Shown: positions 1-64,000 of the stretch, piece by piece
How positions within the stretch are numbered: the stretch's first letter is position 1
Layout: each line of letters begins with the position of its first letter
From: Cetorhinus maximus
Taxonomy: Eukaryota
Reading direction: 5' to 3'
Assembly (NCBI RefSeq): GCF_964194155.1
Contig: NC_135909.1
Location: 2,356,001 to 2,420,000, forward strand
DNA length: 64,000 nucleotides
The notes under the pieces: generated by a model
Database searches by the model: none
What the model was told of the DNA's origin: nothing
Seen by the model: only the letters and a program-made list of their open reading frames with translations
Translations under genes and position numbers: made by a program

Positions 1-149
1 GGGAGTGAACGGGAAGGGGTTTGGGATCCCGTTTTCTGGAAAAGTTCACCTCAGTTGCCCAAGGCAGGCTTCTGTGCGTCCACTCGGCCGCGGCGTCGCC
101 TGGTTGTTAAGGGCGGCAAAAGGGGTTTTGGCGGGCTCCGCCGCTCTCG

Positions 150-730
150 CTCTGACCCCGCCCCTCTCCCTCTGTCCCCGCCCCTCTCCCTCTGTCCCCG
201 CCCCTCTCCCTCTGTCCCCGCCCCTCTCTCTCTGTCCCCGCCCCTCTCCCTCTGTTCCCGCCCCTCTCCCTCTGTCCCCGCCCCTCTGCTCTCCCCCGCT
301 TTTCCCCACTCTGATCCCGCCCCTCTCCGCTCTGGTCCCCGCCCCTCTCCCTGCGCCTGCGCCTGCCCTCTCCCTGTCTCTGCACCTCCTCACGTCCCGC
401 CCGTCTCCTCACTGGCCCCGCCCCTCCCGGCTCCGCTCGGGCCCCGCCCCTCCCGTCTCCTCACTGGCCCCGCCCCTCCCGGCTGCTCTCGGGCCCCGCC
501 CCTCCCGTCTCCTCTCGTGCCCCGCCCCTCCCGTCTCCTCTCGTGCCCCGCCCCTCCCGGCTCCCCTCGGGCCCCGCCCCTCCCGGCTCCTCTCGGGCCC
601 CGCCCCACTCCCCCTCCTTGGGCCCCTCCAGCCCCGCCCACGTCCCATCTGGCCACGCCCTTCCCCCCGGGCTCTTCCTGCTCCGCCCCTGTCCCGTTTG
701 GCTCCGCCCGCGCCCCTTCGGCTCTGCCGG
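150..730. repeat. C-rich tandem/low-complexity array of GC boxes (GCCCCGCCCCTC units) upstream of ZNRD2
   Basis: Repeated ccccgcccctctccctctgt and gccccgcccctccc units are directly visible; the minus strand is G-run rich. Confidence 0.85.
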
Positions 731-779
731 CACAGCGACCTTTGCTCCCTTGGCCCCGCCCATCTCCCGGGCTCTTCCG

Positions 780-916
780 CAGGCTCGCCGCTGCTGGGGA
801 AATTCGGGCGGGGCTTACATTCCCACGTGGGGGGGTTGGTTGCGCCCGGATTGGTTACGAACCCAGCGCAGTGAAGCGTCACTTCCGGCAGCACCGACAG
901 AGGCGATATCAGCAGC
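780..916 (+). promoter_or_regulatory. CpG-island core promoter of ZNRD2 (GC box, E-box, CCAAT, ETS-CRE composite)
   Basis: GGGCGGGG near 806, CACGTG 824-829, ATTGG 850-854 and CGTCACTTCCGG 877-888, just upstream of ATG 917. Confidence 0.7.
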
Positions 917-932
917 ATGGCTCTGAATAGTG
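917..932 (+). CDS. ZNRD2: ZNRD2/SSSCA1 exon 1 (MALNS-G)
   Basis: ATG GCT CTG AAT AGT G|gtaatg resembles the SSSCA1 N-terminus (MALNG); phase 1 fits the exon 2 acceptor. Confidence 0.85.
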
Positions 933-1074
933 GTAATGGGGAATGGGGTATTTTCCTTCCTACGGCTGGGTGGTAAGGACAGTCCCGCCATTGAATGGAG
1001 GGGATACTGCCCCTCCAGGGGGTGTGTGGGGGGAACACTGCCCCTCCAGGGGGCGGGAGGGAGGAAAGAATAAC

Positions 1075-4000
1075 TAATTAGGGAGCTCGGAAGCAGATTA
1101 AAAAATAGGACCTCAAAGGTAGTAATCTCTGGATTACTTCTGGTGCCACGCGCTAGTGTGTATAGAAATAGGAGGTTAGTCCAGATGAATGCGTGGCTGG
1201 AGAGATGGTGCAGGAGGGAGGGCTTTAGATTTCTGGGACATTGTGACCGTTTCTGGGGGCGGTGGGACCTGTAAAAGGCGGACGGGTTGTACCTGAACCG
1301 GAATGGGACCATCATCCTTGCGGGGAGGTTTGCTAGTGCTGTTTGGGAGGGTTTAAGCTAACTTGGCAGAGGAATGGGACCCTGAGAGGAGGTTCAGCAG
1401 AGGGAGATGCACTGCCAAGATTAGAAGAGAGAGCAAGTGAGTCTGGAAGGCATAGAAATTATAGGCCAGTTAAGGTACAAGGGAAAACAAAATAAAAACA
1501 GAATTACCTGGAAAAACTCAGCAAGTCTGGCAGCATCGGCGGAGAAGAAATCAGTCAACGTTTCGAGCCCTCATGGCCCTTCAGCAGAACTGAAGCATAG
1601 TTTCAACAAGGGACCCTTGTTGAAACTATGCTTCAGTTCTGCTGAAGGGCCATGAGGGCTCGAAACGTTGACTGATTTCTTCTCCGCCGATGCTGCCAGA
1701 CTTGCTGAGTTTTTCCAGGTAATTCTGTTTTTATTTTGTTTTGGATTTCCAGCATCCGCAGTAGCTTTTAGCTTTTTGTTTTTATCTTAAGGTACAAGGG
1801 AGTTTGGCAAGGTTGGATGGTATTTAATTTAATGCAAGGAGCCTGACGAATAAGGCAGATGAGTTGAGGGCACAAATTAACACATGGAAGTATGATGTCA
1901 TTGCTGTCATAGAGACATGGTTGAGAGAGGGGCAGGACTGGCAGCTCAATATCCCAGGATATAGGATCTTTAGGCGAGACAGGGAAGGAGGTAAAAGAAG
2001 AAGGGGTATCGCAATATTGATCAAGGAATCAGTTACAGCAGTAAGGAGGGATGACATCTTAGAAGGCTCCTCAAATGAAGCCATATGAATAGAACTTAAA
2101 AACAAAAAAGGGAGTTTTTGCTGGGAGTGTACCATAGGTCCCCAAACAGTCAGAGAAATAGAAGAGCAGATATGTAGGCAAACTTCAGAGAAGTGTAAAA
2201 ATAATAGCGTAGTAATAGTGGGGGATTTCAACTCCCCCAACATTAACTGGGTGAGTCATAGTGTGATAGGTTTAGAGGGAGCGGAATTCTTAAAATGCAT
2301 CCAGGAGAGCTTTTTTTAAGCCAATACGTTGAAGGTCCTACAAGAAAGGGGCGGTCCTGGACTTAATTTTAGGGAATGAAGCCGGCAAGTGGTAGAGGTA
2401 TTAGCGGGGGAGCATTTTGCAGATAGTGATCATAACTCCATTAGATTCAAGGTTGTTATAGAAAAGGACGAGGATGGGCCAGAAATCAGAGTTCTAAATT
2501 GGAGGAAGGCCGGTTTTAATAAGATCAGATATGATTTGGCCAGAGTGGACTGGGAGCAGCTACTTTTAGGTAAATCTGCGTCAGAGCAGTGGGACTCATT
2601 CAAGAAGGAAATAGGGAGAGTACAGGGCCAACATATTCCAATAAAGATAAAGTGTGGGACCAACAAATCCAGGGAACCCTGGATTTCAAGGGATATACAG
2701 GATTGGATAAAGAGAAAGAGAGAACCTTATGGCAGATACCGAGGACTCAAAACAGCGGAAGCCCTAGAGGAGTATAGAATGTGTAGGGGGAACTTAAAAA
2801 GGTAATTAGGAGAGCAAAAAGGGGGCATGAAAAAACATTGGCAGGTAAAATAAAGGAAAATGCAAAGTTATTTTACAAGACAGTAAGAGTAAGAGGATAA
2901 CTAGGGAAAGAGTAGGGCCCATTAAGGACCATAGTGGTAATTTGTGTGTGGAGCCGGAAGACATAGGTAGGATTCTAAATGAATACTTTGTGTCGGTGTT
3001 CACAAGTGAGAGGGACGATGTGGGTATGGAAATCCAGCAGAAGGACTGTGATATAATTAAAGAAATTAGCATAGAAAGGGAGGAGATTATTAGTGGTCTG
3101 GTAGTCTTAAAAGTAGATAAATCTCCAGGCCCGAATGAAACGTATCCCAGACTGTTGAGTGAGACAAGAGAGGAGATAGCAGGGGCGCTGGCAATAATTT
3201 TCAATACCTCGCTGGCCACAGGAGAGATGCCAGAGGACTGGAGGACAGCCAATGTGGTACCGTTATTCAAGAAGGGAGGAAGGGGTAAACCAGGGAACGA
3301 CAGGTCATTCAGTCTAACCTCAGTGGTTGGGAAACTATTGGAAGCAATTCTGAGGGACAGAATTAATCTACACTTGGAGAGGCAGGGATTAATCAAGGAC
3401 AGTCAGCATGGTTTTGTTAAGGGGAGGTCGTGTTTGACCAATTTGATTGAATTTTTCGAAGACGTGACCAGGTGTGTAGATGAGGGCAATGCATTTGACA
3501 TAGTGCATTTGGACTTCATCAAGGCTTTTGATAATGTCCCGCATGGGAGACTGATAACCAAGGTAAGAGCCCATGGGATCCAAGGCAAATTGGATCCAGA
3601 ATTGGCTGAGTGGCAGGAAGCAGAGGGTGATGGTTGAGAGGTGTTTTTGTGACTGGATATATGTGTCCAGTGGGGTTCCACAGGGATCGGTGTTGGGTCC
3701 CTTGCTGTCTGTGGTATATATAAACAATTTAGACTTGAATGTAGGAGGGTTGATCAGTAAGTTCGCGGATGATGAAAATTGGTTGGGTGGTAAATAGTGA
3801 GGAGGATAGCCTTAGATTACAGGAGGATATAGATGGGCTGATCAATGGCAAATGGAATTTAATCTGGATAAGTGTGAGGTGATGCACTTGGACAGGACAA
3901 ACAAGGCATGGGAATACACAATGAATGGTAGGATCTTAGGAAATACTGAGGATCAGAGGGACCTTGGTGTGCGTGTCCACCGGTCTCTTAAGGTAGTGGG

Positions 4001-4668
4001 ACAGGTGGATAAAGTGGTTAAGAAGGCATATGGGATACTTGCCTTTATTAGCCGAGGCATAGATAATAAGAGCAGGGAGGTTATGCTGGAACTGTATAAA
4101 ATGCTGGTTAGGCCACAGCTAGAGTATTGCGTGCTGTTCTGGAATCCACATTATAGGAAGGATGCGATTGCACTAGAGAGAGTGCAGAGGAGATTTACCA
4201 GGATGTTGCCTGGGCTGGAGAGTTTTAGTTATGAGGAGAGATTGGATAGGCTGGGGTTATTTTCCCTGGAGCAGAGGAGATTGAGGGGTTATATGATTAA
4301 GGTGTATAAAATTATGAGGGGCATAGAGAGGGTAGAGAGGGAGGAACTTTTCCCTTTGGTGGAGGGATCAACAACCAGGGGGCATAGATTTAAGGTAAGG
4401 GGCAGGAGGTTTAGAGGGGACGTGAGGAAGAATTTCTTCACCCAGAGGGTGGTGGGAATCTGGAACTCACTGCCTGAAAGGGTGGTAGAGGCAGAAACCC
4501 TCATAACATTTAAGAAGTATTTGGATGTGCACTTGCGATGCCATGGGATACAAGGCTGTGGGCCTAGTGCTGGAAAATGGGGTTAGAATAGTTAGGTACT
4601 TGTTTGACCAGTGTAGACTCGATGGGCCGAAGGGCCTTTTTCTGTGCCGTAGATTTCTATGATTCTAT
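1075..4668 (+). mobile_element. 5'-truncated, frameshifted CR1-clade LINE (end of esterase-like ORF1, APE endonuclease, RT) in ZNRD2 intron 1
   Basis: ORF fragments carry endonuclease motifs (DVIAVIETWL, GDFN, SDHN) and RT motifs (KSPGP, GVPQGSVLGP, KFADD). The 3' tail TTCTATGATTCTAT is CR1-like. Possible TSD AATAAC at 1069-1074 and 4669-4674. Confidence 0.9.
1484..1786. mobile_element. Penelope-like element fragment forming a perfect inverted repeat, inserted into the CR1
   Basis: Arms 1484-1612 and 1614-1742 are exact reverse complements. The 15-bp direct repeat TTAAGGTACAAGGGA flanks it (1470-1484, 1787-1801). GATGCTGCCAGAC.TGCTGAGTTTTTCCAG recurs in other copies in the window. Confidence 0.75.
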
Positions 4669-4965
4669 AATAACCCCCTCCAGGGGCTGGGAGGGAGGAA
4701 TGCCCCGTCCTGGGAGGTGGGGGGGATAAAGGCAACAACAGCCCCACAGAGGGAGCGTGGAGGGGATGATACCACCTGGGTGATTGAGGCAATACCCAGG
4801 AATTTGGAGTGGGAATGTGCTGGTGCTTCTGTGCAATGTGGTGAAGTGTGTGGGGGTTTTCCAGTGTCCTCGCAATGTATGAGGATCTTTGTCGCACCAG
4901 GGGAGGAAGATGGCAAGGGCTGCGACTTCTGCGTTGTAATGAGAGTCTGGGCTCTTTCTGTGCAG

Positions 4966-5117
4966 GGGATGAGGACTATATATGGACCCCCCCGTCTGAG
5001 GCGGAGATGAAGGTGATCGAGGCTCGCCGGGAACGCCAGGACAAGATCACCAAACTGATGGGGGATTACCTGCTGAAAGGCTACAAAATGCTGGCAGACA
5101 GCTGTCTGGAATGTGGA
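4966..5117 (+). CDS. ZNRD2: ZNRD2 exon 2 (DEDYIWTPPSEAEMKVIEARRERQDKITKLMGDYLLKGYKMLADSCLECG)
   Basis: Acceptor ctttctgtgcag and donor GGA|gtgagt; strong similarity to the SSSCA1 zinc-ribbon N-terminal half. Confidence 0.95.
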
Positions 5118-5134
5118 GTGAGTATTAGCCAGAG

Positions 5135-8100
5135 TCCTGAATAAACAGTGACTCTGTACAGTTACACAGTGACAATCCTTACCCTGAATAAACAGTGACT
5201 CTGTACAGTTACACAGTGAGTGATCCTCACCCTGAATAAACAGTGACTCTGTACAGTTACACAGTGACAATCCTTACCCTGCTGAATAAACAGTGACTCT
5301 GTACAGTTACACAGTGAGTGACCCTTACCCTGCTGAATAAACAGTGACTCTGTACAGTTACACAGTGAGTGATCCTTACCCTGCTGAATAAACAGTGACT
5401 CTGTACAGTTACACAGTGACAATCCTTACCCTGCTGAATAAACAGTGACTCTGTACAGTTACACAGTGAGTGATCCTCACCCTGAATAAACAGTGACTCT
5501 GTACAGTTACACAGTGACAATCCTTACCCTGCTGAATAAACAGTGACTCTGTACAGTTACACAGTGAGTGACCCTTACCCTGCTGAATAAACAGTGACTC
5601 TGTACAGTTACACAGTGAGTGATCCTTACCCTGCTGAATAAACAGTGACTCTGTACAGTTACACAGTGACAATCCTTACCCTGCTGAATAAACAGTGACT
5701 CTGTACAGTTACACAGTGAGTGACCCTTACCCTGCTGAATAAACAGTGACTCTGTACAGTTACACAGTGAGTGATCCTTACCCTGCTGAATAAACAGTGA
5801 CTCTGTACAGTTACACAGTGAGTGACCCTTACCCTGCTGAATAAACAGTGACTCTGTACAGTTACACAGTGAGCGATCCTCACCCTGCTGAATAAACAGT
5901 GACTCTGTACAGTTACACAGTGAGTGACCCTTACCCTGAATAAACAGTGACTCTGTACAGTTACACAGTGAGTGACCCTTACCCTGAATAAACAGTGACT
6001 CTGCACAGTTACACAGTGAGTGACCCTTACCCTGCTGAATAAACAGTGACTCTGCACAGTTACACAGAGAGTGATCCTTACCCTGAATAAACAGTGACTC
6101 TGTACAGTTACACAGTGAGTGACCCTTACCCTGAATAAACAGTGACTCTGTACAGTTACACAGTGAGTGACCCTTACCCTGCTGAATAAACAGTGACTCT
6201 GTACAGTTACACAGTGAGTGATCCTTACCCTGAATAAACAGTGACTCTGTACAGTTACACAGTGAGTGACCCTTACCCTGAATAAACAGTGACTCTGTAC
6301 AGTTACACAGTGAGTGATCCTTACCCTGCTGAATAAACAGTGACTCTGTACAGTTACACAGTGAGTGACCCTTACCCTGAATAAACAGTGACTCTGTACA
6401 GTTACACAGTGAGTGACCCTTACCCTGCTGAATAAACAGTGACTCTGTACAGTTACACAGTGAGTGATCCTTACCCTGCTGAATAAACAGTGACTCTACA
6501 GTTACACAGTGACAATCCTTACCCTGCTGAATAAACAGTGACTCTGTACAGTTACACAGTGAGTGACCCTTACCCTGAATAAACAGTGACTCTGTACAGT
6601 TACACAGTGACAATCCTTACCCTGCTGAATAAACAGTGACTCTGTACAGTTACACAGTGACAATCCTTACCCTGCTGAATAAACAGTGACTCTGTACAGT
6701 TACACAGTGAGTGATCCTCACCCTGCTGAATAAACAGTGACTCTGTACAGTTACACAGTGAGTGATCCTTACCCTGCTGAATAAACAGTGACTCTGTACA
6801 GTTACACAGTGAGTGATCCTTACCCTGCTGAATAAACAGTGACTCTGTACAGTTACACAGTGAGTGATCCTCACCCTGCTGAATAAACAGTGACTCTGCA
6901 CAGTTACACAGTGAGTGACCCTTACCCTGAATAAACAGTGACTCTGTACAGTTACACAGTGAGTGACCCTTACCCTGAATAAACAGTGACTCTGTACAGT
7001 TACATAGTGAGTGACCCTTACCCTGAATAAACAGTGACTCTGTACAGTTACACAGTGAGTGACCCTTACCCTGAATAAACAGTGACTCTGTACAGTTACA
7101 CAGTGAGTGACCCTTACCCTGAATAAACAGTGACTCTGTACAGTTACACAGTGAGTGACCCTTACCCTGAATAAACAGTGACTCTGTACAGTTACACAGT
7201 GAGTGACCCTTACCCTGAATAAACAGTGACTCTGTACAGTTACACAGTGAGTGACCCTTACCCTGCTGAATAAACAGTGACTCTGTACAGTTACACAGTG
7301 AGTGATCCTTACCCTGAATAAACAGTGACTCTGTACAGTTACACAGTGAGTGATCCTTACCCTGCTGAATAAACAGTGACTCTGTACAGTTACACAGTGA
7401 GTGATCCTTACCCTGCTGAATAAACAGTGACTCTGTACAGTTACACAGTGAGTGACCCTTACCCTGAATAAACAGTGACTCTGTACAGTTACACAGAGAG
7501 TGATCCTTACCCTGCTGAATAAACAGTGACTCTGTACAGTTACACAGTGACAATCCTTACCCTGCTGAATAAACAGTGACTCTGTACAGTTACACAGTGA
7601 GTGACCCTTACCCTGAATAAACAGTGACTCTGTACAGTTACACAGTGACAATCCTTACTCTGCTGAATAAACAGTGACTCTGTACAGTTACACAGTGAGT
7701 GACCCTTACCCTGAATAAACAGTGACTCTGTACAGTTACACAGTGAGTGATCCTTACCCTGCTGAATAAACAGTGACTCTGTACAGTTACACAGTGAGTG
7801 ACCCTTACCCTGCTGAATAAACAGTGACTCTGTACAGTTACACAGTGAGTGATCCTTACCCTGCTGAATAAACAGTGACTCTGTACAGTTACACAGTGAG
7901 TGACCCTTACCCTGAATAAACAGTGACTCTGTACAGTTACACAGTGAGTGACCCTTACCCTGAATAAACAGTGACTCTGCACAGTTACACAGTGAGTGAC
8001 CCTTACCCTGCTGAATAAACAGTGACTCTGCACAGTTACACAGAGAGTGATCCTTACCCTGAATAAACAGTGACTCTGTACAGTTACACAGTGAGTGATC

Positions 8101-11100
8101 CTCACCCTGAATAAACAGTGACTCTGTACAGTTACACAGTGAGTGACCCTTACCCTGAATAAACAGTGACTCTGTACAGTTACATAGTGAGTGATCCTTA
8201 CCCTGAATAAACAGTGACTCTGTACAGTTACACAGTGAGTGATCCTCACCCTGAATAAACAGTGACTCTGTACAGTTACACAGTGAGTGACCCTTACCCT
8301 GCTGAATAAACAGTGACTCTGTACAGTTACACAGTGAGTGATCCTTACCCTGCTGAATAAACAGTGACTCTGTACAGTTACACAGTGAGTGACCCTTACC
8401 CTGCTGAATAAACAGTGACTCTGTACAGTTACACAGTGAGTGATCCTTACCCTGCTGAATAAACAGTGACTCTGTACAGTTACACAGTGAGTGACCCTTA
8501 CCCTGAATAAACAGTGACTCTGTACAGTTACACAGTGAGTGACCCTTACCCTGAATAAACAGTGACTCTGCACAGTTACACAGTGAGTGACCCTTACCCT
8601 GCTGAATAAACAGTGACTCTGCACAGTTACACAGAGAGTGATCCTTACCCTGAATAAACAGTGACTCTGTACAGTTACACAGTGAGTGACCCTTACCCTG
8701 AATAAACAGTGACTCTGTACAGTTACACAGTGAGTGACCCTTACCCTGCTGAATAAACAGTGACTCTGTACAGTTACACAGTGAGTGATCCTTACCCTGA
8801 ATAAACAGTGACTCTGTACAGTTACACAGTGAGTGACCCTTACCCTGAATAAACAGTGACTCTGTACAGTTACACAGTGAGTGATCCTTACCCTGCTGAA
8901 TAAACAGTGACTCTGTACAGTTACACAGTGAGTGACCCTTACCCTGAATAAACAGTGACTCTGTACAGTTACACAGTGAGTGACCCTTACCCTGCTGAAT
9001 AAACAGTGACTCTGTACAGTTACACAGTGAGTGATCCTTACCCTGCTGAATAAACAGTGACTCTACAGTTACACAGTGACAATCCTTACCCTGCTGAATA
9101 AACAGTGACTCTGTACAGTTACACAGTGAGTGACCCTTACCCTGAATAAACAGTGACTCTGTACAGTTACACAGTGACAATCCTTACCCTGCTGAATAAA
9201 CAGTGACTCTGTACAGTTACACAGTGACAATCCTTACCCTGCTGAATAAACAGTGACTCTGTACAGTTACACAGTGAGTGATCCTCACCCTGCTGAATAA
9301 ACAGTGACTCTGTACAGTTACACAGTGAGTGATCCTTACCCTGCTGAATAAACAGTGACTCTGTACAGTTACACAGTGAGTGATCCTTACCCTGCTGAAT
9401 AAACAGTGACTCTGTACAGTTACACAGTGAGTGATCCTCACCCTGCTGAATAAACAGTGACTCTGCACAGTTACACAGTGAGTGACCCTTACCCTGAATA
9501 AACAGTGACTCTGTACAGTTACACAGTGAGTGACCCTTACCCTGAATAAACAGTGACTCTGTACAGTTACATAGTGAGTGACCCTTACCCTGAATAAACA
9601 GTGACTCTGTACAGTTACACAGTGAGTGACCCTTACCCTGAATAAACAGTGACTCTGTACAGTTACACAGTGAGTGACCCTTACCCTGAATAAACAGTGA
9701 CTCTGTACAGTTACACAGTGAGTGACCCTTACCCTGAATAAACAGTGACTCTGTACAGTTACACAGTGAGTGACCCTTACCCTGAATAAACAGTGACTCT
9801 GTACAGTTACACAGTGAGTGACCCTTACCCTGCTGAATAAACAGTGACTCTGTACAGTTACACAGTGAGTGATCCTTACCCTGAATAAACAGTGACTCTG
9901 TACAGTTACACAGTGAGTGATCCTTACCCTGCTGAATAAACAGTGACTCTGTACAGTTACACAGTGAGTGATCCTTACCCTGCTGAATAAACAGTGACTC
10001 TGTACAGTTACACAGTGAGTGACCCTTACCCTGAATAAACAGTGACTCTGTACAGTTACACAGAGAGTGATCCTTACCCTGCTGAATAAACAGTGACTCT
10101 GTACAGTTACACAGTGACAATCCTTACCCTGCTGAATAAACAGTGACTCTGTACAGTTACACAGTGAGTGACCCTTACCCTGAATAAACAGTGACTCTGT
10201 ACAGTTACACAGTGACAATCCTTACTCTGCTGAATAAACAGTGACTCTGTACAGTTACACAGTGAGTGACCCTTACCCTGAATAAACAGTGACTCTGTAC
10301 AGTTACACAGTGAGTGATCCTTACCCTGCTGAATAAACAGTGACTCTGTACAGTTACACAGTGAGTGACCCTTACCCTGCTGAATAAACAGTGACTCTGT
10401 ACAGTTACACAGTGAGTGATCCTTACCCTGCTGAATAAACAGTGACTCTGTACAGTTACACAGTGAGTGACCCTTACCCTGAATAAACAGTGACTCTGTA
10501 CAGTTACACAGTGAGTGACCCTTACCCTGAATAAACAGTGACTCTGCACAGTTACACAGTGAGTGACCCTTACCCTGCTGAATAAACAGTGACTCTGCAC
10601 AGTTACACAGAGAGTGATCCTTACCCTGAATAAACAGTGACTCTGTACAGTTACACAGTGAGTGACCCTTACCCTGAATAAACAGTGACTCTGTACAGTT
10701 ACACAGTGAGTGACCCTTACCCTGCTGAATAAACAGTGACTCTGTACAGTTACACAGTGAGTGATCCTTACCCTGAATAAACAGTGACTCTGTACAGTTA
10801 CACAGTGAGTGACCCTTACCCTGAATAAACAGTGACTCTGTACAGTTACACAGTGAGTGATCCTTACCCTGCTGAATAAACAGTGACTCTGTACAGTTAC
10901 ACAGTGAGTGACCCTTACCCTGAATAAACAGTGACTCTGTACAGTTACACAGTGAGTGACCCTTACCCTGCTGAATAAACAGTGACTCTGTACAGTTACA
11001 CAGTGAGTGATCCTTACCCTGCTGAATAAACAGTGACTCTACAGTTACACAGTGACAATCCTTACCCTGCTGAATAAACAGTGACTCTGTACAGTTACAC

Positions 11101-14100
11101 AGTGAGTGACCCTTACCCTGAATAAACAGTGACTCTGTACAGTTACACAGTGACAATCCTTACCCTGCTGAATAAACAGTGACTCTGTACAGTTACACAG
11201 TGACAATCCTTACCCTGCTGAATAAACAGTGACTCTGTACAGTTACACAGTGAGTGATCCTCACCCTGCTGAATAAACAGTGACTCTGTACAGTTACACA
11301 GTGAGTGATCCTTACCCTGCTGAATAAACAGTGACTCTGTACAGTTACACAGTGAGTGATCCTTACCCTGCTGAATAAACAGTGACTCTGTACAGTTACA
11401 CAGTGAGTGATCCTCACCCTGCTGAATAAACAGTGACTCTGCACAGTTACACAGTGAGTGACCCTTACCCTGAATAAACAGTGACTCTGTACAGTTACAC
11501 AGTGAGTGACCCTTACCCTGAATAAACAGTGACTCTGTACAGTTACATAGTGAGTGACCCTTACCCTGAATAAACAGTGACTCTGTACAGTTACACAGTG
11601 AGTGACCCTTACCCTGAATAAACAGTGACTCTGTACAGTTACACAGTGAGTGACCCTTACCCTGAATAAACAGTGACTCTGTACAGTTACACAGTGAGTG
11701 ACCCTTACCCTGAATAAACAGTGACTCTGTACAGTTACACAGTGAGTGACCCTTACCCTGAATAAACAGTGACTCTGTACAGTTACACAGTGAGTGACCC
11801 TTACCCTGCTGAATAAACAGTGACTCTGTACAGTTACACAGTGAGTGATCCTTACCCTGAATAAACAGTGACTCTGTACAGTTACACAGTGAGTGATCCT
11901 TACCCTGCTGAATAAACAGTGACTCTGTACAGTTACACAGTGAGTGATCCTTACCCTGCTGAATAAACAGTGACTCTGTACAGTTACACAGTGAGTGACC
12001 CTTACCCTGAATAAACAGTGACTCTGTACAGTTACACAGAGAGTGATCCTTACCCTGCTGAATAAACAGTGACTCTGTACAGTTACACAGTGACAATCCT
12101 TACCCTGCTGAATAAACAGTGACTCTGTACAGTTACACAGTGAGTGACCCTTACCCTGAATAAACAGTGACTCTGTACAGTTACACAGTGACAATCCTTA
12201 CTCTGCTGAATAAACAGTGACTCTGTACAGTTACACAGTGAGTGACCCTTACCCTGAATAAACAGTGACTCTGTACAGTTACACAGTGAGTGACCCTTAC
12301 CCTGAATAAACAGTGACTCTGTACAGTTACACAGTGAGTGATCCTTACCCTGCTGAATAAACAGTGACTCTGTACAGTTACACAGTGACAATCCTTACCC
12401 TGCTGAACAAACAGTGACTCTGTACAGTTACACAGTGACAATCCTTACCCTGCTGAATAAACAGTGACTCTGTACAGTTACACAGTGACAATCCTTACCC
12501 TGCTGAATAAACAGTGACTCTGTACAGTTACACAGTGAGTGACCCTTACCCTGAATAAACAGTGACTCTGTACAGTTACACAGTGAGTGATCCTTACCCT
12601 GCTGAATAAACAGTGACTCTGTACAGTTACACAGTGACAATCCTTACCCTGCTGAACAAACAGTGACTCTGTACAGTTACACAGTGACAATCCTTACCCT
12701 GCTGAATAAACAGTGACTCTGTACAGTTACACAGTGACAATCCTTACCCTGCTGAATAAACAGTGACTCTGTACAGTTACACAGTGAGTGACCCTTACCC
12801 TGAATAAACAGTGACTCTGTACAGTTACACAGTGAGTGACCCTTACCCTGCTGAATGAACAGTGACTCTGTACAGTTACACAGTGAGTGATCCTTACCCT
12901 GAATAAACAGTGACTCTGTACAGTTACACAGTGAGTGATCCTTACCCTGCTGAATAAACAGTGACTCTGTACAGTTACACAGTGAGTGATCCTTACCCTG
13001 CTGAATAAACAGTGACTCTGTACAGTTACACAGTGAGTGACCCTTACCCTGAATAAACAGTGACTCTGTACAGTTACACAGTGAGTGACCCTTACCCTGC
13101 TGAATAAACAGTGACTCTGTACAGTTACACAGTGAGTGATCCTTACCCTGAATAAACAGTGACTCTGTACAGTTATACAGTGAGTGATCCTTACCCTGCT
13201 GAATAAACAGTGACTCTGTACAGTTACACAGTGAGTGATCCTTACCCTGCTGAATAAACAGTGACTCTGTACAGTTACACAGTGAGTGATCCTCACCCTG
13301 CTGAATAAACAGTGACTCTGCACAGTTACACAGTGAGTGACCCTTACCCTGAATAAACAGTGACTCTGTACAGTTACACAGTGAGTGACCCTTACCCTGA
13401 ATAAACAGTGACTCTGTACAGTTACATAGTGAGTGACCCTTACCCTGAATAAACAGTGACTCTGTACAGTTACACAGTGAGTGACCCTTACCCTGAATAA
13501 ACAGTGACTCTGTACAGTTACACAGTGAGTGACCCTTACCCTGAATAAACAGTGACTCTGTACAGTTACACAGTGAGTGACCCTTACCCTGAATAAACAG
13601 TGACTCTGTACAGTTACACAGTGAGTGACCCTTACCCTGAATAAACAGTGACTCTGTACAGTTACACAGTGAGTGACCCTTACCCTGCTGAATAAACAGT
13701 GACTCTGTACAGTTACACAGTGAGTGATCCTTACCCTGAATAAACAGTGACTCTGTACAGTTACACAGTGAGTGATCCTTACCCTGCTGAATAAACAGTG
13801 ACTCTGTACAGTTACACAGTGAGTGATCCTTACCCTGCTGAATAAACAGTGACTCTGTACAGTTACACAGTGAGTGACCCTTACCCTGAATAAACAGTGA
13901 CTCTGTACAGTTACACAGAGAGTGATCCTTACCCTGCTGAATAAACAGTGACTCTGTACAGTTACACAGTGACAATCCTTACCCTGCTGAATAAACAGTG
14001 ACTCTGTACAGTTACACAGTGAGTGACCCTTACCCTGAATAAACAGTGACTCTGTACAGTTACACAGTGACAATCCTTACTCTGCTGAATAAACAGTGAC

Positions 14101-16136
14101 TCTGTACAGTTACACAGTGAGTGACCCTTACCCTGAATAAACAGTGACTCTGTACAGTTACACAGTGAGTGACCCTTACCCTGAATAAACAGTGACTCTG
14201 TACAGTTACACAGTGAGTGATCCTTACCCTGCTGAATAAACAGTGACTCTGTACAGTTACACAGTGACAATCCTTACCCTGCTGAACAAACAGTGACTCT
14301 GTACAGTTACACAGTGACAATCCTTACCCTGCTGAATAAACAGTGACTCTGTACAGTTACACAGTGACAATCCTTACCCTGCTGAATAAACAGTGACTCT
14401 GTACAGTTACACAGTGAGTGACCCTTACCCTGAATAAACAGTGACTCTGTACAGTTACACAGTGAGTGATCCTTACCCTGCTGAATAAACAGTGACTCTG
14501 TACAGTTACACAGTGACAATCCTTACCCTGCTGAACAAACAGTGACTCTGTACAGTTACACAGTGACAATCCTTACCCTGCTGAATAAACAGTGACTCTG
14601 TACAGTTACACAGTGACAATCCTTACCCTGCTGAATAAACAGTGACTCTGTACAGTTACACAGTGAGTGACCCTTACCCTGAATAAACAGTGACTCTGTA
14701 CAGTTACACAGTGAGTGACCCTTACCCTGCTGAATGAACAGTGACTCTGTACAGTTACACAGTGAGTGATCCTTACCCTGAATAAACAGTGACTCTGTAC
14801 AGTTACACAGTGAGTGATCCTTACCCTGCTGAATAAACAGTGACTCTGTACAGTTACACAGTGAGTGATCCTTACCCTGCTGAATAAACAGTGACTCTGT
14901 ACAGTTACACAGTGAGTGACCCTTACCCTGAATAAACAGTGACTCTGTACAGTTACACAGTGAGTGACCCTTACCCTGCTGAATAAACAGTGACTCTGTA
15001 CAGTTACACAGTGAGTGATCCTTACCCTGAATAAACAGTGACTCTGTACAGTTATACAGTGAGTGATCCTTACCCTGCTGAATAAACAGTGACTCTGTAC
15101 AGTTACACAGTGAGTGATCCTTACCCTGCTGAATAAACAGTGACTCTGTACAGTTACACAGTGAGTGATCCTCACCCTGCTGAATAAACAGTGACTCTGC
15201 ACAGTTACACAGTGAGTGACCCTTACCCTGCTGAATAAACAGTGACTCTGTACAGTTACACAGTGAGTGATCCTTACCCTGCTGAATAAACAGTGACTCT
15301 GTACAGTTACACAGTGAGTGACCCTTACCCTGAATAAACAGTGACTCTGTACAGTTACACAGTGAGTGACCCTTACCCTGAATAAACAGTGACTCTGTAC
15401 AGTTACACAGTGAGTGACCCTTACCCTGCTGAATAAACAGTGACTCTGTACAGTTACACAGTGAGTGATCCTTACCCTGAATAAACAGTGACTCTGTACA
15501 GTTACACAGTGAGTGATCCTTACCCTGCTGAATAAACAGTGACTCTGTACAGTTACACAGTGAGTGATCCTTACCCTGCTGAATAAACAGTGACTCTGTA
15601 CAGTTACACAGTGAGTGATCCTCACCCTGCTGAATAAACAGTGACTCTGCACAGTTACACAGTGAGTGACCCTTACCCTGCTGAATAAACAGTGACTCTG
15701 TACAGTTACACAGTGAGTGATCCTTACCCTGCTGAATAAACAGTGACTCTGTACAGTTACACAGTGAGTGACCCTTACCCTGAATAAACAGTGACTCTGT
15801 ACAGTTACACAGTGAGTGACCCTTACCCTGAATAAACAGTGACTCTGTACAGTTACACAGTGAGTGATCCTCACCCTGCTGAATAAACAGTGACTCTGTA
15901 CAGTTACACAGTGAGTGATCCTCACCCTGCTGATTAAACAGTGACTCTGTACAGTTACACAGTGAGTGATCCTTACCCTGAATAAACAGTGACTCTGTAC
16001 AGTTACACAGTGAGTGATCCTCACCCTGCTGATTAAACAGTGACTCTGTACAGTTATACAGTGAGTGATCCTTACCCTGAATAAACAGTGACTCTGTACA
16101 GTTACACAGTGAGTGATCCTTACCCTGCTGAATAAA
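5135..16136. repeat. About 11 kb minisatellite, 48-51 bp unit CTG(CTG)AATAAACAGTGACTCTGTACAGTTACACAGTGAGTGA(C/T)CCTTACC, roughly 220 copies, with higher-order blocks
   Basis: Direct reading; copy number is estimated from length divided by unit size. Confidence 0.98.
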
Positions 16137-16529
16137 ATGTATGATGACGTTATGGTCTCCTCTGCCCACACAGCCCATACTCGGTTGGGGAGGAACCCAC
16201 TTGTGGAATAGGGGATGTTTGACAGAGGTTTACAACAGCTGGTAACGTTAGAACGCACAACTGTTTGCAAACAGGAACAGATGTGTGGCATGGCGGGGGA
16301 GGGGCTGACATTCTCAACCCCTTTCCCCTGGCTGACCCTGCGGCAGCTGGGGCTTTGTTTAACCCTGGAACTGGGGAGTCATTGACTAGAATCGCAGGAT
16401 TCTGCACCATCTGCCTTCACCCCCTGGAACCTGTTTGTTCCTCTCTGTAAGTATGCAAGGGAACGCCACCCACCCCAACTCTCCGGCCCCATTTATCCCA
16501 TTGTGTGAGTGAGACATCCTAGAGGAATG

Positions 16530-18740
16530 ACATGAGTGTGTGTGTGTGCCAGAGAGAGTGTGCGCGCACGCGAAAGAGGGAGGGAGTGAGTGTGTGCGAG
16601 AGAGTGTATGCATTTGCGAGAGAGGGAGCGAGTTTGTGTGAGAGTGCGCGCACGTGAGGAAGTGAGTGTGTGCGCGCATGCAAGGGAGGGAGTAAGTGTG
16701 TGCACACACGCGAGAGAGGGAGGGTGTGAGAGTGTGCGCGGACAAGGGAGGGAGTGAGTGTGTGCGTGCATGCGAGAGAGGGAGTGTGTGTGAGTGTGTG
16801 AGAGTGCACGCGCATGCGAGGGAGGGAGTGAGCGTGTGAGAGAGGAGTGAGTGCGTGTGAGTGCGCACACGCGCGAGAGGGAGTGTGTGTGTGTGTGTGT
16901 GAGTGTGCACACGAGAGAGGGAGTGAGTGTGTGCGAGTGTGCGCGCACGCGAGAGAGGGAGGGAGTGTGTGTGTGAGACAGTGCGCGCACGCGAGAGGAG
17001 GGAATGAGTGTGTGTGAGTGCGCGCACACGAAAGAGGGAGGGAGTGAGTGAGAGAGTGTGCACACGCGAGAGAGGGAGAGTGTGCGCGCACGCGAGAGGG
17101 AGGGTGTGTGTGTGAGCGCACACGACAGGGTGAGTGTGTGCGCGCGCACGCAAGAGTGTGAGTGTGTGTGCACGAGAGAAAGAGGGAGTGAGTGTGTGTG
17201 CACACGAGAGAGAGGGAGTGAGTGTGTGTGCACACAAGAGAGAGAGGGAGTGAGTGTGTGTGCACACGAGAGAGTGAGGTAGTGAGCGTGTGTGCACACG
17301 AGAGAGAGGGAGTGAGTGTGTGTGCACACGAGAGAGAGAGGGAGTGAGTGTGTGTGCACACGAGAGAGGGAGTGAGTGTGTGCACGAGAGAGGTAGTGAG
17401 TGTGTGCACACGAGAGAGAGAGGGAGTGAGTGTGTGCACACGAGAGAGAGAGAGGGAGTGAGTGTGTGCACACGAGAGAGAGGGAGTGAGTGTGTGTGCA
17501 CACGAGAGAGGGAGTGAGTGTGTGCACACGAGAGAGGGAGTGAGTGTGTGTGCACGAGAGAGGTAGTGAGTGTGTGCACACGAGAGAGAGAGAGGGAGTG
17601 AGTGTGTGCACACGAGAGAGAGAGAGGGAGTGAGTGTGTGCACAGGAGAGAGAGAGGGAGTGAGTGTGTGCACAGGAGAGAGAGAGGGAGTGAGTGTGTG
17701 TGCACACGAGAGAGAGAGGGAGTGAGTGTGTGCACACGAGAGAGAGAGGGAGTGAGTGTGTGCACAGGAGAGAGAGAGGGAGTGAGTGTGTGTGCACACG
17801 AGAGAGAGAGAGGGAGTGAGTGTGTGCACACGAGAGAGAGAGAGGGAGTGAGTGTGTGCACACGAGAGAGAGAGGGAGTGAGTGTGTGCACAGGAGAGAG
17901 AGAGGGAGTGAGTGTGTGTGCACACGAGAGAGAGAGGGAGTGAGTGTGTGTGCACGAGAGAGAGAAGGAGTGAGTGTGTGTGCACAGGAGAGAGAGAGGG
18001 AGTGAGTGTGTGTGCACACGAGAGAGGGGGAGTGAGTGAGTATGTGTGTGCACACGAGAGAGAGGGAGTGAGTGTGTGTGCACACGAGAGAGAGGGAGTG
18101 AGTGTGTGTGCACACGAGAGAGGGAGTGAGTGTGTGTGCACACGAGAGAGGGAGTGAGTGTGTGTGCACGAGAGAGGTAGTGAGTGTGTGCACACGAGAG
18201 AGAGAGAGGGAGTGAGTGTGTGCACACGAGAGAGAGAGAGGGAGTGAGTGTGTGCACACGAGAGAGAGAGGGAGTGAGTGTGTGCACAGGAGAGAGAGAG
18301 GGAGTGAGTGTGTGTGCACACGAGAGAGAGAGGGAGTGAGTGTGTGTGCACGAGAGAGAGAAGGAGTGAGTGTGTGTGCACACGAGAGAGAGAGGGAGTG
18401 AGTGTGTGTGCACACGAGAGAGGGGGAGTGAGTGAGTATGTGTGTGCACACGAGAGAGAGGGAGTGAGTGTGTGTGCACGAGAGAGGGAGTGAGTGTGTG
18501 TGCACACGAGAGAGAGAGGGAGTGAGTGTGTGTGCACACGAGAGAGGGAGTGAGTGAGTATGTGTGTGCATGCACGCGAGGGAGGGAGGGAGTGTGTGTG
18601 CACACGAGAGAGAGAGGGAGTGAGTGTGTGTGCACACGAGAGAGAGAGGGAGTAAGTGTGTGTGTGCACTTGCGAGAGAGGGAGTGAGTGAGTGTGTGTG
18701 TGCATGCAAGAGAGGGAGAGTGAGGCGGAGAGTGCGCGCG
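16530..18740. repeat. Compound GA/GT minisatellite (about 30 bp, GGGAGTGAGTGTGTGTGCACACGAGAGAGA)
   Basis: Direct reading; degenerate at both ends and homogeneous in the middle. Confidence 0.95.
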
Positions 18741-18744
18741 CGGT

Positions 18745-18935
18745 GTTTATTCTTTCACAGGATGTGGGCGTCGCTGGCTGGGCCAGCATTTGTTGCCCAT
18801 TCCTAATTGCCCCCTTGAGAAGGTGGGGGTGAGCCGCCATCTTGAACCGCTGCAGTCTCTGTGGTGTAGGTACACCCACAGTGCTGTTAGGGAGGGAGTT
18901 CCAGGATTTTGACCCAGCGACAGTGAAGGAATGGC
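18745..18935 (-). mobile_element. 3' end of the CR1/L2-type LINE family also present at 62420-64000
   Basis: GGATGTGGGCGTCGCTGGCTGGGCCAGCATTT...GAAGGTGGGGGTGAGCCGCC matches 20285 and 62441. Confidence 0.75.
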
Positions 18936-19327
18936 GAGTGTGTGTGTGATCGAGAGAGTGAGTGAGTGTGACAATGCTGCAGTAATGTTTCCTGCACCCT
19001 CAATCAGCAACCGTTGTGGCCCATCTTGCTGCCCTCTATTTTGTGACACACACAATTGTCACTACACAGGGAATCCCAGTCGGCTATTTGACTACGAAGG
19101 GCCTCGCATCGAAGCCCAACCCAAACCCCTTGCAATCCGTGAGTATTTTTGAATACCAGTCAGGATTCCGATAGGAGGGATGAGGGGTGTGGTTTATGTT
19201 ATGGCACTTGTAGGGGGGTGGGGGTGGGGGGAGAGGTCGAGTTATCAGGCCTGTGACCTCTGCCGGGGAGGTTTAGTGACTTGTTGGGCTGATTGCTGGA
19301 ACTCCTGTCTGTTATTCTCCCCGATAG

Positions 19328-19412
19328 ACCGTTCTCCTTCAAGACAAGAAACAGAAAAACTACTGCGTTGCCTGTCAGGAGCTGGATTCTGATGTAGACA
19401 AGGATAATCCAG
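19328..19412 (+). CDS. ZNRD2: ZNRD2 exon 3 (TVLLQDKKQKNYCVACQELDSDVDKDNP)
   Basis: Acceptor ttctccccgatag and donor CCAG|gtaaag; contains the second CxxC of the zinc ribbon; 85 nt keeps the phase. Confidence 0.95.
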
Positions 19413-19459
19413 GTAAAGGATTCTGTCCCTGGCAGTGCCAACTAGCAGCTTGATCCAAC

Positions 19460-19740
19460 TGAGTGGCCTTGCTGGGCTATTTCAGAGGGGGCATTTAAGA
19501 GTCAACCACATTGCTGTGGGGTCTGGAGTCACATGTAGGCCAGACCGGGTAAGGACGGCAGATTTCCTTCCCTAAAGGGGACATTAGTGAACCAGATGGG
19601 GGTTTTTACAACAATCGACTAAAGTCTAATGTGACTTTTAATTCCAGATTTTTATTGGATTCAAATTCCATCATCTGCCGTGGTGGGATTCGAACCCGGG
19701 TCCCCAGAGCATCACCCTGGATCTCTGGAATACTAGTCTG
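19460..19740 (-). mobile_element. tRNA-headed SINE (same family at 32070-32390 and 42125-42490)
   Basis: Shared core GTCTGGAGTCACATGTAGGCCAGACC.GGTAAGGACGGCAGATTTCCTTCCCTAAAGG; reverse B-box GGGATTCGAACCC. Confidence 0.7.
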
Positions 19741-19914
19741 CCCCTGCGGCTGTTGCAGCCAGTGTGTTTTATTCAAAGTCGGCCCCTTGGCCATTGCTGT
19801 GGCTGCCCCACACCGGAACACAACTGCCACAAGGAGCATTTTATTCCCTCAGAAAGTCCGGGGTTCTGCACTCCAGAGACCTGAGCAAAACAAAAAGAAA
19901 AACGATTCAAGCTA

Positions 19915-20255
19915 ACACTGCCAGCGCCAGCACAGAGGGAGTGCTGCACTGCCAGAGGCGCCATCTTTCCAATGAGATTAAAAAAGCTGAGGCCCCTCCC
20001 CCCTCTCTCAGGGGTGAAAGTTAAAGATCCCACAGCCGCTTTTGGGAAGAGTGGAGGGAGAGGGCAGGGAGGCCAATATTTATCCCTCAACCACCCTCGC
20101 AAAAAAAAACCCTAAGGCCTGCTCATTATCCAGTTGCTGTTTGTGGGAGCTTGCTGTGCGCCAATTGGCTGCCGTGTTTCCGACATGGCTCCGCTTCCAA
20201 AGCCCTTCATTGGCTGTGAAGTGCTTTGGAACGTCCTGAGGTTGTGAAAGATGTC
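19915..20255 (+). mobile_element. DeuSINE-like (SacSINE/AmnSINE-type) SINE
   Basis: TGTGGGAGCTTGCTGTGCGCCAATTGGCTGCC...TTGGCTGTGAAGTGCTTTGG..CGTCCTGAGG; similar copies near 23850, 26400, 29150(-), 36220(-), 36350-37165, 54970, 57560, 58420 and 59480. Confidence 0.65.
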
Positions 20256-20279
20256 CAGCTGCAATGTTTTAAAATTAAT

Positions 20280-21425
20280 TTACAGGATGTGGGCGTCGCT
20301 GGCTGGGCCCAGCATTTATTGCCCATCCCTCATTGCCCCTTGAGAAGGTGGGGGTGAGCCGCCTTCTTGAGCCGCTGCAGTCCCTGTGGTGTAGGTACAC
20401 CCACAGCGCTGTTAGGGAGGGGGTTCCAGGATTTTGACCCAGCGACAGTGAAGGAACGGCCGATATATTTCCAAGTCAGGATGGTGAGTGGTTTGGAGGG
20501 GAACTTCCAGGTGGTGGTGTTCCCATGCGTCTGCTACCCTTGTCCTTCTAGATGGTAGCGGTCATGGGATTGGAAGGTGCTGTCAAAGGAGCCTTGTTGA
20601 GGTTTTAAAGTGTATCTTGTAGCTTTGTAGATGGTACACACACTGCTGCTGCTGTGCGTCAGTGGTGGAGGAAGTGAATGTTTGTGGATGGGGTGCCAAT
20701 CAAGCGGGGCTGCTTTGTCCTGGATGGTGTCGAGCTTCTTGTGTTGTGGGAGCTGCACTCATCCAGGCAAGTGGGGAGTATCCCATCACACTCCTGACTT
20801 GTAGATGGTGGACAGGCTTTGGGGAGTCAGGAGGTGAGTTACTCGCTGCAGGATTCCCAGCCTCTGACCTGTTTGAATGGAGCCTTGGTGAGAGCGCCCC
20901 TGGAATATTGAGTACAGTTTTGGTCTCCTTATCTAAGGAAAGATGTACTTGCCATGGAGGGTTCACCAGACTGATTCCTGGGATGGAGAGATTGAGGAGA
21001 CTGGGCCTGTATTCTCTAGAGTTTTGAAGAATGAGAGGTGATCTCATTGAAACTTATAAAATTCTCACAGGGCTCGACAGGGTAGATGCAGGAAGGGAGT
21101 TTCCCCTGGCTGGGGGAGGGGGAAGGGGGCGTCTAGAACCAAGGGACACAGTCTCAGAATAAGGGGGTCGGCCATTTAGGACTGAAATGAGGAGGGATTT
21201 CTTCACTCAGAGGGTTGGCGCATCTTTGGAATTCTCTACCCCGGAGGGCTGTGGAAACTCAGTCACTGAGTATGTTCCAGACAGAGAGCGATAGATTTCT
21301 GGCACTAATGACATGGAGGGATAGTGGAGGGGGGTAAATGGTGCGGAGGTCAACGATCAGCCATGATCCGCTTGAATGGCAGAGCAGGCTCGATGGGCCG
21401 AGTGGCCTATTCCTGCTCCTCTGTC
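20280..21425. mobile_element. Adjacent LINE fragments: CR1/L2-type 3' end (minus, about 20280-20870) and CR1 3' end (plus, about 20870-21425)
   Basis: Similarity to 62420-63050 and to the 3' part of the CR1 at 4100-4650. Confidence 0.7.
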
Positions 21426-21553
21426 CCTGTGAAAGGTCCTGGAGAAATACCTTTTATTGAACTAAGATTTTGTGGGGGGGGGTTGTACTTGTGTACATTT
21501 GAACATTGACATCTTGCATCCCTGACTTAATGTTTCTCTTTTTAATCCCTCAG

Positions 21554-21903
21554 CTTTGAACCCGCAAGCGGCCCTGTCTCAAGTGAGGGAGCGACAGCGC
21601 GTTTTCAACGGCCTTGAGGAGCCCTTCCCCTCCCGCTCCGCTCCGGACACCTCGGCCGAGGGCAGGGCCCCGCCCGCCCCCTGCGCGGGACCCCCTGAGC
21701 CGGCCCCTCCCCGCGCCGAGGGCGACTGCCCGGGCGCCCCGCGGGCCCACGCCCGCCGGGAGGCCGAGCGGGCCGTCCTGCAGAAGCTGGCGTGGGCCAG
21801 CGGCGAGCTGGAGCGGGCCTGCTCCGTGGAGTACAGCTCCCAGCTCTGCGTCTTGATCAGGAACTGCGCCGACTCCTTGCACAGCCTGAAGCGGCTGGCG
21901 TAG
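21554..21903 (+). CDS. ZNRD2: ZNRD2 exon 4, terminal (ALNPQAALSQVRERQ...LQKLAWASGELERACSVEYSSQLCVLIRNCADSLHSLKRLA*)
   Basis: Acceptor tttaatccctcag; matches the SSSCA1 C-terminal helical region; the joined CDS is 603 nt with no internal stop. Confidence 0.95.
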
Positions 21904-22302
21904 TCGCACGCCCAGTGGCCTTCCCGTCTCTCCCCGGCCCCCACCTTGAATCCGCCAGTGCTGTTCCACGCCAGGTCTGCAAGGCGGCCGGGAGGGTTGG
22001 GGTGGGTGGGGTCCCTGTTCTCTGATACACTGGCTCCGTCACACCCTCCCAAGCGATGTGAATGCCCGGCTACGACCTTCTGACCTCCCGCCACATTTAA
22101 TCTTGCCGTATTGGAGACCAATGGGGATTGCCGATGAGGCATCTAGCAGTTAACCGCGTTTATGGAGCTTCAGTCCGCATGGCCTCAAGCCGGGTTGCCA
22201 ACTCAGGCGGAATGTATTCCCGGAGAAAGCATCACTTGAACAACAAACCAACCCAGTCAAAGAGTCCACTTGTTTCTCCCGTCTCCCAATGTTTTTGTAA
22301 CT

Positions 22303-22308
22303 AATAAA
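22303..22308 (+). terminator. Candidate polyadenylation signal of ZNRD2
   Basis: First AATAAA seen after the stop codon, about 400 nt downstream. Confidence 0.5.
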
Positions 22309-22649
22309 CACAACCGTTAAAATTAGATGATAAAACGTAACTATTTCTTCCTCCCCACACCCGCCCCGCCGTGGTTGTTTGTGACGATGTCCGTTTAATT
22401 TCCAATTCCTGGGGCCTTCAGGACGTTCCTTGATGGTTGTCAATCCGAAGGTGGGCCCCTGGGTTGTGACAGAAACTCCTGTCCACAATTGGAAAGAAGC
22501 TTTGAGAGTTTGTCGAGTTATTCTGGGGGGACGGACGTGGGGGGGTGGGAATGAGGAGTCAAAGGTCAATTAGCCACTGGCCTTTGACCTCTGGGTCTTG
22601 AGTTCAACACCTGCCCAGACAAAAGGCATGAAAATCTCTGCTGACTGTG

Positions 22650-23185
22650 TGGAGCTTTACTCTGTATCTAACCCCGTGCTGTACCTGCCCTGGGAGTGTT
22701 TGATGGGGACGGTGTAGAGGGAGCTTTACTCTGTATCTAACCCCGTGCTGTACCTGCCCTGGGAGTGTTTGATGGGGACAGTGTAGAGGGAGCTTTACTC
22801 TGTATCTAACCCCATGCTGTACCTGTCCTGGGAGTGTTTGATGGGGACAGTGTAGAGGGAGCTTTACTCTGTATCTAACCCCGTGCTGTACCTGTCCTGG
22901 GAGTGTTTGATGGGGACAGTATAGAGGGAGATTTACTCTGTATCTAACCCCGTGCTGTACCTGTCCTGGGAGTGTTTGATGGGGACAGTGTAGAGGGAGC
23001 TTTACTCTGTATCTAACCCCATGCTGTACCTGTCCTGGGAGTGTTTGATGGGGACAGTGTAGAGGGAGCTTTACTCTGTATCTAACCCCGTGCTGTACCT
23101 GTCCTGGGAGTGTTTGATGGGGACAGTGTAGAGGGAGCTTTACTCTGTATCTATCTCCGTGCTGTACCTGTCCTGGGAGTGTTCG
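22650..23185 (+). repeat. 69-bp satellite (GGAGCTTTACTCTGTATCTAACCCCGTGCTGTACCTG.CCTGGGAGTGTTTGATGGGGACAGTGTAGAG), about 8 copies
   Basis: Direct reading; an inverted array of the same unit lies at 34720-35335. Confidence 0.95.
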
Positions 23186-24427
23186 ATTGGGCGATGGAAT
23201 GAGTCAGTCCCAGTGACACTGAACAGTTGCAAAGAATAGAGAGAGGCAACTGTACAATGAGTTGGGATACATTTTAAACAGGTTACGTCAAAACACATTG
23301 TCAAGAGGGAGGTGCAAATGTATTCCTAATATTGTGAGGGTTCCCAACTCGAATCTGTATCCCAGATGGACACAACTTTCACTTGGAGGGGACACTCTTT
23401 GATGAATAAATTCTCCACTCGCACACAGGGATGAGTGCCCAGTCCTGGGAGCGACCAGAGGTAGCCCCCTCGTTCCTACACTTCCACCCAACCCCCCCGG
23501 GGATTGTTGCTTCTGTGTTTTTGTTTGTGTGTTAATAAAATATTTGCATTTTCTGCTCTGACCTGGCTGATTTCTTGGAGAATGTGAGGACGCCAGGGAG
23601 GGACACATACATGGCTTTGAGGTGGTGGTGGGGTGGGTGGGGTTGACCTCCAAGCAGGAGCACAGGCTACGATGGAGGGGGTTTGACCTCCAAGCAGGAT
23701 GGGGGAGTGGATCCCCCCCCAGGAAGGGTGCACCAGGGAAGGACGTGAGCCGGAGAGAGACCTCGGGAGGGAAGGAGAGGTTCCGGGGGTGGACCAATTG
23801 CACACCCTGGAGATGAAGGGTTTGAATGTGGTATTAATCCAAGACCTCCAACATCTGCCATCTCTGTGGGATGTAAAAGATGCCCTGTGGCACTTTTCAA
23901 GGGGGTGGGGTTCCTCCCTGGTACTGTCCTGGCCAACATTCACCCCTCAACCCAGCAACACTTCCAAACAGAGACCACCTAACTTATCCATCCCATTGCT
24001 GCTTGTGGGAGCTTGCTGTGCGCCAATTGACGTTACCTGCGCCGCCAAACTTGCATAAGCGGCTGGGAAAACACCTTTTTCCTGGCGGGAAGTTGTTTTT
24101 TTTAAAAGAAGAGAGAGATTTTGATCCTGCACAATATAAAAAAAAGTTACCAGGGAGGAGATTCCCCTTAAAATTGTCTTGCGATGCTCCACATCATCTG
24201 CCTTCCCTGTGAAATCGCTGGAGGGGGTTTCTTCTCTGCACTGGGTGGGTGGCTGGGGGTGGGAGGCTAAGGGAAAAGTTTGGAGGAAGCGGCGTGTGCT
24301 CACGTCCTGACGTGAGTCTTTGGTCAGTCCCAGGGCGTTGGCGGCTGGTAAACAAAGGGAAGGTTTGCAAAGGCAGTCCCTTTAAAACAGGAGCCGGAGA
24401 GGGAGCAGAGTTGCGGGGAGGGGGGTG

Positions 24428-25600
24428 GAGATCTTCTCTGTGCAAGAGAGAGAGAGAGGGGGGGATCTTCTCTGTGCAAGAGAGAGAGAGAGGGGGGGAT
24501 CTTCTCTGTGCAAGAGAGAGAGAGAAGGGGGGATCTTCTCTGTGCAAGAGAGAGAGAGAAGGGGGGATCTTCTCTGTGCAAGAGAGAGAGAGAAGGGGGG
24601 ATCTTCTCTGTGCAAGAGAGAGAGAGAGGAGAGGGGGGATCTTCTCTGTGCAAGAGAGAGAGAGGAGAAGGGGGTATCTTCTCTGTGCAAGAGAGAGAGA
24701 GGGGGGATCTTCTCTCTGCAAGAGAGAGAGGAGAGGGGGGATCTTCTCTCTGCAAGAGAGAGAGGAGAGGGGGGATCTTCTCTGTGCAAGAGAGAGAGAG
24801 GAGAAGGGGGTATCTTCTCTGTGCAAGAGAGAGAGAGGGGGTATCTTCTCTGTGCAAGAGAGAGAGGAGAGGGGGGATCTTCTCTGTGCAAGAGAGAGAG
24901 AGAGGAGAGGGGGGATCTTCTCTGTGCAAGAGAGAGAGAGGAGAAGGGGGTATCTTCTCTGTGCAAGAGAGAGAGAGGGGGGATCTTCTCTGTGCAAGAG
25001 AGAGAGGAGAGGGGGGATCTTCTCTCTGCAAGAGAGAGAGGAGAGGGGGGATCTTCTCTCTGCAAGAGAGAGAGGAGAGGGGGGATCTTCTCTGTGCAAG
25101 AGAGAGAGAGGAGAAGGGGGTATCTTCTCTGTGCAAGAGAGAGAGAGGGGGTATCTTCTCTGTGCAAGAGAGAGAGGAGAGGGGGGATCTTCTCTCTGCA
25201 AGAGAGAGAGGAGAGGGGGGATCTTCTCTGTGCAAGAGAGAGGAGAGGGGGGATCTTCTCTCTGCAAGAGAGAGAGGAGAGGGGGGGATCTTCTCTGTGC
25301 AAGATAGAGAGAGAGGAGAGGGGGGATCTCTGTGCAAGAGAGAGAGGAGAGGGGGGGATCTTCTCTGTGCAAGAGAGAGAGGAGAAGGGGGTATCTTCTC
25401 TGTGCAAGAGAGAGAGGAGAGGGGGGATCTTCTCTGTGCAAGAAAGAGAGAGAGAGAGGGGGGATCTTCTCTGTGCAAGATAGAGAGAGAGAGAGGGGGG
25501 ATCTTCTCTGTGCAAGAGAGAGGAGAGGGGGTTTCTTCTCTGTGCAAGAGAGAGAGAGAGAGAGGGGGGATCTTCTCTGTGCAAGATAGAGAGAGAGGAG
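24428..25600. repeat. About 33-36 bp purine-rich minisatellite (GGGGGGATCTTCTCTGTGCAAGAGAGAGAGGAGA) upstream of FAM89B
   Basis: Direct reading. Confidence 0.95.
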
Positions 25601-25859
25601 TGGGGGGGGTGGGAAAGAGCCCAAGGAAGACCAGACCTTGGAGGAAACGCATTCTATTCAGCAGAGAGTGGAGGGAGGGAAATGAAAACTAGGAGCTGCT
25701 GATAAAGTTCAGACGTGTTTCCCTTCCATTGGGAGCCAGTTCCATGTCCTGATATCGATTGGCAGCACCGTTTGGAGAGAAGCGGGGTCTCGATACAGCT
25801 CAGGAAGAACGGCCGCCTTGAGACATCAGGCAAGAGGAGACAACTGAGCTACAGCCTGA

Positions 25860-26483
<624 letters not shown>

Positions 26484-27009
26484 TAAAAGATCCCACAGCC
26501 CCTGTGGAGCAAAGCTGGGTGTTCAATGTTCGGCTGTCGCGGGCCCATATTTAGTGCCAAACCAGGTGAGCCGGCCGGTTACCTTGCTGCTGCTTGCGTA
26601 GTCTTGCTGTGCGCACATTGAGGCTGCCCTCCAGTGTGATAACTCGCCGCCCGCCCACCGAGCAAAAGCAGGAATCTGGAGCCAGTCTTTCCTAAACGTA
26701 GGATTATTCACGTAACCCGCAGGCACAGACTCCCTTTTTTACCCCCAACCCCCAGTGAAAACCGGTTCTTATATATACTTCAGAATAATGCCTTAACCTC
26801 TCCCCCACTTAATAGCGGCCGCTCTCACTTACAACTCGAGCATGTTGTGTTGCTGTAACACGATTGCGACGTTAACATCCAGGGAGGAGGAGAAGGGACC
26901 CACTGCACTTTAATTGACTGGTCCTAAATAGAAGAGTCCACTGTAACTTTCGTACCCCATCAGGGACAGTGACAAACTAACAGACGGAAGAGCTCTGGCC
27001 CCTTGCGTT

Positions 27010-27920
27010 AGAATCATGGAAATTTACAGCACAAAAGGAGGCAATTCGGTCCATCATGTCCTCGCTGGCTGACAGCCAGCCTAATCCCGTTCTCCGGCTC
27101 TTGGTCCATAGCCTTGTAGATGACTGCCCCTCAAGTGCCTCTCCAAGTGTTTTTTAAATGTGAAGAGGGTTCCTGCCTCTATCACCCTTTCAGGCAGTGA
27201 GTCCCAGATCCCCCACCACCCTCTGGATGAAAACAGTTCCCTTCAGATCCTCTCTAAACCTACTACATTTTGCCCTAAATCTATATCCCCACCCTGGCTA
27301 ATGGACCTTCCTATCCGCTCCATCCAGACCCCTCATAACGTCCTTACACTCCAGCCTGTCCCTACCACAATGTCCTGGTGCGTCATAATATATTGACTCC
27401 CCACTACCCGCCTCTGTTGAGAAACCAGATTGAAAGAAAATACAGACCAATTCTTGGGTGGGGGGGGAGGTGGGAGGGCTTAAAAGTCTGGGGAGATTCC
27501 TCTCAGATTCCCAGCAAAGATCACTCCGGGCTCTCTTTAAAGTTGTAACCCAGAAACAAGGTGACCTCCACCACTGCCAGCTCGGTACAGTTGGAAATGA
27601 ATGGTGTGGGGAGAGGGCAAGGACAAGAGGACGGGAATTCGGAGCAGGAGTAGGCCATTCAGCCCCCCCACCCCCCGAGTCTACACCGCCATTCAATAAC
27701 ATGGCTGACCTGATTGTGGCCTCAATGCCACTTTCCTGCCTGTCCTCCCCGCCCCCCCAATAACCTTTGACTCCCGTGCCGATCAAAAATCAATCTAACT
27801 CAGCCTTGAATACATTCAATGACCCAGCCTCCTGCTGTCTGGGGGGAAGAGAATTCCCACAGACTAATGATCCTCTGAGAGAAAGAAATTCTCCGCATCT
27901 CCGTCTTAAATGGGAAACCC
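27010..27920 (-). mobile_element. Two degraded CR1 3'-end fragments (about 27010-27330 and 27620-27920)
   Basis: Reverse complement of CR1 3' sequence similar to 4300-4650 and 28700-29020. Confidence 0.6.
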
Positions 27921-28229
27921 CAAATTAATTCCAGACTCCCCTACGTTTTTGAATGACCAATATTTTTGCCTTTCTACCTGACTCCGGGGAACAACAAGGT
28001 GCAGATGGGCAAGGCTGTGCCCTGGAGGCACAGGGTGACGAGTTTATTAACAGATTGCATCCAGTGACAAGTCTGGGCTAGATTGGCAGCGAGCTTTCCA
28101 TTCTTAGCGAGCTTGGGAGTGATTAGTGCTTACGTCGCCTGGGTGCCCGGTCCCTTGCATGCTTGGCATGATACATCCATTACGTCGCGTGGGTGCCCCG
28201 GTCCCTTGCATGCTTGGCATGATGCGTCC

Positions 28230-29020
28230 AATCCCGGAACAAAACGTGGGAAAATGTGAACTTGTCCACTTTGGCCAGAAGAATTGAAAAGTAGTATACT
28301 ATTTAAACAGAGAGAGAGATTGCACACCTCAGTGGTAGAGAGTGGGCGTCCTGGCACACGGATCACAAAAAGTTAGCATGCAGGCACAACGAGCGATTAG
28401 GAAGGCAAGTGGAATGTTGTCTCTTATTGCAAGAATATACAAGTAGGGAAGTTTTACTGTAGCTGTACAGGGCCCTGGTGAGACCACATCTGGAGTACTG
28501 TGTACAGTTTTGATCTCCTTATCTGCGTTAGAAGCAGTTCAGAGAAGGTTCACTCACTCGTTCCTGGGATGAGGGGCCTATCTTTTGAGGACAGGTTGGA
28601 GAGGTTGGGCCTATACCTGTTGGAGTTTAGATCTTATTGCAACATATAAAATCCTGAGAGGACTTGACAGGGTGTAGGCTGAAAGGATGTTTCCCCTTGT
28701 GGGGGAGACCAGAACCAGGGGACACAGTTTAAGAATAAGAGGTCTACTGTTTAAGACAGAGACGAGGAGGATTTTTTTCTCTCAGAGGGTAGTTAGTCTG
28801 TGGGAATTCTCTTCCCCAGAGAGCAGTGGAGGCTGGGTCATTGAATATATTCAAGGGTGATTTAGGGAGATTTTTGATCCGACAAGGGAGTCAAGGGTCA
28901 TGGGGAGCAGACAGGAAAGTGGAGTTGAGGTCACAACCATATCAGCCACGATCTTATTGAATGGTGGAGCAGGCTCGAGGGGCCAAATGGCCTACTGCTG
29001 CTCCTGGTTCATACATTCCC
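28230..29020 (+). mobile_element. CR1 LINE 3' fragment
   Basis: Degenerate C-terminal ORF2 coding (LVRPHLEYCVQF-like) followed by a CR1 3' UTR. Confidence 0.7.
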
Positions 29021-29607
29021 ATGTCCAGGGTGGAAAACCAAGGCAACCCCCTCGGTCTCATCGTTTTACCACTTCTTGCGGAAAGAAACCTATTTGGATA
29101 GCGATCTGGCAACAGCCCAGAGACCCTCGCAGACCACAAATTACTTTTGTCACTGTGGGAAAGAGTTGCATTTCTATAGCGCCTATCACCACCTCAGGAC
29201 GCCCCAAAGCGCTTTCCAGCCAATGACGTGCTTTTGAAGCGCAGTGATGTAGGAAAAGCGGCAGCCAATGATCGCACAGCAAGCTCCCGCGAACAGCAAT
29301 GGGATAATGACTTATTTGTCTATTTTTGGTGATGTTGGTTGAAGGGGACATGTTGGCGCCAGGACATCGGGGAGAACTGCCTCACGGCTCTTTTTCAGCT
29401 TAGTGGCCATGGGACCTTGTAAACCAAGCTGAGAGGACAGACCTTTAAGTAGGGTCCTACGACAAGGAAGCACTCCCTCACTAATGCACTGGGAGTGCCA
29501 GCTTGGATCTGGTGATCAGTTTTCTGTTGGTACAGTAGGCATCATGTACACATGTTCCCACAGGCCAGCAACCCTGTTTTTAAGTGAAGTTGGCTGAGAG
29601 GTTCACA

Positions 29608-30230
29608 AACACACTGACTCTCACTGGGGTACGGGTCCCACACACGCTGATTCTCACTGGGGTACGGGTCCCACACACACTGACTCTCACTGGGGTACAG
29701 GTCCCACACACACTGACTCTCACTGGGGTACGGGTCCCACACACACTGACTCTCACTGGGGTACGGGTCCCACACACACTGACTCTCACTGGGGCATGGG
29801 TCCCACACACACTGACTCTCACTGGGGTACGGGTCCCACACACACTGACTCTCACTGGGGTACGGGTCCCTCACACACTGACTCTCACTGGGGTACGGGT
29901 CCCACACACGCTGATTCTCACTGGGGTACGGGTCCCACACACACTGACTCTCACTGGGGTACGGGTCCCACACACACTGACTCTCACTGGGGTACGGGTC
30001 CCTCACACACTGACTCTCACTGGTGTACGGGAGGCACACACACTGACTCTCACTGGGGTACGGGTCCCACACACACACTGACTCTCACTGGGGTACGGGT
30101 CCCACACACACTGACTCTCACTGGGGTACGGGTCCCACACACACTGACTCTCACTGGGGCACAGGTCCCACACACACACTGACTCCCACTGGGGTACGGG
30201 TCCCACACACACTGACTCTCACTGGGGTAG
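29608..30230 (+). repeat. 33-bp satellite (ACACTGACTCTCACTGGGGTACGGGTCCCACAC), about 19 copies, in the FAM89B intron
   Basis: Direct reading; it is the reverse complement of the array at 32808-34335. Confidence 0.95.
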
Positions 30231-30949
30231 GGGGGGCGACCAGATCGCAATAATGCACAAACAAATCTATACACGAATGTGTGAGACCAGCCTTAGGCCT
30301 GGAACCAAGATAAGCACAGTGAGTACTCTTGAAGAGCCTGTGCCAGTCCCGGCCTTGTGTGCGATTTGACCTCCCACTTTCTGACTGGTGCTGCGCCTGA
30401 ACGAGCTCCTTGTTTGTCTCTTTGGGATTCAGCAGCTTGTGGTGGAAGTAGGGAGTGTGGAGTTTGGAGCCCGGCAGACAAGAGGGCCTCCAGCCACAGC
30501 TGTTCCTGTTTACTCAGGCTGTGCTGGTATCCGTTTCACGGGGACATTTTGAATAACTTTTAACAGCCAGCTGCAGCAGGCATTGTTACTCTGAACAATG
30601 CCCCCATTCCACTCCCTCCTCTTCCTCTGAGCAAAACTGAGCAGGCTGCAGGGTTCTTTTATTCCTTACCCAGGGCAGCCCTCTCCCCCTCCTCCTCTCA
30701 GTACAGGAACTGCCTCGAGGGGCTGAACAGCCCTCCTCCTGTTCCCGTGCCGCTATAGGGACCGAGCCGCGATCCCGGGTTGCTACCCCTTACCACCCTT
30801 ACTCACTCTTTGCAAGCGGGTCCAGGCTGTGAACTATTCGACTGGGGCGGGGTGGGGGGGCGGCGGCGGTGGTGTGAACATCGCGTTGTCCTGTTCTGAG
30901 TTTAATCTGTGCTTTTAAATGGGTGGGGGTTTGACCGAGCAGGAATCCA

Positions 30950-31986
<1,037 letters not shown>

Positions 31987-32807
31987 AACATAATCCCCAT
32001 TCCGCTTTGTTTACAGCCTCCTGTTTAATTTTTTGTCGAAAAGAATATTAATTCCCGGGATTTGGGTATCATTGGCGAGGTCAAGGACGTATTCCCCATC
32101 CCCAAATTCCCCTTGAGCAGTTGGTGACTCTGGAGTCACACGTAGGCCAGACCGGGTAAGGATGGCAGATTTCCTTCCCTAAAGGACTTCGGTGAACCAG
32201 ATGGGTTTTTACAACAATCGATGATCGTTGTCATGGTCACCATTACTGAGACTAGCTTTCAACTCCAGATTTATTAATTGAATTTAATTTCCACCCGCCA
32301 CCATGGGTGGGTTTTGCACCCATGACATAAGCCTGGACCTCTGGGTTACTAGTTCAGTGACATTACCACTACACTGCCATCCATCTAGGGCAGGGGTGTA
32401 GTGAGTGGGGCCTCACCATCACGCCCCAGGCTGTGCAGAATCGCATCAGTGAGTGGGGAAAGAAGGGGGGGGGGGGAAGAAGTGAGAGGGAGGGATTGTG
32501 AATCTGGGAGGAGCGAGGGGGGAAAGTGGGCGAAAGGTTCTGGAGAGGGATCTGGACACTTTCGGACCTTATCCCCATGATTTATTGCATGTTTCTAGTC
32601 GGACGTGGTTTTATATACCATGTGCACTCTGCATTTTGACTGAGAAGCAACAAGCTGCTTCGGGCCTCCTGCTTTGCACAATCTTCTGCTCGGGAACTTT
32701 TAACCAAAGATTGTTTTTCTATTCTTGTGCTCTCCTACGTCGTCGTTTTTTTTCGTATCCATGGTTTTGCCAAAAAAGTGAACTTTCCTGCACTGGGAAT
32801 CATACAC

Positions 32808-34335
32808 CATACCCCAGTGAGAGTCAGTGTGTGTGGGAATCGTACCCCAGTGAGAGTCAGTGTGTGTGGGACCCGTACTCCAGTGAGATTCAGTGTGTGT
32901 GGGACCCGTACCCCAGTGAGAGTCAGTGTGTGTGGGACCCGTACCCCAGTGAGAGTCAGTGTGTGTGGGACCCGTAACCCAGTGAGAGTCAGTGTGTGTG
33001 GAACCCGTACCCCAGTGAGAGTCAGTGTGTGTGGGACCCGTACTCCAGTGAGATTCAGTGTGTGTGGGACCCGTACCCCAGTGAGAGTCAGTGTGTGTGG
33101 GACCCGTAACCCAGTGAGAGTCAGTGTGTGTGGGACCCGTACCCCAGTGTGAATCAGTGTATGTGGGACCCGTACCCCAGTGTGAATCAGTGTGTGTGGG
33201 ACCCGTAACCCAGTGAGAGTCAGTGTGTGTGGGACCCGTACCCCAGTGTGAATCAGTGTATGTGGGACCCGTAACCCAGTGAGAGTCAGTGTGTGGGGGA
33301 CCCGTACCCCAGTGAGAGTCAGTGTGTGTGGGACCCGTACCCCAGTGTGAATCAGTGTATGTGGGACCCGTACCCCAGTGTGAATCAGTGTATGTGGGAC
33401 CCGTAACCCAGTGAGAGTCAGTGTGTGTGGGACCCGTACCCCAGTGTGAATCAGTGTGTGTGGGACCCGTACCCCAGTGAGAGTCAGTGTGTGTGGGACC
33501 CGTACCCCAGTGTGAATCAGTGTGTGTGGGACCCGTAACCCAGTGAGAGTCAGTGTGTGTGGGACCCATAACCCAGTGTGAGTCAGTGTGTGTGGGACCT
33601 GTAACCCAGTGTGAATTAGTGTGTGTGGGACCCGTAACCCAGTGAGAGTCAGTGTGTGTGGGACCCGTAACCCAGTGTGAATCAGTGTGTGTGGGACCCG
33701 TAACCCAGTGAGAGTCAGTGTGTGTGGGACCCGTAACCCAGTGAGAGTCAGTGTGTGTGGGACCCGTACCCCAGTGAGATTCAGGATATGTGGAACCCAT
33801 AGCCCAGCGAGAGTCAGTGTGTGTGGGAGCCATACCCCAGTGAGAGTCAGTGTGTGTGGGACCCGTACCCCAGTGAGAGTCAGTGTGTGTGGGACCCATA
33901 CCCCAGTGAGAGTCAGTGTGTGTGGGACCCGTACCCCAGTGAGAGTCAGTGTGTGTGGGACCCGTACCCCAGTGAGAGTCAGTGTGTGTGGGACCCGTAC
34001 CCCAGTGAGAGTCAGTGTGTGTGGGACCCGTACCCCAGTGAGAGTCAGTGTGTGTGGGACCCGTACCCCAGTGAGAGTCAGTGTGTGTGGGACCCGTACC
34101 CCAGTGAGAGTCAGTGTGTGTGGGACCCGTACCCCAGTGAGAGTCAGTGTGTGTGGGACCCGTACCCCAGTGAGAGTCAGTGTGTGTGGGACCCGTACCC
34201 CAGTGAGAGTCAGTGTGTGTGGGACCCGTACCCCAGTGAGAGTCAGTGTGTGTGGGACCCGTACCCCAGTGAGAGTCAGTGTGTGTGGGACCCGTACCCC
34301 AGTGAGAGTCAGTGTGTGGGGGACCCATACCCCAG
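32808..34335 (-). repeat. 33-bp satellite, inverted relative to 29608-30230, about 46 copies, in the probable FAM89B 3' UTR
   Basis: GTGTGTGGGACCCGTACCCCAGTGAGAGTCAGT units. Confidence 0.95.
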
Positions 34336-34624
34336 TTATCTGATCCAGGATTTTGTCTTGTTTTGCTCCTGCAGTCTGCAATGTTATTTGCTGACAATGA
34401 AAACGAGATGATCATTTTCTCAAACAACACTTGGTTAGATGTTGAATAGCATGTTGAAAGACAGGAGTTTTTAATATATATTTGAGACAAATTAATCTGA
34501 ATCCCTGTTTTTCTAGTTTTGTAGTCATTTTAAGTTATATACCATATTATTTTATCACACTACTGCTATAATCACTTATTTACAAATAGATCTTTTTTAA
34601 ATAATATTTCAAATGTGCAGTTTG

Positions 34625-34630
34625 AATAAA
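34625..34630 (+). terminator. Candidate polyadenylation signal of FAM89B
   Basis: AATAAA at the end of an AU-rich tract (34440-34620), followed by a GU/U-rich downstream element. Confidence 0.6.
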
Positions 34631-34719
34631 ATGAGTTTTGCTACCCTGTGTTTTTTGTCTCTGCTTTCTGCTGGCTAATCTTTTTGTGTATTTCCGTATT
34701 CAGAATGGGCCATTTTCCA

Positions 34720-35335
34720 CTTTGTGTCCCCATCAAACACTCCCAGGGCAGGTACAGCACGGGGTCAGATACAGAGTAAAGCCCCCTCTACACTGTCCCC
34801 ATCAAACACTCCCAGGACAGGTACAGCACGGGGTCAGATACAGAGTAAAGCTCTGTCTGCACTGTCCCCATCAAACACTCCCAGGGCAGGTACAGCACGG
34901 GGTTAGATACAGAGTAAAGCTCCCTCTACACTTGTCCCCATCAAACACTCCCAGGACAGGTACAGCACGGGGTTAGATACAGAGTAAAGCTCCCTCTACA
35001 CTGTCCCCATCAAACACTCCCAGGGCAGGTACAGCACGGGGTTAGACACAGAGTAAATGTCCCTCTACACCGTCCCCATCAAACACTCCCAGGACAGGTA
35101 CAGCACGGGGTTAGATACAGAGTAAAGCTCCCTCTACACTGTCCCCATCAAACACTCCCAGGACAGGTACAGCACGGGATTAGACACAGAGTAAAGCTCC
35201 CTCTACACCGTCCCCATCAAACACTCCCAGGACAGGTGCAGCACGGGGTTAGATACAGAGTAAAGCTCCCTCTACACTGTCCCCATCAAACACTCCCAGG
35301 GCAGGTACAGCACGGGGTTAGACACAGAGTAAAGG
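34720..35335 (-). repeat. 69-bp satellite, inverted copy of 22650-23185, about 9 copies
   Basis: CCCCATCAAACACTCCCAGG.CAGGTACAGCACGGGGTTAGATACAGAGTAAAGCTCC units. Confidence 0.95.
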
Positions 35336-36349
35336 GTCATGGAATTCAATAGTGATTTTCAAAAGGGGAATTGGATAAATACTTGAAAAGGAGAAATCTT
35401 CAGGACTATGTGGGAAAGAAAAGGGGGGGCAGTGGGTCCCATTGGATCACTCTTTCAGAGAGGCTAGATAAACCAAACGGCCTCCCTTAGTGCTCTATGA
35501 TTCTGGATTCACCAATAAATTGTATGGGGCTCTTCTGCCCCTTGAGCCTGCCACACAGGAAAAGGGGACAGAGTTCCAGGATCCCATCCCCATTGTGTGA
35601 AGAAGTGTTTCCTTCCGTCACCCCTGAACAGCCTGGCTCGAATTGTAAGGCTACTGTGTATCAGAGGAAGCAGCTTATATCACTATTGTGTCCATCAGCT
35701 TCTCAAACCCAGCTGGTCCCTTGAGGCCAGTGTTTAGCATGTTCACTGCTGGGGAAATGATCCAAAAAAGACATTTTCTCAGACCAGGGAATCAGGAAAT
35801 GGGTTACGCGTTGCAGAATTCTCAGCTTCTGACCTGTTCTTGTAGCCACAGCACTTATACGGCTAGTCCAATTAAGTTTCTGGTTAACTGTAACCACCAC
35901 CACAACACCCCCCCCCGCCAACGCCAGGATTTTAATAGTGGGGGATTCAGCGATGGTAATGCTGTTGAACATCAAGTGGAGAGGTTAAGAAAAGATATAG
36001 TGAGTCTCATGTGCAACTTGTCTTGGGACCTTACCCAATCTTCATCTGTGCAGGCTAGTCAAGGGAATGGGGGGCTTGAATTGCACTGGGCAAGTCAGCG
36101 GCAGCCTCCTGCAGGTAGATAATAGCTTTAACCCAAGTGGCACCAAGCAGCGAGGGAACATTCCCATGGGGTGTCACTTCTGCTGCGCTGCAGCTGAGAA
36201 GGGGGAAAGAAAAAAGGTCTGCATTTCTGTAGCACCTTTCATGACACCAAAACACTTACAGCGCTTTTGAAATGTCACTGTTGTAATGCAGGAAACCCTG
36301 CAGCCTGCTCACGCACAGCAAGATCCCGCCAACAGCAACGGGAGCATGT

Positions 36350-37165
36350 CAGCCGTAGCTCAGTCGGTAGCACACGTGCCTCAGAGTCAGACGGTTCCTG
36401 GTTCGAGTCCCAACCCGGGACTTGAGTGTAAAATAAGTACGTGGGGGCTGGAGAGGGTAGATACCAGGAAGGTGTCCCCACTTGTGGGATAGACTAGAAC
36501 CAGGAGACAACAGCTTCGGAATAAGAGATTTGCCATTTAAGGCAGAGATGAGGAGAAATTTCCTCTCTCAAGAGGGCCATTAGTATGTGAAATTGTCCTC
36601 CCCAGAGAGCAGTGGAGGCTGGGCCATTGAGTTGGATAGATTCCTGATAGACAGGGGAGTCAAGGGTTAGGGAGGGCAGACAGCAACGCGGAGTTGAGGC
36701 CACAACCAGATTAGCCATGATCCTATTGAATGGTGGAGCAGACTCAGAGAGCTAAATGGCCTACTCTTGTTCCTAGTCCTATGTTCCAGGGCAGTACTGA
36801 AGGGGTGCTCCGCTGTCAGAGGTGCCACCTTTCAGGTGAGACGTTAAACCCAAGTCCAGTCTGCCTGCTTGGATAGATGGACGTACGTACCAGATCGCGC
36901 GGCACTATTTCGGAGAGGAGGTGAGGAATCCTCCCCCAGTGCCCTGGTCAATAGTTATCCCTCAATCAACCTCACAGGACAAAAAGGCAGCAGGTTATCT
37001 GGTCATTATCGCACTGCTTTTTGTGGGAGTTGGCCGAGTGCAAATTGGCTGCTGCTGTCCCTACATTACAGCAACAATTAGACTTTACAAAATACTTCCA
37101 CTGGATGTAAAGCGCTTTAAGGTGTCTGGATGGTTGTGAAACGCGCTATATAAATGAGTCTTTAT
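36350..37165 (+). mobile_element. tRNA-headed DeuSINE-like element interrupted by a CR1 3' fragment (about 36455-36790)
   Basis: A-box TAGCTCAGTCGG and B-box GGTTCGAGTCCC; the SINE body resumes near 36790 and ends ...GCGCTATATAAATG. Confidence 0.65.
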
Positions 37166-38815
37166 TCTTCTGCCACCCTCATCCCAGCCTCTCCCCACGC
37201 CCCCCACAACCACTCTGCAATTTGCTGACCATCGCTTTACATTTCTACCTTTCCTCAGTTCTGATAAAAGATCACGGACCCAAAACGCTGACTCCCGTTT
37301 CTCCCTCCACCGGTGCTGCCCGACCCTGCCGAGTACTTCCCAGCATCTTCCGGCCTTGCGCCGTTAAAGCTAATCTCGGCTCAGAAAGTGCAATTTGGTT
37401 CGAGTTGTCTGGCCAGTGGCTCCTGCAGATTGCAAAACGCGTCAACTTTGGGTTGTAGGTCAACATCTAAAAAAATGCGACAGCCTCGTGTTGGAATATT
37501 ATTTAATAAATTTTAAAAATATATATACACACAGCCGCAACCCCCCCCAACCCCTCCCCTCCCCCAACAAACATTCAAAGACACGGTTCAAACAAATTGA
37601 ATCTGATGCCATTTTACAAGAACAGGAGCATTATACCAGGTGATACGGAATTAACTGTTCTATGGGTAAAGTGGCAACACATCAGCTAAAGCCCGAAAGT
37701 CTAACGTCATTGAGTAAACCCAGACTCGGGTCAGTCAGAGTTCAATTGCAGGCTGGAACGGGCCCGATCAGATTCCGGTCGTAGCCGTCGACTGCAGCTC
37801 ATTTCGAAAGGGCCAGGGCGGCCTCTGGCCAACGGCAAGATCCTTGCGAGCGAGCGCACGCGGCGCTTTCGATGTGGACGCCGCGGAGTCACAGCGCCCG
37901 GGCTTGAGTTCGCTGGAACGGACGGGGAGGAATCGAGCGCGTCATTCTTGGCTTCCTCGAACTTTCAGACGGTTAACTTCCGAGCTCAAAATTATGCAGG
38001 GGGGCCAACTAACCAGTGGAAAGCAATGGGAATTTTGTACAGTCGAGCTTGGTAGACACGGCCAATAGCATTTAATTTAATTCGATGAGCGCTTTTGTTT
38101 TTATATAAATTTGGGCTTATTATTTCTGCATCCAAAAAAAGGGGACTTTATGTTAAGCTGATAGTCGCTGGCAATTAAGTGTATAAGAATACTCCTTCCT
38201 TAGAGGTAAGCATTGTAATGTTTAATTAATTTCACCAAGCTTTTGTTGAATAATTGAGATGCCATTGGTCTGGTGTTTTAAGGGCACCGTGTAAATCTGA
38301 TCTCGTTGTGGGTAGAATTAGCTGCGACAGCCAAGGGTCAGGCGGGCAAGCTCAAAAGGCAGACCAGAGTTTGAGATCGAGCTAAACTGCACGACGAAAC
38401 GGCGGGGGGTGAAGGGAAAATAGTTCACTGGGGGGGGGGGGACCACTGGAGAAGGTGCGGACGGGGGAGCTGTGTGCACAGGAGTGGCGCTTGCCGTCAC
38501 GGGGGTTTTTGGCACGTGTGGCAGTGCCTTTCCCCGTTAAGCTCGTGGCACAGGGGCCTTGACAGCGACGGGTGTCGTGCTGCACGAAACAGAGACAGCA
38601 AGAGAAAGGAGCGAGGAAATAAGACAGAGAGGCGCGCGGATGTTACTGAAATGAAGTGGGGACAGGGTGGTTGAAAACAAATCTACATTTCTAACCAGGG
38701 TCAGTCCTCGTGTCGTATGTCAACGTTAGCATATCTGGGTGTGACAAAGTGACGGCAGAAACTCCAACACGTAACTCCGGAAAGAAGTGTTGGGCACCGC
38801 TAATGAGGGTTAGTT

Positions 38816-41457
38816 TTACACCATAGAGGGACAGGAACTGGCATCTTGATTTGGAGGGACATAATGACGTGGGGCAGGATATGGCGAGTGCGTTTTAATG
38901 TTCGCCTTCAGCCGAGCAGTGGCCAAGACAGGGGGTGTGTGTCTCAGACCAAACTGAACATTCGTTCCCGGGATGGGTGTTTTTAACAGGCCAGGCTGGG
39001 GACTTCCCCTCTGGGTGGGGGTATTTAGCAGGCCGGGTTGGGCACCCATTCTCAGGGTGGGGGTATTTAACAGGCCGTTTCGGGCATTCATTCCCAGAGC
39101 GGGGGTATTTAACAGGCCGGACTGTGCACTCGTTCTCAGGTTGGGTGTTTTTAACAGGCCTGATTGGGCACTCATTCTTGGGACGGGTGTTTTTAATGCG
39201 CCTGATTGGGCACTCGTTCCCGAGGCGGGTGTTTTTAATGCGCCTGATTGGGCATTCGTTCCCGGGCTGGGTGTTTTTAACACGCCTGATTGGGCACTCG
39301 TTCCCGGGCTGGGTGTTTTTAACACGCCTGATTGGGCACTCGTTCCCGGGCTGGGTGTTTTTAACGCGCCTGATTGGGCACTCGTTCCCGGAGCGGGTGT
39401 TTTTAACGCACCTGATTGGGCATTCGTTCCCGGAGCAGGTGTTTTTAACGCACCTGATTGGGCACTCGTTCCCGGGGCGGGTGTTTTTAATGCACCTGAT
39501 TGGGCACTCGTTCCCGGAGCGGGTGTTTTTAACGCGCCTGATTGGGCACTCGTTCCCGGAGTGGGTGTTTTTAACGCGCCTGATTGGGCACTCGTTCCCG
39601 GAGCGGGTGTTTTTAACGCGCCTGATTGGGCACTCGTTCCCGGGGCGGGTGTTTTTAACGAGCCTGATTGGGCACTCGTTCCCGGAGCGGGTGTTTTTAA
39701 CGAGCCTGATTGGGCACTCGTTCCCGGAGCGGGTGTTTTTAACAAGCCTGATTGGGCACTCGTTCCCGGAGCGGGTGATATCAACGGGCTGGAATGGGCA
39801 CGTGTTCCCGGGCTGCGAGTTTTTAACAAGCCGGATCGAGCACGCTCTCTAAGAGTGGGGGTATTTAACAGGCCGGAGTGTGCGCTCATTCGCAGAGCGG
39901 GGGTATTAAACAAGCCGGATTGGGCACTCTCTCCCGGAGCGGGGGTATTTAACAGGCCGGACTGTGCACTCATTCGCAGAGCGGGGGTATTAAACATGCC
40001 GGATCGGGCACTCTCTCCCAGAGCAGGGGTATTAAACAGGCCGGACTGTGCACTCATTCGCATGGCGGGGGTATTTAACAGGCCGGACTGTGCACTCATT
40101 TGCAGAGCGGGGGTATTTAACAGGCCGGACTGTGCACTCATTCGCAGAGCAGGGGTATTTAACAGGCCAGACTGTGCACTCATTCGCAGAGCAGGGGTAT
40201 TTAACAGGCCGGACTGTGCACTCATTCGCAGAGCAGGGGTATTTAACAGGCCGGACTGTGCACTCATTCGCAGAGCAGGGTTATTTAACAGGCCGGACTG
40301 TGCACTCATTCGCGGAGCGGGGGTATTTAACAGGCTGGACTTTGCACTCATGCCCAGAGCAGGGGTATTTAACAGGCCAGATTGGGTACTCTCTCCCAGA
40401 ACAGGGGTATTAAACAAGCCAGATCGGGCACTCATTCTGAGAGTAGGGGTATTTAACTGGCCAGACTGTGCACCCATTCCCAGAGCAGGAGCATTTAACA
40501 GGCTGGACTGTGCGCCCATCTTGAGAGCGGGGGTATTTAACAGGCAGGACCGTGCACTCATTCCCAGGGCGGGGGTGTTTAACAGGCCGGATTGGGTACT
40601 CTCTCCCAGAGTGGGGGTATTTAACAAGCCAGATCGTGCACCCATTCCCAGAGTGGGAGTATTTAACAGGCCAGACTGTGCACCCATTCCCAGAGCGGGA
40701 GTATTTAACAGGCCAGACTGTGCACCCATTCCCAGAGCGGGAGTATTTAACAAGCCGGACCGTGCACTAATTCCCAGCACAGGAGTATTTAACAGGCCAG
40801 ACTGTGCACCCATTCCCAGGGCGGGAGTATTTAACAGGCCGGACTGTGCACCCATTCCCAGAGCGGGAGTATTTAACAAGCCGGACCGTGCACTCATTCC
40901 CAGGGCGGGGGTATTTAACAAACCGGATCTGGCCCTTTTGGCGGGGGTAGGTTTATCCTGCGGCATTTTCCTCTTTATGGGTTTCCTGTTTTCCAGCTTT
41001 GAGGCAGGAGTTCGAGGGAGGCGGACACGGTGGTACAGGGAGCTGCTTTTGGCGAGAATCGATGTGAATTGCCGCTGGAACCGGCTGCCCCCGTGCATGC
41101 AGTGGGTGGGTACAGGCTGAGAGCGAGGCAGAGCTTTGGGGCAGAGCTGCTCATAATAATCGACGTAGTGCTTGGCAGCCTTGTCACGTCCATAGTCCGG
41201 GGGACAGCGAGGGTAACATGGCGTTTGCTGGCCATACCTAACTAGGGAATCACCTGGTGCCCAAGTGCATTCTGCGGCCTGGTGGCTTGGTCTTCCACAC
41301 CGCTGACAACTTTCCACCACACCGCTGGCAGATTGTGGCATGGTGCTCGCTTTGGAAGGCAGAGCGCTAATCTTCTTCCCCCTGAAGTCAGCAAGATCCA
41401 TCTTGTTAATGGCTTTCAGTGCTTCCTCCTCAGGGTCCCTGTGTGCAAACGCATAAT
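38816..41457 (-). CDS. RBM14/RBM4-exon-2-derived protein: C-terminal half RRM, CCHC zinc knuckle, NLS-like motif and about 48 x 14-aa repeats (861 aa from ATG 41401, plus 18 open codons upstream)
   Basis: (CT)n-cag acceptor, then AT TAT GCG TTT = (D)YAFAHRDPEEEALKAINKMDLADFRGKKI...CQRCGRPSHQAAEC, colinear with exon 2 at 48568. The frame stays open for 2.6 kb. Confidence 0.8.
38930..40935 (-). repeat. 42-bp coding tandem repeat (SAQSGLLNTPALRM / SAQSGALKTPAPGT)
   Basis: Diverged units with strict 42-bp periodicity and no frameshift. Confidence 0.95.
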
Positions 41458-41465
41458 CTGAGAGA

Positions 41466-41507
<42 letters not shown>

Positions 41508-41619
41508 AGGAGGTTTAATTAAATGTCAGCTCACTGGGCATGTGAAACTGCGCCAAGATTTGACCCTTGTTCTCTGACTGGTTTGGGACGATAATCTTTT
41601 GCTCAGCCTTCATAAAGCA

Positions 41620-44575
41620 CTGGTCTGATCAGAGCTGGAGCGCTCTGTCAAACTCTGGGCATCACACTTCAGGAATGACAAGGCCTTGGAGAACGTTCAG
41701 AGGAGATTTGCTCAAATGATCTCGGGGGTGGAGGGGGGGCGGGTGGCGGTGAAGGAAATTTATGAGGAGAGAGTAGATTTACCAGAGTGAATCGTCAACT
41801 CCAAGGATTAAGCTACAAGGAAAGAAGACACAAGCTAAGGGTGTATTCCTGGAATTTAGCAGGGAAAGGGATGCTTTGGTTGTAGTTTTTGAGATATGAA
41901 GGGGGACAGAGAGAGAGAGAGAAACTAGTTCCGTTAGTTGGAATGTGTAAAAGTAAGAGCCAGACCTTTCAGGAGTGAGATTAGGAAACACTTCCACACA
42001 CAAAGGGTGGGGGAAGTTTGGAAGCGGCAATTAACGATGGATTAATTTTTAATTTTAAATCTCAAGAATTGCCGATTTGCAGTAACCCTTTTGCATTAAG
42101 GGATAAGGGGCAAAAGTGAGTCCTTTATTTTATTCCTCATGGGGTGTGGGTGTCGCTGGCAAGGCCAGCATTTGCTGCCCATCCCTAATTGCCGCTTGGA
42201 CTGAGTTGCTTGCTAGGCCATTTCGGGGGTCTGGAGTCACGTGTAGGCCGGACCAGGTAAGGACGGCAGATTTCCTTACCTGAAGGACATTAGTGAACCG
42301 GGTGGGTTTTTACAACAATCAATGATAGTTGCCGTGGTCACCATTACTGAGACTGGCTTTCAGTTCCAGATCTTATTCATTGAATTTAAATTCCACCAGC
42401 TGCTGTGGCGGGATTCGAACCCCTGTCCCCAGGGCATTAGCCTGGGCCTCTGGGATTGCTAGTCCAGTGACATAAGCAAAGCGTCACCGTCTCCCCCATA
42501 GATATATGGAGCTAGGCTGCAGGTCAGTCATGTTCGTACCGAATGGCAGCAGAACAACCTCAATGGGCAGAATGGCCTCCTCCTGTCCCTATGGAGAAAC
42601 TGGGATCGCTCACCTTAAAAGCAGGGAAGGCTAGGGAGAGATTTAAAAGATGGGCTCGACGTTATGATGAGATTTGGAAAGGTCGGGCGGTTGGGTCGGG
42701 GGAGAACCTGTTTCCAGACAGGAACCAGAGGACAGATTTAAGAAAAGCAACTAAAGAACCAGAGAGTTTTTTTTTTTGTTAAATGCAATGTGTTGCTGTG
42801 AACTGGAATGCACTGCCTGAAAGGCCCAGGAGGGCAGCTAATGCATGCATTTCACACTCTCCAGAGGTCTGGTCAATAGCAACTTCAAAACCCAATGAAA
42901 GTGGAGTCAGGGTTGGCCATGTAGGTCATTAGGTAGGAGGCCAAGAAGGCATATGGGAAACTTACCTTTATGAGCTGAGGCATAGAATGGAACAGCTGGG
43001 AGGTAATGCTGGAACTTGGGTCACCATTGACCAGAAACTGAACTGGACCAGCCATATAAATATGGTGACTAAAAGAGCAGGTCAGAGGCTGGGAATCCTG
43101 TGGCGAGTAACTCACCTCCTGACTCCCCAAAGCCTGCCCACCATCTACAAGGCACAAGTCAGGAATATGATGGAATACTCTCCACTTGCCTGGGTGAGTG
43201 CAGCTCCCACAAACACTCAAGAAGCTTGATAGCATCCAAGGCAAAGCATCCCACTTGAGTGGCACCCCATCCACAAACATTCACTTCCTCCACCACTGAC
43301 GCACAGTGGCAGCAGTGTGTGTACCATCTACAAGACGCACTGCAGAAACTCACCAAGGCTCCTTCAGCAGCACCTTCCAAACCCATGACCACTACCATCT
43401 AGAAGGACAAGGGCAGCAATCACTCACCATCCTAGCTTGGAACTATATCGCCATTCCTTCACCATCGCTGGGCCAAAATTCTGGAACTCCCTCCTAAGCG
43501 GCACTGTTCTTATCTTAAACCTATGTTCCTGGTTTTGGAGCCCTCACCTAAGGAGACCAGAGCCTTCCTATCTTCTCTATCTAGAGCCGTCTAAATGTTA
43601 TGCACTCTAATTATGTCACCCCTCAGCTTCCTCTGTTCCAAAGAAAACAACTGGAACCTATTCAATCTTTCCTCATATCTAACATTCTCCAGTCCAGGCA
43701 ACATCCTTGTAAATCTCCTCTGGACCCGACCTGGTACATTCACATCTTTCCTATAGAGCAGTTCCCAGGACTGCACACAGCACTCCAGCTGTGGCCTAAC
43801 TCATCTTTTACACAGATTTTAAAAAATTCATTCATGGGTGTCGCTGGCTAGGCCAGTATTTAATGCCCATCCCTAAGTGCCCTTGAGAAGGTGGTGGTGA
43901 GCCACCTTCTTGACCCACTGCAATCCATGTGGTATAGGCACACACCCACAGTGCTGTTAGAGAGGGAGTTCCAGGATTTTGACCCTGTGACATTGAAGGA
44001 ACGGTGATATATTTCCAAGTTAGTATGGCAAGTGGCTTGGAGGGGAACTTTCAGGTGGTGCTGTTCCCCTGTATCCGCTGCCCTTGTACTTGTGGTTGGT
44101 AGACGGTGCAGAGGAGATTCACCAGGATGTTGCCTGGGCTGGAGCGTTTCAGATACGAAGAGAGACTAGATAGGCCAGGGTTGTTTTCCTTAGAGCAGAG
44201 AAGGCTGAGAGGGGACCTGATAGAGGTATACAAAATTATGAGGGGCATAGATAGGGTAGATAGAAAGAAACATTTCCCCATTACGGAGGTATCAATAACC
44301 AGGGGGCACAGGTTTAAGTTAAGGGGCAAGCGTTTAGAGGGGATTTGAGGGAAATTTTTTTCTCCCAGAGGATGGTTGGAATCTGCTGCCTGAGGGGTGG
44401 TAGAGACAGGAACCTTCACAGTATTTAAGAAGTATTTAGATGAGCACTTGAAACACCATAGCATACAGGGCTACGGGCCAAATGCTGGAAAATGGGATTA
44501 AAATAGATAGTTGCTTGATGGCTGGCACAGACACGTTGGGCCGAAGGGCCTGTCTCTGTGTAGTATAACTCTATG
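41620..44575. mobile_element. Mosaic of LINE/SINE fragments (CR1 3' ends on both strands, CR1/L2-type fragments, SINE) filling the intron of the minus-strand RBM paralogue
   Basis: QRRFTRMLPGLE-type ORF pieces at 43591-43776 and 44106-44348; LNWTSHIN/RVTHLLTP piece at 43010-43400; SINE at 42125-42490. Confidence 0.75.
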
Positions 44576-44859
44576 AGATGGCGAGTTTGGAAGGTGCTGT
44601 CAATTGAAAATTTCAAAATAGATCTTCCACACAAAAAAAATGGATTCTTGCTCATTTAATAAATCTAATTATTGCCAGCCCAGTGTATTAAAGGGAGCCA
44701 AGGCCTGTGAACGGGGTTATGATTCACAGCGGGTTTCAATGATTGAATGGCAAAACAGGCTCCTCCCAAGGGGCAATGGCGGCTGGCGCCCGCTGCCTGT
44801 GACGTCACCATGAAACCCCTCTATCCACCGGGAGGGGGCGGGACGAACCGACCTCTCAC

Positions 44860-45060
44860 CTTTGACTCGGTCTCTCGGGCCTGACACCCCGAAAGGGGTC
44901 TCCTTGAAGCTCCTGTTGTCCAGCGGCGGGGACCGTGGCCTTAACTGACTGTCCGGCTTCGGGAAGAAGGAGGGCGGGTCGCTCGATCACGTTCGCATTC
45001 TCTCATGCACGCCAGGGACCGCGAAGAGGACTCAAAATGGCCGCCACCCCGTGGCGGCGC
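44860..45060 (-). other. Candidate first exon of the minus-strand RBM paralogue (5' boundary approximate)
   Basis: Ends ...CGA GTC AAA G|gtgaga, the same VK-G phase-1 junction as plus-strand exon 1. The frame is open for 42 codons back to TGA 44989-44987 with no ATG. Confidence 0.55.
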
Positions 45061-45464
45061 TGCCCCGCCTCCTTGAGCGACAGCCCGCCGTACCAATCGG
45101 AGCGCCCGTCGGCCCCTTCCCTGCAGGGGCGGCTGCCAATCAGAGGGCGGTATGTGTGACATCCCCTTCCGGTGGGCGGAACGGCGTAGGCGGCGGGGCC
45201 CCGCCTCCCTCGAGCGGAAGTGGGGTGGCAGGCCCTGAGGAGGAGGAACGCGTCGGCTGATTGGCCACACGTCGGCCAGGCCGGCTGCGATTGGTCAGAG
45301 GGGCCGTCAGTCAATAATGAAGGCGGCCTTTCCCCTTCCCTCCCCGCTCGGACGAACGGTCAGGACCGGCGCCATTTTGTGGAAGCCCCGTGAGGTGATT
45401 CGGAGGGGGGGCGGGGAGAGAGCGAGAGAGAAATCGATTAGAACCGAGAGGGGAGGGGGCAAAA
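45030..45464. promoter_or_regulatory. CpG-island bidirectional promoter
   Basis: YY1-like CAAAATGGCCGCC 45033-45045; CCAAT 45093 and 45136; ETS CTTCCGG 45166 and GCGGAAGTG 45214; ATTGG 45260 and 45290; YY1-like GCGCCATTTTG 45369-45379; several GC boxes. Confidence 0.8.
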
Positions 45465-45795
45465 ATGAAGATCTTCGTGGGGAACATACCGAGCGACGGC
45501 ACGGTGGACGAGCTGCGGACCCTGTTCGAGTACTACGGCACGGTGCGGGAGTGCGACATCATCCGGCATTACGGCTTCGTGCATATGGAGAGCGCCGAGG
45601 AGGCGAACCAGGCCATTGCCGCGCTCAACCAGTACGAGCTGCACGGCCAGAAGCTCAACGTGGCTGAGTCGCGGCCCCGGCCCGCCGCCGTCACCAAGGT
45701 CTACGTCGGCAACCTGGCGCCCGGCTGCAGCAACCAGGAGCTGCGGGCCAAATTCGAGGAGTACGGCCGGGTGCTGGAGTGCGACATCGTCAAAG
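45465..45795 (+). CDS. RBM14: RBM14/RBM4-family gene exon 1 (RRM1 and first half of RRM2)
   Basis: MKIFVGNI...YGFVHM...SRPRP...KVYVGNL...ECDIVK G|gtgatg. The MKIFVGN start and the intron position are RBM14-like; the symbol is tentative versus RBM4. Confidence 0.85.
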
Positions 45796-45859
45796 GTGAT
45801 GGCGGCCGATAGACAGGGCTTTCCCGGTGACGTCAGCGCAGCACGCAGCCCCCCCCCCC

Positions 45860-46870
45860 CCTCCCCATTCATCATCTTCATCATCCCCCCCCCATTCATC
45901 ATCTTCATCACCCCCCCATTCATCATCTTCATCACCCCCCCCATTCATCATCTTCATCACCCCCCCATTCATCACCACCACTCCCCCCATTCATCATCTT
46001 CATCACCCCCCCATTCATCATCTTCATCACCCCCCCATTCATCATCTTCATCACCCCCCCATTCATCATCTTCATCACCCCCCCATTCATCATCTTCATC
46101 ACCCCCCCATTCATCATCTTCATCACCCCCCCATTCATCATCTTCATCACCCCCCCATTCATCATCTTCATCACCCCCCCATTCATCATCTTCATCACCC
46201 CCCCATTCATCATCTTCATCACCCCCCCATTCATCATCTTCATCACCCCCCCATTCATCATCTTCATCACCCCCCCATTCATCATCTTCATCACCCCCCC
46301 ATTCATCATCTTCATCACCCCCCCATTCATCATCTTCATCACCCCCCCATTCATCATCTTCATCACCCCCCCATTCATCATCTTCATCACCCCCCCCATT
46401 CATCATCTTCATCACCCCCCCCCATTCATCATCTTCATCACCCCCCCATTCATCATCTTCATCACATCCCCATTCATCACCACCCCCCCCCCTATTCACC
46501 ATCACCACCCCCCCCATTCACCATCACCACCCCCCCGTTCACCATCACCACCCCCCCGTTCACCATCACCACCCCCCCCGTTCATCATCACCACCCCCCC
46601 GTTCATCATCACCACCCCCCCGTTCATCACCACCCCCCCATTCATCATCACCCCCCCCCCCCATTCACCATCATCACACCCCCCCCATTCACCATCATCA
46701 CCCCCCCCACCCCAATTCATCATCATCTACCCCCTGTTTATCATCATCGCCCCCCCCACCCCGTTCATCTTCATCATCATCAACCCCCCCCCCGTTCATC
46801 ATCATCAACTCCCACCCCCCCCCCCCCAAACACCACCTCATTCATCATCACACACCACACACACACACAC
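45860..46870. repeat. 24-bp tandem repeat CCCCCCCATTCATCATCTTCATCA decaying into CAT/CAC-rich low complexity
   Basis: Direct reading; it starts about 65 nt after the exon 1 donor. Confidence 0.95.
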
Positions 46871-48137
46871 CCCCCATCCCACCCATTTTGAGGAGACAGG
46901 AGGATGTTCAGCCCACTCCTGTACCCATTAGGGTGGCAGGAGGCCATTCAGTCCCGTCGCCCCCCCACCCCCGAATTGGGGCAACAGGAGGCCATTCTGT
47001 CCTCCCCCCCCTGCCCCCTTGTATTGGGGCAGCAGGATGCCATTTAGCCCCCCCCCCCCCCCCCACCACCAATCTCCTGACTCTTCTTCAAAACAGCAGC
47101 TGTGGGATCCTTCATGTCCTCCGGATGGGGTCTTAGATTTTTTTAAGCATCCCATCCGCGAGACACCGCCTCCCTCAGTACTGCTGAGAGAGGTTGTGGA
47201 GAGATGAGTCAGAACGTAAATCTGGGAGTGTGGGAAGAAATTTCTGTCTTTCCTGTTTTATTTTTTCACACACAATCCTCCATCTAGGACTGTGGGGATT
47301 TGTCTAGACACCAGCATATCATGGATGTAAATCCCCATTTTCTGCGGTTGAACCTTCACTTTCGAACATCTTACATCCCCCCCAATGGCACCAACTCATG
47401 CAGTTCTGTCACTGCTGGGTTTGGCCAACCCTCGTGTGACCCCGCATGGTGCGACTTGACAAACCGTTCGCCCGGGGAGCAGGCCGCGACTAAATTTACC
47501 TTGTCGGCGCTGACGCAAATCTGCTTTCTGGCCAGTGGCCGAAAAGTCGCCGGATAGCCGAACGCAGTCCTGTGCGCGCACGTGCACTTCCAAGGTTTTA
47601 GGCGCGTTGGCGGCCACCAAAATGGCAATCGCTGGCAGCAGTTCTGGCTGAGTGTCCCATCCTGAGCTGATGGAAGCCGAAGCTCGTGGTGGCAGCCAGG
47701 CTCCCAGTCCCCCTGAGACTGGCATTTTCCTGATCGGTATGGCCCAGCGACGCTGGTTCAGAAAACCGAGACTCCGTCCTAAACGTTTTGCGTTAGCTCC
47801 CGACAATTCCTCTTCGTTTGGGTCTGGAGACGCGAACCTCCGGCCTTGGTTGCAGAAGCCGGATAATTGGGATCAAGTCCTTTTGTTGGAAAAAGTGTTG
47901 GCTGGCTGTTTAAGAACAGGCTGCAGAAGGAATTGCCACAATTCAATGACATTACAAAGAGTTTCCAGTAAGGAAACAGGCCCAGAAGTAAGTTTGACAA
48001 TTTATATAAGGGAGCGTGTGCGATAATGATAGACTTAGTATAAAGCTGGTGAGACAGAAGAACAATTTGAACCTTTTCCGACAAGGATATAATGGTTTTT
48101 CTAAATCCAATGACCCTGAATTGTATATATATTTTTT

Positions 48138-48310
48138 AAAAAGCAAAGAAGTATTGCAGATGCTGGAAGTCTGAAATAGAGGAAAGAAAATGCTGGAAAT
48201 ACTCAGCAGGTCTGGCAGCATCCAGGGAGAGAAAGAGAGTTAACATTAAACTTTGTTTCGCTCCACAGATCCTGCTGAGTACTTGCAGCAATTTTTTATT
48301 TTTAACTTTG
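48138..48310. mobile_element. Degraded Penelope-like inverted fragment
   Basis: GCTGGAAATACTCAGCAGGTCTGGCAGCATC followed by inverted TCCACAGATCCTGCTGAGTA; same family as 1484-1786. Confidence 0.6.
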
Positions 48311-48567
48311 TGACCATGGGTTGTGTTTATGTAGAACATTACAACGATCGGCCCAACGCCACACCAGCCTCCTCTCACCCTTTCAGAATATTCTCTCTTC
48401 CATATTCCCTCGTGCTTATCTAACTTCCCCAGAAAGGTTAGTGGGCACCGTGTGAAACGGTGTCTCAGCGTCAGGTATGGCTCCCCTCCATTAGTTTGCC
48501 AGCACCAGGGCAAGTACGTAAGGCCCTGTTACCGTGACGTTTAAACTATACTCTTTTCGCTCCACAG

Positions 48568-49060
48568 ATTACGCCTTTGTGCACATGGAGAAGGAGGAAG
48601 ACGCCGTCCAAGCGATTACCAACCTGGACGAGAAGGAATTCAACGGGAACAAGCTCAGGGTGCAGCTCTCCCGGTCGACCTACGGGAAATCTGGTGGGCA
48701 ACGGGATGTCTGCCAGCGCTGTGGAAGGCAGGGGCACCAGGCGCGAGATTGCCACTCGGCGCGCTATAATCAGTACAGCCAGTACCAGTTCCAATCCCAA
48801 TATTACCCCTCTTACTATTCGTATTACGACTACGACTATGGCCACGGCTCCTATTACGACTATTACGAAGATTACCAGGCCGCGGGCGCCGCCGCAAGTT
48901 ACACGCCGCTCGATTACGTGAGGGAGAGGAGTCCAAACCGCCTAAGCACATCTGCGGCGGCGGCGGCCAACAGCTGCACCCTGTACGAACGCACCCGTCT
49001 GTCGCCACTCACTGTGCCAAAATATCAGAACGAGAAATTCATAGACGATAGCATCAGTAG
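48568..49060 (+). CDS. RBM14: RBM14/RBM4-family gene exon 2 (rest of RRM2, CCHC knuckle CQRCGRQGHQARDC, Tyr-rich segment, YERTRLSP)
   Basis: Acceptor ttttcgctccacag|AT TAC GCC TTT; donor AGTAG|gtatgt in phase 2. Confidence 0.88.
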
Positions 49061-52000
49061 GTATGTATCCGTTGCAGGCAAAAACACGGGGAGTAAGGGG
49101 GCCTGTGAGGCTTCTCAGCCAGTGGGTGGGGGTGAGGAAGGTGCAGCCTGGCCTGCCATTAATGTAACTTGTCTCTCCACTCCCACATGGAATTCTGAGC
49201 CACCCGCTGAAGACTCTTCCCTTGGCAGCGCCCTGGTTTCGGAGCGGTAGTGCCAGCTCGGGTGTCCTGTGGGCTCCACAGTAAGTAACACAGATCCTAA
49301 TGCTGGCGTGGAGCGGTATACGTTGTGCCGGTGAGAGACAAGTCTGCTTGCCCCCTAGCTGTGGGCGCTTTTGCTTTTTAACTTCTGGTTGTAAATTTAC
49401 CAGATTCTTTAGCGTGTCAACCGTGCAGTTCGAGAGCACGGTTGCCGGGGAATAATTATATACTAATCAGATCAGTCCGCGCAAAGCTGCAGGGAGATAG
49501 GCAGCAGCTCTGCTATAGCTTCTAAAACCTTTGTGGCCGAGGTTGTGTCTGGAGAGAGTGTTGTGTGCTGTGGAATGCACTTTGTTACCCTTTCAGAGGC
49601 GCTGGTAGACTGCGCACTTATCTTTCTTACCACCCTGACGAAATGTTGCTGGAAGTTGTTGACTAATCATAGGAAGCGATCTATCGGTTTCTCAACCTTA
49701 GACCCATTCACGACCTGAGAAAAACCCTCCCAGTGATGCAGAGCTTTGGGACACTAAGGCCTTATAGAGGGCGTAAAACTGATTTATTCACATGGTGCCA
49801 GGGATGAAACATTTCGGGTGAGAACAGAGAAGTTGCTGGGGTTGCTCTCCTTCCAGCAGAGAAGTTTAAGGGAGAGATTTGATGGAGGTGTTCAAAATCA
49901 CAAAGGGGTTTTGACCAAGAGTGTATTGGGCAGCTGGTTCAGGGAGCCGGCATGAGCACGAAGGGCCGAATGGCCACCTCCTAGATGATTCAGTTGTGGT
50001 GTGGTTGTTTCATCGTGTGTCCTGAGCGAGTTTTGCTTTGATGAAAGGAGTAAGTTCTCACTGTCTGAAGGACTGGTCATCGCTTGGAGAGCACCATTTG
50101 ATTTGATCGAAAGTGTCCATTTTATTTCACAGCTGCAGAAGGGATTTTGTGGGAACCATAGACATGTTCATAATTCCAGAGGTTCCTGCAGAATGCCCTT
50201 ACAAGAGGCACCACCTCCTTAACTTGAGTGTCTTCCACTAACTAACAAGCCTTGTGTAATGAAAGCAAGTTTCAGAAGACTTACTAAACTTGAGCAAATT
50301 CTCTCAAAGGTAACAGAGAGCAGATTGCGACAGTATCTTTTGCAGTAGTCAGGCACTCTCAGAACCCTGGATCGATATGCAGAAGCCCTGTCACGTTGCA
50401 TTCAGTGAAATGAAATGGGGAGAGTGTGAAGTATTTAGCTCCGCGCTCATTTAAACTGTATGAAACATCCAGGGTTTACAATTCTAGTTTGCCTTCCCAG
50501 TGCGGGTTGCTTCTAGATGTGAAAAGGTGAGGTCAAGTCTTAGTGAGACCGCCTGTAAATTCTGGAAAGCCACTAGCCTGTTCCACTGACCAATTCTAAA
50601 AGGTGTGGCTATCTCGGAGAGTCTCGTCGGTACTGTACTACTTTTACAGAATATCTGTTTCCTGGGTAGGTTGCTCTGAGTGTTCCCTTGTTGAAAATTA
50701 GTTATTTTTTTAACCTCCCAATTACCTATACGCTAACTTCTCAGCTCTGAGTGACGATGGCCAGGGTGGAGGTCGGACTCTGTTGTGGTCGTGGGAGTTG
50801 CTGTTTATAAAGATGATGTGAGATCTCTCGGTGGGGCGGGGTGGGGGGCAGATACATTCACTACGAGGAATTGCGAGCAAGCTGACATTTGTGGCCACTT
50901 GGCATCAGATTGGCACTCTCAGTGGTGATTGGCATTGTGAACAGTTGTGACTTCCTTCAACACTCGGGTTCGAATGGTGAAGGGGGGGGTGTTGTAACGT
51001 CAGTGAGCTTGCCTCTCTATTTGCGCAATGTTTGGGGCATCCCCTGGAGTTGTGTGTGACGATTGTGGGTCAAATTTTCAAATTATATCCTTCAAATCAG
51101 GTGCCTCTTTATCTCACGGATTAGTTTCATGTGTTTTGTCAGGAGCCTCTCTCTGTCTTAATTGCACCTGCCCACACCAGGATGCTGCAGCCTCGCGTTC
51201 TCCATGAAGAATCCCAGTCGCCTGCAAGGCTGCTTGCTTAAGAACCTTCTCTTTCCCCCGACCTCCTACCCGCAGACACAGCCCTGAGTTGCATTCCCTA
51301 CTTTTGCAGAAGTGTCTTCACTCAGGTATGCAATATAAAACAGGGGAACGGTCCATCTGTTTCCCCTTTCCCCTGAATTCTCCCCTAGTACTCCCTGAAC
51401 TGAACAACATTTCATAGACTGGGGAGTGGGCAGGTGACTTGTGCCCGGACCTGTGCCAGACATGGTGTACCCTTCGCTGGCTGGTACAGCACGGGGCCTG
51501 TTGATCCTCACCGCCTGACATTTCTCCTGTCCAAAGGCTCCCCAAGTCTAGCAACTTGTTTCCCGTCTCCCTCCGCTGTACAACCACACAACTCTTTACC
51601 TTCTGAGAGATCACAAAACATTTGAATAGTATTGTGTATTAATGATGAGATTCCCTCATGGCTATAGCTGGGGGCAGACACTACTGCCCAAGGTGACTGA
51701 CAGCTCAGGAGGTCTTGGAGCGCTTCACAGCCAGTGAAGTACTTTTAAGGTGTGGTGGCTTGAAGCATGGGGAAGCACAGTAGTCAGGTAATGCACAGCA
51801 AGCTCCCTGTCTTGTGTATCAGAAACCCCATCCTGGCTGGAGCCTGTGGGGAGGGATTGGGACAGGAGAGTGCCGGGATGTCCTGTTTACGGTTTCTCGA
51901 TTCGGTATCGAGGAGGCACATTTTAAAACAAAAAAGCATAAAGGCCTCGTCCACCACCCCCACCCCCAGCCCCACCCCCACCATTTGCAGCCCTCTATAT

Positions 52001-52093
52001 TTGGTTCCACCCTGGCTCCTCCCTCGGTGAATGCATGAGCGACTTTTCCTTTCCGGCCAGCCCTGTATTGACATAATGTGCTTTTTCTCTTAG

Positions 52094-52145
52094 GTATGAT
52101 CAGTTTGACTACGATAATACCACCGACACCCGCTATGCCCAATGA
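52094..52145 (+). CDS. RBM14: RBM14/RBM4-family gene exon 3 (R-YDQFDYDNTTDTRYAQ*)
   Basis: Acceptor ctttttctcttag|G TAT GAT in phase 2; the R|Y junction parallels RBM14 exon 2/3 as recalled. Confidence 0.7.
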
Positions 52146-54223
52146 ACCGACGATTTCCTCCTCTTCCTCTTCCTCCTCCGCCGCCGCCGCCGCTCTCCGA
52201 CCAGAAGTTTGCTCTCTCCAGACGAATACACGACCCCACGATCGCGGCACGACAGCGCCTTGGCATTTAAAACAAAATTTACATCTCTCTCTCTCAAAAA
52301 AAAATAGATATAATCACTGCAGCCCAGCCTTGTGAGCCATAGGTTCTGTAAACACTCAAACGCTCTCTTTCTCACTGATGATTGTGATCAGATGCTACTC
52401 GCTAGGGTATTTTTTTTTTGTTTCCTCCTCCCCTCCTCCCTCCCCCCCCACCCCTTAAAGAAATCAACAAACCTCCCTTCGTACAGGTCCTGCTAATACC
52501 CTCACTGAACACTGGTGCTTTCCTACATGTGAAGGTTACCTTCCTGAACACCGATGCTCCTCCCCCACTCCCCCCACCCCGGCCCGCCGCTGCCTTTTAA
52601 AGGGGCGGGGAGCCTGTTTTGCCATTTTCGCCTTGCCGTCCCTCGGGGGTAGTGATGGTTGTTGCATTCGCTCCTGTGAACCACGGGCATCCCTCGTGTC
52701 TTGAGTGCGGGCTGCTCCTCTGGGGGCAGCCCGCCGTGTGTGTGCGTGTGTGTGTGTGTGTAGGGGCCCGGTTTCCGGCTCCTGGTTCACACGGGGTACA
52801 GAGCTCAAGGCGTGGGGGCATCGGGTACTGGCGTGTGTGCCTGAGGTATAAAACACAGTGGCTAGATGTGTCCGAGGCACGCGGGGATTGTGCGGTGAAG
52901 CTGAACTGGCTCCTCCCCCCTTTTAAATCATTCTCGCCCTTAATTGTACCACCATCACAAATAATCAAACACATGATTAAAAGCTGCATTTTCACCACCC
53001 TGCCTCAGACAGGTGCTGCTTTCGTACACCTTGCCAATGCTGCTTGGATTCCAGCTGCTGAGGGACGCACAGGAACAGGTAAATCCGCCTTCTGTGGCTG
53101 GGCTTTCTTTTATTTTAGTCCTTCATCTTCCTGCAGCCTGGGGTCCACTCACAGGCAGGGTGGCACAGTGCCAGAGTGCGTAACCCGTCCGTTACTAGCC
53201 AAGTTTAGAGATAACCATCTGACTTCCCTGAGAAACAGGCTCATTTTCTCCACCCCCCCACCTCAACCCTATTTTTATTTACCGCTAAAAGTGACGTACT
53301 GCCATCGGTGCCATTGTGTTGGCATGAAGAGGTAGCGGCGGTGGGAAAACTGCCTGGCTTCCGGGTATATTTCTGTGGTGGGCTTTTGGACTTGCTGCGA
53401 GAAGGCAGAGTGTACCTTTTTTGTGGATGGAGTGTGTGTGTGTACCTGTGGATATGTTTGTGTTTCACACGAGTGCCATGGCAAAACAGCTAACAAAGCT
53501 GTGCTTGGTACTTTTTACCTGGTGGGTAGGATGCACTATTTGTGTGCGTTTGCGGTGGCTGGTATTTTCGTAGAGGGAGTCGTGTCTTGCAAACACGTGG
53601 CTCCCCTGGTGGGCTGGCTTGTAAGTGTACCGTGCGGTGTGCTGCTGATCCAAGTGGTGGTGTGGGGGTGGGGAGGGGTGGCACAGTTGACTGCAGCTCC
53701 TCCTGGGGAGGGTCGAGGTCCCACAAAGCTCCCATGCCCGCTGGCTAGCTGGTGATTCCTGAAGCATTTTGTGGGGGGGGGATTGAGGACAAGATTCAGT
53801 CGCGATGCCTCCTGTAGTCGAACATTGAATATACCCTGCGCAATAAGAATGACCCACAAGGGCACAGTGCTGGCGGGGAGCTGCCATCTGCAAGAATGTA
53901 CCCAGCGAGAGTTGGCACCTTCAGTGAGGGTGGGTGGTGAAAGGGAAAGTGCAAAGTGGGGTTTTCTTTGGGCTGTTGGGTGGGACAGGGGGCAGATAGA
54001 AGAGGAATGGAATTGACTGGGGCGCGGAGGGGGGTGGTGAATTTACACCCCCTTGTCTTGACTGGTGTTACACAAAAGAAAAATGAGGCTCATTTAATTT
54101 TCTTTCACTATGACAAATGATTTAGTTTATGTAATAATTGCCTACACTAGAGAACCAGTGTCTGAAATTAGAATTGGCAGTGGGTGGGGAGGGTTGTTTG
54201 TAACCTAACGTGTAGCAAGATTC

Positions 54224-54229
54224 AATAAA
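54224..54229 (+). terminator. Candidate polyadenylation signal of the RBM gene (3' UTR about 2.1 kb)
   Basis: AATAAA followed by TTTCTGTGTGTG; interspersed repeats resume just downstream. Confidence 0.6.
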
Positions 54230-54369
54230 CCTAATCTGAAAAACCTTTCTGTGTGTGCAAGCCTTGACTTAATGTTCGCACTTGTCAAACTACGCTGTTA
54301 CATACATCTCTTGTTATAGCCCCCGGCCTAGGAATCCAGACAGTCTGGCTGTCAAAGCCCTTTCGCCCC

Positions 54370-54970
54370 AGGAAAGAAAGACATTAGAGTTAACGTTTTG
54401 AGTCCATATGACACTCTTTCAGCTCTGAAGAGGAGTCATACGAACTTGAAACGTTAACTCTGTCTTTCTCTCCACAGATGCTGTCAGACCTGCTGAGTTT
54501 TTCCAGCAATTTTGGTTTTTGTTTCAGATTTCCAGCATCCGCAGCATTTTGCTTTTACCCGTTCACCTCAGTCCTGTTTTATCAATTTTTTTTTTTTGTT
54601 CAAACTCACTGGTTTGATCTGTTGGAATTGCACCAGCCTGAAGGGTTTTAACCTTGCTGCTGGTTAAGCCACGGTGTCAGCTGTGACTCTCTTGGTATCT
54701 TGCTCGCCTCTCACGTCTCAAATAGAAACAGAAAGCACTGGAGAAACTCAGCCAGTCCAGCAGCATCGGTGGAGGGAGAATCCGAGCTGATGCTTCAGGT
54801 CCAATATGACTCTTTGGAGAAGACTCAAATTGGACCAGAAACGTTAACTCTCTGTTTCTCTCTCTCTCTCTCTCTCTCCACAGATGCTGCCAGACCTGCT
54901 GAGTTTTTTCCAGCACTTGCTGTTTTTTATTTCAGATTTCCAGCATCCTGCAGTATTTTTTCCTTTTGGT
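54370..54970. mobile_element. Two Penelope-like inverted fragments (about 54370-54560 and 54720-54970), the first with a minimal hammerhead-like core
   Basis: CTGAAGA 54425-54431, stem, GAAACGTT 54448-54455, then the CTCTCCACAGATGCTG.CAGACCTGCTGAG family motif; each has an inverted partial copy upstream. Confidence 0.7.
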
Positions 54971-55744
54971 CTGAGTAAGAAGGTTATGGGCTCCAGCCCC
55001 ACTCCAGAGACCGGAGCACAGAATGAAGGCAGACACCCCAGGGAGCTGCACAGTCGGAGTGAGACATTAAAACCGACGCCCTGTCTGCTTCCCTCAGGTG
55101 GTTGTCAAATATCCTAGTTTTGGAAGAAAAGCAGGGAAACTCTCTGGTGTGTCCTGGGGTTATTATTTATCCCTCAGCCGCTGTCACTTAAGACGTGAAT
55201 CTGGATTACTATTACACAGCTGTTAGTGGGATCTTGCTGTGCCGAGGTTTGCTGCTTTTCCTCCATTACAACAGTCCATAATACACTTTGGGACATCCAG
55301 AGGTTGTGAAATATGCTATATAAACACAGACACCAGATGTTAAGGTGAAAAACATTGATGCTCCATATCTCTGGGAGCAGGGCCTCAGCCCTTCTACTGC
55401 GATTGTGGGGGCAGGAGGAATTAAAAATGGGAGATGTTCACAGAAAAAAGGATGCAGCAGTTTGTGTGCAGCTGACGCTGCCCGATGGCGATAGAGCCTG
55501 TACCAGAACGCCCGAGAGTGGAGAAAATCCTCCACTGATAAATGGAGACCCTATTATACCAGCGTGTAAAGTTGTCTCCTGTTGTGACTTTTCACCCCTG
55601 TGTCCATTGCCAAAGGAGACCGAATGGTAAATTTTTTTTATAAAGGGACTGCACGCAGTGAATCTTTTATAACATCAATGCTCTCAACCCAACTTTGATG
55701 TGGAAAAGTCACAGGAAGTAAGCTTATATAGATTTTAAAAATTT

Positions 55745-57480
55745 AGGGAGAGTGGGATTAGTCTGGGTGGGATATCAAAGGCTGAGGGGGAGAGTGGGAT
55801 TAGACTGGGTGGGATTAATTTTAGTGAGATACTAAAGGGAATGGGGGAAGAGTGGGATTAGACTAGGTGGGATATTAAAGGGTGAGGGGGAGAGGGATTA
55901 GACAGGATGGGATATTAAAGGGGGAGAGTGGGATTAGACTAGGATATTAAAGAGTGAGGGGGAAGAGTGGCACTAGTGTGGGATGTTAAAGGGTGTGGGG
56001 AAGAGTGGGATTAGCCTGGGTGTGATATTAAAGGGAGTGAGGGGGAGAGTGGCATTAGACTTGGTGGGATATTAATATGGGGAGTGAGGGGGAAAGTGGG
56101 ATTAGACTGGGTGGGGTATTAAAGGATGGGGGGAGTGAGTGGGATTAGATTAGGTGGGATGTTAAAGGGTGCGGGGAGTGAGGGGGAGAGGGATTAGACT
56201 GGGTAGGATATTAAAGGGTGGGGGAGAGTGGGATTAGACTGGGTGGGATATTAAAGGGTGTGGGGAGAGTGGGATTAGACTGGGTGGGATATTAAACAGT
56301 GAGGGGGAGAGTGGGATTAGAGTAGGATAGTAAAGAGTGAGGGGGGAGAGTGGCATTAGTGTGGGATGTTAAAGGGGGTGGGGAGAGTGGGATTAGTCTG
56401 GGTGGGGTATTAAAGGGTGCAGGGAGTGAGGGGGAGAGTGGGATTAGACTGGGTAGGATATTAAAGGATGGAGGGAGTGAGTGGGATTAGATTAGGTGGG
56501 ATATTAAAGGGTGTGGGGAGTGAGGGGGAGAGTGGGATTAGACTGGGTGGGATGTTAAAGGGTGCAGGGGGAGAGTGGAATTAGACTGGGTGGGATATTA
56601 AAGGGTGAGGGGGAGAGTGGGGTTAGACTGGGTGGGATATTAAAGAGTGAGGGGGAGAGTGGGATTAGACTAGGTGGGATATTAAAGAATATGGAGAGTG
56701 AGGGGGAGAGTGGGATTAGATGGTGGGATATTAAAGGGTGCAGGGAGTGAGGGGGAGAGTGGCATTAGACTGGGTAGGATATTAAAGGGTGGGGGAGAGT
56801 GGGATTAGACTGGGTGGGATATTAAAGGGTGTAGGGAGAGTGGGATTAGACTGGGTGGGATATTAAACAGTGAGGGGGAGAGTGGCATTAGTGTGGGATG
56901 TTAAAGGGCGTGGGGAGAGTGGGATTAGTCTGGGTGTGATATTAAAGGGAGTGAGGGGAGAGTGACATTAGACTTGGTGGGATATTAATATAGGGAGTGA
57001 GGGGGAGAGTGGGATTAGACTGGGTGCGGTATTAAAGAATATGGAGAGTGGGATTAGACTGGGTGGGGTATTAAAGGGTGCAGGGAGTGAGGGGGAGAGT
57101 GGGATTAGACTGGGTAGGATATTAAAGGGTGGGGGAGAGTGGGATTAGACTGGGTGGGATATTAAAGGGTGCGGGGAGTGAGGGGGAGAGTGGGGTTAGA
57201 CTGGGTGGGATATTAAAGGGTGCGGGGAGTGAGGGGGAGAGTGGGATTAGACTAGGTGGGATATTAAAGAATATGGAGAGTGAGGGGGAGAGTGGGATTA
57301 GATGGTGGGATATTAAAGGGTGCAGGGAGTGAGTGGGAGAGTGGCATTAGACTGGGTGGGATATTAAAGGGTGTAGGGAGTAAGGGGGAAGAGTGGGATT
57401 AGACTAGGTGGGATATTAAAGAATATGGGGAGTTAGGGGGAGAGTGGGATTAGACTGGATGGGTTATTAAAGGGAGTGGA
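55745..57480. repeat. G-rich 40-50 bp minisatellite (GGGAGAGTGGGATTAGACTGGGTGGGATATTAAAGGGTG...), with a second short block at 58050-58340
   Basis: Direct reading. Confidence 0.95.
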
Positions 57481-59058
57481 GAATGGGATCAGACAAAATG
57501 GAACAGAATATCACTGGTGATAACTTGATGGGCTGAATGGCCTGTTGTCAAATAGGCATTGGTCTTGGCTCATTGTGTAGCACTCACCCCTGAGTCAGAA
57601 GTCTGTGGGTTCCAGTCGCACTCCAGAGACAGGCGCGCACAATCTGGGCCAATTCTCTCAGCCTGGCACTGTGGGAGGTGCTGCCTTTTGGACTGAGAGC
57701 CTGTTTATCCTTTCAGGTGGATGTAAAAGATTCTCTAGCGTTATTCCTAACAAGGGCAGGGGTCTTCTCGCCTGGGCCCTGGGTCAAAATTTGTCCCTTG
57801 GCTCGCATCAGTAAAATCAGATGCTCTAATTGGTCGGTTATTACCATGCTGTTCGTGAGATCCTGCAAATTGCCTCCTATTGTGATCTTTGACCCCTGTG
57901 CCCATTGCCAAAGGAGAGCAAATGGTAATTTTTTTTCTAAAGGGACTGCTCACGTTGAATCGGGATACACTATTATAACATCAATGCTCTCAGCCCAAGT
58001 TTGATGAGGAAAAGTCACTGGAAGTAAGCACATATAGATTTGAGACATTTAGGGAGAGTGGGATTAGTCTGGGTGGGATATTAAAGGGTGCGGGGAGTGA
58101 GGGGGGAGAGTGGGATTAGACTGGGTGGGATATTAAAGGGTGCGGGGGAGTGAGGGGGAGAGTGGGATTAGACTGGGTGGGATATTAAAGGGTGCGGGGG
58201 AGTGAGGGGGAGAATGGAATTAGACTGGGTGGGATATTAAAGGGTGAGGGGGAGAGTGGCATTAGTCTGGGTGTGATATTAAAGTGAGTGGGGGAGAATG
58301 GGATTTGACTGGGTGGGATATTAAAGGGACTGGGGAGTGGGATCGGAGAAAATGGAACAGAACATCGCTGGTGATAACTTGATGGGCTGAATGGCCTGTT
58401 GTCAAATAGGCTTCGGTCTAGGCTCATTGTGTAGCACTCACCCCTGAGTCAGAAGTCTGTGGGTTCCAGTCGCACTCCAGAGACAGGCGCGCACAATCTG
58501 GGCCAATACTCTCAGCCTGGCACTGTGGGAGGTGCTGCCTTTTGGACTGAGAGCCTGTTTATCCTTTCAGGTGGATGTAAACGATTCTCTCGCATTATTC
58601 CTAACAAGGGCAGGGGTCTTCTCGCCATTTGTCCCTTGGCTCGCATCGGTAAAATCAGATGCTCTAGTTGGTCGGTTATTGCAGCGCTGTGCGTGAGATC
58701 CTGCAAATTGCCTTCCAGGTGACAACAGTGACCACACTTCAAAAGTATTTCATATACAGTGAAGCGCTTTGGGGATGTCCTGAGGTGGTGAAAGGCGTTT
58801 AAAATCGTCACGTTAAAAAATAATCTCCAGTTGCTCCTAATCAAATTCAAATCGCGACCCAACAGGTTAAAAGCACCTCGGAATATTATACTGTTGTTTC
58901 AGTGCACGGAGGGTGGGGGGAGAATTAAGATGTTTGAGGGGACAATGTCCCTTTAAAGATTCTTAACACACAGTTTGGACATATTTTAACTGGGGAGCCA
59001 GCAGCTGGGAGGGATTTACTGCCGGGTCAGAGGGGAAAGTTCAAGCGGTACACTCAAC

Positions 59059-59091
59059 ATGGCAGCGACCAGCAGCTCAGACAGCAGTAAG
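59059..59091 (+). CDS. Possible first coding exon of a downstream gene (MAATSSSDSSK), perhaps CCS
   Basis: Good Kozak AACATGG and phase-0 donor AAG|gtagga. CCS neighbours RBM14 in human and has a short first exon. No second exon was found in the window. Confidence 0.3.
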
Positions 59092-60939
59092 GTAGGAGGA
59101 TGTCCTTAGCTGAGCGGTGTTTTTGACACTGGCTGATCCCCGTCAGTGTCCGCGAGCAGGAAAATACAATTCATTTCCTGCTGTACAGCCTGCAATCCAT
59201 TCACAGGCTGCACCCTCCCTTACACTTGGCCTCTCCGTCCAATGCCCTGGTTTCAAGACTCCTTTTTTTGTGTACTGTTGCCTGCTTGCCTTGGCTGTAC
59301 CCCACTCCTCCTCCTCCTCCCCCTCCCCTTCCCCATTTTATCTGCCGCCCTGCGTTGTTTGCTTGTGGTTTTTCCCTGGGAAAGTGGTGTGCTGCTTTTA
59401 TTTTTAAGGTTTCAGAAATTGTGCCAAGTCATAGTTTGCGCAGGGCGTCAACAGCAGACTCGTGGTGGGTTATTATCAGACCCGTGCAGCCGGGGACACG
59501 GTGAGAGGCTTCCGGCGCGTAATCCAGTCCGGCACTCCCAGTGCCAGTGCTGCGCCGCTGGTGGTGCCGTCTTTCGGACGGAGCGAGGGCGCCCTTGGGT
59601 GAAGTGCCAAAGCTCCCATGGCAACGAATCCCAAGATGTGCCGGGGGTGGGTGGGGAGGGGGGAGTTCTCCCCGGTGTCCTGGGGCCAATATTTATCCCT
59701 CAACCAACATCACGAAAAACAGATGACCCGGGTCAGTATCCCATTGCTGTTAGTGGGAGCTTGCTGTGCACAAAATGGCTGCTGCGCTTCCTACATTACA
59801 ACAGTGACTACCACTTTAAAAGTATTTCATTGGCTGTGAAGCACATTGGGACACCTGGTGGTGGGGAAAGGCAGTATATAAATGTAAGCTCTGTCTTTCT
59901 TGTAACTGCTACAAGTCTTGGCGCTCGGTATCACTCCAGGGTGTGCACTTCCCTCTGTCGTGCCAGGCCGAGAGCCTTCTGCTCTTGAAGCCCTTTTTTG
60001 TTAGGGTCTGAATATCGCATGATGATACCAAGCGGGCTAATTTCAGCCCAGGTGGCGGCAGCAGCTGTTCGACCATGAGTGGCATCACAGATCAGTACAG
60101 CTCAGTACCACGCTGACTTGGGCAAACACTAAATATGGCAGCGGGGATGGGGAGTCACCTCTGGGCTATTAGCCCTTGTAGCCTGGTTATGATTGAAAAT
60201 GGACAGATTGGGGGGGGTGGGATGGGTGCGGTGGGAGGACAGGAAGGGCACGACGTAATGTGAGAAGCAGCTGACCAAAACTGAGAGCCGTCACAGCCTT
60301 CTGCCAATGCCCACACAGAATCATTCGGCATTAAGGGAGACCCATCATGTCTCCACTGACTCCTTGAAGGAAACAGGAGAAGCAGCGAGTTCCTGGTCCT
60401 GATCAGAAGACGGTGACTCCTGGAGGAAAGGTGGGTGTGGGCGTGGGCGCATGTGTACGGTTGAGCCCGATTACCGGGGTGCGATGCCCCATGCAGTCAA
60501 ATAGCCCGTCAAATTGCACATTGAGAATGGCTGACCTGAGGTCACTCCTGGAAGGGGAATTGCAATGAGAGTCACCTTGAAGGGGAGAGAAATGGTTTAA
60601 AAAAAAAGCATTGGATAGGTTTATTTTGTAGACTTGATAGTTTGAGACACTGTTAGGGAGTGATACAGACTCTGGCTGTGTCTAAAGGGTGTGTGTCTTT
60701 GATTGTGAACAAAAACCACGCATTGCCCTCCCTGGCCACTCTCCTAGACTGAAACAGATCGCTCACAACCTTGGGGTCCTTTTTGACCCTAATCAAGGTT
60801 TCCACCTCGAAAGCAGAACCCCCATCCCTTCCCCTGCATCAGGTCATCTGCAGCTGAAATCCTCACCCATACGTTTAACACCTCTGACATTCCACCATAA
60901 ACTTCAGCTCACTCAAACAAACCTGCACATACCCTGAGC

Positions 60940-62420
60940 CCCTAAGACCCTCCCTATCTCTCTAACCTCCTCCAGCCCCTACAACCCTCCCTATCTCTGT
61001 AACCTCCTCCAGCCCCTACAACACTCCCTATCTCTGTAACCTCCTCCAGCCCCTACAACCCTCCCTATCTCTGTAACCTCCTCCAGCCCCACAACCCTCC
61101 CTATCTCTGTAACCTCCTCCAGCCCCTACAACCCTCCCTATCTCTGTAACCTCCTCCAGCCCCTACAACACTCCCTATCTCTGTAACCTCCTCCAGCCCC
61201 TACAACCCTCCCTATCTCTGTAACCTCCTCCAGCCCCTACAACCCTCCCTATCTCTGTAACCTCCTCCAGCCCCACAACCCTCCCTATCTCTGTAACCTC
61301 CTCCAGCCCCTACAACCCTCCCTATCTCTAAGCTCCTCCAGACGCTACAACCCTCCCTATCTCTGTAACCTCCTCCAGCTCCTACAACCCTCCCTATCTC
61401 TGTAACCTCCTCCAGCCCCTACACCCCTCCCTATCTCTGTATCCTCCTCCAGCCCCTACAACCCTCCCTATCTCTGTAACCTCCTCCAGCCCCTACAACC
61501 CTCCCTATCTCTGTAACCTCCTCCAGCCCCTACAACCCTCCCTATCTCTGTAACCTCCTCCATCCCCTAAGACTCTCCCTATCTCTGTAACCTCCTCCAG
61601 CCCCTAAGACCCTCCCTATCTCTGTAACCTCCTCCAGCCCCTACAACCCTCCCTATCTCTGTAACCTCCTCCAGCCCCTACAACCCTCCCTATCTCTGTA
61701 ACCTCCTCCAGCCCCTACAACCCTCCCTATCTCTGTAACCTCCTCCAGCACCTACAACCCTCCCTATCTCTGTAACCTCCTCCAGCCCCTACAACCCTCC
61801 CTAACTTTGTAACCTCCTCCAGCCCCTACAACCCTCCCTATCTCTGTAACCTCCTCCAGCCCCTAAGACCCTCCCTATCTCTGTAACCTCCTCCAGCCCC
61901 TAAGACCCTCCCTATCTCTGTAACCTCCTCCAGCCCCTACAACCCTCCCTATCTCTGTAACCTCCTCCAGCCCCTACAACCCTCCCTATCTCTGTAACCT
62001 CCTCCAGCCCCAAGACCCTCCCTATCCCTGTAACCTCCTCCAGCCCCTACAACCCTCCCTAACTCTGTAACCTCCTCCAGCCCCTACAACCCTCCTTATC
62101 TCTGTAACCTCCTCCAGCCCCTAAGACCCTCCCTATCTCTGTAACCTCCTCCAGCCCCTACAACCCTCCCTATCTCTGTAACCTCCTCCAGCCCCTACAA
62201 CCCTCCCTATCTCTGTAACCTCCTCCAGCCCCTACAACCTCCCTATCTCTGTAACCTCCTCCAGCCCCTACAACCCTCCCTATCTCTGTAACCTCCTCCA
62301 GCCCCTACAACCCTCCCTATCTCTGTAACCTCCTCCAGCCCCTACAACCCTCCCTATCTCTGTAACCTCCTCCAGCCTCTACACCCCTCTCTATCTCTGT
62401 AATCTCCTCCAGCCCTACAA
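60940..62420. repeat. 37-bp satellite (CCCTCCCTATCTCTGTAACCTCCTCCAGCCCCTACAA), about 40 copies
   Basis: Direct reading. Confidence 0.97.
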
Positions 62421-64000
62421 CTTTTTTTTTATTCATTCAGGGATGTGGGCGTCGCTGGCTAGGCCAGCATTTATTGCCCATCCCTAGTTGCCCTTAAGGA
62501 GGTGGTGGTGAGCTGCCTTCTTGAACTGCTATAGTCCATGTGGTGTAGGTACACCCACAGTGCTGTTAGGGAGGGAGTTCCAGGATTTTGACCCAGTGAC
62601 AGTGAAGGAACGGCTGATATATTTCCAAGTCAGGATGGTGAGTGACTTGGAGGGGAACTTGCAGGCGGTGGTGTTCCCATGTGTCTGCTGCCCTTGTCCT
62701 TCTAGATGGTAAAGGTCATGGGTTTGGAACGTGCTGTCCAAGGAGCCTTGGTGAATGCAGTGCGTCCCGTAGATGGGGTACACACTGCTGCCACTGTGCA
62801 TCAGTGGTGGAGGGCATCAATGTTTGTGGATGAGGTGCCAATCAAGCGGGGCAGCTTTGCCCTGGACAGTGTCAGGCTTCTTGAGTATTGTGGGAGCTGC
62901 ACTCATCCAGGCAAGTGCAGAGTATTCCATCACACTCTCGACTCGTGCCTTGTAGATGGTGGACAGGCTTTGGGGAGTCAAGAGGTGAGTTACTCGCTGC
63001 AGGATTCCCAGCCTCTGACCTGTTCTTGTAGCCACAGTGTTTATATGGCTGGTCCAGTTCAGTTTCTGACCAATGGCAACCCCTAGGATGTTGATAGTGG
63101 AAGATTCAATGATGGTAATGCCATTGAATGTCAAGGGGCGATGGTTGGATTCTCCCTTGTTGGAGATGGTCATTGCCTGGCACTTGTGTGGCGCAAATGT
63201 TACTTGCCACTTGTAACAAGCCTGAATATTGTCCAGGGTCTTACTGCATTTGGACATGGACTGCTTCAGTAACTGAGGAGTTGCGAATGGTGCTGAACAT
63301 TGTGCAATCATCAGTGAACATCCCCACTTCTGACCTTATGATGGAAGGAAGGTCATTGATGAAGTAGTAACTGAAAATGGTTAGGCCTAGGACACTACCC
63401 TGAGGAACTCCTGCAGTGATGTCCTGGAGCTGAGATGACTGACCTCCAACAGCCACAACCATCTTCCTTTGCGCTAGGTATGACTCCAACCAGTAGAGAG
63501 TTTTCCCCCTGATTCCCATTGACTCCAGTTTTGCTAGGGCTCCTTGATGCCACACTCAGTCAAATGCTGCCTTGATGTCAAGGGTAGTCACTCTCGCCTC
63601 ACCTCGGGAGTTCAGCTCTTTTGTCCATGTTTGAACCAAGGCTGTAATGAGGTCAGGAGCTGAGTGGCCCTGGCGGAACCCAAACTGAGCATCAGTGAGC
63701 AGGTTATTGCTAAGCAAGTGCCGCTGGATAGCACTGTTGATGACCCTTCCATTACTTTACTGATGATGGAGAGTAGACTGATGGGGCAGTAATTGGTCAG
63801 GTTGGATTTGTCCTGCTTTTTGTGTACAGAACATACCTGGGTAATTTTCAGCATAGCCAGGTAGATACCAGTGTTGTAGCTGTACTGGAACAGCTTGGCT
63901 AGGGGCGCGGCAAGTTCTGGAATAATCTTCAGTAATATTGCTGGAATATTGTCAGGGCCCATAGTCTTTGCAGTATCCAGTGTCTTCAGCTGTTTCTTGA
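62421..64000 (-). mobile_element. CR1/L2-type LINE, RT domain and 3' end, disrupted; continues past the window end
   Basis: Minus-strand ORF pieces GPDNIP, PISLLSIISKVME, GVPQGSVLG and MFTDD; A-rich tail at 62422-62437. Confidence 0.9.

Follow-up and report, generated by a model that had tools for sequence, protein, structure and literature searches.

RBM4 (Lark) and RBM14 (CoAA) are the closest described relatives of the locus considered here. As far as the available text of the sources goes, RBM4 has two N-terminal RRMs and a knuckle, followed by a variable low-complexity tail (PMC3602429), and Rbm14 combines two RRMs with a Tyr-dependent disordered tail, both of which are needed in zebrafish (PMC6796953). 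Two further systems come close at the level of short motifs: the SHI motif of the methyltransferase SETD2, KVLLPTP, which attaches to the back of hnRNP L/LL RRM2 by its Leu pair and its Pro-Thr-Pro (PMC8575775), and the PRI motif for PTB RRM2 of Raver1 and Matrin3, of which Raver1 has four copies (PMC4365034).

The window, a stretch of 64,000 nucleotides from Cetorhinus maximus (contig NC_135909.1, positions 2,356,001 to 2,420,000), contains a minus-strand gene next to a plus-strand gene of the RBM14/RBM4 family. The minus-strand copy shares with RBM14 and RBM4 a homologous RRM2 end, the knuckle region, a Tyr-bearing segment and the YERTRL block. Unlike them, it lacks an RRM and the RD/ERSP site, its Tyr-rich segment is eroded and its knuckle dispensable; it has instead a new start codon and a predicted nuclear signal, and its 14-aa array follows the YERTRL block rather than preceding it. 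Where RBM4 has the RD/ERSP phosphorylation site described in the accessible part of PMC3602429, the RERSP of the parent aligns to HGGSR in the copy. The copy holds 8 Tyr compared with 22 in the homologous segment of the parent, and 9 in all of its 861 residues. Since two RRMs were not found (no Pfam RRM, a non-coding exon 1 and an RRM remnant that is broken in relatives), the gene is regarded as a derivative of the RBM4/RBM14 family, not a member. It is very probably a real gene: a spliced gene shared across distant sharks and apparently undescribed.

The parent gene (45465-52145, plus strand) has coding exons at 45465-45795, 48568-49060 and, presumably, 52094-52145, and specifies two RRMs, a knuckle, RERSP, a Tyr-rich segment and YERTRLSP. 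On the minus strand, the ORF listing of the window gives a stop-to-stop open frame of 900 codons (38816-41518). The acceptor (CT)22-CAG|ATTAT ends at 41458, and exon 2 begins at 41457 in phase 1; parent exon 2 opens at 48568 with CAG|ATTAC, in phase 1 too. Parent exon 2 matched the window in tblastn with 32.9% identity over 161 aa (E 2.7e-19), an alignment that contains every motif pair on which a sequence-only reading of this DNA had based the colinearity of the two exons, and the exon-2 DNA alignment scored 230, against 96.6 +/- 10 (maximum 143.5) in 200 shuffles. A search with parent exon 1 (8 matches) indicates that the genome carries seven RBM4/14-family genes; among these seven, the intron after ‘ECDIVK’ of RRM2 was seen in the neighbour only, the others reading through. 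Homology together with the shared intron position and phase identifies the minus-strand gene as a derivative of the adjacent gene, that is, on these comparisons, as a head-to-head inverted duplicate that retained the parent's intron-1 position. As judged from the N-terminal 180 aa, which matched only the locus itself and its neighbour (42 candidates scored, 3.99-Gb genome), it is single-copy in this genome. The sequence-only reading had called the duplicate lineage-specific; the inverted duplication of the neighbour stands, but carpet-shark orthologues make it older and wider than one lineage.

The family assignment of the parent itself is less clear-cut. Three of its features, the position of the intron, the SRPRP linker and YERTRLSP, are presumably RBM14 traits. 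In a PDB search, RBM4B domains scored higher (77-87 bits) than the RBM14 entry (63 bits), and the label ‘RBM14-like’ is therefore provisional. The parent mixes a CCHC knuckle and RERSP, traits of RBM4, with a Tyr-rich segment and YERTRLSP, presumably traits of RBM14, and it is possibly near the ancestral form. Two more head-to-head pairs of this family occur, at C22:21,395,2xx (minus) / 21,419,5xx (plus), where the plus copy is of a diverged RBM4 type, and at C32:7,117,368 (minus) / 7,125,398 (plus), where a single open frame encodes both RRMs, the tails are rich in proline and a knuckle is absent. Inverted pairing seems to be recurrent for the family in this genome.

Exon 1 (44860-45059, minus strand) reads as a non-coding, decayed copy of parent exon 1. 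Its donor GTCAAAG|GTGAG at 44860/44859 resembles GTCAAAG|GTGAT of the parent at 45795/45796, and the first ~60 nt of intron 1 resemble the start of parent intron 1 (GGTGACGTCA element). The junction similarity was reached by 3 of 5000 shuffles, for a region picked after the similarity had been seen; over the whole exon the similarity to parent exon 1 is weak and was matched by 2 of 500 shuffles. Intron 1 (41458-44859, minus strand; 3402 nt, GT..AG) is filled with high-copy repeats. Between the two genes lies a CpG-rich divergent region (45042-45400; GC 0.65-0.68, CpG observed/expected 0.84-1.04), which is probably a shared bidirectional promoter; the GCCATTTT motif, which in exon 1 lies at 45034-45041, is present on each strand.

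A minus-strand transcript was looked for in public runs, and contigs splicing exon 1 to exon 2, with intron 1 skipped, were found in relatives. Four runs, from three related species that are ~4% diverged, were aligned to 40930-45300; that these runs are RNA is an automatic guess, and the splice evidence is that of the related species, not of C. maximus. A single record joins exon 2 to 44860-45059 (X3) or to 44860-45041 (X15); X5 shows equal depth on both exons, its listed record being the exon-2 piece only, and X10 covers ~130 nt only, so that splicing has support from 3 of the 4 runs. Contigs of the one run from C. maximus itself (X16) gave no match at the locus. Formally, the spliced contigs could also stem from a processed copy in the genomes of the relatives. 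Record 10 of X6 has 1939 letters 5' of window position 41457, compared with ~200 in X1, X3 and X15; this long part may be a longer first exon, a retained intron or a fusion with the divergent transcript.

The distribution of changes among the relatives points to MDLADF (41401) as the likely start of translation. Exon 1 has no in-frame ATG and carries a stop 42 codons before its donor. The 56 nt upstream of ATG 41401 (41402-41457, minus strand), which form the 5' part of exon 2 and hold the remnant of an RRM2 strand (DYAFAH...KAINK), contain an inserted in-frame TAA in organism A; in organism B they have lost 1 nt and gained 3 nt, so that the frame is shifted. Thus, 3 indels fall into these 56 nt in 2 of 3 relatives, against 0 indels or stops over the following 167 codons in 3 of 3; stops and frameshifts in the orthologous frame, named beforehand as possible counter-evidence, did not appear there. 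This ATG lies in the context AAG ATG G, and 5 of 5 aligned proteins have the Met; the parent has CTG (Leu) at the aligned codon, and a CTG-to-ATG change would have created the new start. The RRM remnant had been read as coding. Given the upstream stop and frameshift and the absence of an exon-1 ATG, the DYAFAH/EEEALKAI match probably represents a fossil within the UTR; a 5'UTR with uORFs would be what decay has left of exon 1 and the RRM2 strand. Three short uORFs precede the start (ATG 45006, 21 codons, and ATG 44998, 3 codons, in exon 1; ATG 41454, 12 codons, in the 5' part of exon 2) and may limit translation.

The predicted coding sequence (38816-41401) and all features within it lie on the minus strand. 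A CCHC knuckle spacing, C-x2-C-x4-H-x4-C (41267-41308), is unbroken in this species as well as in 3 of 3 close relatives; it scores 12.3 bits with Pfam zf-CCHC, below the cut-off of 20.8. The first two Cys are lost in 4 of 4 carpet-shark proteins, and retention of the knuckle as a trait of the family is not supported. Further downstream follow the conserved block SLYHR(V/F)RLP (41015-41041), derived from LYERTRLSP according to alignments to parent and orthologues; a predicted bipartite nuclear localisation signal, KRKMPQDKPTPAKRAR (40928-40975), situated where the parent exon splices out and showing the KRK-x10/11-KR pattern in 5 of 5 proteins; 48 tandem 42-nt / 14-aa units, SGLL(N/K)TP(A)(L/P)G(M/T)SAQ (38912-40927); and a C-terminal block KAN(I/L)KxH...APRH (38852-38908), which is found in 3 of 4 carpet-shark proteins and absent from P0002. 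The putative 3'UTR (37700-38815, end not fixed) is suggested by contigs of relatives (X1, X6, X15) that run 1.1-1.4 kb past repeat unit 44 if colinearity is assumed; the polyadenylation-type signals ATTAAA (37507) and AATAAA (37166) lie downstream. The predicted protein has no Pfam RRM match, and no second RRM exon was found upstream on the minus strand; with the knuckle dispensable, sequence-specific RNA binding is unlikely.

That the duplicate gained a new low-complexity tail was borne out. Near the parent exon-2 donor AG|GTATG, the copy has the weakly aligned AG-GATAA, which fits loss of the donor and read-through. Such read-through would have added the nuclear signal and turned a 42-nt minisatellite into coding sequence. 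A satellite origin of the repeat was considered, as 187 protein-level matches occur in the genome, and rejected: three of the other loci were compared (C1031, L009, L012), and these proved to be 45- and 42-bp satellites of unrelated sequence without a DNA match to the array. No remnant of parent exon 3 was detected downstream of the copy (score 30 versus 31 +/- 4). Together with the missing DNA match to the three satellites, this indicates that the repeat likely arose in place.

The array keeps exact register from 40927 to 38912, only the last two of its units being degenerate, and TRF reports 45.5 copies with 0% indels. The sequence-only reading had given weight to ~2 kb of repeats without a stop despite many substitutions. 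Units and register were confirmed, but the openness proves nothing: the chance of no stop among 66 distinct variants is 0.07-0.10. The antisense frame is likewise open, with none of its 637 codons a stop, and two frames of a 33-bp array elsewhere in the window, which is unrelated, stay free of stops for 45-46 units. A synonymous excess first counted in the array (29:37, p 0.005-0.03) was dropped because ties had favoured synonymous steps; unbiased tests gave 22:44 (p 0.39) and 18:26 (p 0.11), neither significant. From this and the stop-free control array it follows that the open array alone is no proof of coding.

The arrays used as open-frame control are related 33-bp repeats at 29609-30233 and 32810-34336, of opposite orientation by their TRF units, which flank the second of two plus-strand exons (25860-26200 and 31700-31986) resembling what is presumably FAM89B; the first of these exons has no relevant Pfam match. 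Elsewhere in the window, an 11-kb minisatellite (5137-16136) of mixed 48- and 51-nt units, with exactly repeated higher-order blocks, has long open frames on the minus strand, and a GC-rich open frame of 187 codons (21579-22142, minus strand) with WACDYASRFRLCKES...WELY gave only a 0.14 Pfam match.

Among 8000 scored candidates (proteins of 30-482 aa), the window protein found three matches (E 5e-78 to 7e-69), in the carpet sharks Chiloscyllium plagiosum (LOC122543839; 56% identity), Stegostoma tigrinum (LOC125449303; 50%) and C. punctatum (55%); a fourth, from Hemiscyllium ocellatum (LOC132836336), was obtained by cluster look-up. The four entries (LOC122543839, LOC125449303, LOC132836336 and GCC21275.1), RefSeq/UniRef models of 382-397 aa all named ‘uncharacterized’, are gene models rather than observed proteins and likely represent orthologues. 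All four begin with MKAINKMDLADF and keep SLYHRFRLP and the bipartite KRK...KR signal. Their 14-aa spacing is mostly exact over ~16 units (12-14 scored), which are more diverged than those of the window. Among proteins of 483-1539 aa, 0 of 568 scored candidates were homologous, and a profile search over proteins of 302-2000 aa returned only the same three among 7999 scored. No ray, chimaera or bony-fish relative was present among the candidates scored, which is weak evidence.

Over the N-terminal 167 codons, 33 sites differ, 14 synonymously and 19 non-synonymously, corresponding to an omega of 0.44-0.61 (p 0.017-0.107, the weaker end resulting from a fitted transition bias of 28:5). The proposed dN/dS check gives a weak synonymous excess in the N-terminus and no significant one in the array. 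The coding case is carried by a frame and blocks kept in distant sharks and by breaks that cluster upstream of the start, not by the array. As to the earlier description as a candidate undescribed gene, no account of it was found in the literature searched, to which subscription journals largely did not belong and in which two hits concerned rbm48 and rbm46; the gene is, however, already present in RefSeq/UniRef in the form of the unnamed LOC models.

What might the repeats do? In the carpet-shark units, the best-kept columns are L (22/27), L (21), G (18) and P (18), with T at only 14, counts for which units were picked by a profile of the window's own units and which include one spurious match. 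The window protein contains 25 LLxTP, each orthologue 1-3 LLxTP and 5-7 LLxxP. The closest described motif is that of SETD2, with which the units share a Leu-Leu-x-Thr-Pro core in a low-complexity nuclear protein; unlike the single motif in a methyltransferase, the shark protein has up to 25. According to the part of PMC8575775 available, Tyr257 of hnRNP L contacts Leu2189 and Pro2192 of SETD2, and Lys(-2) and Asn(-5) of SETD2 form hydrogen bonds with RRM2. All nine pocket residues named there, and D255, are identical in the hnRNP L exons of this genome, in which RRM2 is split over separate exons; Y204, V210, I214, A249, S250, L251, N252, D255, I256, Y257 and L263 are kept by spacing. Three hnRNP L-like genes were noted, two of them ~40 kb apart at C33:9,498,000-9,552,000 and one at C14:23,002,000.

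Because G-L-L-x-x-P is the best-kept part of the unit, SETD2 has the closest motif and the receptor pocket is conserved, it is tentatively proposed, as a plausible reading by analogy, that the tandem GLLxTP units offer hnRNP L-type RRMs a multivalent dock, which proline-directed phosphorylation would switch. The Leu-Leu-x-Thr-Pro core would bind the back face of hnRNP L/LL RRM2 much as SETD2 LLPTP does, the protein would gather or sequester hnRNP L-type splicing factors, and kinases of the CDK/MAPK type would turn docking off by phosphorylating the TP sites. Some features speak against docking: the exact LLPTP with its upstream Lys/Asn contacts was not matched, the units reading Q-S-G-L-L-(N/K)-T-P with N/K at the SETD2 Pro and without Lys(-2) and Asn(-5), and 16 of 47 window units have another residue in place of the first Leu (A 9, S 2, V 2, others). 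More doubtful than docking itself is the further step to a protein blind to RNA that serves hnRNP L-type factors as a polyvalent sponge or scaffold, with up to ~48 docking units whose occupancy is set by phosphorylation and whose number varies between lineages. Other known motifs fit less well. Raver1 and Matrin3 are alike in a Gly-Leu-Leu start with a downstream Pro; unlike the shark proteins, they keep their own RRMs, and the PRI consensus [S/G][IL]LGx(phi)P, as given in the accessible text of PMC4365034, had 0 matches in 5 of 5 shark proteins. The FBXW7 phosphodegron T-P-P-x-S/T, taken likewise from the available text of PMC8955265, also had 0 matches in 5 of 5.

The repeats could, possibly but doubtfully, be a generic basic polymer, phosphorylated in the cell cycle, that covers chromatin or RNA or gives rise to condensates in the nucleus and has no specific RRM partner. 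In favour of such a role, the predicted protein (861 aa, 87 kDa) has a pI of 11.44 (10.0-10.7 in the carpet sharks) and 56 S/T-P sites, 17 of them TPxxK/R, and TP is kept in 44-46 of 47 window units, Leu-Leu being lost in a third. Ki-67, nucleolin and histone H1 tails are the models for this idea. To judge from its composition (66% P, G, S, T, A, Q, N; 2% aromatic), the protein is probably disordered, although FoldIndex calls only 25% of windows unfolded, and the parent family acts via a phase-separating disordered tail in the available text of PMC6796953. In the carpet-shark proteins, however, the S/T-P sites number no more than 6-8 and Thr is less well kept than Leu-Leu-x-x-Pro, and the Tyr that drive Rbm14 phase separation drop from 22 to 8 in the homologous segment.

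It is unlikely that the function resides in the N-terminal blocks (SLYHRxRLP and the nuclear signal) or with another partner and that the repeats are a tolerated spacer; the protein might then, for example, compete with RBM14 for an import factor or partners. In favour of such a reading, identity across orders is 48-56% over the N-terminal 172 aa, which include invariant blocks, a shared promoter would co-express the protein with its parent, and unit number varies threefold, from ~16 in carpet sharks to 48 in the window. A spacer need not, however, preserve the 14-aa register and the GLLxxP core, as 4 of 4 distant proteins do while their unit number varies.

Quite improbable is a spliced non-coding RNA or slowly decaying pseudogene off a bidirectional promoter, its frame a by-product of a stop-free minisatellite. 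Non-coding-looking arrays in the window also have long open frames, the gene has three uORFs and a weak synonymous excess, and its orthologues are gene models; on the other hand, a by-product would hardly stay unbroken over 382-397 codons, and keep start region, signal and register alike, in four species where identity is down to about half, or show indels and a stop only upstream of the start. Largely refuted is the reading as an RBM4/14 paralogue whose entire exon is translated, giving an RRM remnant, a working RNA-binding knuckle and a new tail: the frame is open from the acceptor in C. maximus, the knuckle ligands are intact in the close relatives and the long X6 record leaves room for another first exon, but neither a Pfam RRM, an upstream RRM exon nor an in-frame exon-1 ATG was found, 2 of 3 relatives (the X6 contig included) have the stop or frameshift upstream of 41401, and the carpet sharks have lost the knuckle.

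Genes are known to arise by duplication and exonisation. The present case is well resolved, as parent and daughter still lie head to head and each step is legible in the sequence: decay of an exon to UTR, a new start codon, a lost splice donor and an exonised minisatellite. The family, unnamed and kept across shark orders, has a sub-threshold knuckle as its sole Pfam trace; a PDB profile search with the predicted protein returned 0 matches, and the ESM Atlas clusters had no usable match for the whole protein or its residues 120-420. If the dock for hnRNP L-type RRMs proposed above is real, the repeats would present in a natural polyvalent array a motif that has so far been described in single copy. 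Repeat number would then be linked to splicing control in cartilaginous fish, and a minisatellite would have supplied a species-tunable dial on alternative splicing.
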